From Candidatus Nomurabacteria bacterium (GTDB lineage Bacteria; Patescibacteriota; Minisyncoccia; Phycocordibacterales; UBA918), in NCBI GenBank assembly GCA_023898565.1, contig CP060228.1:240594-304593 (forward strand): a stretch of 64,000 nt of DNA, written 5' to 3'. This document shows, in pieces, positions 1 to 64,000 of this stretch. The notes under the pieces were generated by a model, which was given only the letters and a program-made list of their open reading frames with translations, searched no databases and was not told the origin of the DNA. Both the position numbers and the translations under genes were made by a program. Every line of letters begins with the position of its first letter. Positions within the stretch are counted from its first letter, which is position 1.

Positions 1-1042
1 AAAACTCAGTAAGTAAATGCGAACCTCCATAACTCAAAAACGGCACGGTTGTTCCCGTCACTGGCAGCAAACCAATATTCATACCAATATGCACAAAAAA
101 ATGCGCCACAAATAGCATACATACCCCCGCAGCAAACAGACGCTCAAAATTGGTTGCACCATGTACCGCGCTACTGAGCAATCGCCACACCACCAAGCCA
201 AACAACGTAAAAAGCAACAACACACCAATAAGCCCCCATTCCTCAGCGTACGCTGCAAAAATGAAGTCGGTTTCATATTCAGGCAAAAAGAGCAACTTTG
301 ATTGTGTACCATATCCAATCCCCTTACCAAAAAGCTGACCAGATCCGATGGCTACTGTCGACTGATATGCATTGTATCCAGCCCCTTGAATATCTGATAG
401 CGGATCTAAGAACGTCATAATACGCTCTTTTTGATACGGCAAAAACACAAACTGCCACAAAATCCCAAACGCCACCGCGCCGAGTAAAAACACCGTCAGT
501 AAGTGCCGGAGTTTAATTCCTGAAACAAGCACCATCCCCAACCACACAAAGAAAAGAATAATTGCCGAGCCAAAGTCAGGCTGAATAAACACCAGGCCAA
601 AAATACCAAGTGCGTACATTCCCGAGACAATAATGTGTCTGAAGTCACCAATCAGCTCGTGTCGTTTGGCAAAATACTTCGCCAACACAATAATCAATAC
701 TAATTTAGCGGGATCGGATGGCTGGAATGAAAAGAAGCCTAAGTCAAAACGACTTTGCGCACCAAGCGTAATTTCACCAATCATAAGTACCAACAACAGC
801 AAACCAATAGTGAAAAGGTACAAGAAAAAGGCGGTGTTCCCCATTCTCAAAAAACGATAATCAGGCACCATTGCCACTAACAGTGCAATCGTTGCTGCCG
901 CAATCCAAATAAGCTGACGGTTGAAAAATTCATTATCGCCAACATGTGAGTACATGGTGACCAACCCCATGAGCGAAAGGCCAATCACACTGAGAAACAG
1001 CGTTACGTCAAACCCGCCAAAAAATGTTTTGAGTTGTCCCAT
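1..1042 (-). CDS. SEDS-family cell-cycle protein FtsW/RodA (C-terminus beyond window edge)
   Basis: Manual translation of the minus strand from ATG at 1040-1042 gives MGQLKTFFGG...PVTGTTVPFLSYGGSHLLTEF, an open frame to position 1. It is a multi-TM protein with the SEDS signature; it is absent from the ORF track only because it is edge-truncated. Confidence 0.8.
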   Translation of the reverse strand, partial: MGQLKTFFGGFDVTLFLSVIGLSLMGLVTMYSHVGDNEFFNRQLIWIAAATIALLVAMVPDYRFLRMGNTAFFLYLFTIGLLLLVLMIGEITLGAQSRFDLGFFSFQPSDPAKLVLIIVLAKYFAKRHELIGDFRHIIVSGMYALGIFGLVFIQPDFGSAIILFFVWLGMVLVSGIKLRHLLTVFLLGAVAFGILWQFVFLPYQKERIMTFLDPLSDIQGAGYNAYQSTVAIGSGQLFGKGIGYGTQSKLLFLPEYETDFIFAAYAEEWGLIGVLLLFTLFGLVVWRLLSSAVHGATNFERLFAAGVCMLFVAHFFVHIGMNIGLLPVTGTTVPFLSYGGSHLLTEF

Positions 1043-1087
1043 TATCTCATTGTACCCCTCTGGTGCAGCTCCAGGAACTTGCGCAAC

Positions 1088-2467
1088 CTACCGCACTTCT
1101 GCGAAATTAGTTTTCGGCTTAGCAATAATATCAATCTTGGTAGGCCCCGATTCACAAAGTGAAGACGTGATTTCAGCATAAATATCTGCCAAATCGGCAC
1201 CAGTTGGAGCAAAGTAGGCATTAGCCGGCTCACTCGCAATCTGATTGATAAACTGGCGGTCGACTCCAGCACCAAGGCCAATTGCGTACACTTCGATATT
1301 ATCTTTATTCAGTTCCGCAGCAGTTGTGACTGCTTCTGCCACTGCATCTTCATCTCCCGCAGCAGTTGGCAATCCATCCGTCAAAAGCACTAACACTCGA
1401 CGAGCGTCGTTGTTATGCTCCACTGCATTTAATTCGGACGCCGCCAGCGTGAGCGCAGCACTGGTGTTTGTAAATCCAGACTCTTCACTTGAAGCAATCT
1501 GCAAATCCATTAACGCACCAACCACACTATCCCGACTTGCGCCAAGTGGTGAAATCAATGTCGCCTCTGTAGCAAACGTAACAAGCGCAACCTGGTCTGT
1601 ATCTTTAAGCGCGCTCACAAACGTACTGGCAGCCTCTAGTGCTGCAGTCACTGGCTGTGGCGGATCCCCGCCATCATTGTTCATACTACCCGACAGGTCA
1701 ATCGCTACGGCCACATCGGTTGGAATAATACAGCTTTTTACAGTCTTGGCGATTGAGTTTGGCCACGTAAATACAATGTCTTTAGTGCCACGAGCTGGAA
1801 TTGACTCAACGTATGTCTTTGATGCGGTTACCGGAGTGCCTCCCTCATCGAAAATAGTCGCGATTACCTCAACGTCGCTCGCGCCCACTAGTTCGGTATT
1901 TTCAATGGTTACATCAAGACGAGGACTTTCGTCAGCGTCAGTCAGGTCGATATCAAGTGAGCGGAATTGATCACGCGCTACTGAAGCTGGTAACCACAAT
2001 GACGCTGGCTTTAGCGTGAGTGTTGTTTCAGTCACCGCTGTTGCGCCAGTAGTAAAAATCTTCCCTTCAAAAATGGGATAGACACTATTGGGAGGCAGTG
2101 CAATAACACCCTCTCGTGAAGCAAGTATCGTACCGTTGTTTTTGAGCTCTAGCACATATTTCAATTCCGGCACACCGGCGGTTTGATTGGTGTTTTCGAT
2201 ATACGCGACCGAATTATACTGACCAGGCGCAATCTCAAAACTTTGTGCCCACACTATCCGCGGTGGTACTACTGTCGCCGCACAAATCTGCACACAGCCA
2301 CCACCGCAATCCACGCCTGTCTCTGCCCCATTCATCACTCCATCAAGACACGTAGGAGCTTGATAAAAATTAACATAATATGCAAACGCACCCACGAGCA
2401 ACCAAAACAACAAAAAGCCAGAACCATACTGTACTCTTCTTGCCACTGCCCAAGGTCTAATGCTCAT
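1088..2467 (-). CDS. membrane-anchored von Willebrand factor type A (VWA) domain protein
   Basis: N-terminal TM segment; VAIDLSGSMNNDGG...ALVTFATEATL...VLVLLTDGLPT matches a VWA MIDAS-type motif (DxSxS...T...D). Confidence 0.7.
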   Translation of the reverse strand: MSIRPWAVARRVQYGSGFLLFWLLVGAFAYYVNFYQAPTCLDGVMNGAETGVDCGGGCVQICAATVVPPRIVWAQSFEIAPGQYNSVAYIENTNQTAGVPELKYVLELKNNGTILASREGVIALPPNSVYPIFEGKIFTTGATAVTETTLTLKPASLWLPASVARDQFRSLDIDLTDADESPRLDVTIENTELVGASDVEVIATIFDEGGTPVTASKTYVESIPARGTKDIVFTWPNSIAKTVKSCIIPTDVAVAIDLSGSMNNDGGDPPQPVTAALEAASTFVSALKDTDQVALVTFATEATLISPLGASRDSVVGALMDLQIASSEESGFTNTSAALTLAASELNAVEHNNDARRVLVLLTDGLPTAAGDEDAVAEAVTTAAELNKDNIEVYAIGLGAGVDRQFINQIASEPANAYFAPTGADLADIYAEITSSLCESGPTKIDIIAKPKTNFAEVR

Positions 2468-2543
2468 GTGCCTTATTGTATCAGGTAAAACAAAGCGAAG
2501 AACGTTGCCCTATGCACAAAACTGCCACCGTCTGATAATTTTG

Positions 2544-5156
2544 CTATATCTCCTCGACCGTTCCAGTCGTTTCAATAACAGCCGTGTCAGTAAATATAGT
2601 AGAACCATCAACCGCGACACAGCGGAGTATAAATTCTGATTTGTTATTGATTGGTCCCACATTACTTAGCGTTCCGCTCGTGACTAAACCGCCGGAGTAA
2701 ACTGTTTGAGGTCCGCCTAAAGACGGCCCTTCAATTTCACAACTGCCAATATACCCGGCACCATTAAGATCCCAGTGTAGATCAATAGCATTGCCCGCTC
2801 GTACCAAACGATCCGGATCAGTTGTTAGTGAAATGTCTGGATCAGGGTACCCAACATAAATTTGGCGCATAAAAATATTGTCATCTTCGTTTGATTCAAG
2901 AACATCATCATCAGCATCAACTAAAATCTCTACCATATGTGGGCCAGGCGGAATATCGCTGCCCAGGTTGATTGATTGTGTTCCGGTATCGCTACCGTTC
3001 ATTATTGAGGGAATAGATACGTTTACAACCTCATCAAAACCTCCACCGCCATAATCAATGTTGAATCTTAACACTGACTCGAGCGCCTCAGTAGTTCCAT
3101 CATTAAAAATATTGTAATTAATAGTGAAGTAGTCATAATGGCCTGTCGTCCGATCAAAGGTAACTGAAGTTGCCAAGCTGCCAACATCAGCAGAAAGGTT
3201 AGGAGCTGGTGGAGCTTCCGAAATGGTAAACGGATATGAGGCGCAATTGTTCGACTCATCGAGTTCTGATACGCTATCAAATCCAAAATCAAGATCGACT
3301 GCGTCAGCGCAGACGTACAAGACATGCGAGCCGACCACTGCCGTTGACCAAGTGGTACTAGTCGAATATGTCATGCCATTGGCCAAACGACCCGTATTAC
3401 TATCACCATGGACTCGGCCAATGTTACTAGTAGCACAGTTTGGATTATCAACGCAAAATCGAACTAAACTGTTCAAACCATACGACCGAACACCATTTAA
3501 ACCACCAGCAAATAAATACTGTTGATTGCCGTACTCATAACTTACATGTGCATAGCCAGAGGTTTTTCCACCAGCATGCCCCACCAATTGAGCACTGTAC
3601 GGCACCGACACATCAACAGCGTTGACTCCGGCAAAACCAGTCACGTTGCCAACAAAAGCATAGCGATCATTGTGAGAAATGCCTCCTCCATACAGCAAAT
3701 TTGAATTCGTAGAGAAGTCACTGAAGTCGATACGATCAAGTAAGATAAGGTTAGCAGGATCGCTTACATCAACCACCGCGAAATCATCGGATCCATTGAG
3801 CGATATGTACAGCGTGTCATCCCCAAATAAGTCAATTTTGTTTACACCAACCGGGCTAAGGTCCGGCAAATCCAGCTCATTAACCAAGGCCAGAGAATTC
3901 AAGTCGTATACTTTTAGCTTTGTTCCTCCTGACACTGGAACCGATAATTTATACAAAAAACCATTGCCGACCGTGAAATTTGGTACGGTATCTGCTTCAG
4001 TAATAGAAGCTGTTTTGACTGGGTTAACTGGATCAGTGATGTCGAAAACCTCTAGATTTTCCATCGGGAAACCAGCATTACCATTGGCTGTTCCTGTAAA
4101 TAAGTAACTTTCGTCAATCTTTAGCACCTCAAATGAAGGCAAGGCTGTGGTAAACGTATTAACTAACACTGGATTAGTTGGATTTGAAATATCATAAATT
4201 TTGACATTATCGACATTTCCGCGCGCACCGATATAAGCGTAATTGCCCCGCACTTCAATCTGATTTGGATAATCACCGCCTGGCACTACCACACCGCCAA
4301 CTTTTATAATATTTTCCGGATCTGAAACATCATAAATACGTAAACCTTCTGCAGAAATAGTGTAGACCGCCGCATACAAGTAATTTCCGACCTGGACCAT
4401 GTCATACACACCACCATCCGCATACATATTTTCTGACTCACTTGCCACTCGATAGCCATAGGTATTTTCTGTTGTCATTGAGTCTGCAATATTGCGAATA
4501 TCTGCACTAAAGGTAATTTGCTCTCCCTCTTGCAGCAAACCAACCACAGAAACGTTTTCTACCACTATATCCGGGGCTGTAAAAACAGGACCCAGACAAG
4601 CACTAGCTGAACCAGTAACCCCAGGAGCATTACCACCATCATTACCAAAATCAATCCAACCAACTACCGAAGATCCCCATGCCCAACCACTCCAGTCACA
4701 AGAATTATCAACCGCTACGCCATACGGCGCACCATCCAAGGCCGTTCCAGAAAGACTTATCCAACCGTCCCAGCCGCCACTGTTCACTCCGGCGGCTACC
4801 GCAGACAATGCTCGCGCCCATCCAGTAACTACGCCTGTAGCACGATTTAATTGAGCCACGCAGCTGCCGCTTGGACAACCGCTTAAATCACCTCGGTCAA
4901 AGCTAATCCAACCAACATGTTCGCTCCAAGCATAGCCTGAGATTGTTCCTAGTGTGTTTACCGTTACGCCATAGTCTGGGCTAGCAGGTACATCTAGACT
5001 ATTCATCGAAATCCAGCCAATGTTTTCACTCCACGCGTAGCCAGACACATTATCGGTTGCAGCTGCCTCTACCACAATAGGTTGAACAGCAGCGACAAGA
5101 GTTGCCAGCAAGAAAGCCGCTGGAAAAAGAGTCGTAAATATTTTGGTAAGAGACAT
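2544..5156 (-). CDS. giant secreted repeat protein (N-terminal GYAWSE-x-GWISF repeats, CARDB-like segment, LVIVD-type beta-propeller repeats)
   Basis: Signal peptide; repeated SGYAWSENIGWISMNS / SGYAWSEHVGWISFD / WDGWISLSG motifs; repeated [LVI]x[IV][YF]D[IV]SDPxNP units (LRIYDVSDPENI, VKIYDISNPTNPV, LEVFDITDPVNPV, FAVVDVSDPANL) typical of LVIVD repeats. Confidence 0.65.
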   Translation of the reverse strand: MSLTKIFTTLFPAAFLLATLVAAVQPIVVEAAATDNVSGYAWSENIGWISMNSLDVPASPDYGVTVNTLGTISGYAWSEHVGWISFDRGDLSGCPSGSCVAQLNRATGVVTGWARALSAVAAGVNSGGWDGWISLSGTALDGAPYGVAVDNSCDWSGWAWGSSVVGWIDFGNDGGNAPGVTGSASACLGPVFTAPDIVVENVSVVGLLQEGEQITFSADIRNIADSMTTENTYGYRVASESENMYADGGVYDMVQVGNYLYAAVYTISAEGLRIYDVSDPENIIKVGGVVVPGGDYPNQIEVRGNYAYIGARGNVDNVKIYDISNPTNPVLVNTFTTALPSFEVLKIDESYLFTGTANGNAGFPMENLEVFDITDPVNPVKTASITEADTVPNFTVGNGFLYKLSVPVSGGTKLKVYDLNSLALVNELDLPDLSPVGVNKIDLFGDDTLYISLNGSDDFAVVDVSDPANLILLDRIDFSDFSTNSNLLYGGGISHNDRYAFVGNVTGFAGVNAVDVSVPYSAQLVGHAGGKTSGYAHVSYEYGNQQYLFAGGLNGVRSYGLNSLVRFCVDNPNCATSNIGRVHGDSNTGRLANGMTYSTSTTWSTAVVGSHVLYVCADAVDLDFGFDSVSELDESNNCASYPFTISEAPPAPNLSADVGSLATSVTFDRTTGHYDYFTINYNIFNDGTTEALESVLRFNIDYGGGGFDEVVNVSIPSIMNGSDTGTQSINLGSDIPPGPHMVEILVDADDDVLESNEDDNIFMRQIYVGYPDPDISLTTDPDRLVRAGNAIDLHWDLNGAGYIGSCEIEGPSLGGPQTVYSGGLVTSGTLSNVGPINNKSEFILRCVAVDGSTIFTDTAVIETTGTVEEI

Positions 5157-5293
5157 ATGATTACATTATCCCTAGCATTGTACCACCAGCGCAACACAGC
5201 GCTCAGCAGACTATCCACCCAGGAAACACGCCTTGCATGTGTGTGAGTACCTATTACAAACAAAAACCCGCCACATTCGTGGCAGGGAGCTCA

Positions 5294-5719
5294 TCACTTG
5301 AGCTCAACACCGTCCCAGGGGCGATGATCCACCCAGACGTTGCCCTTGCGGGTCAAAATGAGATTTTGGCAGCTGTTCGTCACATGAAGCGTGCCGTCGG
5401 CGGACAGTGTGCCTTTTGCCGGAGTGAAGTTCCGGCAGGCCGGATTGTTCTTGCTGCGGAAGTTGATTTGGCCTTCGAATCCATCAGCGGTTTGCTTGCT
5501 GATCTCGAGCGTCATCCATCCCCGCGCATTTCCATCTCGCCAGTTGCCGTTCAGCTCACTAGGGAGCGTCACCGCTTGGCTGCCAGAGCCCAGCTTCACC
5601 GCCTGCAGGCCGGAGCCAACAGCCGATGACCTGGTTTGAGTGGTCGTACACGCCGCCAGAAACAGCGAGAACGCGACACACATGAAAGCGGCAAAAAGAC
5701 CGCGGAACTTGGTTGCCAT
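5294..5719 (-). CDS. small lipoprotein, hypothetical
   Basis: Signal peptide with lipobox (FLAAC); preferred over the overlapping antisense plus-strand ORF. Confidence 0.5.
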   Translation of the reverse strand: MATKFRGLFAAFMCVAFSLFLAACTTTQTRSSAVGSGLQAVKLGSGSQAVTLPSELNGNWRDGNARGWMTLEISKQTADGFEGQINFRSKNNPACRNFTPAKGTLSADGTLHVTNSCQNLILTRKGNVWVDHRPWDGVELK

Positions 5720-5830
5720 GACTTTACCCTCCTTAGCAGGTGTAATTAGGCACTTGCACTATAACACACATTACGATACTAGCAATAGCTTCCCTTGCTG
5801 TACACAAGATATCAGCTGCCACTTCACACA

Positions 5831-5855
5831 AAAAAACCGCCCTAAGGCGGTTTTT
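5831..5855 (-). terminator. intrinsic terminator downstream of 5S rRNA
   Basis: aaaaaaccgccctaaggcggttttt hairpin with a U-tract on the minus strand. Confidence 0.6.
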
Positions 5856-5873
5856 AGGAGTATTAAAAGCTTT

Positions 5874-5984
5874 ATGTTGGCGCCTACCTACTCTTCCGCT
5901 TGCGCAGTACCATTGGTGGTAGAAGACTTTACTTCCGTGTTCGGAATGAGAACGGGTGTACCCCTTCCCCCAAAGCACCAACAT
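5874..5984 (-). rRNA. rrf: 5S rRNA
   Basis: Reverse complement reads TGTTGGTGC...CCGAACACGGAAGTAAAG...GCGCCAACA, with helix I pairing and conserved 5S loop motifs. Confidence 0.85.
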
Positions 5985-6046
5985 AAAACTTTCAAATTAA
6001 TCGTCGCTACGCTCGTGTGAAATGGTCCCGACAAAAGAACAAGGAA

Positions 6047-6118
6047 GAGGGGGAAGCAGGATTTGAACCTGCGACCTCTGGTGGTGAACCAGTGCTCTGC
6101 CAAACTGAGCTATTCCGC
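6047..6118 (-). tRNA. tRNA with non-canonical anticodon arm; anticodon probably CAC (Val?), identity uncertain
   Basis: Reverse complement GGCGGAATAGCTCAGTTTGGCAGAGC ACTGG TTCACCA CCAGA GGTC GCAGGTTCAAATCCTGC TTCCCCC T shows canonical D and T arms (GGTTCAAATCC). The anticodon stem has only 4 bp plus an A.A pair, position 37 is C, and there is a C3.C70 acceptor mismatch. No CCA is encoded. Confidence 0.55.
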
Positions 6119-6131
6119 CCGTTGTCGGGAA

Positions 6132-6208
6132 ATGGTCGGAGTGACTGGATTTGAACCAGTGACCTCTAGCTTTTTACACTAGCGCTCTACCAGGCTGAGC
6201 TACCCTCC
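6132..6208 (-). tRNA. tRNA with encoded CCA; anticodon reads AAA (Phe?), identity uncertain
   Basis: Reverse complement CGGAGGG TA GCTC AGCCTGGTA GAGC G CTAGT GTAAAAA GCTAG AGGTC ACTGG TTCAAAT CCAGT CACTCCG A CCA. It has a C1:G72 pair and a G6.A67 mismatch; U33-AAA-A37 sits in a 7-nt loop. Confidence 0.55.
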
Positions 6209-6287
6209 GTTTGACCATTTCACACGATCGTATTTGCATATTCAAGAAGTTTCTTCGCTACTCAAAATCTATACATGATGTACAGCG

Positions 6288-9532
<3,245 letters not shown>

Positions 9533-9999
9533 AACGCTATACACCGCTGTATAGATTTTGAGTGTCGCCCGCGCCTACCGGCGCGGGCATTACTGATGTG
9601 TGTCGGGGACGAAAAGACCTGAGCGGTTGCAACACCAAACTCATTTCTTAACCCGACACACTACCTGTGCTTGATGCTTCTGGGCTTGCGACCAGTCACA
9701 CCAAGCGGTGCCTACCGGGCGTCGATTCCACGGTAGGACTTTTCGAAGTCAGACCTTATCAATCTGACTTCTTGAATATGCAATTTTCAACGATCGCGCA
9801 TCCCCTTGAACTTTGGAAGAAAAAAGCCGCGGTGTCGCGGCAAGAAAATCACGAGTGACTCTCTTACTACGACTGAGCTTTAACTCCAAACTTCATAAAT
9901 ACGTGCCCGCTATCTTATACGAATAAAAAATAAAGTCAAGCATTTATTCTGGATATTTATCCTCGGTTCTATCAACAGTTTTTCCCCACCGAAAAATTG

Positions 10000-10716
10000 C
10001 TAGTTTTTGTGTGCCTTCGAACGATTTTGCTGCTCAATCACTCGCTTTAAATCACTAATTTCTTTGTTGTGCACAAACATTGTGGTAACACGGGCGACAA
10101 AAATCATAAATAAAATCGTCCCCAACAAACTCACTATGCCACCAAATACTTTTCCTTGTGGAGATGACGGAATTACATCGCCATAGCCAATGGTAGTGAT
10201 GGTAATCACCGCCCACCACAGTGAGTCATACAAAGACGTGATTGAGCCATCAAACCGCATCTCCACCTGCCACATGATAAACGCAGTGCTGACAATAAAT
10301 ATGCTTATGGTGATGAGAATGTACTCGATGTTATACACCAATTCCCGAGCACTCTTGCGCAACTTTGCGACACTCTTTTGCAACCGAAGAAAACGCAACA
10401 GACTCACCAGCCGCGATAGTCGCATTAAGCGAAGCGATAGAAATACGGGCATGACCGTGATTACTACCAACGACCAGTTTCTTTTCAGCATCGCCAACTT
10501 GCTCTTAGCGACGGCAAATTTTGCAAACAATTCTAAATAAAATGTTGACCAAATGAGTACGTTGAGAAGAGCAAAAACGCGCACCCACGTGTCTGGCAGC
10601 GCAAACAATGCGGGGACAGCAAGTGTCAGCGCCAAACAGACCGTGACCACCAGCATCGGCAACTCAAACCAATCTTCAACCAAACGTTCTCTGGCGGTTA
10701 ACCGGATCGTATTCAT
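10000..10716 (-). CDS. voltage-gated-type K+ channel (6TM: S4-like voltage sensor plus TIGYGD pore)
   Basis: RLMRLSRLVSLLRFLRL has an Arg every third residue, as in an S4 helix. A pore helix plus the selectivity filter TIGYGD is present, with flanking TM helices. Confidence 0.8.
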   Translation of the reverse strand: MNTIRLTARERLVEDWFELPMLVVTVCLALTLAVPALFALPDTWVRVFALLNVLIWSTFYLELFAKFAVAKSKLAMLKRNWSLVVITVMPVFLSLRLMRLSRLVSLLRFLRLQKSVAKLRKSARELVYNIEYILITISIFIVSTAFIMWQVEMRFDGSITSLYDSLWWAVITITTIGYGDVIPSSPQGKVFGGIVSLLGTILFMIFVARVTTMFVHNKEISDLKRVIEQQNRSKAHKN

Positions 10717-10770
10717 GTTTTTAGTCTAGCATTGACTAAACTGGAGACACTTATAATGTGCACACTAAGC

Positions 10771-10805
10771 AAAAGCACCGGCCAAAATTTGGCCGGTGCT
10801 TTTGC
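10771..10805 (-). terminator. intrinsic terminator
   Basis: agcaccggccaaaatttggccggtgct hairpin followed by tttgc. Confidence 0.55.
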
Positions 10806-11447
10806 TTACCGAAAGGTACTATGACTCATCACCTCATCACGTACACCGATTTTATCTACCAATACTTGATGTGTGTAATCAAAGAAATCTCGTGTGAGTT
10901 TGTCGTACATTCCTACTCGATACATGAGATCTTCCGACGACATCGCCGCAAACCGAATTTCAATACCAATCTCTGCTTCCAAAGAACGAATCGCCTTTTC
11001 CACTTTTGCTTGCGAGAATTTCTTCATTGCCAAAAGCACGTCGAGCCGCTGTTCGAAGTCGCGCACAAACACACCGCTTACGCCAACAAAATCAAGCACA
11101 CCAGCTTGACGCAAGTGTTTTAAAAGATTCTTCCCATCAATCGGCGCTGTTTCAAATAAGAAAGTTTGTAGGGCCTGAAGTTCAGGGAAATCTTTGTTGA
11201 CCGAATAGCCAATCGCCTTCATCTTTTTTGCCTTTCCTTCCACTTCAATATAGATAGTTTTTTGCTTAATCACCTCGGCTTTTTCAAGCGCATTCATTTC
11301 AGTGCGTGCAGTACGACGAACAAGCTTAGCGCGCTTGCTAATATCGTCGAACGAAAATTCCTTAGACGGATTAAACAGGAAAAAGCGGAGTAGTTTCACC
11401 CGAGCGGTGCTGCCAAACAGAATGGATAATGGATCGCGCGCTGCCAT
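10806..11447 (-). CDS. hypothetical protein with N-terminal winged-helix-like segment
   Basis: Long ORF; the N-terminus SILFGSTARVKLLRFFLFNPSKEFSFDDISKR resembles a wHTH. No further match recognised. Confidence 0.45.
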   Translation of the reverse strand: MAARDPLSILFGSTARVKLLRFFLFNPSKEFSFDDISKRAKLVRRTARTEMNALEKAEVIKQKTIYIEVEGKAKKMKAIGYSVNKDFPELQALQTFLFETAPIDGKNLLKHLRQAGVLDFVGVSGVFVRDFEQRLDVLLAMKKFSQAKVEKAIRSLEAEIGIEIRFAAMSSEDLMYRVGMYDKLTRDFFDYTHQVLVDKIGVRDEVMSHSTFR

Positions 11448-11524
11448 ACAGAATTACGTGCAGCGATTATAGCACAGCTTTTCGGTGGACAGTGTGAGAA
11501 GAAAATGTCGTGGTGCAATGCAAT

Positions 11525-11558
11525 AAAACCGGCGGGCCCTTCGGGCCCGCCGGTTTTA
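11525..11558. terminator. bidirectional intrinsic terminator
   Basis: aaaaccggcgggcccttcgggcccgccggtttta. Confidence 0.6.
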
Positions 11559-11746
11559 TATCAAATTACTAACGTAATTATTCAAGGGTAACTTTTGCTC
11601 CCTCACAAGTTACTAAGTGTTCTCACCAGCTTCGCTGGCTGTGAGCACTAAGTACTTGCGAGCCCGTCTCGCTGATTTGTCGCCCTAGGAAATGAGCTCC
11701 TCATATCGCTGCGGCTCTGGAGCAAAGGTGAATGAAATACAGTCTT

Positions 11747-11773
11747 TAAAAAACTGTCCTTTGGGCAGTTTTT
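11747..11773 (-). terminator. terminator after rplL
   Basis: aaaaaactgtcctttgggcagtttttt. Confidence 0.6.
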
Positions 11774-11781
11774 TAATTGAC

Positions 11782-12249
11782 TTATTTCAATGTCACCTTG
11801 GCTCCAGCTTCTTCAAGCTTAGCCTTAAGTGCCTCAGCGTCTTCTTTCTTCATGTTTTCCTTCACTACTGCTGGAGCGCCGTCTACCATTTCCTTAGCCT
11901 CCTTAAGTCCGAGACCAAGTACTTCCTTCACTACCTTGATAACAGCAATCTTCTGAGCACCAGCTTCAGTAAGTTCAACAGTGAATTCAGACTGTTCTTC
12001 ACCAGCGTCGCCAGCGGCTGCTGGACCGGCTACTGCAACAGCTGCTGCTGATACACCAAACTTCTTCTCAAATACCTTTACGAGTTCGTGTAGCTCGAGA
12101 ACGCTCATCTTTTCGATAGCTTCTACGATGCTCTTGAACTGGGCAGGAACTTCTACTTCTTCAGTAGTTTCTTCTGCTACTACTTCAGCGGCTGCTGGAG
12201 CGGCAGTTTCAGTAGTTTCTTCTACCTTTGTTTCATTTTCTTCACTCAT
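11782..12249 (-). CDS. rplL: 50S ribosomal protein bL12 (L7/L12) with acidic N-terminal extension
   Basis: The C-terminal domain [56 protein letters not shown] and the N-terminal dimerisation helix [28 protein letters not shown] are both present. The start is taken at M15 of the track ORF (ATG 12247-12249). Confidence 0.85.
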
Positions 12250-12385
12250 GATAATTTTTAGTTTAGTTCTATAGTCAGAGCGTTCCAGCAATTTGCTTTA
12301 GTAAAGAAGCAAATTGGGAACTAAATTCAGAATAGTCGCTTGCGCTCCTTTCTTCATTTATCTTCTGACATAATCTAGAATTTAA

Positions 12386-12874
12386 TTATGCACCTTTCTT
12401 CTCAGCTACAGCGTTGAGAACAATCGCGAGCCCCTGAATAGGTGAATTAATAACGTTGACGAACATACCACGAAGCACTGGAAGCGCTGGGATTGAAGCA
12501 ATCTCAGTCATTTCAGCTGCATCCTTGAATACGCCCTGGAAGACTCCACCTGCAATTGAGATGTTGTCCTTATACTTTCCTGCAAACTCTTTGATCTGCT
12601 GCGCTGGAGTGATGGCGTCGGCGCTGTATGCCACCGCGATCTCTCCCTCAAGTTCAGGCATAGTGCCCTCAAACGCTTCACCAAACGTACGCTTCATCAG
12701 CGTCTTCTTAGCCACAAAGTAGCCAACGCCCTGTTCGCGAAGCTGTGAACGCATTGCAGTTGTGTCAGCCACGGTCATCCCGTTGAACTTCACAAACACA
12801 ATTGACTCTGAGTCAGCCTTTACGCCATCAAGTTTTGCAAGAATGTCTTGTTTTTTTGCTTTTGTAATTGCCAT
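12386..12874 (-). CDS. rplJ: 50S ribosomal protein uL10
   Basis: MAITKAKKQDILAKL...; start taken at M28 of the track ORF (ATG 12872-12874). It lies immediately upstream of rplL. Confidence 0.85.
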   Translation of the reverse strand: MAITKAKKQDILAKLDGVKADSESIVFVKFNGMTVADTTAMRSQLREQGVGYFVAKKTLMKRTFGEAFEGTMPELEGEIAVAYSADAITPAQQIKEFAGKYKDNISIAGGVFQGVFKDAAEMTEIASIPALPVLRGMFVNVINSPIQGLAIVLNAVAEKKGA

Positions 12875-13087
12875 GATTTTATAGAAATCAATGGATAAAC
12901 TGCAGGCCCGGCGGGTAGATATAAAAAATACCCCTGACGGGCTCGACCTTTCCACACTAAAAAATAGTTGGACCTCGGCCGGCGGCGAATGCCTTTACTC
13001 CCCTTGAGGAACCAGCTGTCATGAGCCTGCGTGGAGACACTATACCAAAAAAATTAAAATTGCCAAGCGCTACGCGCTTGACAAAAG
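12875..13087 (-). promoter_or_regulatory. rplJ 5' leader (candidate L10 autoregulatory leader)
   Basis: A ~210-nt untranslated region lies between the upstream terminator and the rplJ start. In other bacteria this leader binds the L10(L12)4 complex; that role here is inference. Confidence 0.3.
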
Positions 13088-13110
13088 AACGGCCCGCTGC
13101 GCGGGCCGTT
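13088..13110 (-). terminator. intrinsic terminator after pgsA-like gene
   Basis: aacggcccgctgcgcgggccgtt. Confidence 0.5.
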
Positions 13111-13112
13111 AA

Positions 13113-13694
13113 CTATAGAAAATACCGCCTGAACGTAGCCGCCCGATTAAGTCCCCATGAGGCAAGGACCAATCCCAGCGAGACCATCGCCAGCTCATCG
13201 GGCGCCACAAACGACACCAGAGAGGGATACAACGCCACGATCATCAAGCCAAACAGCACGGCCGTTTTGGTTTTTGAAAGCAGTGTCACCGGCTTGGTAG
13301 CTGGTGCACGTACCCCGCGCATCGCCGCTGCGATATCAAACCGCCGCTGGTAGGTGTTGTCGATGTCATACAGCAAGTTGACCACAAACAACACACTGAG
13401 CCAAACCGAACCAGACGTAATGGCAAGACCAAGCAAAAACGGATTGGTGAAGCACTTATCCGCCAGCGGGTCGATTACCGCACCAAGCGGCGTCACCATC
13501 CCCTGCCGTCTCGCCAGCCAGCCATCAAGCCAGTCGGACAGACCAGCATACACGACTGCCAAAAACAGCACGTGTGTGCCGGCAAGCCACCACAAAGGCA
13601 CAGCCACCCCCGCCACTGCTCGACTGAGCGAAATGGCATTGGGTAGATTCCACTGCCGCGACGACCCTTGCCAGTACATCTCTGCCATATGCAT
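13113..13694 (-). CDS. pgsA: CDP-alcohol phosphatidyltransferase (PgsA-like)
   Basis: The motif SDWLDGWLARRQGMVTPLGAVIDPLADK matches D-x2-DG-x2-AR...G-x3-D-x3-D. Multi-TM protein. Confidence 0.8.
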   Translation of the reverse strand: MHMAEMYWQGSSRQWNLPNAISLSRAVAGVAVPLWWLAGTHVLFLAVVYAGLSDWLDGWLARRQGMVTPLGAVIDPLADKCFTNPFLLGLAITSGSVWLSVLFVVNLLYDIDNTYQRRFDIAAAMRGVRAPATKPVTLLSKTKTAVLFGLMIVALYPSLVSFVAPDELAMVSLGLVLASWGLNRAATFRRYFL

Positions 13695-13736
13695 GTCGTT
13701 CCCCTTTCAACACAAAAAGACCAGATCAAGCCGTAC

Positions 13737-13838
13737 TCTATCCTATTTTTATTTTTCTGCCTAGGGAGCCGCCATCCAGTGCCTGCAAAACCATCACTGC
13801 AATACAAAGTATTACTAATACTGGGAGTTTTTTATTCA
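13737..13838 (-). pseudogene. orphan 5' fragment of the small-protein paralogue family
   Basis: MNKKLPVLVILCIAVMVLQALDGGSLGRKIKIG* is a 34-codon fragment. Its first ~25 codons and the upstream region 13796-13925 are near-identical to 15566-15690. Confidence 0.5.
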
Positions 13839-13900
13839 TAATCTCAATGGCACTCCGCGCACTGTCATAATTTGTTGAACTCTATCTTTGTTAATTGTAT

Positions 13901-14452
13901 TTACTCTATGAACTCGAAAGAGTTAAGAAAATCAACAAATGCATCCTTTTGTCTTACCTGGCCAGATAAGTGTATCCAGTACTCATCGCTAATCAAGATA
14001 TAGTAATTTTCAGTTGGACCACCAATACCCTGATCATTTACCGCAAATAATGCAGTTCTATTTTTGAACTCCACCTCACTAATAACCACTCCACGGGCCT
14101 TCATTTTTGCATGCGCGCTTTCGATCCAGCTCTTTGGAGTAATATTTACCAAAATTGCATGTAAATTATAGGGATCAATAGGCTCAATAGCCATATTGAA
14201 CAAACTGACACTACTACCAAACGCTGGTTCCCTCACCTCCCATTCCTGTGGATACTCAAACTGAAATCCCCAGTCTTCATTGCGATAAATATTTGCATCG
14301 GTTGTCTCTATTTCAACAAATTCTTCCGGGGACGTTGTGGCGGTTTGTTTGGTGTCTTTCTCAGCTGCTGAATCAGATGGTTCATGCCACAGCCACCAAG
14401 CAGCCCCAATGAGTACCAAAACCACTACAAAAGTTAAGAGTGACTTATTCAT
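13901..14452 (-). CDS. small membrane-anchored protein, paralogue family member 1 (conserved YRNEDWGFQFEYP ... SFEFIE)
   Basis: N-terminal TM anchor; shared motifs with 14548-15075 and 15664-16212. Confidence 0.6.
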   Translation of the reverse strand: MNKSLLTFVVVLVLIGAAWWLWHEPSDSAAEKDTKQTATTSPEEFVEIETTDANIYRNEDWGFQFEYPQEWEVREPAFGSSVSLFNMAIEPIDPYNLHAILVNITPKSWIESAHAKMKARGVVISEVEFKNRTALFAVNDQGIGGPTENYYILISDEYWIHLSGQVRQKDAFVDFLNSFEFIE

Positions 14453-14547
14453 GTTTCAGGTTTGTAATTAATTGGTTGATAATGTGCGTTATTTATTCTA
14501 TATCATTCGCTGCCACCACATCATTTTTGCCCACTTGTCACACAGGT

Positions 14548-15075
14548 TTACTCGATGAATTTAAAGGTGTTGAGAACAAGCTGGAGCTCTGACGCGTACT
14601 CATCTTGCACACTCAAATTTATCCAATATTCATCATTAATCAGTACAAAGTATTCTTGCGTCGGTATTGAAGACATAGTAACAGAGGAATAACTCCACCA
14701 TTCCCGACCACCTATTACTATCTTTGACTCAAATTTCTTTCTCAATCGCTCCCCCCATTCTTTTGAGCTTATGAAAATACGTAATGGGGAAAAGGCTAAT
14801 TTTTCATCATCAATTAAACCAATGTTTAGTAGGGCGGCCTTATTAGAAGAAACGGGATCTTGTAAATTCCATCTTTTGGGATACTCAAACTGAAATCCCC
14901 ACTCTTCGTTTCTATAGATGTGGTTCTCGTTTTCAGCAATCTCTTCAGGCTGCTTCGTTTCCACAATGTCTTCTGTGGCCTGCTCGCCCGTCTTAATAAA
15001 AAGCCCGTGCCAAGCTGCCAATCCGACCGCGACCGCAATACAAAGTATTGTTAATACTGGGAGTTTTTTATTCAT
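14548..15075 (-). CDS. small membrane-anchored protein, paralogue family member 2
   Basis: MNKKLPVLTILCIAVAVGLAAWH...NHIYRNEEWGFQFEYP...NTFKFIE; start taken at M16 of the track ORF. Confidence 0.6.
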   Translation of the reverse strand: MNKKLPVLTILCIAVAVGLAAWHGLFIKTGEQATEDIVETKQPEEIAENENHIYRNEEWGFQFEYPKRWNLQDPVSSNKAALLNIGLIDDEKLAFSPLRIFISSKEWGERLRKKFESKIVIGGREWWSYSSVTMSSIPTQEYFVLINDEYWINLSVQDEYASELQLVLNTFKFIE

Positions 15076-15602
15076 CAACAAATTCAAAGGACTCAACAAC
15101 ACCAGCAAACAACTCTTCATAATGGCCGTTTGTGCCCAAAATCATTTTATAATCTTTAATGGGAAGAATTATCGCTATCTCTGTATCACTTTTCCAGTCA
15201 TAAATATACTTAACCCCAGAAACTCCGTCGACTACAATCAATTCTTCGGTCTTGTCTATGTTATTAAATGATTTTTCCGCAAAACTGTGTGTAACAATGT
15301 TTACCAGCACTGGGTCACCGTGATGTAATTCTTGATCAGGATAGAGAGTCACATTAAACTCTGAACTGCCACTTTGAAACGGGATCTTGTAAATTCCATC
15401 TTTTGGGATACTCAAACTGAAATCCCCACTCTTCATTTCTATAGATGTGGTTCTCGCTTTCAGCGATCTCTTCAGGCTGCTCCGTTTCCGCAATGTCTTC
15501 TGTGGCCTGCTCGCCTGTCTCAATAAAAAGCCAGTGCCAAGCTACTAGTCCAGCCACAACTACAATACAAAGTATTGCTAATACTGTGAGTTTTTTATTC
15601 AT
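15068..15602 (-). pseudogene. frameshifted/chimeric member of the paralogue family
   Basis: The N-terminal 82-codon ORF (15354-15602) shares ~220 bp of near-identical DNA with paralogue 2 (14850-15068 vs 15378-15603). It ends in a stop and continues in another frame (15068-15523) encoding a divergent C-terminal domain that ends ...SFEFVDE. Confidence 0.5.
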
Positions 15603-15663
15603 AATTTCAATGGCACTATGCGCACTGTCATAATTTGTTGAACTCTATCTTTGTTAATCACAT

Positions 15664-16212
15664 CTATTCTATGAACTCGAAAGATTCAATGATCTGATTG
15701 TACTCCTCTTCATATTTACTAATTCCAGTAATATCAATCCAATACTCATCACTGACCAAGACTAACGTGAGAATCGCTGGACGACTCCACCCATCTTTAT
15801 CATATGTCTTGTAGGCTGATTTCCCGTCTAGAAAAATCTCTTCAAAAACAACTCCCCTAGCCTTCATTTTGGTCATGGCACCTTCTATCCAGTTTTTGGG
15901 AGTAATGTTTATCGTGATGCCATTGGCAGGCGCTGGACCAATTGCCATATTGAATAAACTCACACCACTCACGAATGCCGGTTCCCGCACCTCCCATTCC
16001 TGTGGATACTCAAACTGAAATCCCCAGTCTTCATTGCGATAAATATTTACATCGGTTGTCTCTATTTCAACAAATTCTTCTGGGGACGTGGTGGCAGTTT
16101 GATTAGTGCCAATCTCAACCTCAACTGCTGAATCAGACATTTCGTGCCACACCCACCAAGCAGCACCAATGATTACCAAAATCAATACAAAAGTTAAAAG
16201 TGACTTACTCAT
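15664..16212 (-). CDS. small membrane-anchored protein, paralogue family member 4
   Basis: MSKSLLTFVLILVIIGAAWWVWHE...YRNEDWGFQFEYPQEWEVREPAF...ESFEFIE. The start overlaps the stop of the upstream giant gene by 8 nt. Confidence 0.6.
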   Translation of the reverse strand: MSKSLLTFVLILVIIGAAWWVWHEMSDSAVEVEIGTNQTATTSPEEFVEIETTDVNIYRNEDWGFQFEYPQEWEVREPAFVSGVSLFNMAIGPAPANGITINITPKNWIEGAMTKMKARGVVFEEIFLDGKSAYKTYDKDGWSRPAILTLVLVSDEYWIDITGISKYEEEYNQIIESFEFIE

Positions 16213-18979
16213 ATTTCAGTTTTGCAATTAACTGACTGATAATGTCGTTTATTTCGTCAGCGTCACTGTTATTCATTCCCCGACCAGCCCGTCGCTCTAC
16301 CAAACGGTTAAGATTTTTTAAAATAGCCGATGCTGCGCGCTTACGATTTTTATTATAATGTTTCTCGGCCAACTTCAAATTAGCTTCTAGTCGTAACCGA
16401 AGAAATCGATTTTGAATCTCAGCTTCATCAATTCGTTCATTTAATAGACTAAATAGCGGCTTTGTATTTAGTGGAACCTCGACCTCCTCAATCACTTCTC
16501 CGCCGCCACTCACCTCTACCGCAAAACCTTGTGGGGGAATTTCAGACACTAACTCATCCTTAGCAAGCTCAATAACTGTTTGACCCGTGTTCAGCACAAG
16601 TGAATACTGACTCCCAGAAGTAGCTGTTTCATCAGGCGCCACCTCAAATATGTAGACGCCATCTTTCAGTTCTGTGAAGTACACCCGGTCAATTGACTGA
16701 CCATCGTGACCGCGCTCAATTTCTGAGTAATACATTACCCCCGGAACTTCTCGGATATACTCCAAATCAGATGGGATGATATCCTCGTATGACAACGTCA
16801 AGCCATCAGGGTCGGTGACAATCAGGTCAACCGGAGAAAAGGTGCTGGCAGAAGAAAATCCGTGCTGGTGAATACGTCTGCGTTCAACAAAATCAGAATC
16901 TTTTTCATAATTTACACTTTCCCCTTGAATCACTCCAAGATCTTCAGACGATGCGTTCACCACATCGTACCCTTCGCTTTCACCAACGTACATTGCCACA
17001 TGACTGATTCGAGAATCATCCCCGAAGAATAATGCGTCCCCCGGCTCCAACTCCCCCACCACCTCACTTGACTGCACATCACCGAACATGCCATCAGCAG
17101 TTACATTGGCCACATAATTGTCATGCGCTTCAGTTGGATCATTTGCCTTGTTAAAAGCCCAATAAATCAACCCCGAGCAGTCGATTCCAGGCGCAACTCT
17201 TTCGTAATTGTAATAATGATTCTTTTGATAGTAGCCTGAAACTATCTCATGTGGATCAACGAAATAACCCTCGATGTAGTTCCAACCACGGGAACCTAAC
17301 TCATACACATCTCCTGGATCTGCTTGTGACTGAACCGCTGCCGCTAGTAATTGTTTTGCCAACTCCGCAGCCCTCTCACCCAGCGTGAGTTCAGGAGTCG
17401 GCTCGGGTTCAGGCTCTGGTTCTGGTGCAGACTGCACCGCTACTGTCACCTGGCAATTATTCGAGCCGCCAACACTAGTGAACATAGCAGTGTAGGTTGT
17501 CGTTTCCGTCGGCGATACGACCAATTCACCAGTAGGATCAACCGCGCCTATGCCAGTATCAATCTCGACCGATGCCGCATGCTCGCTGGTCCAAGAAAGA
17601 GTTGTCGTGCCACCAGCAGCAATTGTCGCTGGTGCTGCATACATAACACACGTTGGTGCTGGTGGATTCACCTCAATAAAATCATCCGCCGTAGCGCAAC
17701 CCGGATCAGCGGGAAAATCAATAAGACCATCAGCATCATTATCGATCCCATCGCTACACTGTGCCAGCGGCAACTCGACCAATTGTGCTGCTGTGCGTGG
17801 GAATTCGTCAAACAAACCAAAGCCATTCAATTCATAGGCTTGATCGCAGAAATCATCAGCATCTTCATTGACACAGCCTTCCCCCACCTCATCAAAGGTA
17901 TCCCAATAATTACCACCCAGCGAAGCGTGCGAGAAAGCCACTTCAGTAGCCCACTCCGGCACATCAACATGCGTGTCGTTGTTGATAAAATTATTACCAT
18001 ACAGCCAGCTGATTGATTCAGCTTGCGCGTACGCAACCTTCGATACTGCTGACCGTACTATGACTGCAAAATTATGAACAAGATTTTTTAGCTGCTCACT
18101 AAGCGCAATCTTGCGCACTTGATGTGCAGCACCAAACGTAGGGATCGGCTCATCACCTGGACCACCAGCGTCGCTCGAAGCAACTACCACCACACCCGTA
18201 TTCCCGTCACGAAAGGCGTTGTTTGTAACGATGTTGCCTGCTGCATTATCTGTCTGTAGCGTAAGAGCAATATTTGAGCGCGCAATATCATTGGCAGTAA
18301 TTGTATTGCTGCTTGATAGATCAATTGATACCCCCGTAGTCGATTCGGCGATGCGATTCTCTTTCACCACACTACCGCTAACCGCATTCAAATCAATACC
18401 AACAGCAGCATGCTCAATGAAATTATTACGTATCTCAAGATTTGCAGCATTTTGCGCACTCACCGCAGTCCAAAGTGGAGCATCACTACTCCCGCGCACC
18501 ACATTCCCTTCCACCAAGCCACCAATCTGATCGAAGAAGTGGATGCCACTAAACGAAGACTCAATGACATTGGACTTGGCCCGGCCACTATCTGCTTGAT
18601 CAAAGATAATTCCACCACCAATCAAATTAAGGTTTTGAACAGCCACACCCTCGACGCTGTTCACTCGCACCGCCCATTTCTCGCCTGACATATCATCGAT
18701 ATCTATAGTATGTCCGGCCCCCTCAAGGGTAGCTGCCGAAGTAGTGATGATAATTGGTTCAGAAATGTCTGTAGTCAGCGTGCACGTACGATTCGTCGCC
18801 TCCCAGTTGCCAATGGACCGACAACCACCGCCAGTTGCATTGATTTCATAAAATGCCTGGGAGGCTGCAAATGACAGCGCCCAGGCACAAACAGAAACCA
18901 TGATTGCGACAAAATATGACACTCTGCTATGACCGATCATAGTCATTTTGCTGTTTGAGTAATTCGGCTTTGTGGCCAA
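16205..18979 (-). CDS. giant secreted protein: right-handed beta-helix (PbH1) repeats + NlpC/P60 peptidase domain + C-terminal coiled coil
   Basis: Signal peptide present. PbH1-like repeats are IRNNFIEHAAVGIDLN / VKENRIAESTTGVSIDLS / ITANDIARSNIALTLQ. The NlpC/P60 catalytic signature is IDCSGLIYWAF ... GDALFFGDDSRISHVAMYVGE (Cys and His). A PEPEPEPEP linker is present. The start may be M12/M14. Confidence 0.7.
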   Translation of the reverse strand: MATKPNYSNSKMTMIGHSRVSYFVAIMVSVCAWALSFAASQAFYEINATGGGCRSIGNWEATNRTCTLTTDISEPIIITTSAATLEGAGHTIDIDDMSGEKWAVRVNSVEGVAVQNLNLIGGGIIFDQADSGRAKSNVIESSFSGIHFFDQIGGLVEGNVVRGSSDAPLWTAVSAQNAANLEIRNNFIEHAAVGIDLNAVSGSVVKENRIAESTTGVSIDLSSSNTITANDIARSNIALTLQTDNAAGNIVTNNAFRDGNTGVVVVASSDAGGPGDEPIPTFGAAHQVRKIALSEQLKNLVHNFAVIVRSAVSKVAYAQAESISWLYGNNFINNDTHVDVPEWATEVAFSHASLGGNYWDTFDEVGEGCVNEDADDFCDQAYELNGFGLFDEFPRTAAQLVELPLAQCSDGIDNDADGLIDFPADPGCATADDFIEVNPPAPTCVMYAAPATIAAGGTTTLSWTSEHAASVEIDTGIGAVDPTGELVVSPTETTTYTAMFTSVGGSNNCQVTVAVQSAPEPEPEPEPTPELTLGERAAELAKQLLAAAVQSQADPGDVYELGSRGWNYIEGYFVDPHEIVSGYYQKNHYYNYERVAPGIDCSGLIYWAFNKANDPTEAHDNYVANVTADGMFGDVQSSEVVGELEPGDALFFGDDSRISHVAMYVGESEGYDVVNASSEDLGVIQGESVNYEKDSDFVERRRIHQHGFSSASTFSPVDLIVTDPDGLTLSYEDIIPSDLEYIREVPGVMYYSEIERGHDGQSIDRVYFTELKDGVYIFEVAPDETATSGSQYSLVLNTGQTVIELAKDELVSEIPPQGFAVEVSGGGEVIEEVEVPLNTKPLFSLLNERIDEAEIQNRFLRLRLEANLKLAEKHYNKNRKRAASAILKNLNRLVERRAGRGMNNSDADEINDIISQLIAKLKYE

Positions 18980-19415
18980 CCAGATTAGAAAGGAGCTGCA
19001 AAAATGTAGCTACAGCAGAGAGAGCTAGAAGTAATACCGGGAAGACTGCGTACGGTGTAATGAGGTAAAAGAAAATCACTACTGCTGCAAGCCACATGCC
19101 CATGCACCACGGACAGTCAAACAGATCAGCTAACGTGCGGCGCGGGCCAGTCTTCGGCTTTTGAAGCTCGTATCCTCGCCCCACCTTCACCACATCCCAA
19201 AACTGTTCACGGATAAACTTAGTGATGCCATCGTACACAAACAGCCGAGTCAGACGCCACGTTGCAAGCGTGATAAGGACAAAGTCAACCAGCGTGAGAT
19301 CGACCAGTGGAATCCGAGCTTCGGTCTCTAGAATAATCGCTCCCATGATTATCAAAACTGCAAAAAAAACGGAGAAAACAAAGTTCCAAAAATATTGATC
19401 AGTAATACGAAACAT
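18927..19415 (-). CDS. DUF1360-like membrane protein
   Basis: Multi-TM with a CPWCMGMW motif; start taken at M25 of the track ORF. Confidence 0.55.
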   Translation of the reverse strand: MFRITDQYFWNFVFSVFFAVLIIMGAIILETEARIPLVDLTLVDFVLITLATWRLTRLFVYDGITKFIREQFWDVVKVGRGYELQKPKTGPRRTLADLFDCPWCMGMWLAAVVIFFYLITPYAVFPVLLLALSAVATFLQLLSNLVGHKAELLKQQNDYDRS

Positions 19416-19600
19416 AAGACTATTGTACACCTTCGCCACCTGTACCGATAAGCAAAATAAACAAGAGCACACCAGCGACGACCGCAATGAAACTAAAGAG
19501 AAAGCGGTAGAAGGTTTTGTTGGCGAGTTTCTCTGATATGTTTTGGCGGAAGGCGTTTTTACGTGGTGGCATAGTGAGTACAGTATACCAAATCAAACGC

Positions 19601-19637
19601 AAAACCGCCGGAAACCCTTCGGGTTTCCGGCGGTTTT
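19601..19637 (-). terminator. intrinsic terminator
   Basis: aaaaccgccggaaacccttcgggtttccggcggtttt. Confidence 0.6.
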
Positions 19638-19688
19638 GCTTCCTTTCTCCCCACTCCGTCACCGCCAACCAAAATCACTCAGATACAC

Positions 19689-19713
19689 AAAAAGCCCCCG
19701 AAGGGGCTTTTTG
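19689..19713 (-). terminator. intrinsic terminator after PG-binding protein gene
   Basis: aaaaagcccccgaaggggctttttg. Confidence 0.6.
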
Positions 19714-19766
19714 TTAACTCTAGCTTAGACGTTCGTCACAAACCATTGTTGCATCGAAACTAGAAA

Positions 19767-21770
19767 CTAGTTAACGATTGTAACAACAGATGTTCGGTAG
19801 TCAGTCACTGGAAGTGTTGACTGTGTCTGATCTGGAGTTGTGTCCTGATCCTCATCGAATGAGAGTGAGTTAAGAACAAGACGAGCTGCTGTGTTAGCTA
19901 CACCAGGAACGTATGTAACGGTGATAGTAACAGTTTCAGTCTCACCTTCAGTGATTTCGAAGAATCCACCCACTTCATCAGCTGATGAAGTAAGAACAAC
20001 CGTTGATGTACCAGCTGATACTGTAGCACCTGAACCGTTCACGAGTGACCATGAAGTTGAGGTTGCAGGATCAGTTGAAAGGTATACATCCTGTTCGAAC
20101 GCAGTTACTTCTACTTCGATTTCGAAAGTAGCGTAGTCATCAGTAGCACCGTCGTTAACTGTTACGTCAGCGTCAGTAGAAACTGGAGACACGTCGATAC
20201 CTGCAGTTCGAAGAGTGTGCGCATCACCAGTAGCAGCACCAGAAAGCTGGCTGTCACCAAGATCATCAGCACCCTCAGCGCTTACGATTGTTGTATCAAG
20301 AGCGTCAATAGAAGCCTTGATAGTTGCACCTTCGCTTGTTGAAGCGATTGACTTGAAGCGAACCATAAGTTCTGCTTCTACACGATCACCAGCGTCGATA
20401 ACCACATCACCGTCTACATCAAATGTAAGAACAGCTGGGATAACGAGGCTTGAACCGTTAGCTACAGACACATCGTCGATTGTTACACCGTCGATAACAA
20501 GTTCTACATCATCCACAAGTGTGCTGTAAGCAGCAAGTGTAGTTGAAGCGTTGATCTTGATTGAGTTAAGTTCAATGTCGTTTACTGAATCATCAGTGTC
20601 AAGGTCAAACACGAATACAGTGTACCAGTCTGACTTCTTATCATCATTTACCTGAAGGGTTGAAGCATCAGGATCGTTTGATGAGGTCTTAGCCTTAAGT
20701 TCATCTTCTGAACCAGCTTCATCAACAGTGAAAGTCTGCTCACCATCAGTTCCAATGTCATCCATTGAATCTTCAGTTGTAGCAACACCATCAGCATCGA
20801 AGAAACGAACAGCTACTACACCAACAGTCCAAGTGGTCAATTCTTCTGTATCAAGACCAGTCTGTACTGTTGCAGCGATAGTAATTTCAAGCTCTTCATC
20901 TTCCATACCTACGATATGAAGACCTGAGAAACGAAGTGTACCTTCATCTTCATCAAGGTAATCATCTTCATCGTCAGCATTTTCTTCAGCAACCTTGTCG
21001 CCATCTACCCAGAGAGAGATAGTTTCAAAAGCGTCCCATGGACGTACTGATGAAGTATCAGTCTCAGCCTGTCCGAGAAGCTGTACATCGATGCGTGAGA
21101 TTTCAGCATCACCATCAGCGAACTCTACAGTTGCTTCTGCGATTTCTGCATCTTCAGCACCTTCTTCGAGCTCATCATCTGAAGCTGAGTCCATTTCGAA
21201 CTTGTCGAGTGAAGCTTCACCTGAAAGTTCCATGTCTTCATCTTCGTCCATGTCTTCATCTTCGTCCATGTCTTCATCAGTGTCTACTACTGGAGCAGCT
21301 ACACAGAGGCTGTTAGCCTTAGCACGTGTACCTGGACCAAAGTAACCTGTTGGGTTAACAAGGTTTGCTGGTGAAAGAACCTCTGAACGGTACTTTACCT
21401 GAAGCTTTGAAACTGCTGCTGCGGTAGCTGGACCGTAGTATTCAGTTTCCATACCAGCTGAACCAGCACCTTCTACTGCCACGCGAGTGTCAGCATCAGC
21501 GTTGAGGAACATCTGGAGCATCTTTACATCTGCACCGGTAGCACCTGTTGAAAGGTCACGGGTCCATGTGTAAGGACATACACCTGCTGCTGTAGTAGCT
21601 GCACCAGTCTGTGACTGAAGTGCTGCAACCTGCGCGAGCAAGTCATTGATCATCTTCTGTAGATCTTCAGTAGTCTGCGCCTTTGCTGTTGAAGCAAATG
21701 CAGTGAAGATCATAGCTACTGCTACAAAAGCTACTGAAAGCTTTGAAGCAATGTCTTTCGTGTTAGTCAT
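19767..21770 (-). CDS. secreted cell-surface protein with N-terminal peptidoglycan-binding-like domain, acidic DEDMDEDED repeats and Ig-like beta-sandwich domains
   Basis: Signal peptide; TGATGADVKMLQMFL...YYGPATAAAVSKLQ matches the PG_binding_1 pattern (G..G.DV..LQ..L ... G..T..AV..FQ). Confidence 0.6.
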   Translation of the reverse strand: MTNTKDIASKLSVAFVAVAMIFTAFASTAKAQTTEDLQKMINDLLAQVAALQSQTGAATTAAGVCPYTWTRDLSTGATGADVKMLQMFLNADADTRVAVEGAGSAGMETEYYGPATAAAVSKLQVKYRSEVLSPANLVNPTGYFGPGTRAKANSLCVAAPVVDTDEDMDEDEDMDEDEDMELSGEASLDKFEMDSASDDELEEGAEDAEIAEATVEFADGDAEISRIDVQLLGQAETDTSSVRPWDAFETISLWVDGDKVAEENADDEDDYLDEDEGTLRFSGLHIVGMEDEELEITIAATVQTGLDTEELTTWTVGVVAVRFFDADGVATTEDSMDDIGTDGEQTFTVDEAGSEDELKAKTSSNDPDASTLQVNDDKKSDWYTVFVFDLDTDDSVNDIELNSIKINASTTLAAYSTLVDDVELVIDGVTIDDVSVANGSSLVIPAVLTFDVDGDVVIDAGDRVEAELMVRFKSIASTSEGATIKASIDALDTTIVSAEGADDLGDSQLSGAATGDAHTLRTAGIDVSPVSTDADVTVNDGATDDYATFEIEVEVTAFEQDVYLSTDPATSTSWSLVNGSGATVSAGTSTVVLTSSADEVGGFFEITEGETETVTITVTYVPGVANTAARLVLNSLSFDEDQDTTPDQTQSTLPVTDYRTSVVTIVN

Positions 21771-22424
21771 AACTATAATTATCTGTAATAGTTTGCGTAA
21801 TTACTACGCGTGCCTCCCGAAGGAGACTTAAACTTGATAAGTCTAATAATATGAATTAATTCATATTAGTAAGTGGTTTATCAGATCACTTACGTAATAT
21901 CACCAAACCTCTCACCCGAGAGTGTGAGGCTAGGCTGCGAATTCGGACTGCGTGTCTGTGCGGCGGACAGGGCGGGAAAAAGTCGTGCGGTAGGTTTCAC
22001 TTCTATAGAGTAAACACTCCATAGAAAATGGTTTTTGTTTTTGCTATGTAGTTGTCAAAAAACAAACGCTCATCCATCTAGTGACTTTTGTCTCTAAGGG
22101 TATGGTTGGGGTACTGCCCCTTGCATAACAATCCTAGAAAAAAAGCGCACCAGCGCGTACCAAGATAGTAGCATTATTTTTGTCTACTCGGGAGTTCACA
22201 GGTTGTGGATACATGGTCGGCTGCAACTGCAGCCTGCCTTGTTCCCATAGCCCTTCAGATGACTCTTGCTTCGACAGATAAACACCCATCTTGTGGTTCT
22301 GTGTATTAAGACGAGGCACCTCGCAGTGTCTTACCAAGCCACAAATTACAAAACACAAAATTTGTTTTGCAAGTCATACGCTCGCACTATGTGATACCTG
22401 GAGGCAGTGCTTTGGATTGCGTGC

Positions 22425-22462
22425 GGGACACCGTAGGTGTCCCGCACGCAATCTTCCTTCTC
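22425..22462. other. perfect 14-bp-stem hairpin in a long intergenic region
   Basis: gcgtgcgggacacc gtag ggtgtcccgcacgc. Confidence 0.4.
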
Positions 22463-22588
22463 CTATACACAGTCTAGTGTCTTTTATTACAGAGCCAGTA
22501 CTTGTCTTATTAAAACAAGATAAAGAACAATGATGACTATTCTTACCTTATCAGCATAGATAGTCAAGGACTTATTCAGTCTAAGACA

Positions 22589-23347
22589 CTATTTGCTAAC
22601 TGAGTATCTAGACCATCTACGCTCTCCTTCTCGGACAACTTGTCCAGACTCTATGAGACTATTGAGCTCACGCTGAATTGTCTTTTCACTCACGTCTGTT
22701 ATCACTTCCGCAATGTCTTTGATTGTGGCTTGTGGTTTTGCTTCAAGGACTGTCTTTATGCGTTCTGCTCTATCGGTCAGCTGACTATAGACCAAGTACG
22801 CGTCTGTGCTGATGTCCCCAGCCGGAATCGTAACGCGGCGCTGTCTGTTTGGAGCACCCTGACCGCTCCCACTGCTTGCGGCCGACCGGCTGGCGGGCTT
22901 ACTCGGTGTCTGCTTTGGAATAACCACTTCTGTCAACTCTTCTACTGACACTCCTTCGTTGTTGGTGTAGTGATTGTTGATATATCGAAGTACTGCATCT
23001 AGCTGATCAGACAGGAGGCGGAAAATATCGAGTGGAATTACTTTGGCCATCTGCGCAATACGTAGTGTACTTTCAAGTCCAACGAGTCCGTACTGAAATC
23101 GTAAAAGACCATCGTGCAGCTCGTGTGACTGCAGAGTCAGTGTCTCCAAAGATAGCTCGTGAGTCTTTAATGCTCTGTCCTTAATTTTTTCAATATGAGT
23201 TTCTGTCTTTGAACTGTCTTTTGTCTCAGACAGAATATAGAAAATAACCGACACAATCTTCTCTGTCTTCTTAAAGACATTGTTGTAGTAATTTGTGTCG
23301 CTTGAGAGTCTTTTAATCTGAATTGTGTTGTCCTTTTCTGCCTGCAT
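22589..23347 (-). CDS. hypothetical protein with C-terminal winged-helix DNA-binding domain
   Basis: ...ATIKDIAEVITDVSEKTIQRELNSLIESGQVVREGERRWSRYSV is wHTH-like. Confidence 0.5.
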   Translation of the reverse strand: MQAEKDNTIQIKRLSSDTNYYNNVFKKTEKIVSVIFYILSETKDSSKTETHIEKIKDRALKTHELSLETLTLQSHELHDGLLRFQYGLVGLESTLRIAQMAKVIPLDIFRLLSDQLDAVLRYINNHYTNNEGVSVEELTEVVIPKQTPSKPASRSAASSGSGQGAPNRQRRVTIPAGDISTDAYLVYSQLTDRAERIKTVLEAKPQATIKDIAEVITDVSEKTIQRELNSLIESGQVVREGERRWSRYSVSK

Positions 23348-23548
23348 AGTTGTCTGACCTTAACGACTTTTAAGACGTGTCTTTGTTGTACGTTATCTAC
23401 TACTATAAGGACATTTTTGTACTTTGCAAGAGCTGTCCTTTCTTCGTCCTTGAGATGATTGACCCTGATTTTAGGCCCTTCTTCGTGCTATCATGTGGGT
23501 ACTTTAATTTAGTAACCATTCAGAAATTCAACCCGCTACATTTGTCCT

Positions 23549-25780
23549 ATGGCCCGCAAGAAACGATCGATTAAAAAAGAAAAAGAACCACTCTTCCATG
23601 ACTTGAGTCCACACGCCAAGCAAGCAATTGGAGCGGTAGTGATGGGCATCTTGGCGGTGTTCTTTCTCTTTTCCCTACTCGACTACGCCGGACCAGTCGG
23701 CTCATTTACCGAGGAAGCCCTTGTGGCTCTGTTTGGGGCCGGTGCTTGGCTCTCGCCACTTGCGTGCGCAACATACATATATGTGCTCTTGAATCCACGT
23801 GAGGAAGACCAGAGTCTCAGTGGTGCCAAAATTACCGGAATGATTCTCCTCTTTGTCTCTTTGCTTGCCGGACTCGAACTCTCAGAAGCTGATCGTGGAG
23901 GCTGGGTTGGCTGGGCACTTGAAGCACCGCTCGCATATCTCCTCGACACGACCGTTGCGGGCATCCTTATCTTTGGTCTCGTGCTCATTTCCATCTTCCT
24001 CCTGTTCAATACCGGCATCGGACTGCCAGGATTCTTAAAGAAGAAACCAAACACAGAAAATGAAATGGATACTTTCGATGACATTGAAGCCCTCGATATT
24101 CCCGACATCGAACCAGTCGAGGACGAGCAGACAATAGATGAAGACGAAGCGTCTGATGAAGAGCCAGCGACGGGCCTTGCTGCCATGACCAAGAAAGTCG
24201 CCTCACTCGGCAAAGCCAAAGGTGGCAGCGAAATCGTTATCAAGAATTTTAACGGCACCTACGTTGCTCCGTCACTGACCCTGCTCAATAAAGAAAAAGG
24301 CAAGGCACAAATCGGCGACGTAAAAGCCAACGCCAATACCATCAAACGCACCCTGCGTGACTTCGGTATCAGCGTCGAAATGGATGCGGTGGAGAGCGGT
24401 CCGACTATTACCCGCTACGCACTGAAGCCAGCACAGGGTGTCAAAATTTCTCGCATCGTTGGTCTGCAGCAGGAGTTGCAGCTTGCCCTCAAAGCATCGA
24501 CTATCCGTGTAGAAGCACCGATTCCTGGCCGATCACTCGTGGGTATTGAGGTGCCAAATGAGACCCGTGCCACGGTTGGTCTCGCTTCACTTCTGTCTAC
24601 TCCGGAGTACACTGATTCACCGCATCCGCTTGTAGCCGCACTCGGCAAAGACGTAACCGGCAACGTTCACTTTGCCAACATCGCCCGCATGCCGCACGGC
24701 CTCATCGCTGGTACAACTGGTGCTGGTAAATCGGTGGCAATTCACAACATCATCATCTCACTCCTCTATCGCAACTCACCAGACCAGCTTCGTTTTATCC
24801 TTGTAGACCCGAAGCGCGTCGAGCTCACCCTATACAATAAGATTCCACATCTCCTCACACCAGTTATCACGCAAGCCAAGAAGGCCCTGCAGGCACTTAA
24901 CTGGGCAGTGAAGGAAATGGAACGGCGGTACGACATTCTCGAGTCTGAACAAGTACAAAACCTGTCTTCATACCACAAGAATGTATACCAACCAGCTAAA
25001 GAAGCCTGGGAAGCCGCTGGCAAAAACGAAGAAGATCGCGCCAACCTACCTGAAGCACTCCCTTATATTGTGATTATTCTTGATGAGCTCAATGACCTCA
25101 TGCAAGCGTATCCACGCGAACTCGAGGCGTACATTGTGCGTTTGGCACAGATGTCGCGCGCCGTCGGCATTCACCTTCTCCTCGCCACCCAACGACCGTC
25201 GGTAAACGTTATCACCGGTACAATCAAGGCAAACATCCCAACCCGTGTCGCACTCATGGTGGCCTCGCAGGTAGACTCACGCACGATTATCGACACCGTC
25301 GGAGCCGAAAAACTCCTTGGACAAGGTGACATGCTGTATCAGTCTTCGGACAGTCCAAAACCAATCCGCCTCCAGTCTGCGTATGTGTCGGAAGACGAAA
25401 TCAAGAAAGTGGTAGAATATCTCAAGAAGCAAGACGCGCACGAGCTTGATACGATCAATTTTGACGACGCAGCCAGCAGCAGCAACGACGCCGTCTTTAG
25501 TAGCATGGTTGGTGGTGGCGACGACGCAGACGATGAGCTATACGAAGACGCCAAACTGGCCGTCATTGAGGCTGGTAAAGCATCCACCTCATACATTCAG
25601 CGCAAACTGCGCGTTGGCTACTCTCGTGCCGCCCGTCTCATGGACCTCTTGGAAGAAAATGGTGTTATTGGCCCGGCCGATGGCTCAAAGCCACGCGAAA
25701 TTCTGATGACGGGCGGCAATGATGATATGAACGACGACGCAGAAGAAGATGATGAAACAGACGAAAAACGTCAATTCTAA
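23549..25780 (+). CDS. ftsK: DNA translocase FtsK/SpoIIIE
   Basis: N-terminal TM region; Walker A GTTGAGKSVAIH; LVDPKRVEL; ATQRPS; C-terminal gamma wHTH TSYIQRKLRVGYSRAARLMDLLEENGVIGP. Confidence 0.9.
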   Translation: MARKKRSIKKEKEPLFHDLSPHAKQAIGAVVMGILAVFFLFSLLDYAGPVGSFTEEALVALFGAGAWLSPLACATYIYVLLNPREEDQSLSGAKITGMILLFVSLLAGLELSEADRGGWVGWALEAPLAYLLDTTVAGILIFGLVLISIFLLFNTGIGLPGFLKKKPNTENEMDTFDDIEALDIPDIEPVEDEQTIDEDEASDEEPATGLAAMTKKVASLGKAKGGSEIVIKNFNGTYVAPSLTLLNKEKGKAQIGDVKANANTIKRTLRDFGISVEMDAVESGPTITRYALKPAQGVKISRIVGLQQELQLALKASTIRVEAPIPGRSLVGIEVPNETRATVGLASLLSTPEYTDSPHPLVAALGKDVTGNVHFANIARMPHGLIAGTTGAGKSVAIHNIIISLLYRNSPDQLRFILVDPKRVELTLYNKIPHLLTPVITQAKKALQALNWAVKEMERRYDILESEQVQNLSSYHKNVYQPAKEAWEAAGKNEEDRANLPEALPYIVIILDELNDLMQAYPRELEAYIVRLAQMSRAVGIHLLLATQRPSVNVITGTIKANIPTRVALMVASQVDSRTIIDTVGAEKLLGQGDMLYQSSDSPKPIRLQSAYVSEDEIKKVVEYLKKQDAHELDTINFDDAASSSNDAVFSSMVGGGDDADDELYEDAKLAVIEAGKASTSYIQRKLRVGYSRAARLMDLLEENGVIGPADGSKPREILMTGGNDDMNDDAEEDDETDEKRQF

Positions 25781-25783
25781 CCT

Positions 25784-26161
25784 ATGCATGAAGACACTGT
25801 CCCATTTCGCTCGGTTGTAAAATCAACCCTCATCGCCTCGGGACTCTTAATTATTCTGGGATATGTGATTTTTCAGGCTAGATTCCTGATTATGGGACCA
25901 CAAATCACCCTAACCAGCAGCCCTACCATCATTCATAACGACCGACAAATTTACCTCACTGGCTCCACCTTCAACATCAGTCGCCTTTGGCTCAACGACC
26001 GACAAATTTACACTGACGCGCACGGACATTTCAAGGAGGCGCTCATCCTCGAAAACGGCTATACTGTAGCTACCCTTCGGGCAGAAGATAGATATGGACG
26101 TGTCACCACTGTAGAAAGACCTTTCGTGTACACACCATCGAGTTTTATCCAATCAATCTAA
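25784..26161 (+). CDS. hypothetical membrane-anchored protein
   Basis: ORF with an N-terminal TM helix, directly downstream of ftsK. Confidence 0.4.
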   Translation: MHEDTVPFRSVVKSTLIASGLLIILGYVIFQARFLIMGPQITLTSSPTIIHNDRQIYLTGSTFNISRLWLNDRQIYTDAHGHFKEALILENGYTVATLRAEDRYGRVTTVERPFVYTPSSFIQSI

Positions 26162-26304
26162 GCAATGACGAACACTATGGCAGCAGCAAAAAAGATAAAT
26201 GAAATAAGGAGCAAAAGCGACTATATTGAATTTACGTCTCAATTTCGCCCTGCCCTAGGCGAAATTGCTAGACGAACCCAAGTTTACTCATAACAATACA
26301 TACT

Positions 26305-27378
26305 ATGGCAGCAGCAAAAAAGAAGACCGCAAAAACCACCGACGCACCAGAAACCGCTGAAAAGAAAGGCACTAATGAGATTCTTGAGACAATTCGTAGC
26401 ATCAAGACCAAGTTTGGTGACGAGGCAATTATGACTCTCGACGAAACCAAGCACGTCGATGTGGAAGCAATTTCATCAGGTTCAATCGGTCTGGATGATG
26501 CGCTTGGCATTGGCGGTTATCCGCGCGGGCGTATTATTGAAATATTTGGTCCAGAGTCATCGGGCAAAACTACTCTTTCCTTGCATGCCGTAGCCGAAGC
26601 ACAAAAAGCCGGTGGGATTTGTGCATTTATCGACGCAGAGCATGCGATGGACCCAGAGTACGCTAAGAATCTCGGTGTGAAGCTCGACGAACTCCTTATT
26701 TCCCAGCCTGACAACGGCGAACAGGCGCTGGAGATTGTGGAGTCACTCGTCCGCTCCGGTAAGCTCGACGTGATTGTGATTGACTCAGTCGCTGCGCTCA
26801 CTCCACGAGACGAAATCGAGGGTGAGATGGGTGCGCACCATGTAGGTAAGCAAGCTCGTCTCATGAGCCAGGCGCTCCGCAAGCTCACCGGTATTGTGGC
26901 CAAAAGCAAAACGGTAGTGATCTTCATTAACCAAATCCGTATGCAGGTTGGTGTGATGTTTGGTAACCCAGAAACCACCCCGGGTGGTAAAGCGCTTAAA
27001 TTCTATACTTCAGTTCGTCTTGATATTCGCCGTATCGCACAGATTAAGAAGGGCGAAGAAGTAGTTGGCGGCCGCCACCGCGTGAAAGTAGTGAAGAATA
27101 AGGTCGCTGCCCCATTCCGCACCACTGAATTCGACCTCCTCTACGGAGAAGGCATTTCAGGCGAAGGTGAACTTTTGGCTCTCGGTGAAAAGTACAAGAT
27201 GGTCACCAAAGCCGGCGCCTCATACTCATACACCCCACCAGGTGGCGATGAGTCAACTGTCGTGAAGCTCGGCCGTGGCTATGATGCTGCGCGCACCACG
27301 CTGAAAGAAGATAAGAAACTCAAAGCGGAACTACTGAAGAACATTCGTAAGGCGCTTAAGGAAGAAGCTGCGAAGTAA
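26305..27378 (+). CDS. recA: recombinase RecA
   Basis: [13 protein letters not shown] (Walker A), [12 protein letters not shown], and conserved L2 region; lysine-rich N-terminal extension. Confidence 0.9.
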
Positions 27379-27389
27379 TGAGCTGTGCG

Positions 27390-27427
27390 AAAACCGGCTG
27401 GGACCCTTTGGGTCCCAGCCGGTTTTT
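27390..27427 (+). terminator. terminator after recA
   Basis: aaaaccggctgggaccctttgggtcccagccggttttt. Confidence 0.6.
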
Positions 27428-27443
27428 CAATACAACGTTATGA

Positions 27444-27782
27444 CTACGCTACTTTAGGTAGCAAAATACGAGACGCCAATGCCTGCATGAGATGATAGCC
27501 AGCACTCACTGTCACTACCCCAGCCACCACAAAGGTTACTACGGTCACGAGCTCGCCATGCGTAGCTGCCTCCACAAAACTATTCCACACAAACCTCGGC
27601 GCACCGCCCACGGGTACAGAAAGTAAATTGTGCACAATACTCGCCACGTGAAGCCATTTTGCTAAGAAAAAGCCCGCGACGGGAAGAAATACTCCCTGCC
27701 AAAACATACTATGCGAAATAATACTAAGCCCATAGCTGTAGTACACCCGCCGCATGATGATTGATTGCATATCTGACTTCAT
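27444..27782 (-). CDS. small membrane protein, putative anti-sigma factor
   Basis: Immediately downstream of the ECF sigma gene; 3-4 TM helices. Assigned from position only. Confidence 0.4.
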   Translation of the reverse strand: MKSDMQSIIMRRVYYSYGLSIISHSMFWQGVFLPVAGFFLAKWLHVASIVHNLLSVPVGGAPRFVWNSFVEAATHGELVTVVTFVVAGVVTVSAGYHLMQALASRILLPKVA

Positions 27783-27833
27783 ACTCTCTATATCTCAACT
27801 AGTTACAAAAAAGTTACTGCATCCAGCCAGGAC

Positions 27834-28424
27834 TTATAGCAACGCCTCGGCTTCTCCATCTTTCCCCTCTTTTTTAAAAGCTGCCTTGGCGCGATGAATG
27901 CGCGCCTTGATAGTGCCGGCATTTTCTCCAGTATAATCGGCGATATCTTGATGCGACCACCGCTCAATGTAATGCAACCTAAGCACGACCGCAAAGTGCT
28001 CTGGAAGACGAGCTAATATTCGGTCTACCCCGTCTCGCTTTTCAGCAAAGCCGCTATGTTCTTTCCACTCACCGTACTGCTGCTCCAGCTCTGGATCCAT
28101 TGCTACAAAACGCTGCCTATCCTTCACCACTTTCTGATAGCGCGTAAAAGCAGTATTCAGTAGTATGCGATACGCCCATGATGAAAACTTCGCCCCCGAT
28201 TGTGGCTCGTATTTATCAGCGTTTACGTAGATTTTGGTAAATGCGTCCTGTACCACCTCCTCCACATCAAGTGGATCATAGATAATCGCGCGAACCTTTC
28301 GCGTAAACGGGTCTTGGTATCGGCGCACCAAAATAGCGAACAACCACGGCGAAGACTGCGACTCCGCCAAAAGCCGCTCATCTTCCCATTCCTCCGCTTC
28401 ATCCGTAGCTGTAAATCCCAACAT
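27834..28424 (-). CDS. ECF-type RNA polymerase sigma-70 factor
   Basis: Region 2 (VQDAFTKIYVNADKY) and region 4 HTH (WSHQDIADYTGENAGTIKARIHRAK). Confidence 0.75.
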   Translation of the reverse strand: MLGFTATDEAEEWEDERLLAESQSSPWLFAILVRRYQDPFTRKVRAIIYDPLDVEEVVQDAFTKIYVNADKYEPQSGAKFSSWAYRILLNTAFTRYQKVVKDRQRFVAMDPELEQQYGEWKEHSGFAEKRDGVDRILARLPEHFAVVLRLHYIERWSHQDIADYTGENAGTIKARIHRAKAAFKKEGKDGEAEALL

Positions 28425-28467
28425 ATGCTAGTATGCTGCCACTCTAACACAATAGAAAAATTTTAAT

Positions 28468-29043
28468 ATGGCAGTTTTATCTTACAACGAGATTACCGTT
28501 AAAAAAGTCATTAATTACGAGGATGAACCCTTTTTGGTGATTTCGTCACACGTATTCCGCAAGCAGAAGCGCAAGCCAGTCAATAACACCAAGCTCAAAA
28601 GCCTTAAATCAGGCAAATTGCTTGAGGTTACGTTCCATCAAAACGAAACTGCCGATGAAGCCGAACTGGAGACCCGCAGTGTTACGTATATCTACAAAAA
28701 ACCTGGAGAATACTGGTTCCACAACACCGGCAAGCCATCCGAACGCTTCGCAATGCCAGAAGACCAGGTGGGCGATCAAGGCAAATATATGAAAGAGCGC
28801 ACTGAGATTGACGCCCTCATTTTCAACGAAGAGATTATTGGTCTCAAGTTCCCAATTAAGGTAGACCTTAAGGTAACTGAAGCCATGCCGGCAGTTAAGG
28901 GCAATACTTCAAGCGGCGCTCAAAAGGAGGTAACACTAGAGACTGGTGCTACCATCATGGTGCCAATGTTTATCAACGAAGGTGACATCATTAGTATCAA
29001 CACCGAAGAAGGTACATACTCTGCTCGCGCTGAGAAGAATTAA
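28468..29043 (+). CDS. efp: elongation factor P
   Basis: Overall EF-P architecture and C-terminal GATIMVPMFINEGDIISINTEEGTYSARA. The loop that usually carries KPGKG is RKQKRKPVNN. Confidence 0.8.
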   Translation: MAVLSYNEITVKKVINYEDEPFLVISSHVFRKQKRKPVNNTKLKSLKSGKLLEVTFHQNETADEAELETRSVTYIYKKPGEYWFHNTGKPSERFAMPEDQVGDQGKYMKERTEIDALIFNEEIIGLKFPIKVDLKVTEAMPAVKGNTSSGAQKEVTLETGATIMVPMFINEGDIISINTEEGTYSARAEKN

Positions 29044-29052
29044 TGCATGAGA

Positions 29053-29085
29053 AAGGGCCGACGCGTACGCGTCGGCCCTTTTTTG
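29053..29085 (+). terminator. terminator after efp
   Basis: aaagggccgacgcgtacgcgtcggccctttttt. Confidence 0.6.
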
Positions 29086-29088
29086 ACC

Positions 29089-29304
29089 CTACTCCATTCG
29101 CTGATCAAACGGATGCTGTGCCGCCCATTCCCGGACTCGCCGAATTTGCGGCACGTCGATGGTTTGAATTTCAACGGTGGTGATGTTGTCATTTACTGCC
29201 TCATCATTGATGAACCGCGCCAGACATTGTCCGGTGCGCCGAAATGCTGCCTGAGCCACTTGGTACAAGCGACCACACGCAGTTGCTACCGCGAAGATGA
29301 ACAT
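29089..29304 (-). CDS. hypothetical small protein (71 aa)
   Basis: ORF between two terminators; no family recognised. Confidence 0.35.
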   Translation of the reverse strand: MFIFAVATACGRLYQVAQAAFRRTGQCLARFINDEAVNDNITTVEIQTIDVPQIRRVREWAAQHPFDQRME

Positions 29305-29347
29305 AGCGTTCTCCTTTCGTACTTCCCATACCCATTATGGCAGAGGA

Positions 29348-29383
29348 AACAAAAACCGCAATCATTTGATTGCGGTTTTTGTT
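29348..29383. terminator. bidirectional terminator
   Basis: aaacaaaaaccgcaatcatttgattgcggtttttgtt. Confidence 0.55.
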
Positions 29384-29384
29384 C

Positions 29385-29585
29385 CTAGTGCTGGATGTAT
29401 GGCATAAGAGCCATGAATCGTGCGCGCTTTACAGCAGAAGCGAAGTTTCGCTGGGCTTTTGCGGTCATGTGTGTACGACGACGATTGAACATACGAGCGT
29501 GTGGGTTCACATTAGCCTTAAGGCGCATAATGTCCTTGTAGTCGATGTGGTGCGCAGGCTGGCTGGTTTCTTTTACTTCGGTCAT
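29385..29585 (-). CDS. rpsR: 30S ribosomal protein bS18
   Basis: ...RRRTHMTAKAQRNFASAVKRARFMALMPY; start taken at M9 (ATG 29583-29585). Confidence 0.85.
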   Translation of the reverse strand: MTEVKETSQPAHHIDYKDIMRLKANVNPHARMFNRRRTHMTAKAQRNFASAVKRARFMALMPYIQH

Positions 29586-29739
29586 GATTTTATTAGTTAG
29601 ACAAAGCAACAGGTCAAAATTCTAAATTCAGAGGTGACCCAGATACAAGGCGCCGGAAGAAAATAATACGAATGGGACTTACGTCCAGTGAGTATTATTT
29701 TACTGAAAGGCAACACCGTAGCTGGGTTACATTCTGTAT

Positions 29740-30180
29740 TTAGAAAGGAATGTCCTCGGGATTGATCTCCTCCTCTGGATAATCTGGAATCGCAGGCGCT
29801 TTTCCATCATCTCCCCCCACTGCTGCTGCAGCTGGTGCTCCAGAACCGGTCGCTCCGCCCTTTGGCCCAAATTGGACACGATCGGCGATGATTTCCGTAC
29901 GATACTGCTTCTGACCGTCCTTATCCCAACTCCGGGTCTGCATGCGACCTTCTACGAAGACGCCGTTACCCTTGAAGAGATATTTTGCAGAATTTTCAGC
30001 TTGCTTACCAAATACCACAATGTTGTGATAATCAGCCGCCTCCTGACGCTTACCATCGCGGTCATTGAAGACGCGGTTGGTTGCGACTGAGAAGCTACAT
30101 ACTTGCATCCCGCTTGGGAGAGCCTTGAGTTCTGGGTCACGAGTGAGATTCCCGTAGACCATTGCTTTGTTAAGATACAT
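29740..30180 (-). CDS. ssb: single-stranded DNA-binding protein
   Basis: OB fold MYLNKAMVYGNLTRDPELK...; C-terminal acidic tail ...EDIPF. Confidence 0.9.
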   Translation of the reverse strand: MYLNKAMVYGNLTRDPELKALPSGMQVCSFSVATNRVFNDRDGKRQEAADYHNIVVFGKQAENSAKYLFKGNGVFVEGRMQTRSWDKDGQKQYRTEIIADRVQFGPKGGATGSGAPAAAAVGGDDGKAPAIPDYPEEEINPEDIPF

Positions 30181-30218
30181 AATTTCGGATTTGAATCGTT
30201 AAGACGTGTATCAGGCAA

Positions 30219-30740
30219 TTATACCTTGTCTTCTGATTCTGCTCCATCTTCGGCTTCAGTAGCCTCCTCGGTTTCAGTTTCGTCAACCTCTTCGGCTGAC
30301 TCTTCACCGTCTTCTGACGCTTCGTCTAGGTCAACTGTTTCAACCTTCTTTCCAGCAGCAGCGAGTGCTTCGTGGAAGTAAAATGGGTTTTCCTCTTCAA
30401 CCTTAGTAAGCTTGGTAAGCATGTGACGGAGCAATTCCTTGGTTCCATCTACTTCTTCCATAATTTCTTCGATCGCTGCCGGTTCTGCTGTAAAGCGTAC
30501 CCATCCGAAGTATGCGCTGGCGAACTTGCGATTGCGACCTTCAAGGTGCTTCACAATTTCGTATGCGAGCTCAAAACGAGCTGGTGCTTCTTCGATAGTC
30601 ACGGTACCACCGTGCTTAGTAATGGCAGCCTTGAGCTTATCAAAGACTGTAGTCACTTCCCCTTCAGCAACCGTTGGAAGTACGTGGAAGGCAAGCTCGT
30701 ATGAGTTCACCTCGGCTGCTGGCATGTTTGTTTCTGACAT
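30219..30740 (-). CDS. rpsF: 30S ribosomal protein bS6 with long acidic C-terminal tail
   Basis: YELAFHVLPT...RFELAYEIVKH; sits in the classic rpsF-ssb-rpsR arrangement. Confidence 0.85.
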   Translation of the reverse strand: MSETNMPAAEVNSYELAFHVLPTVAEGEVTTVFDKLKAAITKHGGTVTIEEAPARFELAYEIVKHLEGRNRKFASAYFGWVRFTAEPAAIEEIMEEVDGTKELLRHMLTKLTKVEEENPFYFHEALAAAGKKVETVDLDEASEDGEESAEEVDETETEEATEAEDGAESEDKV

Positions 30741-30802
30741 GTGTTCAGGAACTTAATTAATAACGCGGAGAACAATACCACAAAGATGGTTTTATTTCAA
30801 TA

Positions 30803-31855
30803 CTATTTTCGCTCCCTCGAGCGTGCTTTTAGCGCTGCCACGGCAATATACACCCCACCCGTCATCAGCGCGATATACCAGACGCTTATGCCAATAATTG
30901 CCACCGGTGGCAAAACACTGAAAATCGTTACCGATACGCCAAAGACTAAAAATACCGTACGGATCTGCTGCCAACTGAAAAATTCAGACCCTAACACTGA
31001 TTCCGTAGACGTTGCCTTTTGGGAGCGCGCAAAAAGATACACAGCCACTACATAGGTGAGCAATATAACCACAATCGGCTCTACGGTTTGCGGAATTCCT
31101 TCCGGCACCAATTTGGGGTACGTCACTAGATAGAGCAGCGTCAGCAATATTCCATAAGCCCAAAAACCCATCCTACTTACTGCCAATGCTCGAATATCAA
31201 CCAATTGACGTTTCCTAAGCAAGGCGACCATTAAAAAGGTGCCCAGTATCGTAAACCAAGCTGCTGGCGCAAAAAACCCGTGAGAAGTGGCCACAATCGG
31301 TCCACAGCCTACCACCAAGGCCAAGATCAGCCGCCATTTCTTCTTTCCGTACTGCAAAAGTGATTGAAACTCCGGCAAAACCTTACCTGAAATTAACTGA
31401 TACAGCGCAATTGGCACAATGAATGACATCACGGGGTGCCACCACAAAACGAGCGCAACATACTCACCAATTCCCACCCCTGCCACTTCACCAAATACGA
31501 ATCCACCGTTACTTGGATACCCAATCCATAGCACCTTGGTAATCCAGGCTTCATACAAGGCAAACATCACTCCTAGAAAATATAGCTGGTACCAAGCGGT
31601 TTTTTGGAATCGAACAGCCACCGACCACAGAAAGACGATGTGTAGAAAATATAGCGGAAACGTCACCAAAAGCGCCCAAGGACTAACAAACCACAGTGGT
31701 GATGAACCTGATAAAAGCTCGGCACTGGCCATACCGAAGACAGCCAAAAGCACGTAACTAGCAAACATACCCACATAGTAGCACTTACGTACCCTCAAAT
31801 TACGATTAGTGGTATGATAAAAAACACATGAAATTATCACACGATGCAACGACAT
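30803..31855 (-). CDS. polytopic membrane protein, hypothetical
   Basis: About 10 predicted TM helices; start ambiguous. Confidence 0.5.
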   Translation of the reverse strand: MSLHRVIISCVFYHTTNRNLRVRKCYYVGMFASYVLLAVFGMASAELLSGSSPLWFVSPWALLVTFPLYFLHIVFLWSVAVRFQKTAWYQLYFLGVMFALYEAWITKVLWIGYPSNGGFVFGEVAGVGIGEYVALVLWWHPVMSFIVPIALYQLISGKVLPEFQSLLQYGKKKWRLILALVVGCGPIVATSHGFFAPAAWFTILGTFLMVALLRKRQLVDIRALAVSRMGFWAYGILLTLLYLVTYPKLVPEGIPQTVEPIVVILLTYVVAVYLFARSQKATSTESVLGSEFFSWQQIRTVFLVFGVSVTIFSVLPPVAIIGISVWYIALMTGGVYIAVAALKARSRERK

Positions 31856-32754
31856 ATTTGATAGGCACAGTCGCTGTTATAGGCATAATTGCAAGCACTG
31901 CACTCACCCTCCTGAACCAGAACAAAAGCTCTGAAATTGCCATCCTTACAGCCGAACGAAACAACTTACTGCAAGAAAAGTCTCAAAAGATCAACGAGCT
32001 AGAAGTAGCTAGTAGTACGATTGCCGACCTCAAATCAGACTTGGCTGATTTCAAAGAAGAACTTGAAGAACTCGCCGATGACTACCGCGACGAGAAAAAT
32101 AAGAATGACGACTTCGAAGACCAAATACGCGACCTCGCTGGCACCCTTGGCGACCTCGACAAACTGGCCAAGACTGATGAGGAGCTACTTGCTAAATATT
32201 CAAAAGTGTACTTCCTGAATGAAAACTATACCCCGTCTCGCGTAAAACAAATTGATGACAAGTACATCCTCCCAGGTAAGAAAGACCAGTATTTTCACGC
32301 TGAAGCCATCGACCACCTCGAAGATTTACTTGACGCAGCAAAAAAAGCTGACCTCGACCTTAAAGTTGCATCCGCCTACCGCTCTTTCGACGAACAAACT
32401 GACCTCAAGGGTCAATACACGCAAGTCTATGGCACTGGCGCAAATGCCTTCTCAGCCGACCAAGGTTACTCAGAACACCAACTTGGCACCACCGTTGACC
32501 TCACTACCGTTGAAGTTGGCGGGACATATACCAGCTTTAAAGATACCGATGCCTACACCTGGCTCCTTGATAACGCCTACAAATACGGCTTTATCCTTTC
32601 CTACCCTGAAGGTAATGATTATTACATTTTCGAACCGTGGCATTGGCGCTTTGTTGGGATCGACTTGGCTCGCGACTTGCATCGCAAAGATAAAACATTT
32701 TACGACCTTGACCAGCGTGATATTAATGAGTATCTGTTGACTTTGTTTGACTAA
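31828..32754 (+). CDS. membrane-anchored D-Ala-D-Ala carboxypeptidase (peptidase M15B, VanY-like) with coiled-coil linker
   Basis: SAYRSFDEQ ... SEHQLGTTVDL ... EPWHWRFVG are the M15 VanY-type Zn-binding motifs. Confidence 0.75.
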   Translation: MKLSHDATTYLIGTVAVIGIIASTALTLLNQNKSSEIAILTAERNNLLQEKSQKINELEVASSTIADLKSDLADFKEELEELADDYRDEKNKNDDFEDQIRDLAGTLGDLDKLAKTDEELLAKYSKVYFLNENYTPSRVKQIDDKYILPGKKDQYFHAEAIDHLEDLLDAAKKADLDLKVASAYRSFDEQTDLKGQYTQVYGTGANAFSADQGYSEHQLGTTVDLTTVEVGGTYTSFKDTDAYTWLLDNAYKYGFILSYPEGNDYYIFEPWHWRFVGIDLARDLHRKDKTFYDLDQRDINEYLLTLFD

Positions 32755-33854
32755 TGAAACCCTCAGCCGACCAAGCGTACGAGGCGTTTTGGGCCCGTCT
32801 ATCTCCTGCGTATCCCGTTTCTCGCGGCAGTCTTCGTTTGCCCATAGCTACAAAACTCACCTCGCTGCCAAATTTCGTACATAAAGAGATTCAAGAAGAA
32901 CTGAAAGCAATTTTACAAAAACTGCTTGATACACACGGCACGAAACAAAGCGCTGAGACTCGTGCTAAAAATGCTGGCGAGGATTTTATTACACCGTTAA
33001 TTACTGACGAATACACAGGAATTGTTCGCTTTGATTGCATTTGGGAGCCAGCTACTGGTTCGGTAAAAATTCTAGAGATTAACTGTGACTATCCTGACGG
33101 CCTACTACTTCATGACAGTACATATAGCGTACTGACGAGCACCGAAACCAACCTGCATCACAACTTATTCCTAGAACTACTTAACGAAGCCGAGTCTGTG
33201 TACGTGCTGCATAATGAACACGCTTTTTTTGTTGATAGTTACCATGCTGAACACAACAAACTTACTCATCATGGCAAGGAGAGTTTTATTGGATACGACG
33301 TCACTGAAATACCATCAAATGCAACTGTTCGCAGATGTCTTGAGACCAGCAAACTCACTCCAAAACAAGTCGAACGTTTAAAAAACAACAACCATCGATA
33401 CATCAACACTCTAGCTTTAAGAACTTTGGGCTATAAAGATTTACTTGCAACCATAAATCACTCTTTTGTTCCCAAAACAATCAAATTAACTTCTGAAAGT
33501 GTACCGGAAGTTACCTCCAGACAGTCCCAAATAGTCCTTAAGCCCGCAGATGGATGTGAGGGTTACGGTATATACTTTGGGCATCAAATAACCCCACTTG
33601 AGTGGGAATCGTTGGCGTATTCCTTACTTCAAAAGAACTATATAGCTCAAGAATTAGTTGAAATACCGAAACGCGCTGTTGATTTGTATGATAAAAACAC
33701 AGTAATAACTAAAGAGCTGTATTTTGACCTCTGTCCTCATTTCTTTGTTAAAAACGGTACTGTACTTGGCAGCGGACACACGTTAACTCGTTACTCTGAA
33801 AAGCAGATAGTAAATGTGTCTCAAGGTGGCGGCATTGGTTATTACGCTCTTTAA
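32754..33854 (+). CDS. ATP-grasp-like (GspS / circularly-permuted ATP-grasp type) family protein
   Basis: GIVRFDCIWEPATGSVKILEINCDYPDG resembles the pre-ATP-grasp/ATP-grasp core. The start overlaps the upstream stop (TAATG). Confidence 0.45.
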   Translation: MKPSADQAYEAFWARLSPAYPVSRGSLRLPIATKLTSLPNFVHKEIQEELKAILQKLLDTHGTKQSAETRAKNAGEDFITPLITDEYTGIVRFDCIWEPATGSVKILEINCDYPDGLLLHDSTYSVLTSTETNLHHNLFLELLNEAESVYVLHNEHAFFVDSYHAEHNKLTHHGKESFIGYDVTEIPSNATVRRCLETSKLTPKQVERLKNNNHRYINTLALRTLGYKDLLATINHSFVPKTIKLTSESVPEVTSRQSQIVLKPADGCEGYGIYFGHQITPLEWESLAYSLLQKNYIAQELVEIPKRAVDLYDKNTVITKELYFDLCPHFFVKNGTVLGSGHTLTRYSEKQIVNVSQGGGIGYYAL

Positions 33855-33887
33855 AAAGGCCGGCCCTCGAGAGGGCCGGCCTTTTTA
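33853..33887. terminator. bidirectional terminator
   Basis: aaaaaggccggccctcgagagggccggccttttt. Confidence 0.6.
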
Positions 33888-34784
33888 AATCCTATAGAAT
33901 CGCTTAGCATTCTCAACAAGCTGCTGCCGCACCACTTCCTCATCCATTCCCTTAATGGCCGCAATCTTTTTGTACACCTCAATCACCATCCATGGCTCGG
34001 CACGTTTGCCACGATGAGGCACCGGCGCCACGTACGGACAATCAGTCTCGCCATGCATAAGCTCAAGCGGCACCGCCTTCACCACCTCCTCATACACCGA
34101 TGCAAAGGTAATCACCCCAGTGAAAGAAACCGTGCCACCAATATCAAAAAACTTCTTAGCCTCATCGTAGGTGCCGGCGTAAAAATGCACATTGAACGGC
34201 ACTTTAGCGTACTGTTTGAGCACTTCATAGACATCCTCATACACACTGCGCCCAGTCGGACTCGCTTCCCCCGGCTTTGGATTGCGCGTATGAATCATAA
34301 GCGGTAAGTTATGCTCGTTCGCAAATTGTATCTGGGCGATAAAGTTTTGCTCCTGTGTCTCATAACTATCTGGCGCCGTGTGCCAATAATCAAACCCACA
34401 CTCCCCAACCCCCACTACCTTCGGCGCTTTGGCGAGCTCATGGTAAAAATCTGGATTGAACGACTCTATTCCCGAACGAGGAGAATCCTCGTCTTCTCTA
34501 CCCGGAACAGTGTAGATGGGATGCAGGCCGATAATTGCGTAGCAATTATCCCCTCCGGGGGCAACCTGCGCTCGCTCGGAAATATCGGAAATCTTTCCGC
34601 TATTTCGCTCGCTCGCTTGGTTGAACGTCCCATTTGCAATCTCCACCGCTCGCTTACTCGATGCTTCTCCAGTCCCTACATTTATAATCGCCACCTCATC
34701 AGCCACACATTGTGAAAGCACTACGTCTACATCCTCCGTAAAAGCCGCGAGATTCAAGTGTGCGTGAGTGTCGATGTATTTCAT
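33885..34784 (-). CDS. TatD-family metal-dependent hydrolase
   Basis: MKYIDTHAHLN... plus conserved His/Asp/Glu blocks; carries an internal insertion. Confidence 0.7.
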   Translation of the reverse strand: MKYIDTHAHLNLAAFTEDVDVVLSQCVADEVAIINVGTGEASSKRAVEIANGTFNQASERNSGKISDISERAQVAPGGDNCYAIIGLHPIYTVPGREDEDSPRSGIESFNPDFYHELAKAPKVVGVGECGFDYWHTAPDSYETQEQNFIAQIQFANEHNLPLMIHTRNPKPGEASPTGRSVYEDVYEVLKQYAKVPFNVHFYAGTYDEAKKFFDIGGTVSFTGVITFASVYEEVVKAVPLELMHGETDCPYVAPVPHRGKRAEPWMVIEVYKKIAAIKGMDEEVVRQQLVENAKRFYRI

Positions 34785-34786
34785 GG

Positions 34787-36211
34787 CTATTGCTCAAGTC
34801 GCGCAAATAAATTATCCGGCTTTTTGTTCTCTTTAATCGCAGTCAAAATAATCGCTGCGGTTTCTGGCATAAACGCCGCCAAAGCTTCTGCTACTTCATG
34901 CAGATCTTTTACCAGCTTCTGAATCATTTCCACCGCGGCTTCCTTGTCGGTCTTCACCACCTTAAATGGTTCATTTTCCGTGATGTATTCATCCATCTGC
35001 CCAATTGCATTCCATACTCCATCAAGCACCGTCTGGAATTCAAACCGCTCAAGTGCCGCATGATCCATGGTTGTTACATCTTTTGTGTCAACCGGGTCTT
35101 CAAGGTGCGTCTCGGCCATCTTCATAATACGCGCGGTGAGATTGCCCAGGCCATTCACAAGATTGGCGGTATACCACTCATCGAGTCTGTCCCAAGTTAC
35201 ATCGGTATCTTCAAATGGATGCACGTGACGAAGCAGCAGGTAGCGTGTCGCCTCTGCCCCATATTTGGCAGTAAGTTCAAATGGACTAATCACGTTCCCG
35301 AGTGACTTACTCATTTTTTGGCCACCACTATTGATAAAACCACCAATAAAAATCTGGGTTGAAGGCGGAAGCTCAGCCGAAAGGAGCATCGCCTGCCAAA
35401 TCGCACTCTGCTGACGCAAGTTGTCCTTACCAGCAAACTGCACGCCTGGCCACCAGCCGCCGAAGTCGGCCTGCTCTGGCCAACCTGTGACTGAGATGTA
35501 GTTGGTCAGAGCATCGAACCACACGTACATCACATGCTCCTCATCGTCTGGCACTGGCACGCCCCACGCCATTTTAGTCTTCAGACGAGACACACTAAAG
35601 TCTTGGAGACCACCTGCAACAAACTTCTTAATTTCGGCCAACCGAAAATCTGGCACGACGAAATTTTCTTGTGAAGCATACAAATCAAGCAACGCCTGCT
35701 GATAGTTTGAAAAGCGGAAGAAGTAGTTTTCCTCAGAGCGGATTTCAATTTCGTAATTTGGATGGAGCGGGCACTTGTCATCTTCAAGCTCTGAGTCGGT
35801 CTTTTCAAGCTCACACCCTTTGCAGTACTTCACCTCATGCTCCGCCTTATAAATATCCCCCTTCGCCTTGCAGCGTCGCCACATTTCCTGCGCAGCCAAC
35901 TTATGATGTGCGTCTGTTGTACGAACGAAATTTGCCTCCGGCAAAATGCCGAGCTCAGGCAACAGTTTCTTAAATTCATCAGCCAGCTCATCCACAAACA
36001 TCTGTGTATCCTTACCGAGCTCGAGCGCCTTATCGTAGATTTTCTGACCATGCTCATCAGTACCGGTATTCAAAAACACCGGATGCCCGAGCAGCTTGAA
36101 ATAGCGTGCGTAGGCATCAGCGCGCACCAACTCAGCCGCAAACCCAATATGCGGACTCGAGTTTACGTACGGAAGCGTTGTAGTGATGTATTTCGGTGTT
36201 TTTTCAGACAT
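34787..36211 (-). CDS. metG: methionyl-tRNA synthetase
   Basis: PYVNSSPHIGFA (HIGH-region variant reading HIGF), KMSKS, and CxxC zinc knuckles; start taken at M31. Confidence 0.8.
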   Translation of the reverse strand: MSEKTPKYITTTLPYVNSSPHIGFAAELVRADAYARYFKLLGHPVFLNTGTDEHGQKIYDKALELGKDTQMFVDELADEFKKLLPELGILPEANFVRTTDAHHKLAAQEMWRRCKAKGDIYKAEHEVKYCKGCELEKTDSELEDDKCPLHPNYEIEIRSEENYFFRFSNYQQALLDLYASQENFVVPDFRLAEIKKFVAGGLQDFSVSRLKTKMAWGVPVPDDEEHVMYVWFDALTNYISVTGWPEQADFGGWWPGVQFAGKDNLRQQSAIWQAMLLSAELPPSTQIFIGGFINSGGQKMSKSLGNVISPFELTAKYGAEATRYLLLRHVHPFEDTDVTWDRLDEWYTANLVNGLGNLTARIMKMAETHLEDPVDTKDVTTMDHAALERFEFQTVLDGVWNAIGQMDEYITENEPFKVVKTDKEAAVEMIQKLVKDLHEVAEALAAFMPETAAIILTAIKENKKPDNLFARLEQ

Positions 36212-36253
36212 AGTGAAATTACTGTAGCATAGAAAATACGTTTTGAGACATAA

Positions 36254-36374
36254 AGCAAACTGACGCAATGTGTAGGCCTCGCGGAGCAGCGGTTCAGTCA
36301 AGATACGAAGTGTCTTGACTGGTTCGCGTCGCGAGCGGAGAGCTTGACTCGTGCCTACTCATTGCGTCAGTTTG
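36254..36374. repeat. palindromic repeat element, copy 1 (~120 bp; terminal inverted repeats plus internal hairpin)
   Basis: The termini gcaaactgacgcaatg...cattgcgtcagtttgc enclose a core whose reverse complement matches 40421-40507 almost exactly. Confidence 0.6.
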
Positions 36375-36384
36375 CTCTTTGTTT

Positions 36385-37779
36385 TTATTTCAAGTACGCA
36401 GCTAGCTCAGCAATTGCCACACGCTCCTGCTCACCGGTATCACGATTGCGTACAGTCACGGTATCTTTCAGCGCTGGATTTTCTTCGCCGAGCGTATCAA
36501 AGTCAATTACCACACACGCCGGTGTACCAATTTCGTCTTGACGACGGTAGCGCTTGCCGATGTTGCCGTTGTCATCCCATGCCACGTTGCCAAACTCTTT
36601 CTTCAACGCCACAAAGACTTCACGCGCCTTCTCTACAAGCTGCGGCTTGTTCTTCAGGAGCGGTGACACCGCCACGCGATATGGTGCTAGTTCAGATGAC
36701 AAGCGAAGGACTGTACGAGTTTCCCCATTTAATTCATCCTCGTCATAAGCGTCACACAATACAGCCAAGAACATTCGACCCATACCCACTGATGTTTCAA
36801 GAATCCACGGAATGTACTTCTCTCCTGTTTCAGGATCTGTGAATCGTAAGTCTGTTCCCGAGAATTTTTGATGCTGAGTTAAGTCATAATCCGTACGGTC
36901 ATGAATTCCTTCCAACTCATCAAAACCTCCAGGGAAATTGTATTCGATATCCCAAGCATCAGCTGCATAGAACACCAAATTCTCATGCTGCTTAAAGCGA
37001 AGATTTTCTGGCTTGATACCAATAGATACGTACCAATCAAGTCGGTCTTGTTTAATCTTTTCGTATGCGGCTTTGTTTTCATGCGGCTTTACAAAAAACT
37101 GCGTGTCCGCCTGCTCCATTTCACGAGTACGGAACAAGAAGTTTCTCGGAGAAATTTCATTACGAAACGCCTTACCAATCTGAGCAATACCGAACGGAAG
37201 TTTTGGCGACATCGAATTAACAATGTTCTTATAGTTTAGATAGATACCTTGACAAGCCTCGCCCGGAAGATAAACCGGCTCAGCTCCTTCTGAAGTAAAG
37301 TCACCTAGGTTTGATTTCACAAGCAAATTGAATGCTTTAGCGGCAGTGAAGTTTTTCTGGCCGCACTTAGGACATGGAATCTTATCTCGATTTGCATCAA
37401 AAAGTTCATTGATTTCTGCCTCCGACATTTTCTCGTCAGCCGTTACTCCAACTCGCTCTAGCTCCTTGTCGACTCTAATGCGCGTATTACATTCCTTACA
37501 TTCTGCCAATGGATCTGAAAAGCCAGACGTGTGGCCACTCGCTTCCCAAACCATAGGATGTTTAAACATTCCCGAGTCTAGTCCATAGTAGTTCTCCTTG
37601 TCATATACATTAGCCTTCCACCACGCTTGCTTTAGATTATTGAGCAACTCCACGCCCATCGGACCATAATCAAACACCCCAGCTAACCCGCCATAAATCT
37701 CACTCCCCTGAAACACAAAACCGCGTCGCTTACACAGACTAGTTATTTTTTCCATTTTTTGATCAATGTTTTCTTTCAT
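36385..37779 (-). CDS. glyQS: glycyl-tRNA synthetase (alpha2 type)
   Basis: MEKITSLCKRRGFVFQGSEIYGGLAGVFDYGPMGVEL... with class II motifs; start at M56 (or M64 at 37755). Confidence 0.85.
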   Translation of the reverse strand: MKENIDQKMEKITSLCKRRGFVFQGSEIYGGLAGVFDYGPMGVELLNNLKQAWWKANVYDKENYYGLDSGMFKHPMVWEASGHTSGFSDPLAECKECNTRIRVDKELERVGVTADEKMSEAEINELFDANRDKIPCPKCGQKNFTAAKAFNLLVKSNLGDFTSEGAEPVYLPGEACQGIYLNYKNIVNSMSPKLPFGIAQIGKAFRNEISPRNFLFRTREMEQADTQFFVKPHENKAAYEKIKQDRLDWYVSIGIKPENLRFKQHENLVFYAADAWDIEYNFPGGFDELEGIHDRTDYDLTQHQKFSGTDLRFTDPETGEKYIPWILETSVGMGRMFLAVLCDAYDEDELNGETRTVLRLSSELAPYRVAVSPLLKNKPQLVEKAREVFVALKKEFGNVAWDDNGNIGKRYRRQDEIGTPACVVIDFDTLGEENPALKDTVTVRNRDTGEQERVAIAELAAYLK

Positions 37780-37837
37780 ATTTCTTTCGCTTTTCAGCTC
37801 CGTCCAGCGATTTGCCCTAGGTCTTGGGCAACATGAA

Positions 37838-39790
37838 TTATCTAACCACTGCCCCGTCCCCCTTTTCAAATCCCATTTCGGTTGAGAGTTCAGTTGTAAC
37901 AGCTCCCGCAGAATCTTGCAAGAGCACACCGGTATAGCGATCATTAGCCTTCAAAGACTGCGGTCGCACGAGCACCGGACTAGTTCCAAGCTGAGAGAGA
38001 CTTGGCTGAATGCTCACCTGAAAGGTAAGTTCTTTTCGCTGACCGCGCGTGATGTCACCAATATCCCAAACCATATTTTTTGATACGGTATTGTATGTCA
38101 ATGTACCATCACCTTCGTACATATCGAGCCAGTTAACATAAATCGGCAAGCTAGTCTCCACAATCGCATTCCCGACGTTATTGGCACCAGCTTCAGCCAC
38201 CAGCGTAACCGCGTACGTAGTAAACTCACCAACTTTCGGCGGAATCGGGCCGCTGCCAGTAAAGCTACCGGCGTCCCTGCTTACCTGACTTCTCATTGCA
38301 ACGTGTGATGAGTACTTAGCCTCCGCAGTAACCGAACCAATGAGTGTTTCTTGAGCGCTTGTCTCAGCCACGCGTCTCGCATAGACATTTACCACCATGT
38401 TAAAAAAGGCTTCTGTTCTAAGCGGTCCTGGATTCAGGCTAAAACTAAGTCCGCGCGTATCTCCAGGATTGATTTGTGCAAAGGAAGGATTGTTGGAAAC
38501 TTCCCAACGGACCGTGCCGGTATTTGAGTCATAGAAGCCGTTGCTACTTGCAATCGAATCTTCGTCAAGTGCATTGCCTCCCGGCACCACCTCAACAATC
38601 ATGTCATACACCGATTCTTCAAGCGTATTCTTGATATTAATTCCTACACTAGAACCATCCGCCTCTGGCAAAATGGCAGAACCATCACGATCACCATTGA
38701 TGGAAATTGCCACATCAATAAATGGCCGTTCAATAATAAAATCGGCTCGTGCATCGGTCAGTGTCGATCCGACGAGATACTGGTTGTCTGGATTAGCTGG
38801 ACCCGCTGCAAAATTGATACGGAAGGTTTCATCTGTTAAGCCACGGACAATCCCCCGTAATTTAATGGTGGTGCTAGCTTCCGGCAGCAGCTTATCAATC
38901 TTCCACACATTTTCTCCGTAAATTGGCGCAGGCGTAGATGATTCAAAATCAAATCCATTTGGATACGACGCGGTGATGAGTATATCCTCAAGTGGTGATG
39001 AGGCGTTTGAAACGGCAGTGATGGTTAGGTCGACCCGCTGTCCCGACGCAACTTTTTCAACATTATCTATACGAAGCACTAGTGGCGACGAGCTAATTCG
39101 AAAGGCAAGCGGATTTGCGTCTTTGTAAAACATGCCATTAGAACCGTTAATACGATACTCTACCGAAGCCTCAATCTTTTTCTCAGCGTTTTCTTCACCA
39201 AATACAGCCACTTTGACTGGTACTTTTTGTATTTCCCCCGGACCGACATCATCGAGCGGAATTCGCTCTTCGAATAAATTTCGTGGGGAGTCTCCTACTG
39301 AGCGCGTGCCATTTGGATATCGCAAAATCAAGGTCGCCGATTCAATCGGAACAGTATTTTGGTTGGCCACCAAGACTTCAAGTGACATCACTTCACCACC
39401 ACCAATGAGTGACTGACCTTCAATCGTGACCTGGATATTATCACTGGAAATTTGGTTACCACCAAAATACCAGAACATAGTTGATATAAGCGCCACAAAG
39501 GCAAAAATGAAGAAGCTCCCTAGGAGCACAAAACTACGATAATGCCGTCGCGGTGACTGCACGCTGGGAGCCTCAGACAACCCGGACTCTTCACCAGCAG
39601 CAGCCATACCTTGCCGAAGATCGTTTGTATCGCCACGACGCGCTTGACTGGGCAAGCTCCAATTCCGCGATACATCTACTTTTTCATCGGTCAGCTGGTG
39701 CCGAGCGGCTTTCTCAGCTTCTGCTCCTCGATCATACAGACGCTTACGCATCTCATCGAGATTATCCTGTGATTGTAGTGGCTTCATCAT
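37838..39790 (-). CDS. membrane-anchored large extracellular protein (repeated beta-sandwich domains), hypothetical
   Basis: A cytoplasmic N-terminus and single TM helix are followed by ~550 aa of repetitive beta-rich sequence. Confidence 0.5.
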   Translation of the reverse strand: MMKPLQSQDNLDEMRKRLYDRGAEAEKAARHQLTDEKVDVSRNWSLPSQARRGDTNDLRQGMAAAGEESGLSEAPSVQSPRRHYRSFVLLGSFFIFAFVALISTMFWYFGGNQISSDNIQVTIEGQSLIGGGEVMSLEVLVANQNTVPIESATLILRYPNGTRSVGDSPRNLFEERIPLDDVGPGEIQKVPVKVAVFGEENAEKKIEASVEYRINGSNGMFYKDANPLAFRISSSPLVLRIDNVEKVASGQRVDLTITAVSNASSPLEDILITASYPNGFDFESSTPAPIYGENVWKIDKLLPEASTTIKLRGIVRGLTDETFRINFAAGPANPDNQYLVGSTLTDARADFIIERPFIDVAISINGDRDGSAILPEADGSSVGINIKNTLEESVYDMIVEVVPGGNALDEDSIASSNGFYDSNTGTVRWEVSNNPSFAQINPGDTRGLSFSLNPGPLRTEAFFNMVVNVYARRVAETSAQETLIGSVTAEAKYSSHVAMRSQVSRDAGSFTGSGPIPPKVGEFTTYAVTLVAEAGANNVGNAIVETSLPIYVNWLDMYEGDGTLTYNTVSKNMVWDIGDITRGQRKELTFQVSIQPSLSQLGTSPVLVRPQSLKANDRYTGVLLQDSAGAVTTELSTEMGFEKGDGAVVR

Positions 39791-39813
39791 ATGCTTTTAA
39801 GTATACCACCGCC

Positions 39814-40404
39814 CTAGAGATGACTCGCCTTCACCGCATGGGCATAGAGTTTGGCAATACCAGTTTCAAATGATTTTGCGTATAAGTCTGGAATCTCAAT
39901 CACCGATGCAGCTCGGAGCGATTCTGGTATGTACGTCATGTCTACGTACCCCAACTGTCCCAAAAGCCGCACCTGCACCACCTGCTCTACAAACGTCCGC
40001 TTAGACAGCTTGCCGAGCAGTGATTCAAGTGAGGTTATTACTTCATCAAAAAACTGCGGCTGCGCCTCCTCGCCATGCACAAACCGTCGCAACAGCCGCA
40101 CCAAACTCACTACGCTCCCGCGCGCTTCTTTACTATCCGCTTCATGATAGAAATTTCTAAGCGGCTCAATACTCCCAATCCGCCAACCTGCCTTCCCCTT
40201 TACCAATGACACACGAAGGTAGGTAAAATCCTGCAGTGCATAGCGTTGGCGCGAGCGCTCCTCGCGCACACTGCGCGCATCAGCAAAAAGCATACCGGCC
40301 TCACGGGTAAACAGCAAAAAAGACCGGTCGGCAGTATTCCGGTCTCTCGTGCCACAGACTAATGCTTCGGTTGTGTAGGTTTCGTAGGCCATAAAGTATT
40401 GCAT
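39814..40404 (-). CDS. recO: DNA repair protein RecO (short form)
   Basis: The N-terminal OB fold TEALVCGTRDRNTADRSFLLFTREAGMLFADARSVREERSRQRYALQDFTYLRVSL matches the RecO pattern; start at M9. Confidence 0.6.
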   Translation of the reverse strand: MQYFMAYETYTTEALVCGTRDRNTADRSFLLFTREAGMLFADARSVREERSRQRYALQDFTYLRVSLVKGKAGWRIGSIEPLRNFYHEADSKEARGSVVSLVRLLRRFVHGEEAQPQFFDEVITSLESLLGKLSKRTFVEQVVQVRLLGQLGYVDMTYIPESLRAASVIEIPDLYAKSFETGIAKLYAHAVKASHL

Positions 40405-40407
40405 CTC

Positions 40408-40520
40408 ATTGTCAGTTTCTGCAGGCACGAGTCAAGCTCTCCGCTCGCGACGCGAACCTGTCAAGATGTTGCACATCTGGACAGAACCGCTGCTCCGCGA
40501 GGCCTGCCGAAACTGCCACT
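40408..40520. repeat. palindromic repeat element, copy 2
   Basis: cattgtcagtttctgcaggcacgagtcaagctctccgctcgcgacgcgaacc...gaaccgctgctccgcgaggcctgccgaaactgccactg is the reverse complement of the copy-1 core, with similar termini. Confidence 0.6.
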
Positions 40521-40542
40521 GAATACAAGAGACTGATGATGA

Positions 40543-43500
40543 TTACACCTTCAAAATCGCAAAGACAAACTCGTAGTCGTCCGCCTGCACACTTTCTCCT
40601 TCTGTCTCAGCGAAGACGAGCTTGCTTGCGCCCACAGTCTTAGTGAGCAGTTCACGATGCAGTTCGATTGCCTGTTGACCAGCTTCATTCGTGGCAATCG
40701 TGAGCGTGACTGCATCGCTCGGCGCAAGACCTTCGGTCTTGCGCCGCCCCTGAATAGCCCGCATCAGTTCACGCACCGCCCCTTCAGCAATGAGTGCTGG
40801 AGTAAGATTTGCATCAATCATTACTGCATTTTCAATGTTTGAATCATGACTAACCATCTTTACGTTAACCTCATCTCTCACAAGAGATTGAAATGGCTCA
40901 TATAAACCACCATTCAAATCTCTAACACGCAACTCATTCAATGGTTGCCGCACTTTAATATTAGTCTTTGACCGATCTTCTAGTGCCATCGTAATTAACT
41001 CTCTAGTCTCTCTCATTTTTAGAATAATTTCCTCATCAACCTCCCCTCCCTCTGGCCACGCGCCGAGGTGCACGCTTTCAGCATCATCGTCTTCTTTCAC
41101 CGCCTGCCAGAGATACTCAGCGTAAAACGGCATGACTGGCGCCATTACGAGCGCGAGCGTCCGGAGCGTGTAGCGGAGGGTAGCGAGCGCTCGGTCTCTA
41201 TCAGCTGCATCGTCGCCTTTAAGACGCTCTCGTGAGCGACGCAAATACCACACCGACAGATCATCAATAAAGTCTGTCAGTGGGCGCACTGCCTTATCAA
41301 GCTCATACTTTTTATATCCTTCGGTCGATTCAGCAATGAGCTGATTGAGTCGCGCAAGCACCCAGCGGTCGAGCACGTGGGTCGAATCATTGGCCGCCGG
41401 CGCTGCAGCAAACATTTGGTACATCGTGAGCACGTTATGCAGCCGACCGATATTCTTGCGCTGCAATTCGAGCACTTCTTTTTCTGAGAAGCTCAAGTCT
41501 TCTCCGCGCACTACTGGTGATGAGAGCAAGTAGAAGCGCATCGCATCAATCCCTACTCGATCAGCCAGCTCCATTGGGTCAGGATAATTCTGCAGCGACT
41601 TCGACATCTTCTTGCCATCTTCGGCGAGCACCAGCCCGTTCACAATCACATTCTCATACGGCGATTTACCAAAGAGTGCTGTGCCAAGCACAATGAGCGA
41701 ATAGAACCAGCCACGGGTTTGGTCGAGTCCTTCAGCAATAAACTGCGCTGGGAAATTTTCAGTCTCAAAGGTGTCCTGGCACGCAAACGGGTAGTGAAAC
41801 TGTGCGTATGGCATCGAACCACTTTCAAACCAACAATCAAACACATCTGGAATACGCTCTATCTTCACGCCATTATCAAAGAGCTCAATATCGTCGATGT
41901 ATGGCCGATGGAAGTCGAGCTCATAGAAGTCGTTGTGCGGCATTGGTGTAAACGGCAGTGCGCGAAGCTCCGCATTCGCGAGGTCATATGAATTATCTTC
42001 GATATGCTTGGCTGCCACCTCCGCACTGTCGCCCTTAGCGACTGCCTGGAGCATCTGCATCGTGCCGTTGTGTGAGACAACGAGCACCTTCTTCCCTTCC
42101 AGCTTTGCATTTACTTCGTAGAGGAATGCACCAGTACGCGTTCGTACATCATTCCAATTCTCACCACCCTCCGGACGCTTCGTAAGCCGGTCCATACCAG
42201 TCTCATAAAATGCGTGGTACTCATCTACCTGCTTCCCTTCAAATTCACCAAACGACATTTCAAGAAGTCGATCATCAGCAATGAGCATATCCGAAGAAAG
42301 CCCAAGTTCGGCCGCGACTGCCTCGGCCGTTTCTTTGGTGCGCTGGAGTGGTGAGTAATAGATATAATCAATGCCGGTTTCGCGGAGCTCAGCCGCCAAA
42401 GCCTTCACCTGCTCCTTGCCAGTTTCCGTGATGCCATTTTCTACCCCGCTCTCACGATTAAGGACCCCTTTGGTATTAAGGGCAGACTCCGCATGACGAG
42501 TAATAAAGAATTGATTTCCGTAATCTGGAACATGTTTTTGTAATTCAGCCAAACTGCCGAAAATCTTAACTTGTCCATTGGCGGTATTACGCCAAATTGG
42601 CAGCGGTGCACCCCAATAGCGCTGCCGGCTAACCGCCCAATCACGAGCACCTTCGAGCCACTTACCAAAGCGATTTTCTCCCACGTGTCCTGGCACCCAA
42701 CCAACAGTATTATTGGCCGCCAAAAGTTGGTCTTTGATTTGTGGCACGTCCACAAACCACGACGTCGTCGCGTAATTAAGCAGCGGTGTGTCACAGCGCC
42801 AACAGTGCGGATAGCTGTGCGAAATCTTCTCCTTCGCAAACAACCGACCACGAGCAGCCAGCGCGCGAATTACCTCGATGTCAGCATCCATATGCGTAAT
42901 GTCACCTTCATCTTTTGGCTTCACGAGCTGCCCAGCAAAATCCGTCACGAAGTCTTCGAAATGCCCCGACTCAGTCACATGATGCTTTACTGGAATACCA
43001 TGCGCCTGCCCCAGCTTCATGTCATCTTCACCATAGGCTGGCGCGATATGTACGATGCCAGTTCCTTCCTCACCGACTTCCACAAAGTCAGCATGGAGCA
43101 CCGTCCAGGCGTGTTCGCCGGCTTCTGCTACTTGCTCGCGCAGCCATGGGAATGGCGGTTCATACTTTTTTCCGAGCAATTCAGAGCCCTTAAGTACTTC
43201 AATTTGATTTGGATAAAAATCAGCAAATACCCCCCAATCACCAGCAGAGTTTGTAATATTTTTTTCTAACTCTTCCCTGTCAAAAAGCTGATCTAAGGCT
43301 GACATCACACTTCTTCCGCTGTTTAGATTCTTCCAGAAAATTTCTTTACTTAAAATGTAAGCACCTGGAGAAACAACAGAAGACTCATCAACATCATCAG
43401 ATTCTGACTTAACCCAAGTTTCAGAAGTTCTGTTTAAGTGTACATTTTTCACTTTCACATACTCAATCTCCTGATTGACCGCGAGCGCCATATTCCCTGG

Positions 43501-44223
43501 CAGTGTCCACGGGGTCGTTGTCCACGCGATAAGTGATGTATTTTCTTCATCTACCAGAGGAAATTCCACAAAGACTGAAATATCCTTGATGTCTTTGTAT
43601 CCAAGGTTTACCTCGAAGTTTGAGAGCGTCGTGCCACAGCGTGGACAGAGATGCATACTCTTAAACCCTTCAAACACCAAGCCCTTATCATGGAGTGATT
43701 TAAATACCCACCACACACTTTCGGTGTAGGTGCTATCCATAGTCTTGTAGTCGTTTTCCATGTCCACAAAGCGACCCATGCGCGGCACAATCTTCCGCCA
43801 ATCATCGGCGTACTCCATCACCGACTCGCGCGCTTCTTCATTAAAATTCTTCACCCCGTAGGTTTCGATGTCACGCTTGGTCGCCAGACCAAGCTTCTTT
43901 TCGATGAGGTTTTCAACCGGCAAGCCGTGACAATCCCAGCCCCACTGTCGCCGCACACGGTAGCCCTGCATGGTCCAAAAGCGTGGCACCGCATCCTTAA
44001 TGGTGCCAGCCAAGATGTGGCCGTAGTGCGGCATACCCGTCGCAAACGGCGGACCGTCATAAAATACGTAGTCACCTTTCGGCGCCCCGCCGGCTGGCGC
44101 CGTCAAACTTTTATTAAAAATATCGTGCTCCTGCCAAAATTCGAGCATCGATTCTTCGCGGAGTGCCACTTCAGACTTCTCCACTTCAACTACCTCAACA
44201 GTATCGTTGTTTTTGTTAGACAT
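40543..44223 (-). CDS. ileS: isoleucyl-tRNA synthetase (type 2) with ~230-aa inserted histidine-phosphatase-like domain
   Basis: HIGH (PHYGHILAG), KMSKS, and the conserved IleRS blocks WTTTPWTLP and AVSRQRYWGAPLPIW...IPDVFDCWFESGS. The insertion between the last two blocks contains FFITRHAES...YYSPLQRTKETA...VLVVSHNG. Confidence 0.85.
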   Translation of the reverse strand: MSNKNNDTVEVVEVEKSEVALREESMLEFWQEHDIFNKSLTAPAGGAPKGDYVFYDGPPFATGMPHYGHILAGTIKDAVPRFWTMQGYRVRRQWGWDCHGLPVENLIEKKLGLATKRDIETYGVKNFNEEARESVMEYADDWRKIVPRMGRFVDMENDYKTMDSTYTESVWWVFKSLHDKGLVFEGFKSMHLCPRCGTTLSNFEVNLGYKDIKDISVFVEFPLVDEENTSLIAWTTTPWTLPGNMALAVNQEIEYVKVKNVHLNRTSETWVKSESDDVDESSVVSPGAYILSKEIFWKNLNSGRSVMSALDQLFDREELEKNITNSAGDWGVFADFYPNQIEVLKGSELLGKKYEPPFPWLREQVAEAGEHAWTVLHADFVEVGEEGTGIVHIAPAYGEDDMKLGQAHGIPVKHHVTESGHFEDFVTDFAGQLVKPKDEGDITHMDADIEVIRALAARGRLFAKEKISHSYPHCWRCDTPLLNYATTSWFVDVPQIKDQLLAANNTVGWVPGHVGENRFGKWLEGARDWAVSRQRYWGAPLPIWRNTANGQVKIFGSLAELQKHVPDYGNQFFITRHAESALNTKGVLNRESGVENGITETGKEQVKALAAELRETGIDYIYYSPLQRTKETAEAVAAELGLSSDMLIADDRLLEMSFGEFEGKQVDEYHAFYETGMDRLTKRPEGGENWNDVRTRTGAFLYEVNAKLEGKKVLVVSHNGTMQMLQAVAKGDSAEVAAKHIEDNSYDLANAELRALPFTPMPHNDFYELDFHRPYIDDIELFDNGVKIERIPDVFDCWFESGSMPYAQFHYPFACQDTFETENFPAQFIAEGLDQTRGWFYSLIVLGTALFGKSPYENVIVNGLVLAEDGKKMSKSLQNYPDPMELADRVGIDAMRFYLLSSPVVRGEDLSFSEKEVLELQRKNIGRLHNVLTMYQMFAAAPAANDSTHVLDRWVLARLNQLIAESTEGYKKYELDKAVRPLTDFIDDLSVWYLRRSRERLKGDDAADRDRALATLRYTLRTLALVMAPVMPFYAEYLWQAVKEDDDAESVHLGAWPEGGEVDEEIILKMRETRELITMALEDRSKTNIKVRQPLNELRVRDLNGGLYEPFQSLVRDEVNVKMVSHDSNIENAVMIDANLTPALIAEGAVRELMRAIQGRRKTEGLAPSDAVTLTIATNEAGQQAIELHRELLTKTVGASKLVFAETEGESVQADDYEFVFAILKV

Positions 44224-44292
44224 AAAATTGTTTGGTTATGTATATCAGACATATAAACCACGTGTATCAGACGTGTTTTGGCATCCTAACAG

Positions 44293-44319
44293 AAAAAGCA
44301 GCTGCTGGGTAGCAGCTGC
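44293..44319 (-). terminator. terminator/attenuator hairpin in the ileS leader
   Basis: On the minus strand gcagctgct accc agcagctgc tttttct lies ~65 nt upstream of the ileS start. Confidence 0.45.
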
Positions 44320-44463
44320 AGTGATTGGAATCAGGCAAGAACAATCCACGAGGGATCAAGACTGGCATCTCCTTCCATCTCTTTTCTCCTTGCATACTCA
44401 GTGGACAACCCGTGAGTTTCTGTTTTTAGCATAACTTGTCCGATGTTTCTGCACAAGCATGTA

Positions 44464-44489
44464 GAAAGGCCGCCCGAAGGGCGGCCTTT
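44464..44489. terminator. bidirectional terminator
   Basis: aaaggccgcccgaagggcggcctttt. Confidence 0.55.
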
Positions 44490-44774
44490 TCGTAGGTGTG
44501 TCCATTCACGCCACCTTAAGCTGACGTACCGAGGCTCGCTCGGCGTGCCACTCAAAATGAGTCACTTCTGCCTTCCGGTGTCGGAGATCAACCACCCCCG
44601 GCGGAAGTGATTCCTCCTCAGAAGCAACACCGTACCAAGCGAACGGGAAGAACCAGACTTGAAACCAGAATGTCGGGGCAAACATGGCGCTCCTCCTCTT
44701 TCTCGTAACAATATAAACCAATGCTTTGTAAAGCGTACCCCCGTTATCTAAAAAACACAAGTTTCTGTAGTGCG

Positions 44775-45878
44775 TTACTCGATCCGCGTTTCAAGCTCTT
44801 TAGGTGCACCAACGACAACCTTCACCTCACGCCGCCCGAGTACTTGCCCGCGCTCAGTCTCAACACTACAGCGCCAAATGCCCGAAGTGAAATTAGCAAT
44901 ACGTGTGTATCCTCCATATCCAGCCTGATTACTCCCCGCAATGGCATACCCGATACGATCACCATACTGTGCCCAATCACCATTTACATCCTTGTATTCC
45001 CAGCGATGGTAAATTGTGGTCGAGAGTTTCGTTGGTGCATACACGCGAGCGAAGCACGCGATTGAACTGTGTGCCGGATGCAGTACATCATCAACAAACG
45101 GTATCTTACGGTACCACGGCTGCAGCTCATAGGTGACGCGATATGACTTACCTCCGTCTGCTGCCATCATCGTATCTACCGACTGCACTACATCAAGCGT
45201 GGTGAGGGAAAGCGGAATGGGCGGAATAATGCTCGTGAAGTAGAAAATGTTGAATAAGACATACACACTCCCAATCGAAAGAATCACCCGTTTGGTATTC
45301 AGCGCCATGAAGTGCGGCACAATACGATACAGAAGCTGCACCACAAAAATCACCAACATAAGTGCAATAAGACCACTGAGCACAAACATGCCATCTCCCA
45401 TCTTGCCGGTTAAGACCGGCAAGACCATAACCACATAAGAAAACAAACCTATAAAATACAATGTAATGTGATAGATCAATTTATCTGATCGCTTTCCAAT
45501 CATTTCATTGCCGAAAATAACGAAGACAATCAGGAGTAAAAATGGAGCGCTCGAAAACCAATCACCGCTACGGCCGTAAAAAATCAACATTCCTGACAGC
45601 AGTCCGCCAAACGCGTACTGCATTATCATCGGACTTGACCAATTAAAAAAGCGCACCAGGAAACGCGGCCCCTTTTCTGATACGCCCACATACAGCAGCA
45701 ACATCGAAATAGTGGCCAAGCAAACATAAAAAAGCAGGATGAGATTATCGAACAAATTATCGATCTGATTCAACAGAATCAGATCAGTCATAAATCCCAT
45801 CACAAACGCGATCGTCAACCAGTGATGTTTCAAAAAATACTCCGTTTTGCGCACAAAGTCTGCCATACTGGGTATCAT
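44775..45878 (-). CDS. polytopic membrane protein with C-terminal extracytoplasmic domain, hypothetical
   Basis: About 8 TM helices followed by a ~130-aa soluble domain. Confidence 0.5.
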   Translation of the reverse strand: MIPSMADFVRKTEYFLKHHWLTIAFVMGFMTDLILLNQIDNLFDNLILLFYVCLATISMLLLYVGVSEKGPRFLVRFFNWSSPMIMQYAFGGLLSGMLIFYGRSGDWFSSAPFLLLIVFVIFGNEMIGKRSDKLIYHITLYFIGLFSYVVMVLPVLTGKMGDGMFVLSGLIALMLVIFVVQLLYRIVPHFMALNTKRVILSIGSVYVLFNIFYFTSIIPPIPLSLTTLDVVQSVDTMMAADGGKSYRVTYELQPWYRKIPFVDDVLHPAHSSIACFARVYAPTKLSTTIYHRWEYKDVNGDWAQYGDRIGYAIAGSNQAGYGGYTRIANFTSGIWRCSVETERGQVLGRREVKVVVGAPKELETRIE

Positions 45879-45914
45879 ACCAAAAGAAAAGCGCCCGCGA
45901 AGCGGGCGCTTTTC

Positions 45915-47180
45915 TTATACATACACCTCAGGCACCGGAAACGCTTTGCAAAGCGTCTCTACTTCGTGCTTGATGCGTGCTTTTTCCTCCACGTCATCTT
46001 TTGCCTTGAGGGCTGCCATCATGAGTTCAGCAAGCTTTGTGGCCTCCCCTTCCTTCATGCCACGCGAGGTCATTGCCGGCGTACCAAAGCGAATTCCCGA
46101 CGGATCAAGCGCACTGCGTGTTTCATCGGCAATCATGTTTTTGTTAAGCGTAATACCTACCTCATCCAGCACTGCTTCCGCCTCAGCACCAGTGATACCA
46201 AGCGAACCATAGACATCAGCTAAGAGCAAGTGATTGTCAGTGCCGCCGCCCAGCAAGCGCACACCCGCGTCTTTAAATACCGCTTCCATCGCTTTGGCGT
46301 TCTTCAGTACTTGTACAGCATATATCTTAAAACTCGGCTTGAGCGCCTCACCAAATGCCACCGCCTTTGCCGCAATAATATGCATGTGCGGACCACCCTG
46401 CACTCCTGGGAAGACTGTCCTATTGATTCGCTTGGCGAGCTCTTCACTTTCACGCACTAAAATCATACCGCCTCGTGGGCCACGAAGGGTTTTGTGTGTC
46501 GTAGTGGTCATCACATCAAAACCATAATCGAATGGATTCTTCAGTGCACCACCGGCAATCAGTCCAGCAATGTGTGCCACATCTGCCACCGTGTACGCTC
46601 CCACCTCCCTGGCAATGGCGACAAACTTCGCATAATCGAGCTCACGACTGTAGGCTGAGAAACCAGCCAAAATAATCTTTGGCTTATGTTCTAGCGCGAC
46701 TGCCCTAAGCTCATCATAGTCGATCTCACCCGTCTCGACGTCCTTCATTTTGTAGCGAACGAAGTTGAAGACTTTATTAATACTAGTGGTTGGATGACCG
46801 TGTGTGAGATGACCACCGTGCGAAAGGTCCATTCCCAACACCGTGTCACCCGGCTCCATGAGCGCAAAGTACATCGCCATATTGGCAGCCGCACCCCCGA
46901 GCGGCTGGACATTCGCAAAGCGAGCCTTAAAAAGCTGTTTGGCACGCTCAATAGCGAGCGTCTCCACCACGTCAGTAAACTGCTGACCACCATAGTAGCG
47001 CTTGCCCGGATACCCTTCAGCGTACTTATTGGTAAAGACCGAACCAGCTGCTTCGCGGACTGCTTGTGAAACATAGTTTTCGCTCGGAATAAGCTCCACT
47101 CCCAGCCGCTCACGTTCTTCTTCACCCGTGAGCGCACCAAACACTTCCTTATCTTGTGCCTCAATATGTGTGTACTGCAT
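45915..47180 (-). CDS. glyA: serine hydroxymethyltransferase
   Basis: GGHLTHGHPTT and the PLP-binding TTTHKTLRGPRGG; start at M16. Confidence 0.9.
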   Translation of the reverse strand: MQYTHIEAQDKEVFGALTGEEERERLGVELIPSENYVSQAVREAAGSVFTNKYAEGYPGKRYYGGQQFTDVVETLAIERAKQLFKARFANVQPLGGAAANMAMYFALMEPGDTVLGMDLSHGGHLTHGHPTTSINKVFNFVRYKMKDVETGEIDYDELRAVALEHKPKIILAGFSAYSRELDYAKFVAIAREVGAYTVADVAHIAGLIAGGALKNPFDYGFDVMTTTTHKTLRGPRGGMILVRESEELAKRINRTVFPGVQGGPHMHIIAAKAVAFGEALKPSFKIYAVQVLKNAKAMEAVFKDAGVRLLGGGTDNHLLLADVYGSLGITGAEAEAVLDEVGITLNKNMIADETRSALDPSGIRFGTPAMTSRGMKEGEATKLAELMMAALKAKDDVEEKARIKHEVETLCKAFPVPEVYV

Positions 47181-47255
47181 AGAAAAAAATACTGAATGAT
47201 TAAAGTCGACTTTCACTATAAACACCTACACCATATGCAATGACACTAACCTAAA

Positions 47256-47651
47256 CTAGACCGTTTCAACCCCACCTAAATCCTCGGCCTGAATTAAATG
47301 AGCGTGGTGTATATGTTGTACCAAAAGCTGTGCAATTCTCTCACCAGCAACAAAGGTGCGCGGCTCACTACTCGTATTAAGTAATTCCACTTCAATTTCA
47401 TCGCGATAGCCCGAATCAACAAAACTGTGCGTTACTTTGATGGTATCTTTTGTCACCATTGCATTCTCTCCCCAAATAAGCCCAACATACCCAACCGGCA
47501 TCGCCATCGCCACTCCTGTCGGTATCGTTACTCGTTGCCCTGGAGTAATGGTCACCTCATGTAGTGCGTAGAGGTCAATGCCTGGGCCAGCTTCACTTTC
47601 ATAGGCTGGCAACTTCGCTTCTTCGTGTAGTCGTTTGATAAGAATTTCCAT
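47256..47651 (-). CDS. dut: dUTP diphosphatase
   Basis: Trimeric dUTPase motifs GIDLYA, GLIWGENAM(SG), GYRDEIEV and RIAQL. Confidence 0.8.
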   Translation of the reverse strand: MEILIKRLHEEAKLPAYESEAGPGIDLYALHEVTITPGQRVTIPTGVAMAMPVGYVGLIWGENAMVTKDTIKVTHSFVDSGYRDEIEVELLNTSSEPRTFVAGERIAQLLVQHIHHAHLIQAEDLGGVETV

Positions 47652-47662
47652 ACTATTTAATT

Positions 47663-48322
47663 TTACAACAACGGTCGAATAAGTCCGTATAGCTCGGTAT
47701 TGATATTGTCCTTACTGCGAAGCTTGTCATCCATAAGGCAAGAGACGATTTTCCACTTTTCTAACGCAGCAATACTAGCAGCGCATTTCTGCAGCGACGC
47801 TTGGTAATATTCGTCGGTTTCCGTATGACCGAGATTTGGCTTGCTTTCGTCTGTCGTGAGCAAAGCGTGGCGCATTTCTGCTGGCATATCTAAATACACC
47901 ACCATATCTGGCCGTGGCACCTTGAATACATCGTACTCCAGGCGCTGCAACCACAGCAGAAATGCGCCACGCTTCTCAACATCTGAAATTTTTGCTCCTT
48001 GGTGGAGCATGTTGGCAGTTACATAGCGATCAAGAATGACATGCTTCCCTTCCGCAAGCCAGCCGGCAATCAAATCTTTTGTCTCAAAGCGATCGCCGGC
48101 AAAAAGAATCGCGGCTAAGCGCGGATCAAGCTCAAGAAAATTTCCGTGAACCTCATCAATCCATTCTCTAATATACGATCCAAAAAAACTGTCTTCATAA
48201 CGTGGGAATTCTAAGGTCTCTACGGCAACCCCTTCTCCACGCAGTCGTTCGGCCAAAAGCCTCACTTGCGTTGCCTTTCCAGCCCCGTCTGCTCCTTCAA
48301 TAACGATTAGTTTTCCTGACAT
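47663..48322 (-). CDS. tmk: thymidylate kinase (copy 1)
   Basis: P-loop IVIEGADGAGKAT, DRY motif DRYVTANMLHQG, and lid region. Confidence 0.85.
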   Translation of the reverse strand: MSGKLIVIEGADGAGKATQVRLLAERLRGEGVAVETLEFPRYEDSFFGSYIREWIDEVHGNFLELDPRLAAILFAGDRFETKDLIAGWLAEGKHVILDRYVTANMLHQGAKISDVEKRGAFLLWLQRLEYDVFKVPRPDMVVYLDMPAEMRHALLTTDESKPNLGHTETDEYYQASLQKCAASIAALEKWKIVSCLMDDKLRSKDNINTELYGLIRPLL

Positions 48323-48370
48323 ATCTATCTGAATTTATGGCCTCATGGTACCACAACCCGGACGCTTTAC

Positions 48371-48781
48371 TTAATCAGTTGAATATCGACAGCTTTGTAA
48401 ATCAGCCTGATACAAAATCGCGTCAGGATTCTTCACAAACTTGCCATCCACCAACTGTCCGGTACGTGAATTAATCTCTTTGTACACCTCATCCATCACT
48501 TTGGCTGGGTCATACCCCAGCTTCGCGATTGCTCCCGTTGCAAACACGATAATATCCGCCATGGCATCGACCACCTTTTCAGCCTCTGGCTCAATCTCGC
48601 CCACAATTTCATTCGCTAAACGAAGTGCCTCTTCGCGGCCGCTCACACTATCGTACTTACCAGTGCTTTCTAGCAACTCTTCTGCAATGAATGACACCTC
48701 ATTTTTGAAATGAAATCCACGCTCTAAGAGTCCACGCTCATTATTCCAATCAACAATCTTCTGAAACATACTCATAGGCAA
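48371..48781 (-). CDS. MazG-like all-alpha nucleoside triphosphate pyrophosphohydrolase
   Basis: FQKIVDWNNERGLL...FIAEELLEST...EEALRLANEIVGE...DAMADIIVFA matches the MazG/HisE-like EExxE/D motif pattern. Confidence 0.5.
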   Translation of the reverse strand: MPMSMFQKIVDWNNERGLLERGFHFKNEVSFIAEELLESTGKYDSVSGREEALRLANEIVGEIEPEAEKVVDAMADIIVFATGAIAKLGYDPAKVMDEVYKEINSRTGQLVDGKFVKNPDAILYQADLQSCRYSTD

Positions 48782-48830
48782 AAATTCTGAGATAAATAAT
48801 TCCTATTGTAGCGAGCTGGGACAGAAACGC

Positions 48831-48865
48831 AAAAGGCCGGAATGAGCTTCGCTCATTCCGGCCTT
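48831..48865. terminator. bidirectional terminator
   Basis: aaaaggccggaatgagcttcgctcattccggcctt. Confidence 0.55.
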
Positions 48866-48874
48866 ACTTTACCC

Positions 48875-49531
48875 TTACAACAACACTTGACGCACTGTCC
48901 GATAAATCTCCTCATGAATATCCTCCCGCGCCCGCAACACCCCTTCGACAGTGCAGGCAATTTTCTGCCAGTTATTGAGGCCAGCCACCAGTGACTGTGC
49001 CGCAGTTTCAGTCGCCGTTTGATGCGCTTCGTCGAGCTCTGCCAAATCAAGCGCTTTGCGCGAACCGTCTCCTGCCAATAACCCCTTACGGACCGCAAAT
49101 GGCACCTCTAGGTACATAATGAGATCTGGTCGCGGAATCCCAAACACTCCATGCTCCACCTCATCAATCCAGTTTAGAAAATCAGCACGCTCAGTTTCAT
49201 CAGTAAGCTTTGCCCCTTGATGCAGCATATTCGCGCTCACATACCTATCCGCAATAACCACCGTGCCACCTTCAAGCCATTCACGGATTTGCCCTGATGA
49301 TTCAAAGCGGTCAGCCGCATAGAGCGCCGAGGCGATTCGCGGATCAATCTGCATGAAGTCGCCCCGCTTGCCATCCAGACACTCTCGAATGAGTGCGCCA
49401 AACGTATTGCTACTGTACTTAGGAAAATCAATCGTTTCCACCTTTCTTCCTTCTTGCAACAAACGCTCTTTCAAGAGTGCTACCTGTGTCGCCTTACCCG
49501 AACCGTCACTACCATCGATTACGAAAAACAT
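48875..49531 (-). CDS. tmk: thymidylate kinase (copy 2, paralogue)
   Basis: P-loop FVIDGSDGSGKAT and DRYVSANMLHQG; shares IPRPD and other blocks with copy 1. Confidence 0.8.
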   Translation of the reverse strand: MFFVIDGSDGSGKATQVALLKERLLQEGRKVETIDFPKYSSNTFGALIRECLDGKRGDFMQIDPRIASALYAADRFESSGQIREWLEGGTVVIADRYVSANMLHQGAKLTDETERADFLNWIDEVEHGVFGIPRPDLIMYLEVPFAVRKGLLAGDGSRKALDLAELDEAHQTATETAAQSLVAGLNNWQKIACTVEGVLRAREDIHEEIYRTVRQVLL

Positions 49532-49732
49532 ACTGATATCATCTTTATATCACACCGAATTAACAACCTGCAAAATCACATGCTTTATTTTTCAAAATAG
49601 TAAAAACGAAACACTTATAGCAACTCGTCAATAACAGTAACCAGATTGCTTTTGTTATGTTTGACACAGTTTCGTTCCTTACATGCGAAATGATTGTTAC
49701 AATGGTCTGATTACACCTAAAGGAGCAGGAAT

Positions 49733-50560
49733 ATGAAACAATACCTCGATACACTACGACACATCTACGAGCACGGCACTGATGTCGAGGGTCGCAATGG
49801 CATGACCAGAAAATTGATGGCCGAGCAGATGCGCTTCAATCTGGAGGACGGCTTCCCAGCAGTGACCACCAAAAAACTGGCCTTCAAAGCTGTGAAAAGT
49901 GAGCTCTTGTGGTTTATTGAAGGGACGGGTGATGAGAACCGCCTCAAAGAACTCAACGGCACAAACAACACCATTTGGACTGCCAACGCTGAGGCTGATT
50001 ACTGGAAGCCAAAAGCAAAATTCCCTGGCGACCTCGGCCGTGTCTACGGCGTACAGTGGCGACACTGGCAAAAGCCTGACGGGACGGAAATTGACCAACT
50101 CACGGAAGTGATTGAAAAAATCAAAAAAGACCCAAACGACCGACGTCTGATTGTCACTGCTTGGAATCCAGGCGAGCTCGACCAGATGGCACTCCCGCCA
50201 TGCCACATGACCTATCAGTTTTTCGTTGCCAACGGCAAACTTTCGCTCCACATGACCCAGCGTAGCTGCGACATGTTCCTCGGCGTACCATTCAATATTG
50301 CATCATACTCCCTACTCTTAGCCATGGTTGCACAAGTCACCGATCTCACTCCACACGAATGTGTTCTCACTTTGGTGGATGCGCACATCTACCACAACCA
50401 TTTCGACGCGGTGGAAGAGCAGCTCAAGCGCAACCCACACCCGCTACCAAAGCTCTGGCTGAATCCTGAGGTAAAAAGCATCTACGACTTCACCATGGAT
50501 GACATCAAACTGGAAGATTACCAGCACGATGAAACCATCAGAGCTGAGATGGCGGTTTAA
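49733..50560 (+). CDS. thyA: thymidylate synthase (ThyA)
   Basis: LPPCHMTYQFFV (catalytic Cys) and SCDMFLGVPFNIASYSLL. Confidence 0.9.
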   Translation: MKQYLDTLRHIYEHGTDVEGRNGMTRKLMAEQMRFNLEDGFPAVTTKKLAFKAVKSELLWFIEGTGDENRLKELNGTNNTIWTANAEADYWKPKAKFPGDLGRVYGVQWRHWQKPDGTEIDQLTEVIEKIKKDPNDRRLIVTAWNPGELDQMALPPCHMTYQFFVANGKLSLHMTQRSCDMFLGVPFNIASYSLLLAMVAQVTDLTPHECVLTLVDAHIYHNHFDAVEEQLKRNPHPLPKLWLNPEVKSIYDFTMDDIKLEDYQHDETIRAEMAV

Positions 50561-50563
50561 TAC

Positions 50564-50593
50564 GAAACCGCAGATTTACTCTGCGGTTTCTTT
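50564..50593 (+). terminator. hairpin between thyA and folA (attenuator/terminator)
   Basis: gaaaccgcagatttactctgcggtttcttt. Confidence 0.4.
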
Positions 50594-50619
50594 CTGAAAG
50601 ACACTGCAAGGAACCTACT

Positions 50620-51126
50620 ATGCCTCAACCACCTATTGTTATAGTCACTGCCATGAGTCGCCAGCATCAAGCTATTGGGATGAATAATAGCCTGCTTTGG
50701 CACGTACCAGCAGATCTCCAGCGCTTCAAAGAACTTACCCTAGGACACCCAATCATTATGGGACGGAAGACCTTTGAGTCGATTCTGGCGATTCTTGGCA
50801 AGCCACTACCAGGCCGCACCAATATCGTCGTTACTCGCGACGAAACGTATCGATACAACACCGCTAAGATCGCTCACTCCCTCGAAGAAGCAATTACTAT
50901 TGCAAATGAGGAGCAACCAGCTGAAATTCACATCGGCGGCGGCGCTGAGCTCTATCGTCAAGCAATTCCGCTTGTGAGCAAACTACATGTGACTTGGTTT
51001 GACAATGAGCCCGAAGCCGACACGTTCTTCCCTTCGTTTCTCGATGAGTTTATTGAAACAGCGATTTATGAGCCGCAAACTCATGAAGGCGTCACGTTTC
51101 AATGGGTTGATTACGTACGGGAGTAA
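50620..51126 (+). CDS. folA: dihydrofolate reductase
   Basis: IVIVTAMSRQHQAIGMNNSLLWHVPADLQRFKELTLGHPIIMGRKTFESI is a DHFR signature. Confidence 0.85.
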   Translation: MPQPPIVIVTAMSRQHQAIGMNNSLLWHVPADLQRFKELTLGHPIIMGRKTFESILAILGKPLPGRTNIVVTRDETYRYNTAKIAHSLEEAITIANEEQPAEIHIGGGAELYRQAIPLVSKLHVTWFDNEPEADTFFPSFLDEFIETAIYEPQTHEGVTFQWVDYVRE

Positions 51127-51132
51127 ACAAAG

Positions 51133-51165
51133 AAAAAGGCCGGCGCTACGCGCCGGCCTTTTTCT
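51133..51165. terminator. bidirectional terminator (folA / rplK)
   Basis: aaaaaggccggcgctacgcgccggccttttt. Confidence 0.6.
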
Positions 51166-51176
51166 TTTGCTGACTG

Positions 51177-51602
51177 TTAGTCAACCACTTTAATACCCAT
51201 TGAGTAACAAGTGCCTTCTACCGTCTTCATTGCCGCTTCGATTGAAGCAGCGTTGAGATCTGGCATCTTTTCCTCTGCCACCTCGCGCACCTGCGCTTTA
51301 GTGATGGTACCAGCTTGTGACACCGTGTTCTTACTAGAACCCTTGTCCTTGCCGATTTTCTTGAGAATCAGACGTGACATTGGTGATACCTTTACGATGA
51401 AATCAAAGCTACGATCGTCGTAAACATTGATAACACAAGGCACAACGTCACCCATACGTTCACGAGTCTGTTCGTTGAACTGATTAACGAATTCACCAAT
51501 GTTAATACCAGCCTGACCGAGTACCGGACCAAGCGGTGGAGCTGGGGTAGCCTTACCACCCACAGCTTGAACTTTTACTTGCTTAAGAAGTTTCTTTGCC
51601 AT
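51177..51602 (-). CDS. rplK: 50S ribosomal protein uL11
   Basis: MAKKLLKQVKVQAVGGKATPAPPLGPVLGQAGINI... Confidence 0.9.
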   Translation of the reverse strand: MAKKLLKQVKVQAVGGKATPAPPLGPVLGQAGINIGEFVNQFNEQTRERMGDVVPCVINVYDDRSFDFIVKVSPMSRLILKKIGKDKGSSKNTVSQAGTITKAQVREVAEEKMPDLNAASIEAAMKTVEGTCYSMGIKVVD

Positions 51603-51703
51603 GTTGTTTTATTTAAAACTGTTGCGTACGAGTAATAGTCCATAGTTACTACCCCCACTAGAAGCTCGCGTATCGTACAAGAGAAATACTGGTTTTGCAA
51701 GTT

Positions 51704-51730
51704 AAAAGCCGCTCTGCATGAGCGGCTTTT
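51704..51730 (-). terminator. intrinsic terminator
   Basis: aaaagccgctctgcatgagcggctttt. Confidence 0.5.
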
Positions 51731-51747
51731 GCCCAACAATCTAGCTG

Positions 51748-52371
51748 TTAAGCAGGTTTTTTAGAGATATATTGCTGCACTGGAACAAAACGAAGCAATG
51801 CACTAAAGAACGTCATGAGGAAATAAGCCCACGGCAAAAGATACTCTTGCGGCAACACTCCAGCCCTGTATTGAAGTAGCCACACTTCAAGCACAGTACC
51901 GAGAAGCCATGGAAACCAAGGCAGCGTGCCTTGTGTACGAGGATTAGCTACCAGCGCTTGCCACAATGGCACAACCGGCAGTAATCCGGCTATCAAACTA
52001 CACACCAGCACCAACAACGCGAGCGTCCTAGAGTCACCATCATAAAACACGAGTGCTCCACCCCACACAATCATGGTTCCAATCGCTAGCGCAAGCGACG
52101 ATTGACTCCACCGATCAGTCGACACTGTATAGCGACCACGCATGAATGCAGCGATCAACAGGGCCGCACTTCCGATCGCAGCAGCACCTGGAATCATCGC
52201 TGATACTCCAAGCTCCACCGCACTCACCACTTGCAGTAAGTCGACTACCAGCCAAATACTGAAAGCGAGAATCGCAGGCGCCGGACCATCGTCTCCTTTT
52301 TTGGAAAGTTCAAACACGTAGAGCACGTAGCCCGCGCAAAATACCAGACCAGGTATATATTCGTAGTTCAC
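51748..52371 (-). CDS. polytopic membrane protein, hypothetical (GTG start)
   Basis: The track ORF start (52482) lies inside the terminator hairpin at 52442-52470. An AAGGAG ribosome-binding site followed by a GTG at 52369-52371 gives VNYEYIPGLVF... Confidence 0.45.
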   Translation of the reverse strand: MNYEYIPGLVFCAGYVLYVFELSKKGDDGPAPAILAFSIWLVVDLLQVVSAVELGVSAMIPGAAAIGSAALLIAAFMRGRYTVSTDRWSQSSLALAIGTMIVWGGALVFYDGDSRTLALLVLVCSLIAGLLPVVPLWQALVANPRTQGTLPWFPWLLGTVLEVWLLQYRAGVLPQEYLLPWAYFLMTFFSALLRFVPVQQYISKKPA

Positions 52372-52441
52372 TGAAATGCTCCTTGAAAGTCCAGCAGCAT
52401 AATGCCGTGAAGCAGCTCTTTGGTCAATGGGGTACACACAC

Positions 52442-52470
52442 AAAAGGCCGGCGCTATGCGCCGGCCTTTT
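52442..52470 (-). terminator. terminator after nusG
   Basis: aaaaggccggcgctatgcgccggcctttt is one mismatch from the 51133-51165 hairpin. Confidence 0.55.
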
Positions 52471-52481
52471 GTGTGTGTACA

Positions 52482-53027
52482 TTACACTCGCTTAACCTGG
52501 AGAAAATCAAGCTCGACTGGTGTTTCGCGCCCAAACATAGACACCATCACCTTCACCTTTCCACTTTCCTCATCCACCTCACCCACCTTGCCTTCAAGGT
52601 CTTTGAATGGGCCGTCCACGATACTGACTAGGTCACCCGCGCTTAAGTCCACTTTATGCTTCACGGTCTCACTACTCATACGCTTCATGAGTGCGTTGTA
52701 TTCAGCCTCCGAAAGCGGTACTGGCTGCGTGCCACTCCCAACGAACCCAGTCACCCGCGGTGTATTACGCACCACAAACCACGACTCGTCATCCACAATC
52801 ATTTCCACGAGCACGTATCCAGGATAGATGCGCTCTTCTTCAGTCACTCGCTTACCACCTTTAACCCGAATCTTCTTTTCAGTTGGTACCACCACGTTGA
52901 AGATCTTGTCATTCATATTGAGCGAATCAATACGCTGCTTGAGATTACGCGTTACTGCGTTTTCGTATCCAGAATATGTGTGAATGGCGTACCAATGCCG
53001 TTCACCACTGCTGTGCTGTTTTGCCAT
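52482..53027 (-). CDS. nusG: transcription termination/antitermination factor NusG
   Basis: NGN domain HWYAIHTYSGYENAV and C-terminal KOW domain GDLVSIVDGPFKDLEGKVGEVD. Confidence 0.9.
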   Translation of the reverse strand: MAKQHSSGERHWYAIHTYSGYENAVTRNLKQRIDSLNMNDKIFNVVVPTEKKIRVKGGKRVTEEERIYPGYVLVEMIVDDESWFVVRNTPRVTGFVGSGTQPVPLSEAEYNALMKRMSSETVKHKVDLSAGDLVSIVDGPFKDLEGKVGEVDEESGKVKVMVSMFGRETPVELDFLQVKRV

Positions 53028-53030
53028 GAC

Positions 53031-53219
53031 TTAGAAACGGTTAACCACTCGTTCAATCACTAGTGAAAACACGTGATCAAACGCGCCAGTAAAGAGGGCT
53101 ACTACTATAGAAATAACCACCACCAAAACGGTGTACATCATCGCTTGATGCTGGGTTGGCCAGTGTACCTGCTGCAATTCAGCAGCCGTATCACGAAAAT
53201 ATTTTACGAGTGAATTCAT
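53031..53219 (-). CDS. secE: preprotein translocase subunit SecE
   Basis: A 62-aa single-TM protein immediately upstream of nusG. Confidence 0.8.
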   Translation of the reverse strand: MNSLVKYFRDTAAELQQVHWPTQHQAMMYTVLVVVISIVVALFTGAFDHVFSLVIERVVNRF

Positions 53220-53434
53220 TGTGAAGATTTAAAAGTGGGAAATAAGGTAATAGAGAAAGTGATGGATACCCAACGCTTTCACTGCCGCTCGCTGCCGCTA
53301 GATTCAGCCTTAGGATGGGGCTGAATCGTAGCGAAGCGCCGGCATAAGTTCGAAATAGTCGCGCTTCGCGCTCCTTTTCTCACTTAAAAACCCCTCTCGG
53401 GGCTCTATTGCTCACAATCATACGCTCCTTCTTA

Positions 53435-53477
53435 AAAAACGCAAGGCCGGCGAGTCCTTTGGACTCGCCGGCCTTGC
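53435..53477 (-). terminator. intrinsic terminator
   Basis: gcaaggccggcgagtcctttggactcgccggccttgc. Confidence 0.55.
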
Positions 53478-53495
53478 GGCACCGCAGCTAATTAT

Positions 53496-54290
53496 TTACT
53501 GTACTTCAAAGGTCACGTTCACTCGCACCGTCGTGCTATCCTCGCCAACAGGCAGCTCTGCACCTCCCATACCCATCGCCTCTTCTGCCATCATATCGTA
53601 GGACATAGTTTTTGCGTACGGTTCGTAGTAGCTATTTTCTTCATAGTACGAAGCTAAGCGCACCACACGCACTCCCAACTGCTTTGCAAGCACTCCCGCC
53701 TTCTCGTTAGCGTCAGCGATGGCCTTCGCCCGAGCCTCGGCTTTAAGAGCGTTGGTATCATCGACGGTAAAATCAAGATTGCTGATGTTAGTTGCCCCCC
53801 GTTCACCAACACCACCAATCACTTCTGGAGCTTTGGCAGTATCACGCACTTTCACCGCCACCGATTCAGTCACTTCAAAGCCGTCCTGCACGCGCTCACC
53901 TGGCGGACAATATGACACACCAAACGCACACACCCGCTCTTCATACCGCCACTTTGGATACAAATTATAATTCTCTACTTTTATATCTTTGTCTTCAATT
54001 CCTTGTTCACGCAAATAGCTTAAAATTGCGTTTACCTTCTCACCCATCGCAGCCTGCGCTTCTGCCGCAGTCATTGCTTCAGCGGTAACTGAAAATGAAA
54101 AACGGCCAATGTCGGGCACCGCCAACACCTCTCCCTCACCAGACACTGAAATGGTGGCCGGCATTGGATTGGCAAACTTCGCTTGTTCAAAATTAAGTCG
54201 TGCATATGAGCCAAGTGCAATGATTCCCATAAGCATCAAAAGGCCGGCTAAAAGGCGCATTTGTGGTGAATTAAACATACTTTCTGACAT
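53496..54290 (-). CDS. SIMPL-domain (DUF541) secreted protein
   Basis: Signal peptide; ISVSGEGEVLAVPDIGRFSFSV...TTVRVNVTFEV; start at M66 of the track ORF. Confidence 0.6.
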   Translation of the reverse strand: MSESMFNSPQMRLLAGLLMLMGIIALGSYARLNFEQAKFANPMPATISVSGEGEVLAVPDIGRFSFSVTAEAMTAAEAQAAMGEKVNAILSYLREQGIEDKDIKVENYNLYPKWRYEERVCAFGVSYCPPGERVQDGFEVTESVAVKVRDTAKAPEVIGGVGERGATNISNLDFTVDDTNALKAEARAKAIADANEKAGVLAKQLGVRVVRLASYYEENSYYEPYAKTMSYDMMAEEAMGMGGAELPVGEDSTTVRVNVTFEVQ

Positions 54291-54297
54291 ATAATTA

Positions 54298-55236
54298 TTA
54301 TAATAACTCCCTAATAATCCGACGGATTCGCTGCGAAGTAGTTTCTTCATATCCGCAAACCAACTCAAATGCTGCCAAATCTTCTTCGCTGAGCTTTGGA
54401 ACCACTTCAGGATTCTCCAGTAAATAGTACATGACGGAAGATTCTCCAGCAACATGATCAATACCGAGCGCGTGCCCAAACTCATGCATTAATACTTTAA
54501 CCAATTCATTTTCATTCGAGAATTTGTATATATGTATACTGTCTCCCTGATAATCACCCTGTGTGAACTCTCTGGAAAAACCATATTCTTCATTGTATGC
54601 AGTCACTTGCGTGTTGTAATCTGCAACCAAATCATTGCCACGCTTCCCAAGCTTATTGATATTTGCGGCCAGATCATTAAGCTGCGCCGCTGTTTTGGCT
54701 AACTCGTCAGCATCATCACGCAATTCAACTCGTTCAGACTCTAGCCCTTCATACACATCTGCAGGTGCCCCGCCACGGTCATTGTAGCGATTAACCTCAG
54801 TATTATAGGCCTCTAGACGCGCCTCATAATCCGCCAGCTTAGCATCATACGATTGCGACAGCTTATGGTGTTCTGCCTGTAGTTTCTCAACCGTTAAAAT
54901 GACTGACTCGCTCTCTTCACGCTGTGCGTCCAATACCGCACGTTCTGATGCTTCAGTATCGGCCAATTCTTGACGTTCATCGTAGATGAAATGTATGGGA
55001 AAATCTGCCGTTTCGTTATACGTAAATAAATCACGGCCAATCGCCTGCTCCCACTTTGTCTCAGCCTCCAACGCGTACTCGAGGGCTTTTTCACGAGTGA
55101 TTCCAAACGATGTGTCAACTTCGCCAATCCGATACGCAAGCGGCGCTGGACAAATAGCTGCCGTCGACTGGTACCAATATGCACCAACACTAACAAGTGT
55201 CAGAAGCAGCACAATAAGTAATATGTCTTTCATCAC
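54298..55236 (-). CDS. secreted metzincin-type zinc metalloprotease with coiled-coil region
   Basis: Signal peptide plus HEFGHALGIDH (HExxHxxGxxH). Confidence 0.65.
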   Translation of the reverse strand: MMKDILLIVLLLTLVSVGAYWYQSTAAICPAPLAYRIGEVDTSFGITREKALEYALEAETKWEQAIGRDLFTYNETADFPIHFIYDERQELADTEASERAVLDAQREESESVILTVEKLQAEHHKLSQSYDAKLADYEARLEAYNTEVNRYNDRGGAPADVYEGLESERVELRDDADELAKTAAQLNDLAANINKLGKRGNDLVADYNTQVTAYNEEYGFSREFTQGDYQGDSIHIYKFSNENELVKVLMHEFGHALGIDHVAGESSVMYYLLENPEVVPKLSEEDLAAFELVCGYEETTSQRIRRIIRELL

Positions 55237-55453
55237 TATAAGCTAATCATAAGAATTCAGACAACACAAACGGCGCCCAGCGGGGACTGCGTAGTCGCGA
55301 TACGTAGTCCCTGATAGGCGCCGTTTGAATTTAAAATAGAAACATGTTTGCAAGAGCAGTGCTCTTACGTACAAAGATTATACCGCATAACACGGCTCAC
55401 GTTTAAAAAGATTTCAACAGGTATGGGACGGGGCTTGCCCTCCGTTAGAACAC

Positions 55454-55837
55454 CTACATCAAAATATTCTCTCCCGTAGCTCCCGGAGCCACATCGTATA
55501 CCATGTCTGGAGTTAGTCGGATTACCGCGCGCAACGTTCGATCTGGGAAACGTTCTTTCATAACTACCGCCTGTGCCTTAAACGCCTCCCCATCTGTCTC
55601 ATATACAGCCCGCCCTTTGATTTGCAAACCAACGAATCCTTGCCAACACGTAAATGCCACCATTGAATTTTGTTGCAAATTCACTGCCGTCTTCCCCATA
55701 AAAAAGTCAAAAAACCAAATTTCTTCACCATGCACTTCCACCACCGAAAGCGGTACCACATTCACCCCTTCTGGACCATTAGTTGCTAATGCAAACGCGG
55801 TCGATTCCGCTATCTTCTTTTCGATGTCTGCTGTCAT
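55454..55837 (-). CDS. pyridoxamine-5'-phosphate-oxidase-like FMN-binding split-barrel protein
   Basis: Size and motif pattern (...VNVVPLSVVEV...) consistent with the PNPOx-like fold; low certainty. Confidence 0.4.
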   Translation of the reverse strand: MTADIEKKIAESTAFALATNGPEGVNVVPLSVVEVHGEEIWFFDFFMGKTAVNLQQNSMVAFTCWQGFVGLQIKGRAVYETDGEAFKAQAVVMKERFPDRTLRAVIRLTPDMVYDVAPGATGENILM

Positions 55838-55958
55838 ACTCGACTATTATATACCACTTGATAAAATTCTGTTTCGATAACACTACCGCCCAACCAAAAC
55901 CGTCAGCTACTACTCAAAAACATCCAAAACCGGCGGCTTTGGGAAACAATAATCAGGT

Positions 55959-56504
55959 TTAACCCCCGAAAAAACGTTGCAACCAACCTTTTTTCTGCAC
56001 TGAAGTGGCCGGAGTTGTTGACTCATGAGGATTCATAACCTCTTTTCCCATGCTGGCTAAACGCGCTTCTCTCTCCGCATTAAGCGATGCTGTACGCATT
56101 TCGTCTGCCCGTGCCGTTTGACCAACAACCGCGGACACGTCTTCCGACGCCACAGCCTGCTCGCTCGTTAGTGCCTCTCCCTCGTCTAGAGTAGCGACAT
56201 TCAAGACTTCAGTGTCCACTGCTTCCGAATCTTCTCCTGTGTCTAGGCCCATGTGTAACTCTGGAAAAGCTCCTTCTGGAGCATCAGTGCGCTCTGGCAC
56301 AGCACCTGCTCGTTCAGCCTCATTTTTTACCGCTTGAAATCCTTCATATCCAGGCGTCAATTCCGAACCATCAACATCTCCCTGTCGGTCAAGCGTCTCG
56401 TAAGGATTGTTGTTGTAAGGGTCATAGCCCTGACCCTCTGCACCGCTCCGATACTCTTGTTCTGCGTTTCTGCCTTTTCCCTGACCAAATGATTCTAGTG
56501 ACAT
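55959..56504 (-). CDS. acidic low-complexity protein, hypothetical
   Basis: ORF with strongly biased D/E/G/A composition. Confidence 0.35.
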   Translation of the reverse strand: MSLESFGQGKGRNAEQEYRSGAEGQGYDPYNNNPYETLDRQGDVDGSELTPGYEGFQAVKNEAERAGAVPERTDAPEGAFPELHMGLDTGEDSEAVDTEVLNVATLDEGEALTSEQAVASEDVSAVVGQTARADEMRTASLNAEREARLASMGKEVMNPHESTTPATSVQKKGWLQRFFGG

Positions 56505-56608
56505 GATACTGATGTGTATAGTCTTATAATTTTAAATAATAGTATCCTGAATTCCTGTATAAATAAAGCCAAAACCTCCCCCGACGGGAGGTTTTGGCTT
56601 TATTCTAA

Positions 56609-58291
56609 TTACTTCTGATCCTGTTCCGCCAACTTCTTGCGCACCATCTGCTGGGCCGCATTCATACTGTGCTGGTAGTACAAACTCTTTACACCTTGCT
56701 TCCACGCCTTGATGTAGAGAGCGTTAATATCCTTCACCGGCGTATCTGGCGCCACCATAATATTGAGTGACTGCCCCTGATCGATGAACGCCTGTCGCTC
56801 ACCAGCCTGGTCGATAATCGCCTCTTGGTCGATTTCTGAGAACGTGCGGAAGACTGCCTTTTCGTCGTCAGTGAGACACTTAAGGTGCTGCACTGAGCCG
56901 TCGTTGTCGCGAATACTATCCCAGGTCACCTTAGTATCTTCCCCCTTCTCTGCCAGCAATTCCTGAAGCGTTGGGTTCTTGATGGTCACCTTCATCTTCG
57001 CTACGTCTTTGGTATAGCAGTTGCTCCAAATCGGCTCGATACCTTGCGATACCTGCCCAAGAATAAACGCAGACGAAGTAGTTGGTGCAATCGCAATCGT
57101 AGTGGTGTTGCGACGACCATAGCCCTTTAGCACTTCTGGTTCACCAAGCTCGGTAGCGAGCTGCTTGGTCGCAGCATCGGCTTTCTCTTGCATGAGCTTA
57201 AAGACTTCTGTGTTGAGCGCTGCCGCTTCCTTACTTTCAAATGGCAACTGCTTTGATTGGAGGAGAGAGTGGTATCCAAGGACACCTAAGCCGAGAGCTC
57301 TATTGGCCTTTGAGAAGTTGTACGCTCGCTCCATAAAGCGGAATGCGAGCTGCTTTTCATGCTCTTCATGATCACGGAGGGCTTCAAGCTTCACGTTGAA
57401 GTCTTCAATTACCGTATCCAGAAACGCAATCATGGTTTCGATGAGGTCAGTATCCTTCCAGTCATCATAGTGCAGGAGGTTCACTGATGATAAACAACAC
57501 ACAAATGACCAGTCATCGCGTGACGGGAGCATAATTTCGCTACACATATTGCTCGCGTAGATTTTTAGCTCCTTGTCTTTATACACGTCTACGGTGTTCT
57601 TATTGGCAGTGTCAGAGAACATGATGTACGGATACCCCATTTCACCACGACGCTGGATGATGCGCGCCCAAACCTTGCGCTTCTTCTCATCACCACCAAT
57701 CATCTCTTCCATCCACTCATCCCCTACCGTTACACCATGGGTGAGCTTTTGGATTGGATTTCCTTCGGTGCCGATATCAAGGAACTCCATGATATCAGCG
57801 TGTTCCGCTGGCAAATACGGGGAGAAGTGTCCGCGACGAACCGACCCCTGACTGACCACATCCACCAGTGTCTCAAAGAGCTGCATGAAATGCACTGAGC
57901 CTGATGAATGGCCGTTGTCTGAGGCAATCTCCGCCCCGCGAGCGCGCAAGTCACCAAAGTACCCAGAACAACCACCACCATACTTACTCATCATTCCTAC
58001 CTCACCATGCGTATGGAGAATGCTGCCCATGTTGTCCGAAACGTACGATCCAAAGCAACTAATCGGCAAACCTTTCGGAATACCGAAGTTTGACCATACC
58101 GGCGAAGAGAGTGAAATCCACCCCTTCGACATATACTCAATAAACTTCTCGGCAAAGCCTTCGCGACCGAGATACTGCTCGGCAGCTTTGGCAATAACTT
58201 CAATTCGATCTTCAGCGGTTTGGCCTGGAGCCAAGTATCCGCGGGCTAAAAACGCGCGACTATTTTCGTTCAACCAGTACCAGGGTTCCAT
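56609..58291 (-). CDS. nrdA: class I ribonucleotide reductase alpha subunit, cone-less short form
   Basis: SNMCSEIMLP (active-site Cys/Glu), GLPISCFG, and the C-terminal KSLYYQ tyrosine pair. There is no N-terminal ATP-cone and no C-terminal Cys pair. Confidence 0.75.
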   Translation of the reverse strand: MEPWYWLNENSRAFLARGYLAPGQTAEDRIEVIAKAAEQYLGREGFAEKFIEYMSKGWISLSSPVWSNFGIPKGLPISCFGSYVSDNMGSILHTHGEVGMMSKYGGGCSGYFGDLRARGAEIASDNGHSSGSVHFMQLFETLVDVVSQGSVRRGHFSPYLPAEHADIMEFLDIGTEGNPIQKLTHGVTVGDEWMEEMIGGDEKKRKVWARIIQRRGEMGYPYIMFSDTANKNTVDVYKDKELKIYASNMCSEIMLPSRDDWSFVCCLSSVNLLHYDDWKDTDLIETMIAFLDTVIEDFNVKLEALRDHEEHEKQLAFRFMERAYNFSKANRALGLGVLGYHSLLQSKQLPFESKEAAALNTEVFKLMQEKADAATKQLATELGEPEVLKGYGRRNTTTIAIAPTTSSAFILGQVSQGIEPIWSNCYTKDVAKMKVTIKNPTLQELLAEKGEDTKVTWDSIRDNDGSVQHLKCLTDDEKAVFRTFSEIDQEAIIDQAGERQAFIDQGQSLNIMVAPDTPVKDINALYIKAWKQGVKSLYYQHSMNAAQQMVRKKLAEQDQK

Positions 58292-58328
58292 AGAATTCAG
58301 GATAATTCAGAATTAATTCGTAATACGT

Positions 58329-59642
58329 CTAGAAGAGATCATCACTTGTAACACTCGATGAGCGCTTGTTGTAGTTGATTGATCGCTTGTGGAAGAAATC
58401 GACATGCTTCGTAGCAATCACTTCGTTGTCGAACCAATCAGTTTCTGCCAATAACGCCTCACTCACTTCGAAGATGCGTGGCAAGCCGATTGAAGCGAGG
58501 GAGTTGTTGAAGCGATGCTTAATAAATTCCTTTACATTGGCTGCTGGCAAGAAGTCCAGCTCCCCTGCTTCAAAAATCCAGTCCACGATTTTTGCTTCGG
58601 ATTCATAGGCCTCCTCACACGCCTTCATGATGAGATTGTTACAGTCTTCATCAAACCACTCTGGATGCTCGTCTTTGATTACATTAATGACATCGATACC
58701 GAACATGCCGTGAATTTGTTCTTCTTTTGAAGTCGCTTCCACTGCGTTACTGATGCCTTTGAACAAGTTTTTGTGCTTGTTGAAGCTCATCATAATCAGG
58801 AACTGTGAGAAGAGTGACACGTGCTCCACAAAGAGCGAGAAGAGCATTACCGCATGAGCGTACTCACGATTTTCGGTGGTACGAGAGAGGTCGATCACCT
58901 TCTCCAGGTAGTCCATGCGCTGCTGAATCACCGGAATTTCCTTTATCTTCTTAAACTCGTCATTAAGACCAAGAATCTCCAAGAGATGCGCGTACGCATC
59001 AGCGTGGCGCACTTCCGACTCGGCAAACGTGGCGCCCACTGCCCCAATCTCTGGCTTGGGCATCTTTTTGTAGATGTCGCCCCAGAAGGTCTTCACCGCC
59101 ACTTCGATCTGTGCGATTGCCAGCATGGCGTGCTTAATCGCAGTCCGTTCAGCCTCACTCACATTAATATGAAAATCCTGCACATCAGCGGTGTAGTTGA
59201 ATTCAGTGTGAATCCAGTATGAGTGACGGATTGCGTTGGTGTACTCATAAAGTTCTGGATATTCGTACGGCTTGAGATTCTGACGCTTCGCAAAAATATC
59301 ACGCTCACGTAGCTTTTTACGCTCGTTACGATAAATGATATATGCTTTGGCGGTATTGTAGTAATCCTTCTCCATCAGCGCCTGCTCAACCAAGTCCTGA
59401 ATCTCTTCCACGGCAGGATTACCATCAACACACTTCTTCGCCATCGGGTGATCGGGCGCTGCAGTACCGGCCTGCACGCACATCGCGACCACTTTTTGGT
59501 GTGCTAGTTCCGCGACATCTTCAGCAGCAGCACGGTCTCCCTCTCCCGTTTCAGCCAATGCTTTTGCAATGGCACTAGTGATCTTTGAGAGATCAAACGG
59601 CTGGACCGAACCATCTCGCTTTCGGATATTTTCAATTTCCAT
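58329..59642 (-). CDS. nrdB: class I ribonucleotide reductase beta subunit with N-terminal ATP-cone fusion
   Basis: The N-terminus MEIENIRKRDGSVQPFDLSKITSAIAKAL is an ATP-cone. It is followed by the ferritin-like R2 core (SEVRHADAY, FSLFVEHVSLFSQF, EEQIHG, C-terminal ...DDLF). Confidence 0.8.
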   Translation of the reverse strand: MEIENIRKRDGSVQPFDLSKITSAIAKALAETGEGDRAAAEDVAELAHQKVVAMCVQAGTAAPDHPMAKKCVDGNPAVEEIQDLVEQALMEKDYYNTAKAYIIYRNERKKLRERDIFAKRQNLKPYEYPELYEYTNAIRHSYWIHTEFNYTADVQDFHINVSEAERTAIKHAMLAIAQIEVAVKTFWGDIYKKMPKPEIGAVGATFAESEVRHADAYAHLLEILGLNDEFKKIKEIPVIQQRMDYLEKVIDLSRTTENREYAHAVMLFSLFVEHVSLFSQFLIMMSFNKHKNLFKGISNAVEATSKEEQIHGMFGIDVINVIKDEHPEWFDEDCNNLIMKACEEAYESEAKIVDWIFEAGELDFLPAANVKEFIKHRFNNSLASIGLPRIFEVSEALLAETDWFDNEVIATKHVDFFHKRSINYNKRSSSVTSDDLF

Positions 59643-60406
59643 AGCAATCGTTAAGAAAGTTTATTGAGTAACTACAGCAATTGCGAGCAGACATAATCAG
59701 TGGAAGAAATCTGCAGTCTTTCGACCGCAGTGATTAGGTCTAAGCGCAATCTAAGGTCGCGACAAACACACCACCGTGCATACTCACAGTGTCTGCTCTT
59801 CTCTAGTATGTAAGTAGAGCGGAGCGTGTGTCTTACCTCCGACACACGATCTCTCGTGTGATGTATTAATAGTACCACCGTAGCGCTGGACGTGCTCGAG
59901 ACTCCACACCGATAAATAAAGGTATTCTGTCATTCTTGTGGATAACTTTTGGGATAACTCACGCTGTCTTAAAAGTACGAATCAATAATCACCTTTTGCC
60001 AATATATACAGGTTTAGTTTTTTATTCCTTGGTCACCGACTTGAGGAGGAAACTTGCGTTTTACCCACTTTTTGTACTACTCTACCGACAGACCATTCAA
60101 CCAACAAACGAGGGCCTTATGCATAGAAACATTCCCGATACCGGCTGTCCTTTTTATGGCCTGCAAAACTTACTGGTGGTGTTCTTCCCCAAGAATCACT
60201 GCTGCGGCTTGAGCCCCAAATTTGATTCTTGCGACCAGAATGATCCGCAGCTTCGCCACTGCCCTCGAGTTGACACGGCAGAATTTTGCAAAGTACTTTC
60301 TGGACAACGAGTGATTTTCCCCGAAGGCTCAAGCGAGGCTCCGTCCGGTTCGCCAGGCACGCCTATGAACGTTTGGTACACATCACCAGATCTGTGGTTC
60401 AAAAAA

Positions 60407-60432
60407 TAAAACTGCCCGGACGGGCAGTTTTT
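60407..60432. terminator. bidirectional terminator
   Basis: aaaactgcccggacgggcagtttttt. Confidence 0.6.
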
Positions 60433-60443
60433 TAATACTTCGT

Positions 60444-60842
60444 TTAACGCTGCAGACTATCGCGAATTTCGCGTAAAAGCTTAACTTCTTCTGACGGCTC
60501 AGCTGGCTTTGTTTCTTTTGCTTCTTCAGCCTCATCGCCATCAAGCACATCTTGAGCCTTATTGATAGCCTTAATTACCATAAAGATAACCAACGCCACA
60601 ATCAAGAAATCAACCACTGACTGAATAAATGCTCCATAGGTGACCACTGCTCCACCCACCTGGTAACTCATGCCAGAGAAGTTAACTCCACCCATCAGAA
60701 GACCAATAAGTGGCGTAATAATATTGTCCACCAACGATGAAACAATCTTTCCAAACGCCGCTCCAATAACCACAGCCACTGCCAAGTCAATCACATTGCC
60801 TTTCATGGCAAAGGCCTTAAATTCATTTATGAATGCCACCAT
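60444..60842 (-). CDS. mscL: large-conductance mechanosensitive channel
   Basis: [44 protein letters not shown]. Confidence 0.9.
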
Positions 60843-60884
60843 ACAAAAACTACTTATAAGTAATACTTTAATTATAGCTTGATT

Positions 60885-62045
60885 TTAATGGTGGTGATCA
60901 TGGCCATGTGCGCAAGGCGACACTTCTGGCTCTTTGTCAATTTTATGTCGACTGAAGTACCAAGCAGCAGCAATTGTAGTAGCTGGCACTGCCAGCATTA
61001 GGCCGATACTCCCCACCAAAATGCGGACAATCTCAGCAGCAATCACTTCTTGATTGAGTGAGGTCAGTAGTGAGCTGTCGGCATGCACATACAACAATAT
61101 AAGCGGTAATGAAACGCCGACATACGCCAGAGCGAGCGTATTCACAAGCGACCCGATGTGATCACGTCCGACTATAATCGCCCGCTGGTACAAATCTTTG
61201 AAATGAAACGTTGGATTAGCGTACTTCAGTTGCTCGACAACCGAAGCTTGTGTAATCGAAACGTCATCAAGTACTCCTAAAATACCAATGATAATGCTCC
61301 CTAGTAGTAATCCGGCCAAGTCAAGTGTGCCGTCGGTAGCGAAATTAAGATACACCGAGGCATCTGATCCGAAACCTGAAAAGCGAGAAGCGACCGTCAC
61401 CGCCCAGGCAATAACACACGTAATAATCACTGCACTAAACGTCCCAACAAAGGCAATAATTGTACGCGCGGTAAACCCATGAGTACCGAACAAAATGAAA
61501 GCCAAGATTACACCACCAATACCCACACTTGCGAGTGCCGGGTCGTATCCAGCTAGCAGCGCTGGTACCAACAAAAAGAAAATACCAAGCACGCTCGCTG
61601 CCAAGGAAAGTAGCGCTCGAACACCCTGCCAGCCTGAGAAAATAAGCAGCAACACCACAAACAAGACGCTAAGGAACAACAACGCTGGCCGTCGCTCAAA
61701 ATCCGCATATGAAAAATACTCATCCCCGTCAATCAGCTGCATGTGATTGACGAATATCTTGTCCCCCGCCTGAAGCGTGGTTAGTTCATTTTCAAACCGT
61801 ATCACCTCACCAGCTCGCTCCCCCTCAGTAAGAGTTGCCCGAATAATCTGCACCGTCGCAGTCGCAGTGGTTCCGGTTATTTCTCGATCGTACTCATCAA
61901 CCACCTCTAAGACTTCTGCTGACCAGCGATCCTTGGTCTCTTGATGCAATGTTTGAGCTTCTCCGAGACATGGAACCAGAAGTGCCGTCCCTAAAAGTAC
62001 ACTAAATAAGTAACTTCGCCACATAAAAACCAATGCCAGCACCAA
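60885..62045 (-). CDS. YibE/F-family membrane protein
   Basis: An N-terminal extracytoplasmic domain is followed by ~6 TM helices with YibE/F-like spacing; His-rich C-terminus. Confidence 0.55.
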   Translation of the reverse strand: MVLALVFMWRSYLFSVLLGTALLVPCLGEAQTLHQETKDRWSAEVLEVVDEYDREITGTTATATVQIIRATLTEGERAGEVIRFENELTTLQAGDKIFVNHMQLIDGDEYFSYADFERRPALLFLSVLFVVLLLIFSGWQGVRALLSLAASVLGIFFLLVPALLAGYDPALASVGIGGVILAFILFGTHGFTARTIIAFVGTFSAVIITCVIAWAVTVASRFSGFGSDASVYLNFATDGTLDLAGLLLGSIIIGILGVLDDVSITQASVVEQLKYANPTFHFKDLYQRAIIVGRDHIGSLVNTLALAYVGVSLPLILLYVHADSSLLTSLNQEVIAAEIVRILVGSIGLMLAVPATTIAAAWYFSRHKIDKEPEVSPCAHGHDHHH

Positions 62046-62229
62046 GCATGAAAGTGAAAAAAAGTGTCACAATTAATGACGTTTGATCCATGCAGGCATT
62101 TTACTACAGAGTCACCCCAAGAAGCTAACGTCCAAAGACTCGACTTTTGGTAAAAAAATAGGTATAAATGTGCCACTACGGCGGGATTTTGCCGGGCGCC
62201 AGCCCGACGCAAAATCCCGCCTAGCAAAT

Positions 62230-62302
62230 GGCGGCTATAGTATAACGGTTAGTGCTCCGGTTTGTGGTACCGGCAGTTCGGGTTCGATTCCCGGTAGCCG
62301 CC
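62230..62302 (+). tRNA. tRNA-His (anticodon GTG) with encoded G-1
   Basis: G-1 GCGGCTA...CCGGT TTGTGGT ACCGG...GGGTTCGATTCCC...TAGCCGC C closely parallels E. coli tRNA-His, including G-1:C73. Confidence 0.8.
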
Positions 62303-62413
62303 CAGATTAAGAAGCTATATTTAACAACGTATTTTGAAGGTATTTTCTAGTGTCTATTATCCTTAATGGAACCATATATAAATAGCTTCAGAAATTAACC
62401 GTTTAATGATAAA

Positions 62414-62896
62414 GTGATTTTTATGACAAAAGCTCCAAGAAACAAAGCAACCACTGCATCGTATTTAGTATTGCAAAAAGATAACGAAATCCTGTTTGCT
62501 CGCAGATGTAACACAGGATATCAAGACGGTAATTATCAAGTTCCAGCTGGTCATATTGATGCGGGTGAACTTCCGAGCGAAGCTCTAATTCGTGAAGTCA
62601 AAGAAGAAATAGGTATCACTATCAAACCCGAGAATGTAAAATTTGCACACACTTCCTTTAGGCCAATGATGGATGAGACTGGTGATCGAGTTGATTATTT
62701 TTTCATTGTTGAGACTTGGGAAGGAGAAGTCACAAATTGCGAACCAGACAAGTGCGATCATCTTTTATGGACCACAATTGAAAAGATGCCTGAAAACACC
62801 ACTCCTCACGTTAGGATTGCCCTAGAGTGTATTGGTAAAAATGAACCGTTTTCCGAGATTAGTCTGAATGAGCTAAAGGAAACGGGGATGTACTAG
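62414..62896 (+). CDS. NUDIX hydrolase
   Basis: Nudix box GHIDAGELPSEALIREVKEEIGI. Confidence 0.8.
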   Translation: MIFMTKAPRNKATTASYLVLQKDNEILFARRCNTGYQDGNYQVPAGHIDAGELPSEALIREVKEEIGITIKPENVKFAHTSFRPMMDETGDRVDYFFIVETWEGEVTNCEPDKCDHLLWTTIEKMPENTTPHVRIALECIGKNEPFSEISLNELKETGMY

Positions 62897-62914
62897 AACA
62901 TCCATGCAGTAAAA

Positions 62915-62947
62915 GAAAAAAGACCCACACTTGTGTGGGTCTTTTGA
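62915..62947. terminator. bidirectional terminator
   Basis: aaaaaagacccacacttgtgtgggtcttttg. Confidence 0.55.
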
Positions 62948-62967
62948 TGGTCGAATGACCTGATAAT

Positions 62968-63519
62968 TTACATCTTGTCTTCAACAAGCTGGACATAGCC
63001 AACTGTAACGACCTGGGAATCTGGGATACCCAAGGATGCAGCAATACTTCTAAGATGGCGACGGCCCTTTTCAACATCATTGGTCATCACCTCCATCTCA
63101 ACGAAAGAACCAAGACCTTCAATATGATCGAGGTTTAACTCAACGTCTTGGATATGACCTGATTCACGTGTTTTGATAATACGCACGTATTCAGCTAGGC
63201 CAATGGCCGCAAGTATCGATTTCATAGCATCTGGATTTGAGATCGAACTTTCAATCTCAATCCAACTACCATCAGTTGCGCCATTAAAAGACTTATACGT
63301 AAGCCTCGCTTCGTCGCCACCACTTCGCACCCTCAGCACAAAAGGACTTTCCTTAGTTTTGCCAGCATCTTTCAACGCTGCATTACAGAAATAAAAATCC
63401 TCTTGTCTGACTGGATCACACGGCACCCAGTGAAGCTTACTTAGCGCATTCCTTACTTGAACTATCTCCGCCTCATCTCTCAACTGATAACGTATCTCAA
63501 CTTCTTTCTGGTTAGTCAT
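62968..63519 (-). CDS. CYTH-domain protein (class IV adenylyl cyclase / triphosphatase family)
   Basis: The N-terminal EVEIRYQL and an acidic-residue pattern along a beta-barrel are consistent with CYTH. Confidence 0.5.
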   Translation of the reverse strand: MTNQKEVEIRYQLRDEAEIVQVRNALSKLHWVPCDPVRQEDFYFCNAALKDAGKTKESPFVLRVRSGGDEARLTYKSFNGATDGSWIEIESSISNPDAMKSILAAIGLAEYVRIIKTRESGHIQDVELNLDHIEGLGSFVEMEVMTNDVEKGRRHLRSIAASLGIPDSQVVTVGYVQLVEDKM

Positions 63520-63540
63520 CGTTTTCTCCTTCCGATTTGG

Positions 63541-63972
63541 TTAAGACGCTAGAGTTTCCTTATATGCTTTTGCAACTGGACTGACTAAAAAATCTTCCAG
63601 TGGCATCAACACGTCTGAAGAGTTCTTATACAAACAGAGACGAACGAAGTACTTGCCGCCTCTGACTTCAACACGTATACCGTAGAACCCTTCCCTACAC
63701 TGATGTTTCATGTGACATCCGCCACATATAGCGTCCAGAAAGTACGAGTACTCTTCTTTGATTTCGAATTGAAACCCATCTGAAGAAACCCAAGTATCTA
63801 CCTTGTTAGAACTCCCTTTCCTTAAAGAAGAAGAAACGGGGGCTGCTTCGAGAGCCTGGCAGAGCGATCGTATGGCTGCCTTACTGCGATCTATTGCTGA
63901 CAAGTCGTTTAGTATTCTGACACCAATCTTTGCTTGCTCTTGGATTGGAGTGAGCATTTCAAGGACTGACAA
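63541..63972 (-). CDS. hypothetical protein
   Basis: ORF only. Confidence 0.35.
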   Translation of the reverse strand: MSVLEMLTPIQEQAKIGVRILNDLSAIDRSKAAIRSLCQALEAAPVSSSLRKGSSNKVDTWVSSDGFQFEIKEEYSYFLDAICGGCHMKHQCREGFYGIRVEVRGGKYFVRLCLYKNSSDVLMPLEDFLVSPVAKAYKETLAS

Positions 63973-64000
63973 AGCTTTCTCTGTCGAAGAATGCAGAACG

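Follow-up and report, generated by a model that had tools for sequence, protein, structure and literature searches.

A mobile two-gene cassette of Patescibacteria joins an exported NlpC/P60 giant protein to a membrane-anchored partner of predicted PsbP/Mog1 fold

We found that the gene for a giant exported NlpC/P60 protein and the small membrane-protein gene that follows it form a two-gene cassette of CPR/Patescibacteria that is both conserved and mobile and whose linkage holds in both directions. In the window (the whole 64-kb stretch of DNA analyzed here, from an ultrasmall CPR bacterium), the partner gene has multiplied into an array that behaves like an immunity array, in that copy number and order vary among near-identical strains. 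All features of the locus lie on the minus strand, where four family genes and a 33-amino-acid stump come after the giant gene:

18927 to 19487, minus: gene for a DUF1360 membrane protein (Pfam DUF1360, E value of 7e-21)
16205 to 18979, minus: giant exported multidomain NlpC/P60 protein, 924 amino acids from a TTG at 18979
17930 to 18682, minus: right-handed parallel beta-helix (NosD/pectin-lyase-like), about amino acids 100 to 350
17690 to 17764, minus: acidic double-disulfide repeat, CSDGIDNDADGLIDFPADPGC (NCBIfam NF033662, E value of 8e-8, under the cut-off)
17432 to 17662, minus: Ig-like beta-sandwich domain, amino acids 440 to 516, then a PEPEPEP linker
16868 to 17383, minus: NlpC/P60 (C40) D,L-endopeptidase domain, amino acids 533 to 704
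17177 to 17179 and 17000 to 17002, minus: codons of the catalytic Cys601 and His660
16955 to 16957, minus: codon of the polar third residue, Asn675
16478 to 16855, minus: conserved beta-sandwich domain after the catalytic domain, amino acids 709 to 834 (AF2 model)
16208 to 16465, minus: C-terminal four-helix bundle, a FIMAH-like tail, amino acids 839 to 924
15664 to 16212, minus: P1, intact partner gene, 182 amino acids (transmembrane anchor, acidic linker, and type-A PsbP-fold ectodomain)
15068 to 15602, minus: P2, type-B partner gene, frameshifted into ORFs of 82 and 151 amino acids
14548 to 15075, minus: P3, intact divergent partner gene, 175 amino acids, whose ATG overlaps the P2 stop
13901 to 14452, minus: P4, intact partner gene, 183 amino acids, the copy used for the structure model
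13738 to 13839, minus: P5, anchor-only remnant, 33 amino acids, which terminates the second duplication copy
13113 to 13694, minus: CDP-alcohol phosphatidyltransferase gene, the syntenic flank in sister strains
15554 to 16254, no strand: segmental duplication copy 1 from the repeat search (giant 3' end, P1, spacer, start of the next gene)
13791 to 14494, no strand: segmental duplication copy 2 (relic of the giant 3' end, P4, spacer, P5 stump)

The giant had been described earlier as an exported beta-helix and NlpC/P60 protein of 924 amino acids, and this was borne out, except that translation probably begins at the ATG at 18940, for a length of 911 amino acids; this is the start assigned in locus L021, which is 95% identical. 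From this start, the protein opens with a typical signal peptide, MIGHSRVSYFVAIMVSVCAWALSFAASQA|F, ending in ...ASQA|F. The DUF1360 gene has the same order in L021 as in the window; among the loci compared, it is not part of the cassette in other lineages and is local context only. Its 3' end overlaps the start of the giant, so that the operon probably opens with this gene, and the CDP-alcohol phosphatidyltransferase gene, which is followed by terminator-like hairpins at 13060 to 13110, is probably the final gene of the transcription unit.

The beta-helix of the giant is recognized by the Pfam models NosD (E value of 1e-16) and Beta_helix (E value of 8e-10). We regard the beta-helix as the variable, putatively targeting, N-terminal region of the giant family, and in homologues its position is taken by Kelch, SH3, LamG, SLT, or unknown domains. 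The Ig-like domain, modeled by AF2 as all-beta across its residues 1 to 77 with a pLDDT of >90, is also kept in L001 and L004. The catalytic domain scores 36.4 bits with the Pfam model NLPC_P60 against a cut-off of 23 and is structurally nearest to Gram-positive autolysins. A lack of the catalytic Cys and His had been named beforehand as a possible refutation; both residues are intact (C601 and H660) and invariant in 34/34 homologues. The beta-sandwich behind the catalytic domain is conserved among homologues at 42 to 75% identity. Domain searches revealed no recognizable wall- or membrane-anchoring domain in the giant once the signal peptide is cleaved, and none of the PAAR, VgrG, LXG, WXG, or Rhs markers.

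The small partner proteins consist of an N-terminal membrane anchor, an acidic linker of ~30 residues, and a PsbP/Mog1-fold domain. They are predicted to be type II membrane proteins with an N-in anchor and an outward-facing ectodomain, in line with the topology proposed before; a lysine precedes the transmembrane helix, and both linker and ectodomain are acidic. The motif YRNE(D/E)WGFQFEYP, first noticed in the preliminary description, is present in 4/4 full-length copies. The C-terminal SFEF(I/V)E reported with it holds as SFEFIE in P1 and P4 but is replaced by the variants TFKFIE in P3 and SFEFVDE in P2. An hmmsearch of the 64-kb window with the family profile retrieved the five array ORFs (E values of 1e-70 to 1e-13) and no other match, so that the family members in the window are not chance matches.

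The paralogues had been considered to be without recognizable function or family, which no longer stands, since their modeled fold is that of PsbP/Mog1 and PsbP_2-like. The top structural matches of the P4 AF2 model (pLDDT of 79) were 3hlz, Mog1p, and cyanobacterial PsbP, and the same three are the nearest structural neighbors of Tsi3 (PMC3792639). This fold is common to Tsi3, the lipase immunity protein TplEi, and the cytoplasmic Eag chaperones; it also occurs in PsbP, LpqN, and DcrB and serves as a general protein-binding scaffold. As regards Tai/Tsi-type relatives, the fold matches those of Tsi3, which confers immunity to a peptidoglycan muramidase, and of TplEi, but the family profile showed no sequence similarity to proteins of solved structure, Tai/Tsi immunity proteins included. 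At the sequence level, the best family is PsbP_2 (PF18933), to which Pfam attaches no function. All copies match its N-terminal part (E values of 7e-4 to 3.5e-6); the intact copies of the window reach 20 to 23 bits, under the cut-off of 27, and align over the anchor, linker, and first strands only. One homologue, P0007, carries a precomputed PF18933 assignment, and L026 scores 49.5 bits. The partner family is rare, with 54 clusters at an E value of ≤1e-10 among 1.8 billion representatives, and its wider circle comprises 556 representatives at an E value of ≤1e-3.

The other refutation named beforehand, a small-protein family without ties to hydrolase genes, was likewise not borne out: close family members and NlpC/P60 giants are tightly linked, whichever of the two the search starts from. 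Starting from the small protein, independent loci with 1.5 kb or more of DNA ahead of the gene had the enzyme directly upstream in 16 of 22 cases and fused to the partner in 1 of 22; in a count of all unique loci that reach this upstream length, a giant was adjacent in 20 of 26 and fused in 1 of 26. In the reverse test, a family member was found downstream in 4/4 giant homologues checked. The small gene overlaps the giant or trails it by a few nucleotides in many independent loci. The overlap between giant stop and first paralogue start noted earlier in the window was confirmed and amounts to 8 nt (ATGAGTAA). Source labels of the linked loci include Nomurabacteria, Kaiserbacteria, Saccharibacteria, Paceibacterota, and Wolfebacteria. 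Fusions take two forms: L026 holds the enzyme and three partner domains within one ORF, and type-A and type-B partner domains are also found joined. In addition, the tail type of the giant covaries with the partner type: a FIMAH-like four-helix tail is seen with type-A partners and a dockerin-like one with type-B partners. The flanks of the cassette vary by locus (secY/adk, an IS110 transposase, a Y1 transposase, a restriction-modification/PemK neighborhood); the differing flanks, the rarity of the family, and the low GC content of the array (0.40 versus 0.47 for the window) indicate that the cassette is accessory and mobile.

The earlier count of four to five paralogues was right, although the intact copies number only three; the others are a frameshifted gene and a stump. 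P2 is either a pseudogene or the product of faulty assembly; its frameshift at ~15376 coincides with the exact end of its homology to P3, with whose head its own is 92% identical. P4 resembles P1 at 85 to 90% nucleotide identity in the head and ~55% in the body. The two duplication copies are spaced by ~1,760 bp and are 84 to 89% identical in nucleotide sequence at their flanks, and the relic of the giant 3' end sits upstream of P4. At the same chromosomal site in sister strains, whose giants are 95 to 100% identical, there are one, three, or at least four partner genes in differing orders, and a P1-type body is found in all complete arrays. Partner genes built from near-identical heads and swapped bodies are seen here and, independently, in L060. 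What had been called a diversifying array is thus one of cassettes swapped by recombination, but analysis of dN/dS by segment gave no signal of positive selection in the partner genes: the ratio is 0.07 to 0.5, below 1 in every segment, indicating purifying selection throughout.

We tentatively favor, at a confidence just short of calling it probable, the reading that the partner is an immunity-like, membrane-tethered inhibitor of the giant. The first gene encodes a Sec-exported multidomain cell wall D,L-endopeptidase with a variable N-terminal surface-binding module, a conserved core (Ig-like, NlpC/P60, and beta-sandwich domains), and a tail. The second, translationally coupled to it, encodes a type II membrane protein whose PsbP/Mog1-fold domain is predicted to extend beyond the membrane on its acidic linker, where it may bind the hydrolase at the producer surface and prevent it from cleaving the wall of the producing cell, while the N-terminal module would steer the enzyme to a foreign wall, that of a host or a competitor. 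The variety of N-terminal modules is what would be expected if diverse foreign surfaces were targeted. On this reading, the partner gene of the present genome was amplified into the array by unequal recombination between repeats, and the extra copies would serve as variant or orphan partners. Speaking for it are the linkage, the intact catalytic residues, the fold shared with Tsi3, the predicted topology, the turnover of the array, the two intact partners beside a frameshifted giant in L061/L062, and the accessory, mobile nature of the cassette. Several observations count against inhibition: partners vary beside a conserved catalytic core, with no matching "toxin" diversity in evidence; Tai/Tsi sequence similarity, dN/dS above 1, and a nearby delivery apparatus are all lacking; the fold is a general-purpose one for protein binding; and a membrane tether is hard to square with shielding a wall from a diffusible enzyme.

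The one-chain fusion in L026 would be self-defeating for a pure antidote and better fits a regulatory or docking partner, and the covariation of tail and partner types suggests that the partner docks on the tail and does not block the active site. As the main rival reading, it is conceivable, if on balance unlikely, that the PsbP-fold protein captures the signal-peptide-cleaved hydrolase, perhaps via its C-terminal tail, and holds it at the producer surface, possibly also activating it, so that the enzyme acts in a controlled place, be it the own wall during growth or division or the site of host contact. FtsEX with CwlO, PcsB, or RipC and NlpI with MepS are known parallels; translational coupling implies a complex of about 1:1, the cleaved giant has no recognizable anchor domain of its own, and the fold is that of an adaptor or chaperone in Eag proteins and Mog1. 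A simple anchor, however, should not differ between strains in copy number, order, and body type while its enzyme stays 95 to 100% identical, nor should two intact partners persist beside a frameshifted enzyme, as they do in L061/L062. The cassette is also too sporadic and mobile for a core division function, and the correlation of tail and partner may reflect shared ancestry. A partner without any direct interaction with the giant is improbable in our view. The small proteins would then be general extracytoplasmic envelope proteins of the PsbP_2 type (compare LpqN, DcrB, and Mtc28), cotranscribed with a wall hydrolase only because both help to maintain the envelope, with the array a product of neutral duplication. 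The size of the wider family, its many multidomain members (two to seven repeats) without a nearby giant (e.g., L012, L014, L015, and L053), a single-domain member without one (L037), and the purifying selection throughout fit such a role. Against it stands start/stop-overlap adjacency in ~20 independent loci and all four reverse tests, with all other neighbors changing, which far exceeds what shared pathway membership would lead one to expect; moreover, the pair moves as a unit, and a Rosetta-stone fusion exists.

The preliminary description had likened the organization to that of polymorphic toxins, of which the immunity-like array stood, whereas the distribution of variability, with a variable N terminus and a conserved catalytic core, is the reverse of theirs. 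We therefore consider it very unlikely that the locus is a classical polymorphic-toxin or contact-dependent effector system delivered by a dedicated T6SS, T7SS, or T4SS and accompanied by immunity genes, some cognate and others orphan, even though the partner shares its fold with Tsi3 and TplEi and published inventories of polymorphic toxin loci include both NlpC/P60 toxin domains and PsbP/MOG1 domains (PMC3482391). The signal peptide of the giant is of the plain Sec type, none of the marker domains searched for is present, no T6SS, T7SS, or other delivery genes lie near the locus, and the surrounding genes of the window encode ribosomal proteins, FtsK, RecA, and a CDP-OH transferase. Slimmer still is the chance of a phage-derived module, in which the giant would be a tail lysin or depolymerase and the small genes would act in superinfection exclusion or like holins. 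A beta-helix combined with a lysin is a common tailspike or tail-fiber design, and the Ig-like and NlpC/P60 parts have PHROG matches to virion structural proteins and tail lysins (E values of 3.5e-13 and 3.8e-10). These matches span single domains only, however, no phage genes occur near this locus or related ones, the small proteins match no PHROG or PADLOC family, and a Sec signal peptide again speaks against this origin.

Among known systems, exported NlpC/P60 endopeptidases reported to attack foreign walls without specialized injection include Photobacterium PnpA, Rothia SagA, and Trichomonas NlpC; all are far smaller than the giant, and we know of no dedicated neighboring partner or immunity gene for them. 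IseA (YoeB) offers a protein inhibitor of the NlpC/P60 D,L-endopeptidases LytE, LytF, and CwlO in the monoderm Bacillus subtilis, and CPR bacteria are likewise generally regarded as monoderm. IseA is secreted, stress induced, and encoded away from its targets, and it was absent from the fold matches of the small protein. Eag/DUF1795 chaperones (EagT6 and SciW) resemble the partner in that their genes adjoin that of the bound protein, but they are cytoplasmic, lack a transmembrane anchor, and bind N-terminal transmembrane helices of PAAR effectors, a region that the giant does not have, whereas the partner is predicted to face outward. The Tae-Tai pairs (Tse1-Tsi1 and Tae4-Tai4) likewise combine a papain-like peptidoglycan peptidase of the NlpC/P60 type with a downstream-encoded protein located in the compartment of the enzyme, and arrays of immunity genes occur among them. 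Tae proteins are small single-domain T6SS cargo, in contrast to the Sec-exported, multidomain giant of ~900 amino acids with its autolysin-like catalytic domain, and Tai proteins have folds other than that of the partner. Tse3-Tsi3 of the Pseudomonas aeruginosa T6SS differs in that Tse3 is a muramidase and not a cysteine endopeptidase with a Sec signal peptide, in that Tsi3 is periplasmic and not membrane anchored, in the T6SS itself, which has no counterpart near this locus, in the host, here a CPR bacterium, and in the undetectable sequence similarity between the two small proteins; the likeness lies in the structural neighbors of Tsi3, which head the matches of the partner model. Finally, as in toxin/antidote genes, the partner gene has here been copied into a shuffled array.

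The giant of the window, an exported multidomain NlpC/P60 protein that forms a cassette with a small partner gene, is followed by a tandem series of small, membrane-anchored family members, numbered P1 to P5 from the giant outward. A search of the 64 kb with the family profile matched these five ORFs at E values of 1e-70 to 1e-13 and found no further family ORF. This confirms the giant and tandem array of the preliminary description, of whose five elements only three are intact copies.

Features of the cassette region
16205-18979, minus strand: giant ORF, 924 aa from a TTG start
15664-16212, minus strand: P1, intact
15068-15602, minus strand: P2, frameshifted
14548-15075, minus strand: P3, intact, its ATG overlapping the P2 stop
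13901-14452, minus strand: P4, intact
13738-13839, minus strand: P5, a 33-aa stump
18927-19487, minus strand: DUF1360 membrane-protein gene, its 3' end overlapping the giant start by 14 nt if that start is at 18940
19599-19639, both strands: terminator-like hairpin with a perfect 19-bp stem, GCAAAACCGCCGGAAACCC-TTC-GGGTTTCCGGCGGTTTTGC
13060-13110: terminator-like hairpins at the other end, beyond the CDP-alcohol phosphatidyltransferase gene

The giant probably starts at the ATG at 18940, where the gene is also taken to begin in a sister locus that is 95% identical; this leaves 911 aa and gives a textbook signal peptide, MIGHSRVSYFVAIMVSVCAWALSFAASQA|F. The mature protein is built from the following domains.

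Domains of the giant
aa ~100-350: NosD/parallel beta-helix
aa 406-430: acidic double-disulfide repeat
aa 440-516: Ig-like domain, then a PEPEPEP linker
NlpC/P60 domain (Pfam PF00877, MEROPS C40), with the Pfam match at residues 590-669, 36.4 bits versus a cut-off of 23
after NlpC/P60: conserved beta-sandwich
C-terminal: four-helix tail with a weak FIMAH match

The NlpC/P60 Pfam match also exceeds the curated threshold in 7/7 giants of related loci. Across 34 homologues, Cys601 (in the DCSG motif) and His660 are invariant, so that the catalytic Cys and His presumed in the preliminary description prove intact on alignment, and the third catalytic position, 675, is always polar (N in 25, E in 3, S in 3, H in 2, and Q in 1). 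The site lines up with catalytic residues in 2hbw and 2evr, the catalytic domain has a papain-like alpha+beta fold, and the AF2 model of residues 440-924 reaches a pLDDT of 92. Judged by sequence threshold, catalytic residues, and predicted fold, the giant is a member of the NlpC/P60 family and is predicted to cleave the stem peptides of peptidoglycan. The C-terminal 485 aa are conserved among giants at 40-50% identity, and the N-terminal modules differ from one giant to the next (beta-helix, Kelch, SH3, LamG, or SLT).

The small proteins, for which no function could be recognized at the outset, turned out to have a recognizable fold. The AF2 model (pLDDT 79) starts with a TM helix at residues 3-23, continues as an acidic, disordered linker (24-50), and ends in an alpha/beta domain (53-183), which forms an alpha/beta sandwich of PsbP topology. 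With this model as a query, Foldseek placed PsbP-family proteins in the top eight places and also recovered Tsi3, EagT6, DcrB, and Mog1p. Scores against PsbP_2 (PF18933; cut-off, 27 bits) were 20.1 bits for P1, 23.3 for P3, 22.0 for P4, and 27.6 for the N-terminal fragment of P2; among homologues, the L026 protein scored 49.5 bits, and P0007 is precomputed as PF18933. The Tsi3 structure paper lists 3hlz, Mog1p, and cyanobacterial PsbP as neighbors (PMC3792639). Because the AF2/Foldseek ranking, the near-threshold PsbP_2 matches, and the same published neighbors of Tsi3 agree, the family is, as modeled, a membrane-tethered domain of the PsbP/Mog1 fold. The ectodomain is predicted to face outward, given the positive-inside rule and its acidic character.

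Of the Tai/Tsi-type immunity proteins, Tsi3 was recovered at the level of structure, and none at that of sequence: a 29-member family profile searched against all PDB sequences, Tsi3, Tai, and IseA included, returned nothing at E ≤ 10, so that these proteins and all other solved ones are without a sequence-level link to the family. Pfam and NCBIfam contain no immunity family for the small proteins, with NCBIfam giving sub-threshold noise only (e.g., T7SS_Rv3446c, E 0.001-0.04); a PADLOC search found nothing, and no PHROG family matched. The pattern scan was run on alignment A2, the wide alignment A3 being too diverse.

Within the array, a segmental duplication with a spacing of ~1760 bp spans the giant 3' end, P1, the spacer, and the first part of the gene that follows (copies at 15554-16254 and 13791-14494; 84-89% nucleotide identity). 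Since both copies include the giant 3' end, a relic of its last codons lies upstream of P4. P1 and P4 are 78-95% identical in nucleotides over the first ~240 nt and 43-70% thereafter, and P2 and P3 are 82-93% identical at first and 27-51% thereafter, i.e., a conserved N-terminal head is joined to a swapped C-terminal body. The P2 frameshift falls exactly at the end of the P2-P3 homology, which points to a recombination junction, the alternative being an assembly error. The P2 body is of a second subtype, type B, which also occurs beside many giants in other lineages. In every segment of the array dN/dS lies between 0.07 and 0.5 (with dS saturated in the bodies), and no positive selection was detected by this measure in any of them. 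On these values, the variation comes from cassette exchange and mosaic recombination under purifying selection; the small proteins are thus diversifying, as first proposed, in the sense of mosaic recombination and not of detectable positive selection. The GC content is 0.40 in the array, 0.473 in the giant, and 0.472 in the window.

Sister strains (loci L016 to L021) carry the cassette at the same chromosomal site, in the order DUF1360, giant, small gene(s), CDP-OH transferase, L10, and L12, with giants that are 95-100% identical and arrays that differ.

Small genes at the common site
L016-L019: one small gene, with a P1-type body
L020: three small genes, of which one joins a P1 head to a P4 body, one is P3-like, and one has a new head with a P1 body
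L021: array beginning with a P4-type body, then a P2 head
Window: four small genes and a stump

The strains therefore carry 1, 3, or at least 4 small genes in different orders, and every complete array contains a P1-type body. The same pattern appears in an independent lineage, where the tandem small genes of L060 are 98-100% identical in nucleotides over the first 300 nt and 40-64% identical thereafter. Fusions of type A and type B domains also occur among the small-family proteins.

Beyond these strains, small-protein homologues of 37-44% identity directly follow NlpC/P60 proteins of 694 and 643 aa, which have the C-terminal 485 aa in common with the giant (42-43% identity) and different N termini. 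Genome and metagenome scans yielded 41 unique loci, and linkage was counted on the 26 with at least 1.5 kb of upstream DNA. A giant lies directly upstream in 20/26 and is fused in 1/26. A beta-helix giant with a C39-like peptidase domain stands one gene away in 2/26 (L028, 246-4948, and L033, 2-5555), with a Peptidase_C39_2 match in place of NlpC/P60; here the giant is followed by a conserved 361-aa ORF and then by one or two small family genes. The beta-helix is present in L028, the L033 ORF being 5'-truncated with no beta-helix detected there, and this is the only catalytic swap seen. The remaining 3/26 loci, with no giant, encode one single-domain and two multi-domain small-family proteins. 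When the four loci found through the giant are left out, 17/22 are linked (adjacent or fused); in the reverse direction, one or two family members (E 1e-38 to 1e-64) come after the giant in 4/4 of the giant homologues looked up on long contigs. The association of the small family with NlpC/P60 giants thus holds both ways, for a sub-family. Distant members with two to seven tandem PsbP_2-type domains (L012, L014/L054, L015/L056, L049, and L053), from MAGs labeled Pacearchaeota and Gammaproteobacteria, have no NlpC/P60 gene nearby; the hydrolase link is therefore a property of the sub-family and not of the whole domain family.

The giant and P1 overlap by 8 nt (stop and start), and overlaps or short gaps of this kind recur in ~20 other loci. 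The neighbors of the cassette differ by lineage: ribosomal proteins L10 and L7/L12 in the window, an IS110 transposase in L058, a Y1 transposase in L004, a restriction-modification/PemK neighborhood in L057, and, in L060 (4001-7274), secY and adk, between which a giant and two small genes interrupt the conserved ribosomal-protein superoperon. MAGs labeled Saccharibacteria (L004 and L010) also carry homologous cassettes. The family is a rare one: a search of 1.8 billion representatives gave 54 clusters at E ≤ 1e-10. We are confident that enzyme and small protein work as a pair, probably in physical contact, and that the two move together.

Several variant loci bear on the nature of this pair. 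In L061 (1996-5172) and L062, the giant is frameshifted between beta-helix and NlpC/P60, with the DCSGL motif still present in the downstream frame, and two intact small genes follow; this layout is found in at least two independent assemblies. L026 (145-5385) is one uninterrupted ORF of 1747 aa with a Kelch propeller, NlpC/P60, beta-sandwich, hydrophobic segment, and three PsbP_2-type domains, either a natural enzyme-partner fusion or the product of a sequencing error that removed a stop. Giants of L009, L011, L013, L025, L027, L029, and L041 end in a dockerin-like tail (GNGQPMxSYxDVNxDGxxDxxIHxxT...IKGxDSxRIVP) and pair mostly with type-B small proteins (the type is ambiguous in L025 and L027), and FIMAH-like four-helix tails, including that of the window, pair with type A. 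This pairing could mark a docking site or reflect shared ancestry only.

In the window, the hairpin at 19599-19639 sits between the DUF1360 gene and the gene for a 667-aa acidic protein. Since this hairpin and those at 13060-13110 flank the region and no terminator-like hairpin of comparable strength lies between them, the DUF1360 gene, giant, array, and CDP-alcohol phosphatidyltransferase gene are suggested to form one transcription unit. The DUF1360-giant order is kept in sister strain L021, and DUF1360 is absent from the cassette in other lineages. The 667-aa protein (19767-21770, minus strand), encoded upstream of DUF1360 and two genes upstream of the giant, has a hydrophobic, signal-like segment at its N terminus, weak matches to PG_binding_1 (E 5e-4) and a PHROG endolysin family, and a long acidic D/E/M repeat (DEDMDEDEDMDEDEDME); it may be another wall-associated surface protein. 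Farther off, an 870-aa protein with CARDB and LVIVD repeats (2544-5156, minus strand) is probably a large surface protein.

As to what the partner does, an immunity-like inhibitor of the enzyme is a plausible reading that we place just short of probable. It is consistent with the gene order and translational coupling, the fold that the partner shares with Tsi3 and TplEi, the predicted outward-facing topology, the variable copy number and shuffled order of the arrays, the A+B fusions, the persistence of partners where the giant is damaged, the variety of targeting modules among giants, and the mobile, accessory distribution of the cassette. The lack of detected positive selection and the conserved catalytic core count against it. 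Three further observations also weigh against an inhibitor and favor its main rival, a docking or regulatory partner: enzyme and partner domains are joined in the single ORF of L026, the tail type of the giant co-varies with the partner type, and an inhibitor held on a tether seems poorly placed to protect the wall from a diffusible enzyme. We regard docking or regulation as possible, if on balance unlikely. The inhibitor and docking models are compatible, in that a tethered inhibitor could keep a latent enzyme at the cell surface.

Co-transcription alone, with no interaction between the products, seems improbable. A polymorphic toxin with specialized secretion is very improbable, as the giant has a signal peptide and its neighbors in the 64-kb window are housekeeping genes, and a phage module is if anything less credible, there being no phage genes nearby. 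A prophage lysis module was likewise rejected for want of phage genes in the neighborhood, and a CwlT- or PrgK-type hydrolase associated with a T4SS for want of T4SS genes there; in a paper on the Patescibacteria T4SS we found no link to the cassette.

A more far-reaching proposal, possible but on balance unlikely, is that episymbiotic CPR bacteria use the cassette as a weapon that is self-contained and horizontally mobile, with an unrecorded membrane-tethered PsbP-fold immunity family. Exchangeable surface-binding modules at the N terminus would aim a Sec-exported NlpC/P60 endopeptidase at the wall of a host or rival. On the producer, the tethered immunity proteins would restrain it, and amplification and reshuffling of their genes would have given each strain its own array. 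As far as our searches show, this would be the first effector-immunity system described in Patescibacteria, with a new immunity family for NlpC/P60 enzymes.

In the literature we found no description of NlpC/P60 enzymes with PsbP-fold partners or of such cassettes in CPR, no paper on PsbP_2/PF18933 that describes an enzyme-partner pair, and none linking NlpC/P60 enzymes to CPR/Patescibacteria. The cassette is a concrete, testable candidate for how CPR/Patescibacteria breach or remodel walls, their own or a host's: the catalytic residues of the enzyme are intact, it has a cognate partner at the surface, and partner copy numbers vary between near-identical strains. In the literature we found, Saccharibacteria alone among CPR groups include genetically tractable members, which makes deletion tests feasible. 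An inhibitor would represent a new structural solution for the control of NlpC/P60 hydrolases in monoderm-type envelopes, and a dock would show how a genome-reduced cell keeps a secreted enzyme at its surface. The conserved pairing and the array dynamics should be noteworthy, and open to direct testing, for specialists in CPR biology or wall hydrolases.

Compared with known systems, the locus falls outside the Tse3-Tsi3, Tae-Tai, and IseA-LytE families, because T6SS linkage is absent, the partner lacks sequence homology to known immunity proteins, and the domain variability is the reverse of that in polymorphic toxins. Like T6SS effector-immunity pairs, it has an adjacent partner gene overlapping that of the enzyme; unlike them, it shows no Hcp, VgrG, or PAAR-type domain in the giant and no T6SS genes in the 64-kb window. 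Eag/DUF1795 chaperones are cytoplasmic and bind PAAR or Rhs effectors at their N-terminal TM helices, whereas the partner here is itself anchored by a TM helix at the N terminus, with a domain predicted to face outward, and the giant, unlike Eag targets, carries a signal peptide and lacks PAAR and Rhs domains. In polymorphic toxins, the N-terminal trafficking region is conserved and the C-terminal toxin domain varies, and arrays of cognate and orphan immunity cassettes are one of their features (Zhang et al. 2012, PMC3482391). The polymorphic toxin/immunity organization of the preliminary description thus holds for the downstream cassette array, reshuffled by recombination into head/body mosaics, variable copy numbers, and A+B fusions, and fails for the giants, whose N-terminal modules vary above a conserved C-terminal 485 aa. 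Overall, the locus works most like wall-directed effector-immunity pairs, such as Tse3-Tsi3 and Tae-Tai, or like the inhibition of LytE by IseA.

Follow-up and report, generated by a model that had tools for sequence, protein, structure and literature searches.

A small surface-protein gene repeated four and a half times in tandem beside a secreted cell-wall hydrolase in a Candidatus Nomurabacteria genome

A tandem array between a hydrolase gene and pgsA

Within the window, the 64,000-nt stretch of DNA analysed here, a small surface protein, predicted to be anchored in the membrane, is encoded four and a half times in tandem beside the gene of a secreted cell-wall hydrolase (Table 1). All copies are on the minus strand, where they follow one another as D, a frameshifted C, B, A and a 33-codon stub, before pgsA is reached. 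Paralogue D is identical to a protein (P0002) recorded at NCBI for a metagenome-assembled genome (MAG) of a Candidatus Nomurabacteria bacterium (H6780_01205). The start of D overlaps the stop of the 924-aa gene by 8 nt, and the ATG of B is overlapped by the stop of C (ATGAATAA), the spacer between these two copies being absent. A terminator scan found a terminator-like hairpin after pgsA, at 13088-13110, and none within the array, and both 61-nt spacers contain a weak promoter-like TTAACA-16-AATTAT (15657-15630 and 13894-13867). In the operon, which comprises a DUF1360 gene, the hydrolase, the array and pgsA, no genes for a type VII secretion system (T7SS) or for any other specialised secretion were seen.

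The 924-aa protein begins with a signal-like hydrophobic segment and matches the Pfam profiles NosD (E=1e-16), Beta_helix (E=8e-10) and NLPC_P60 (PF00877, E=5e-9, 36.4 bits for a cutoff of 23). Its NlpC/P60 domain occupies residues 590-669, and the catalytic Cys and His motifs are found as GIDCSGLIYW (DCSG) and ISHVAMYVG (SHVAMY).

Table 1. The array and its flanking genes in the order in which they are read, with coordinates in the window.
Feature	Position	Strand	Remarks
924-aa secreted multidomain protein	16205..18979	-	NosD/right-handed beta-helix, NlpC/P60 and C-terminal helical domain
Paralogue D, 182 aa, array position 1	15664..16212	-	Predicted TM anchor, acidic linker and PsbP-fold ectodomain; PsbP_2 E=7e-4
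3'-end and intergenic homology block, copy 1	15603..15689	-	Last ~26 nt of D and 61-nt spacer
Copy C, out-of-frame chimera/pseudogene	15068..15602	-	Family HMM matches both ORFs, E=3e-21 and 1e-24
Paralogue B, 175 aa from ATG at 15075	14548..15075	-	PsbP_2 E=6e-5
B-A spacer	14453..14547	-	Includes diverged 42-nt copy of the end of the 924-aa gene
Paralogue A, 183 aa	13901..14452	-	Mosaic relative to D
Core homology block	14227..14346 (in A)	-	Encodes ...IYRNEDWGFQFEYP...; copies in D, B and C
3'-end and intergenic homology block, copy 2	13840..13926	-	End of A and 61-nt spacer
Orphan 5' stub	13738..13839	-	33 codons and stop; last element before pgsA
pgsA-like CDP-alcohol phosphatidyltransferase	13113..13694	-	Pfam PF01066, E=8.5e-21; conserved downstream flank

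Homology blocks, mosaic genes and strain haplotypes

The preliminary description of this locus, all elements of which prove to be present within a few bases of where it had placed them, had reported near-identical 5' segments of about 220 bp in two of the copies: the first 227 nt of B and C (14849-15075 and 15376-15602) are 92% identical, with 19 mismatches and no gaps (blastn E=3e-76). This repeat opens exactly at both ATG start codons, and 3' of it no DNA alignment of the two genes is possible. A second repeat, noticed at the same time, covers 136 nt at 89% identity (13791-13926 against 15554-15689) and runs from the 3' end of one gene across the 61-nt intergenic region and 49 nt into the following gene. 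It is in fact the tail of a homologous mosaic block of about 700 bp, missed earlier, which relates A to D (13791-14494 against 15554-16254) and extends over the final 42 nt of the 924-aa gene upstream. Those 42 nt (16213-16254) have a diverged counterpart, about 80-84% identical, at 14453-14494, which marks the A block as the copy of a first-position gene; the pair 14360-14494 and 16120-16254 is 84% identical.

Identity between A and D is 97-100% over 14227-14346 and 35-65% over 13927-14186, in the C-terminal module. The former stretch is the core block, found again at 15981-16100 in D, at about 14876-14949 in B and at about 15403-15476 in C. It is the only block conserved in all copies (mean pairwise DNA identity 71-88% over six non-redundant copies), and it serves as a recombination site. 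The block made of the 3' end and the spacer is 89-100% identical between its two copies. The longest exact matches between copies are of 61, 59 and 39 nt, the 61-nt one between A and D.

That this patchwork reflects recombination, and not constraint on the proteins, follows from the synonymous sites: dS between A and D is 0.22 in their shared block against 2.09, ten times as much and hence saturation, elsewhere in the same gene pair, and it is 0.21 in the block shared by B and C, two genes that are otherwise unalignable. Over the array modules dN/dS is 0.2-0.5 on small counts, which yield no evidence of positive selection; with such values, the variation of the array could be largely neutral.

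The preliminary description had also seen that copy C switches frame immediately 3' of the block common with B, and had called it a chimera or pseudogene, rightly so. Its 5' ORF (15354-15602, 82 aa) and its 3' ORF (in the frame ending at 15068) are offset by +1 at a junction, GATCCCGTTTC followed by AAAG at about 15376, that is the exact end of the common block. Once a single position is bridged, C aligns with the family from end to end. Its 3' part (15068-15375) is a distinct C-terminal module that has intact relatives only in other lineages (P0013, P0019, P0025), and no intact close allele of C is on record, the best matches being P0025 (44%) and B. Programmed +1 frameshifting was set aside, there being no slippery or stop-codon context at GTTTCAAAG, where the 5' frame continues for six codons to a TAA.

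Comparison with the same locus in sibling strains, read from metagenome contigs that are mostly short, uncovered one-copy, three-copy and cassette-replacement arrangements, and the breakpoints of these haplotypes fall in the flagged repeats. The arrangement of the window, H1, is also that of L001 (ENA ERZ27248697, k141_499037), an independent contig from another sample which is collinear over 7.4 kb at 99.6% identity, has the same frameshift in C and differs by only one SNP across the array. Its copy B carries F63S at a nearly invariant Phe. A further contig (L002) is 100% identical to the window over 13546-14567. Haplotype H2 (L005-L009, five samples including GCA_020428845.1) has one copy, and amounts to the window minus one 1763-bp unit, 15559..13796. 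In H3, which is represented by one contig (L004) ending 120 nt into gene 2, the C-terminal cassette of A has been swapped cleanly into position 1: the informative sites run as 58 of D type, 135 of A type and 45 of D type (Fisher p=1e-46 and 1e-39). The 5' breakpoint of this swap lies just downstream of the core block (15987/15979 in D, equivalent to 14233/14225 in A) and the 3' breakpoint at 15619/15618, in the 3'-end and spacer block. In H4 (L016-L018), finally, the genes are three in number and their modules are ordered differently, a D-type module bearing a novel N-terminus. A family-profile scan of GTDB genomes, whose species representatives are without the locus of this lineage, yielded a single, irrelevant match of 26 residues, in a Zixibacteria MAG (L003).

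Between strains dS is 0.03-0.06, whereas the intragenomic blocks differ by 8-11% (dS about 0.2), that is 4-7 times more, and these blocks must therefore predate the strain splits. The earlier proposal that recombination is recent and ongoing holds in so far as the contrast in dS and the rearrangements among siblings bear it out, but the young events are the population-level rearrangements, not the intragenomic tracts. The same is true of the orphan start fragment beside pgsA, which does exist yet was not left here by a recent event. Its first 44 nt are 93% identical to the start of B, homology to the starts of B and C extends over its first 44-49 nt, and similarity to the family is lost after about codon 24. 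With an intact ORF length, it is present in H1, H2 and H4, all three haplotypes whose sequence reaches pgsA, including the one-copy H2, and is thus an old scar.

The array is thus remodelled by homologous recombination, in which unequal crossing-over and gene conversion make use of three short stretches of homology: the ~50 nt at the start of the gene, the ~120-nt core encoding IYRNE(D/E)WGFQFEYP, and the 3' end with the 61-nt spacer. Such exchanges have put near-identical 5' segments onto otherwise unrelated paralogues (B and C, A and D), joined two modules out of frame in C to make a pseudogene, shifted the copy number in the population between 1, 3 and 4, and relocated whole C-terminal cassettes between positions; the stub is an older truncation scar. 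The mechanism itself, block recombination among tandem paralogues resulting in mosaics, copy-number change and pseudogenes, is textbook knowledge. What is new is the gene family, a CPR-restricted and unannotated clade of proteins with a predicted TM anchor and PsbP fold, the fact that it is almost always coupled to, and now and then fused with, a large secreted NlpC/P60 hydrolase, and the structural hot spot that the locus forms among the strains of a Nomurabacteria/Kaiserbacteria-like population.

The small proteins and their link to the hydrolase

The small proteins are a divergent branch of the PsbP_2 family (PF18933). Paralogues A, B and D score 22.0, 23.6 and 20.1 bits against its profile, all below the gathering score of 27 bits; 24 of the 28 family members match it at E<0.01, the best at 5.6e-9, and P0030 and P0071 exceed 27 bits. 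An AlphaFold2 model of A (pLDDT 85.5) has PsbP/CyanoP as its top PDB matches in Foldseek (2xb3, E=4e-5, probability 1.0; 2lnj; 4rth), followed by BT_1490, Apa, DcrB and EagT6. Each protein is predicted to consist of an N-terminal TM anchor, a disordered acidic linker and an ectodomain of PsbP/Mog1 fold; they have no lipobox, and are not lipoproteins. The bacterium, as a member of the CPR, is presumably monoderm.

A homologue of the NlpC/P60 protein stands directly upstream of the family gene in 36 of the 49 loci that have upstream sequence, and this in unrelated genomic contexts. No such homologue is detectable in that place in the other 13, and C-terminal fragments of large surface proteins appear in four of the six that were checked. 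The two partners are also found fused: one 1709-aa ORF (L027) joins NlpC/P60 to three tandem PsbP-like domains, and P0156 has a PsbP-like domain together with NosD, beta-helix and NlpC/P60. Tandem arrangement, of the genes or of the domains, is seen repeatedly in several lineages. The hydrolase itself hardly changes between haplotypes, where its dN/dS is 0.11-0.17: 12 of 911 residues differ between the window and L004 (dN/dS 0.11), and 5-10 residues between the window and L017 and L018. A search of the literature on PsbP-like proteins in connection with hydrolases found only work on Eag/DUF1795 chaperones, and one on CPR, NlpC/P60 and immunity found nothing relevant.

Possible roles and described relatives of the array

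We think it probable that this recombining array, in one operon with the hydrolase, supplies that enzyme with interchangeable partner subunits. The near invariance of the hydrolase and its two fusions with the domain favour such subunits over immunity proteins of the classical kind. Gene order and these two fusions are the basis of the partner role, and from them we infer that the small proteins would be membrane-anchored partner, docking or targeting subunits, the array forming a variable surface repertoire and not a set of antitoxins. The preliminary description had spoken of a variable surface or immunity repertoire; both terms remain a matter of interpretation, and it is the former, understood as a set of surface partners, that the same two observations support.

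It seems rather unlikely that the array is made of immunity or inhibitor genes, the NlpC/P60 protein being an antibacterial or self-dangerous toxin that the PsbP-like proteins neutralise at the surface, with extra, non-identical copies as a guard against the variants of competitors. In its favour, the hydrolase gene is followed at once by the small gene, with a stop/start overlap, in an arrangement conserved across lineages, and the predicted anchor and ectodomain would place its product in the compartment of the cell-wall enzyme; moreover, block recombination, mosaics, deletions and a pseudogene closely resemble what is described for esaG/tipC (PMC9484751). Gene order, translational coupling and array behaviour are also compatible with an immunity or inhibitor function. 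Yet the hydrolase is almost invariant although the arrays differ, so that no polymorphic toxin is seen, and two independent fusions, one with three tandem domains, are unusual for an inhibitor and make an immunity function doubtful. The PsbP/Mog1 fold is familiar from scaffolds, chaperones and extrinsic subunits, and we know of no hydrolase inhibitor that has it. The PADLOC defence models had no match for A, B, D, the hydrolase or the DUF1360 gene, and a dedicated secretion system was not seen in the operon. Still less probable, in our opinion, is a purely neutral turnover, a by-product of tandem duplication and unequal crossing-over in which the copies are redundant or decaying. Many strains, and most other lineages, manage with a single copy, C is a pseudogene, the stub is a remnant, the dN/dS of the modules is relaxed when compared with that of the hydrolase, and a nearly invariant Phe is replaced in copy B of L001; but the ORFs of A, B and D are still full-length and their dN/dS is well below 1, the C-terminal modules, divergent to the point of saturation in dS, are old yet maintained, and tandem organisation has recurred in several lineages.

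We give very little credit to a programme of antigenic variation like that of pilE/pilS or vlsE, in which one expressed copy would be rewritten at high frequency from silent cassettes, C and the stub acting as donors. The cassette replacement in L004 does have both breakpoints in conserved blocks, and the non-functional C keeps an otherwise intact module. Three of the four copies, however, are complete genes with their own starts in one terminator-free operon, not promoterless and start-less cassettes, only C being defective; two H1 strains are one SNP apart over the array, with no sign of rapid switching; and the intragenomic tracts, with a dS of about 0.2, are old. Other devices were rejected as well: a diversity-generating retroelement, as the 19 mismatches between B and C are 17 transitions and 2 transversions over all four bases, hence not adenine-specific; an invertible shufflon, as there are no relevant inverted repeats and all copies are on one strand; and slipped-strand phase variation, as Tandem Repeats Finder finds no repeat in 13600-16400. 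That the structure itself should be an artefact of assembly or sequencing, by mis-joining, collapse of strain variants or indel errors, was the objection foreseen from the start; it is hardly credible any more, being already largely refuted. The source is indeed a metagenome-assembled genome and the contigs of relatives often end within the repeats (L001 starts at 16046, and L004 breaks off in its second gene), but exact repeats of at most 61 nt are shorter than the read length and than k=141, no homopolymer longer than 3 nt is present at the frameshift junction, the hybrid first gene is found in four contigs from two assembly pipelines, and L001, an independent k=141 assembly of a slightly different strain from another sample, reproduces both the structure and the frameshift.

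A more specific form of the partner-subunit reading, which we put forward as a long shot, would make the PsbP-like proteins interchangeable, membrane-anchored docking or specificity subunits for a secreted NlpC/P60 hydrolase which these ultra-small and presumably epibiotic CPR bacteria would use on the cell wall of a host, with cassette shuffling and copy-number change serving, at the level of the population, to diversify host range or to evade recognition by host or phage. If true, Patescibacteria would have a two-component surface system of their own that has not been described before. Little is understood of the surface and cell-wall-active proteins of CPR bacteria, which are believed to live on hosts, so that a variable partner module of a conserved hydrolase is a reasonable candidate for studies of host interaction.

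Among known systems, the proteins of PsbP/Mog1/DUF1795 type (PsbP, CyanoP, DcrB and the Eag chaperones) share the alpha/beta sandwich with an N-terminal beta-hairpin motif that is predicted here. They act as accessory or binding subunits of a larger partner, to which role that of the array proteins may be likened, Eag standing for 'effector-associated' accessory proteins. Their partner is photosystem II or a T6SS effector, whereas the putative partner here is an NlpC/P60 hydrolase, and the array proteins differ in being, by prediction, anchored outside the cell by an N-terminal TM helix. Neisseria pilE/pilS and Borrelia vlsE achieve antigenic variation by gene conversion from silent, start-less cassettes into one expression site. 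As in the array, a variable cassette is replaced segmentally between conserved flanks and a non-expressed copy retains a usable module, but the array consists of full genes in one operon, with no single expression site and no evidence of high-frequency switching. The lpl/DUF576 genes of Staphylococcus aureus form clusters of tandem lipoprotein paralogues that vary in copy number. They too encode small exported proteins in tandem, with conserved N-terminal and variable C-terminal parts and a number of copies that depends on the strain; the array proteins, in contrast, are not lipoproteins, and their genes are strictly coupled to a single hydrolase gene upstream.

The closest described analogue is the recombination known from Firmicutes, in the esaG (DUF600) and tipC arrays of immunity genes at type VII secretion loci (Garrett et al. 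2022, Microb Genom; PMC9484751). The array examined here differs from them in its fold and family, PsbP-like and of a CPR-restricted clade, and in its upstream protein, which appears to be of Sec type, with an N-terminal signal-like segment and no T7SS/LXG context identified, and is not polymorphic between haplotypes; furthermore, the domain is found fused to the enzyme. The likeness is nevertheless extensive. In both cases the gene of a secreted protein is followed by a string of tandem paralogues that are not identical, homology blocks, two or three in number, alternate with variable regions, one of these blocks spanning the 3' end and the downstream spacer, and recombination between blocks leads to deletions, expansions, mosaics and pseudogenes in closely related strains (PMC9484751). 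TipC, finally, is membrane-tethered and extracytoplasmic, and faces a cell-wall-directed enzyme, as the array proteins are predicted to do.

Layout and family of the array

The paralogue array and the flanking DUF1360, hydrolase and pgsA genes all lie on the minus strand in the ORF map. The terminator scan found no terminator-like site inside the array, and tblastn no further paralogue in the 64-kb window; G+C is 40% in the array against 45-51% in its surroundings. The hairpin that bounds the operon upstream has a perfect 19-bp stem with 12 G-C pairs, and scores as a terminator on both strands. Both 61-nt spacers contain a weak sigma-70-like motif, TTAACA-16-AATTAT (13867-13894 and 15630-15657); the one beside the stub, if functional, could serve pgsA as a putative internal promoter.

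Features of the array operon, in the order of transcription (window coordinates)
Feature	Position or length	Strand	Remarks
Hairpin terminator, strong	19599-19639		Upstream boundary of the DUF1360-hydrolase-array-pgsA operon
DUF1360 membrane-protein gene	18927-19487	-	
Big gene	16205-18979	-	924 aa; NosD/beta-helix and NlpC/P60 domains (Pfam)
Paralogue D	15664-16212	-	ATG overlaps the big gene's stop by 8 nt
D-C spacer	61 nt		
Copy C	15068-15602	-	
Paralogue B	14548-15075	-	ATG overlaps C's stop in ATGAATAA; no C-B spacer
B-A spacer	95 nt		
Paralogue A	13901-14452	-	
A-stub spacer	61 nt		Second of that length
Stub (orphan 5' fragment)	13738-13839	-	33 codons
pgsA	13113-13694	-	
Terminator after pgsA	13088-13110		

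In Pfam, A, B and D match PsbP_2 below threshold, and 24 of the 28 family members match this entry. In the AlphaFold2 model of A (pLDDT 85.5), residues 3-23 form a transmembrane helix and residues 29-50 a disordered linker; there is also an alpha/beta sandwich. The best Foldseek matches of this model in the PDB are PsbP/CyanoP, BT_1490, Apa, DcrB and EagT6. A word-indexed search retrieved 29 clusters only, those named coming from Candidatus Nomurabacteria or Kaiserbacteria; an exhaustive profile search reached 99 clusters at E<=1e-30 and 438 at E<=1e-10, many of them with two or three tandem domains.

Elsewhere in the window, the minus strand holds a 23S rRNA gene (6289-9531), two tRNAs and a 5S gene within 5875-9531. 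The 23S gene, at 3243 nt against a 2925-nt model, has an insertion of about 300 nt. The next gene upstream encodes an ion-channel protein (10000-10716), so that there is no adjacent 16S rRNA gene, in what looks like an unlinked arrangement.

Repeats, frameshift and recombination

The repeat search and self-blastn recover two repeat pairs. The block common to B and C (14849-15075 against 15376-15602; 227 nt, 92% identity, gap-free) begins exactly at both ATGs and stops at GATCCCGTTTC, past which B stays in frame and C goes on in the +1 frame; with one position bridged, the C protein aligns over its full length with A, B and D, including the conserved C-terminal SFEF motif. The second pair (13791-13926 against 15554-15689; 136 nt, 89%) is the tail of a homologous block of about 700 bp (13791-14494 against 15554-16254) that spans all of A and D, plus a 42-nt copy of the big gene's 3' end (14453-14494 against 16213-16254). 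The first 44 nt of the stub are 93% identical to the start of B (self-blastn), family similarity being lost near codon 24. The preliminary description of the repeats, the frame switch and the stub was thus accurate within a few bases.

It had also named an assembly artefact as what would undo it. No two copies match exactly over more than 61 nt (the next longest matches are 59 and 39 nt), and independent assemblies reproduce the layout: L001, a contig from another sample (MEGAHIT k141) recovered by exact-sequence look-up, follows the window collinearly between 16046 and 8654 with 99.6% identity and has the same 82-aa truncated ORF of C, while contig L002 is 100% identical to 13546-14567. L001 comes from a distinct strain, with about 20 SNPs in the pgsA/rplJ region against one (14888) in the array. 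The array structure and the C frameshift are real.

The differences between the window and L001 are clustered (12620-13497 and 9621-9642), with about 20 in pgsA and the rplJ leader, 8 in a 22-nt stretch immediately upstream of the 23S rRNA gene, and one in the 2.3-kb array, which suggests separate inter-strain recombination tracts. That single array SNP (L001 ~1159) turns the core WGFQFEYP of B into WGFQSEYP (P0001) at a nearly invariant Phe, and may indicate that constraint on B is relaxed there.

A and D form a mosaic, 97-100% identical over 14227-14346, about 90% across the 3' end, spacer and stub start, and just 35-65% in the C-terminal half (13927-14186). By the Nei-Gojobori method, dS is 0.22 over their codons 1-72 and a saturated 2.09 over the rest; it is 0.21 in the 5' block of B and C, the remainder of which is unalignable as DNA. 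Within the proteins, the family alignment shows conservation to be lowest in the N-terminal anchor and linker, hence protein-level constraint cannot account for near-identity there. Judged from these sequences, the near-identical segments have a more recent common ancestry, that is, recombination, a well-supported mechanism for the array that we consider highly probable. The core block (71-88%), which encodes IYRNExWGFQFEYP, is the only one conserved as DNA across all six non-redundant copies; those at the start and the 3' end are less conserved. By its mismatch spectrum the B/C pair is not a diversity-generating retroelement (DGR), as 17 of its 19 differences are transitions and the other 2 transversions, across all four bases; neither inverted repeats nor simple-sequence tracts were found by the repeat search and Tandem Repeats Finder (13600-16400).

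Sibling haplotypes at the same locus

Comparison with sibling genomes supports the recombination reading and extends it to the population, for three other forms of the locus share the flanks of the window haplotype (H1), the big gene on one side and pgsA-rplJ-rplL on the other. H2 (L005-L009, five samples, including the NCBI MAG GCA_020428845.1) has one D-type gene followed by spacer, stub and pgsA; it is the window less one 1763-bp unit (15559..13796), with the switch point within a 49-nt start-homology block. The first gene of H3 (P0004 on L004) is D-type at 58 consecutive informative sites, switches to A-type over the next 135 (3 exceptions) and is of D-flank/C-start type at the 45 after that, with breakpoints at D 15987/15979 and 15619/15618 (Fisher p = 1e-46 and 1e-39), which is a clean swap of the cassette at the C-terminus. 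H4 (L016-L018; three samples, two assembly pipelines) starts with the same hybrid gene. Its second gene (P0011, 207 aa) has its first ~14 codons alone in common with C, and a B-like C-terminal module; the third (P0006) joins a novel N-terminus to a D-type module 99% identical to 16048-15559, and is followed by spacer, stub and pgsA.

The preliminary description held the recombination within the array to be recent. Between haplotypes, dS is 0.03-0.06 (big gene, pgsA, A module), several-fold below the value for the intragenomic blocks (0.2). It is therefore the rearrangements between haplotypes that are recent, whereas the intragenomic conversions predate the strain splits. Likewise the stub exists, but not as the leftover of a recent event, since it is the last element, with unchanged ORF length, in H1, H2 and H4, and is thus an old scar. 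Its region might have been kept because of the candidate pgsA promoter beside it. The rplJ-rplL spacer (12226-12360) also varies, being about 136 nt in the window and L001 against 14 nt in the one-copy L005-L008, with a 10-bp hairpin (CAATTTGCTT...AAGCAAATTG) in the extra ~120 nt; rplL is 100% identical among these strains.

Association with the hydrolase, and possible functions

All fetched loci were surveyed with a purpose-built HMM: of the 49 that have upstream sequence, 36 carry a big-protein homologue as the immediate upstream neighbour. Three loci from unrelated genomic contexts (L010, L012, L013) have a single family member right after an NlpC/P60 protein of 642-744 aa, overlapping or abutting it. 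Among unlinked loci, four of six inspected have C-terminal fragments of large surface proteins upstream. At L019, part of the C-terminal helical domain of the big protein is left. Fusions exist as well: the single ORF of L027 (Ga0209541_10042166, 259-5388; 1709 aa) encodes a signal peptide, Kelch-like repeats and NlpC/P60, then an amphipathic segment, three PsbP-like domains in tandem and one additional domain, while P0156 (1343 aa) combines NosD, beta-helix, NlpC/P60 and one PsbP-like domain. These are two independent single-ORF fusions, with the amphipathic segment in place of the transmembrane anchor; in P0156 a repeat of a 'PVDLxVTDPDGFTIT' beta-sandwich module follows the PsbP-like domain. 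A third recurrent component is a ~357-aa protein with an N-terminal anchor (L031 3294-4373; L036 2907-3980), homologous to the domain that the L027 fusion has in addition at its C-terminus (residues ~1400-1709) and encoded in some lineages just upstream of the PsbP-like genes.

The phenomenon is of a known kind; what is new is the family, which is CPR-specific, without annotation and coupled to a cell-wall hydrolase. The PsbP-like proteins may well be interchangeable membrane-anchored partners, docking or targeting subunits, a reading to which we give about an even chance. We favour these partner roles over immunity or inhibitor proteins, which seem improbable, because the upstream enzyme hardly varies between haplotypes (12 of 911 aa differ; dN/dS 0.11), is repeatedly fused to the PsbP-like domain, even in tandem, and because the known roles of the fold are those of scaffold and accessory proteins. 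A turnover that is largely neutral is a real alternative; a dN/dS of 0.2-0.5 in the modules gives no evidence of positive selection. The array is a candidate variable surface module, of moderate interest, in bacteria whose host-interaction machinery is little understood. What speaks for immunity is its resemblance to the esaG/tipC immunity arrays (Garrett et al. 2022, PMC9484751), in gene order, translational coupling, extracytoplasmic location and array dynamics.

What the first reader, a model, noticed from the sequence alone, without database searches (positions are those of the whole stretch)
36254..40520. Two copies of a ~120-bp nested palindromic element flanking glyQS, a large surface-protein gene and recO
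The core of 36254-36374, reverse-complemented, is near-identical to 40421-40507: aggcacgagtcaagctctccgctcgcgacgcgaacc...gaaccgctgctccgcgaggcct. Both copies carry similar 16-nt terminal inverted repeats (gcaaactgacgcaatg / cattgcgtcagtttgc-like) and an internal 9-bp hairpin. Both sit in 3' intergenic spacers of aminoacyl-tRNA synthetase genes. This looks like a MITE/REP-type mobile or structured-RNA element. Because the copies are inverted relative to each other, the minus-strand transcripts of the two loci are mutually complementary over ~85 nt. The pair could also mark the end points of a past inversion.
Basis: seen in the sequence. Interest (0 to 1): 0.6.

Follow-up and report, generated by a model that had tools for sequence, protein, structure and literature searches.

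The report
Kaiserbacteria intergenic hairpin repeat element family
The two inverted copies are real and belong to an undescribed family of about 60-90-nt conserved cores, each sitting at the tip of a long stem whose sequence is specific to its locus, found between genes of Kaiserbacteria-like (CPR) bacteria; it is most likely a small mobile or structured nucleic-acid element, not the scar of a 4-kb inversion.

Summary
The repeat is real. The cores 36274-36356 and 40423-40505 are inverted copies, 83 nt and 89% identical. All 9 differences lie in the apical hairpin, and 3 base pairs there changed on both sides. The window comes from a Candidatus Kaiserbacteria genome.

The same core occurs at other intergenic loci in related genomes and metagenome contigs. 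Its anatomy is AGRCCUCGCGGAG, then a variable hairpin, then CGAGCGGAGAGCUUGACUCGUGYCU. Each copy is clamped by a 17-28-bp outer stem whose sequence is unrelated between loci. So the "shared 16-nt terminal repeats" claim is not supported.

Relatives keep the order IleRS-RecO-DUF11-GlyRS-MetRS. Some have no spacer at either site, so the elements are insertions and the 4-kb block was never inverted. Sister strains with identical MetRS carry copy 2 in the opposite orientation, so the complementarity between the two copies is incidental.

There is no Rfam, tRNA, phage, plasmid or literature match. There are no target-site duplications and no transposase in the window.

Best reading: a non-autonomous palindromic repeat element, REPIN/MITE-like in behaviour but not a member of either, that folds on one preferred strand. 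A functional structured RNA remains a serious rival.

The parts
36246..36384 (+). Copy 1, whole element (outer stem plus core). The better-folding 'A' strand is the window + strand, antisense to the flanking genes.
   Evidence: (115.2 bits with model R1)
36246..36273 (+). Copy 1, outer stem P1, 5' arm. It pairs with 36357-36384 (24 Watson-Crick pairs of 28). Its sequence is specific to this locus.
   Evidence: (I2)
36274..36286 (+). Copy 1, conserved 5' motif AGGCCTCGCGGAG.
36287..36332 (+). Copy 1, variable arm (type I). The lower stem is CAGCGGTTC / GGTTCGCGTCGC, around the apical hairpin 36296-36320.
36333..36356 (+). Copy 1, conserved 3' motif GAGCGGAGAGCTTGACTCGTGCCT. It contains the mini-hairpin CGAGC-GGAGA-GCUUG.
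36357..36384 (+). Copy 1, outer stem P1, 3' arm.
40406..40522 (-). Copy 2, whole element. The A strand is the window minus strand, which is sense to the flanking genes.
   Evidence: (107.8 bits)
40506..40522 (-). Copy 2, outer stem P1, 5' arm on the A strand. It pairs with 40406-40422 (14 Watson-Crick pairs of 17) and is unrelated in sequence to the copy 1 stem.
40493..40505 (-). Copy 2, conserved 5' motif AGGCCTCGCGGAG.
40447..40492 (-). Copy 2, variable arm with the apical hairpin 40459-40483. All 9 differences from copy 1 are here.
40423..40446 (-). Copy 2, conserved 3' motif GAGCGGAGAGCTTGACTCGTGCCT.
40406..40422 (-). Copy 2, outer stem P1, 3' arm on the A strand. It ends 2-14 nt before the RecO start codon (40404 or 40392).
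40543..44223 (-). Context: isoleucyl-tRNA synthetase. Its stop codon lies 20 nt upstream of copy 2.
39814..40404 (-). Context: RecO-like gene directly downstream of copy 2. The start codon is at 40404 or 40392.
36385..37779 (-). Context: glycyl-tRNA synthetase (464 aa). Its stop codon abuts the outer stem of copy 1.
34787..36211 (-). Context: methionyl-tRNA synthetase (474 aa). Its start codon lies about 35 nt downstream of copy 1.

Best explanation
The two copies belong to a family of non-autonomous palindromic repeat elements in Kaiserbacteria-like (CPR) genomes.

The unit that is shared and that spreads is the core of about 58-91 nt. It consists of AGRC, CUCGCGGAG, a variable hairpin, CGAGCGGAGAGCUUGACUCGUG, and GYCU. 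Each copy sits at the apex of a 17-28-bp perfect or near-perfect stem whose sequence is specific to its locus.

Shown here: (1) the family exists; (2) the core is highly conserved while the stems covary; (3) copies occur at unrelated intergenic loci in either orientation; (4) presence, orientation and subtype differ between close relatives at the same spacer, and some relatives have no spacer at all at these sites, so the copies are gains and losses of DNA.

Inferred: the core is recognised and copied in single-stranded form on the 'A' strand by an enzyme encoded elsewhere in the genome. That strand keeps conserved G-U pairs and usually folds better. This resembles how REP/REPIN and IS200-type hairpins are handled. 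As a by-product, the element places a very stable hairpin between genes. How the locus-specific outer stem arises is not resolved. It could come from insertion into pre-existing hairpins or from an inverted copy of flanking DNA.
For: Family and anatomy. There are 13 distinct full copies plus diverged copies (L039b, L025 site 1).

Within the window: only two full copies (115 and 108 bits). The next hits, at 24 bits or less, are plain hairpins.

Stems: 95.6% of cells are paired, 21 of 31 pairs changed on both sides, and 0 of 500 shuffles reach these values.

Outer stems: unrelated between loci, while the core blocks of 36 and 22 nt are identical in the two window copies.

Insertion status: in L043 and L050, IleRS abuts or overlaps RecO. 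In L050 the GlyRS-MetRS gap is 10 nt.

Turnover:
- At the GlyRS|MetRS spacer, the window has type I antisense, L030 has type II sense, and L025 has a degenerate short copy (37.5 bits).
- At the IleRS|RecO spacer, the window copy is sense, L016-18 is antisense despite a 100% identical MetRS, and L025 keeps only the remnant CGTGTCTGGCGA.
- L032 is flipped relative to L034/36/37 at one orthologous site.
- Orientation relative to neighbouring genes is 7 sense and 5 antisense.

Strand preference: the A strand folds better in 11 of 14 cores, by a mean of 3.1 kcal/mol. G-U pairs are conserved in helices 2 and 4, and they become G-C in L025 and L039b.

A second, unrelated hairpin family shares the same spacers.
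Against: - There are no direct target-site duplications, and no terminal inverted repeat is shared between copies beyond AGRC/GYCU.
- No transposase or recombinase was found among 60 window ORFs. No autonomous parent element was found.
- The locus-specific long outer stems have no established mechanism. Their G+C content is near the genome average, unlike the G+C-rich, A/T-flanked terminator hairpins of this genome.
- The core is kept intact in genomes whose MetRS is only 86% identical (L030, fetched through a protein and therefore unbiased). Orthologous copies L034/36/37 keep motif positions outside the search pattern better than the variable parts. That fits a host function as well as it fits mobility.
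- Copy number per genome is unknown. Only 64 kb of this genome and stretches of at most 21 kb of the relatives were seen.
- Metagenome copies were retrieved with an exact 19-mer from the 3' motif, so their conservation of that motif is partly by construction.
Confidence: 0.45

Rival explanations
1. It is a functional structured RNA, or a site acting as single-stranded DNA. The conserved three-way-junction core at the tip of a long double-stranded stem would be the working part. Candidates are an intergenic RNA-processing or RNase III-type signal, a protein-binding decoy, or an undescribed self-cleaving ribozyme. The element would spread only occasionally by duplication.
For: - The 13-nt and 24-nt motifs are nearly invariant in genomes with 74-88% identical housekeeping proteins.
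- Stems covary. Three pairs of the apical hairpin changed on both sides between the two window copies.
- Conserved G-U pairs become G-C in diverged copies.
- The A strand is more stable in 11 of 14 cores.
- Among orthologous copies L034/36/37, flanks are 78-85% identical and the variable arm 71-82%. The 18 motif positions outside the search pattern show only 2 changes.
Against: - Orientation relative to the transcribed strand is random (7 sense, 5 antisense) and flips between strains with identical flanking genes.
- No conserved promoter drives the A strand. The one promoter-like match at copy 2 is not repeated in other copies.
- The element is absent from 6 of 9 related lineages at these sites and is decaying in L025, so it is dispensable.
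- There is no match to any of the 4227 Rfam families, including all known ribozyme classes, even at E-values up to 10.
- Two alternative pairings of the conserved core (CUCG/CGAG, or GCGG/UCGU plus the mini-hairpin) cannot be told apart with the current diversity.
Confidence: 0.3
2. It is an inverton: a phase-variable segment flipped in place by a site-specific recombinase acting on the flanking inverted repeats.
For: The core is flanked by 17-28-bp inverted repeats. It is found in both orientations at three orthologous spacers, including between strains with identical MetRS.
Against: - Flipping in place would keep the same outer stem, but the flipped versions have different outer stems and different surrounding spacer DNA.
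- The outer repeats share no sequence between loci, so no common recombinase site exists.
- No recombinase gene lies in the window.
- There is no consistent outward promoter in the core.
Confidence: 0.05
3. They are ordinary intrinsic terminators or mRNA-stabilising hairpins. The similarity would come from a local duplication, or the pair would mark the ends of a past 4-kb inversion.
For: - The window is full of long perfect intergenic hairpins.
- Relatives L051, L054 and L055 carry plain terminator hairpins right after GlyRS.
- The outer stem of copy 1 has A-rich and T-rich flanks.
Against: - The same core occurs at unrelated loci in other genomes.
- Copy 2 and several other copies have no U-tract, and the terminator scan finds nothing at either site.
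- The outer stems are not G+C-rich like the genome's terminators.
- Gene order and orientation of the block are the same in all relatives.
Confidence: 0.03

Closest known systems
REP / REPIN elements mobilised by RAYT (Y1 HUH) transposases (PMC3116915, PMC3333891, PMC2817692)
   Same: Both are short intergenic imperfect palindromes that fold into long hairpins. Both occur in either orientation, are non-coding and multi-copy, and are thought to be handled as single-stranded hairpins by an enzyme encoded elsewhere. They can persist at orthologous sites.
   Different: In REPINs the conserved REP sequence forms the outer ends of the hairpin and the apex varies. Here the apex-proximal core is conserved and the outer 17-28 bp differ at every locus. 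There is no GTAG-type foot motif. No RAYT gene was seen in the 64 kb. Copy number appears low (2 per 64 kb).
Bacterial MITEs and palindromic repeats (Neisseria Correia elements, ERIC, Rickettsia RPE; from my own knowledge)
   Same: The size (about 100-150 bp with stems) is similar. So are the hairpin-forming transcripts, the intergenic position including inside operons, the occurrence in both orientations, and the presence/absence differences between relatives.
   Different: MITEs have family-wide conserved terminal inverted repeats and direct target-site duplications. Both features were tested here and are absent.
Insertion sequences that target palindromes (IS1397, ISKpn1, IS621, ISPpu9/10; PMC1525189)
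   Same: They are a precedent for mobile DNA landing inside extragenic palindromes, which would explain a core sitting at the tip of a pre-existing hairpin.
   Different: Those are full-length IS elements with transposase genes that target a conserved REP family. Here the 'target' stems are all different and unlike this genome's terminators. No empty hairpin with the same stem was found.
Phage T7-type intergenic RNase III processing signals, and orphan structured-RNA motifs with a variable closing stem (from my own knowledge)
   Same: Both have a double-stranded lower stem, a conserved asymmetric internal loop or junction, and an upper hairpin. Both lie between cistrons.
   Different: Those signals work on one strand only and are oriented with transcription. 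This element is oriented at random. No cleavage data exist.

Membership tests
MITE | Terminal inverted repeats conserved among the copies of a family | tested here: not met
   The outer stems are unrelated between loci. Only the 4-bp AGRC/GYCU is shared.
MITE | Direct target-site duplication flanking each copy | tested here: not met
   The flanks of all 13 copies are reverse complements of each other, not direct repeats.
MITE | Multiple copies at unrelated loci, with presence/absence differences between relatives | tested here: met
MITE | A related autonomous IS with matching ends | tested here: inconclusive
   There is no transposase among 60 window ORFs. An IS30-like ORF in L034 lies about 850 nt away and is unrelated to the element ends. 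Whole genomes were not available.
REP / REPIN | A conserved 20-40-nt palindromic unit with a conserved tetranucleotide at its foot, forming the outer ends of the doublet hairpin | tested here: not met
   The conserved sequence is internal and the outer stem is variable.
REP / REPIN | Associated RAYT gene and dozens to hundreds of copies per genome | not testable with these tools
   Only 64 kb of this genome was available. There are 2 copies in the window and no HUH transposase domain.
Inverton | The same inverted repeats flank the segment in both orientation states | tested here: not met
   Window copy 2 versus L016-18 copy 2, and L032 versus L034, have different outer stems and spacers.
Inverton | A recombinase gene nearby and a promoter inside the invertible segment | tested here: not met
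   no recombinase; no consistent promoter.
Intrinsic terminator | A G+C-rich stem followed directly by a U-tract on the transcribed strand | tested here: not met
   The scan finds none at either copy. Copy 2 has no U-tract. Copy 1 has only UUUAUGU on the sense strand.
Any Rfam 15 family (including hammerhead, twister, twister-sister, pistol, hatchet, HDV-like, T-box, tRNA-like) | Covariance-model match | tested here: not met
   There is no hit on the elements at E-values up to 10 or up to 0.1 in seven related loci. ARAGORN finds nothing.
Integron attC site | R''/R' boxes (RYYYAAC ... GTTRRRY) at the ends of the hairpin, in cassette arrays beside an integrase | tested here: not met
   The boxes are absent from the sequences. 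The copies flank housekeeping genes in inverted orientation. No integrase was found.

The most novel reading that the evidence does not exclude
The element could be a new kind of structured nucleic-acid module. One possibility is an undescribed RNA class whose conserved three-way junction is the active part, such as a self-cleaving or RNase III-directed intergenic processing signal. The other is a mobile element that inserts at hairpin tips or builds its own locus-specific inverted repeat. No described bacterial transposon does either. A second, unrelated family with the same architecture shares the same spacers (L016-18, L047/48), which hints at a general mechanism in these genomes.
Probability: 0.2. 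Interest if true: 0.75.

Novelty: new variant of a known kind. Interest (0 to 1): 0.45.

Why it matters
CPR/Patescibacteria genomes are small and streamlined and are thought to carry few repeats. A conserved hairpin element that is gained, lost and flipped between near-identical strains would mark active genome dynamics in these organisms.

Its architecture is the reverse of REPINs and MITEs: an invariant asymmetric core inside a stem that differs at every locus. That means either an unknown way of making or using long inverted repeats, or a functional RNA/DNA motif that has not been catalogued.

In practice, the covariance model built here could be used to annotate the family. It could also look for the partner enzyme by co-occurrence across complete genomes.

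Tried and rejected
- A genome-contig scan with the 20-mer AACCGCTGCTCCGCGAGGCC returned only chance hits, in coding sequence for the peptide EPLLREA in high-G+C genomes.
- Two viral contig scans found nothing, apart from one coding chance hit.
- Distant BLAST against phages and plasmids found nothing.
- Rfam at permissive thresholds and tRNA search found nothing.
- The look-up of the IleRS product by exact sequence failed.
- The idea that the two outer stems are homologous but 'inside-out' (a shared AAACTG) was rejected as chance after a shuffle test. No other copy of the outer stem exists in the window.
- The idea that the core carries a -35 box (TTGACT) serving downstream genes was rejected. 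Only copy 2 has a -10-like hexamer at the right distance.
- The idea that the conserved motifs derive from, or pair with, the local rRNA was rejected. There are no shared 10-mers.
- The idea that L040 shows cross-phylum spread was rejected. One 83% identical homologue is labelled as a flavobacterial MAG, but the locus is 50% G+C with a compact CPR-like gene context.
- An apparent 'loaded hairpin' at 47863-47974 turned out to lie inside a thymidylate kinase gene and is not an insertion.
- The purifying-selection argument from L034/36/37 was weakened because those loci were retrieved with an exact 19-mer from the motif.
- Literature searches found no description of the element.

Full report
**1. 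The observation**

The window holds two inverted copies of an 83-nt core, at 36274-36356 and 40423-40505, 89% complementary. A 36-nt block and a 22-nt block are identical in both copies. They occur nowhere else in the 64 kb, and 0 of 100 shuffles give a match.

All nine differences lie in the 25-nt apical hairpin. Three of its base pairs changed on both sides: A-T to T-A, A-T to G-C, and C-G to T-A (read). So the hairpin itself has been maintained.

Each core is enclosed by a further inverted repeat. In copy 1 this has 24 Watson-Crick pairs out of 28. In copy 2 it has 14 out of 17. The whole elements fold far better than shuffled sequence. As RNA the z-score is -9 to -10 for copy 1 and about -3.4 for copy 2. 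As DNA it is -10 and -4 to -6.

The stems are different sequences. Their residual similarity (an AAACTG on swapped arms) is at chance level after a shuffle test.

**2. Context**

All five genes lie on the minus strand (Pfam; translations):

- IleRS, 44223-40543
- copy 2
- RecO
- a DUF11 surface protein
- GlyRS, 37779-36385
- copy 1
- MetRS, 36211-34787

The MetRS is 100% identical to proteins labelled Candidatus Kaiserbacteria. The window matches contigs of GCA_020428845.1 and several metagenomes. None of the 60 larger ORFs of the window has a transposase or recombinase domain.

**3. A family, and its anatomy**

L030 is a relative fetched through its MetRS (86% identical), so the sampling is not biased by the motif. 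It carries the core at the same two spacers.

An exact 19-mer from the conserved part found eight further loci in metagenome contigs, plus four chance hits. Relaxed searches and a covariance model added two diverged copies: L039b, and the GlyRS|MetRS site of L025-L029. L039 is Kaiserbacteria-like by its RNase Y.

Read on the strand I call A, every copy has this layout:

- outer stem of 17-28 bp
- AGRC
- CUCGCGGAG
- variable hairpin
- CGAGCGGAGAGCUUGACUCGUG
- GYCU
- outer stem

There are three size classes:

- 83 nt, with the hairpin TGTCAAGA...TCTTGACA
- 88-91 nt, with the hairpin TGTCAATGACCCG...GGGCTCTTGAC
- 58 nt, with only a short hairpin

On a model-based alignment of 17 copies, 95.6% of cells are paired and 21 of 31 pairs changed on both sides. 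None of 500 shuffles reaches these values.

RNAalifold proposes a three-way junction. It has GCGG/UCGU and a mini-hairpin CGAGC-GGAGA-GCUUG, both with conserved G-U pairs. In the diverged copies these G-U pairs become G-C. An alternative pairing, CUCG/CGAG, is preferred by single-sequence folding. The two cannot be told apart with the present diversity.

The A strand folds better than its complement in 11 of 14 cores, by a mean of 3.1 kcal/mol. G-U counts in the outer stems favour A only weakly, 14 against 8.

**4. What the relatives say**

The order IleRS-RecO-DUF11-GlyRS-MetRS, all on one strand, is the same in every relative that keeps the block intact, with or without the element. In L047 and L049, about 9 kb of other genes lie between GlyRS and MetRS. 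The 4-kb block has therefore not been inverted.

In L043 and L050, IleRS abuts or overlaps RecO. In L050, GlyRS and MetRS are 10 nt apart. So the element together with its outer stem is inserted DNA, not an elaboration of an ancestral hairpin at these sites. L051, L054 and L055 have ordinary G+C-rich terminator hairpins after GlyRS.

Occupancy turns over quickly:

- At GlyRS|MetRS, the window has an 83-nt copy antisense to the genes. L030 has an 89-nt copy in sense. L025 has a degenerate short copy.
- At IleRS|RecO, the window copy is in sense. Strains L016-L018, whose MetRS is identical, have it antisense, with a different outer stem and 190 nt of extra spacer. L025 keeps only a 7-nt remnant of the core plus flank.
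- L032 is flipped relative to L034/36/37 at another orthologous site. Only the outermost part of the stem is still alignable.

Over all independent loci the A strand is sense to the neighbouring gene 7 times and antisense 5 times. Because L016-18 carry the two copies as direct repeats, the 83-nt complementarity between the two transcripts in this window is a strain-specific accident.

**5. The outer stems**

They are unrelated between loci, although the two window cores are identical outside the apical hairpin. The stems are therefore not simply inherited with the core.

The genome does contain many long perfect intergenic hairpins. Those are G+C-rich with A/T-tract flanks. The outer stems of the element have average composition, and several lack any U-tract. 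No empty hairpin with the stem of a loaded one was found.

So neither 'insertion into a terminator loop' nor 'inverted copying of the flank' is demonstrated. This remains the main unexplained feature.

**6. Constraint, with a caveat**

Among the orthologous copies L034, L036 and L037:

- the coding flanks are 78-85% identical
- the variable arm is 71-82% identical
- the outer stem is 68-88% identical
- the 24-nt 3' motif is 24/24 identical

These loci were retrieved with an exact 19-mer from that motif, so this conservation is partly by construction. The 18 motif positions outside the pattern show 2 changes, where about 6-7 would be expected. That is only suggestive.

The unbiased comparison (window against L030) also shows intact motifs. 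L025 shows decay and deletion.

**7. Interpretation**

The element behaves like a small non-autonomous repeat. It appears at unrelated loci, in both orientations, patchily, with fast turnover, and it shares spacers with a second, unrelated hairpin family.

It fails the defining tests of MITEs (no shared terminal repeats, no target duplication) and of REP/REPINs (conserved part inside rather than outside, no foot motif). It also fails the inverton test, because the flipped versions do not share their repeats.

It matches nothing in Rfam, ARAGORN, phage, plasmid or viral collections, or the searchable literature.

I rate the readings as follows:

- a mobile element handled as a single strand on its A strand: 0.45
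- a functional structured RNA/DNA motif: 0.30
- an inverton: 0.05
- ordinary terminators, local duplication or inversion scars: 0.03

The first two are not mutually exclusive.

**8. Verdict**

The feature is real and the family is real and apparently undescribed. The inversion and antisense-pairing ideas are refuted. The mechanism is unresolved. Interest is moderate.

Noticed in passing
window 40543-44223 (-); also L016, L025, L030, L043, L050: The isoleucyl-tRNA synthetase (1226 aa) carries a histidine-phosphatase (His_Phos_1) domain at aa 573-733, embedded within the class I catalytic domain. The same architecture is annotated in all Kaiserbacteria relatives fetched.
   Followed up: partly
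L016 3734-3948 (also L017, L018); L047 18030-18125; L048 9990-10075: A second, unrelated hairpin element family has the same architecture. A locus-specific long outer stem encloses AGAGAATRGCGACTATG, a variable hairpin, and CAAGGAGCGTATGATTYGAG. In L016-18 it lies directly beside the flipped copy 2. It is absent from the window.
   Followed up: partly
L030 9636-9797: Another long hairpin lies right next to the family-1 copy in the GlyRS|MetRS spacer. It has a 23-bp perfect outer stem (GTGACTCTCTCCCGTGTTCTGAA...) and an interior of about 115 nt of unknown type. Its only Rfam hit is a sub-threshold VA RNA match, which reflects a generic long hairpin.
   Followed up: no
window 5875-9531 (-): The 23S rRNA match spans 3243 nt against a 2925-nt model, so an insertion is possible. 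Two tRNA genes lie between the 23S and 5S genes. No 16S gene is adjacent, so the rRNA operon is unlinked.
   Followed up: no
window 47863-47974: A perfect inverted repeat of about 21 bp with a spacer of about 70 nt lies inside a thymidylate kinase gene (47663-48322). A second tmk paralogue (48875-49531, 46% identical) aligns without a gap, so this is not an insertion.
   Followed up: partly
window, e.g. 10768-10806, 19597-19641, 22414-22454, 27390-27426, 33852-33887, 51129-51167, 52433-52479, 53442-53476, 56561-56605: Intergenic regions carry unusually long perfect hairpins with 15-23-bp stems and 3-4-nt loops. Most are G+C-rich with A/T-tract flanks. The 29-nt palindrome AAAAGGCCGGCGCTAYGCGCCGGCCTTTT occurs twice. 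They are probably bidirectional terminators.
   Followed up: partly
window 13791-16254: There are tandem direct repeats of 135-227 nt, 84-92% identical, across three or four adjacent small ORFs without Pfam matches. They are probably tandem paralogues.
   Followed up: no
L034 3334-4317 (-): An IS30-like transposase ORF (N-terminus MLYKHLSIEERELIQKLL...) lies about 850 nt from the element in L034 only. It is absent at the same place in L032. The identification is from the sequence and was not confirmed with Pfam.
   Followed up: no
L047/L049 934-9850: In one Kaiserbacteria lineage about 9 kb of other genes lie between GlyRS and MetRS. They include a cytochrome d1-like beta-propeller, an FAD oxidase, an ABC/FtsX/MFP efflux set and an ECF sigma factor. 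This spacer seems to be a recurrent insertion point.
   Followed up: no
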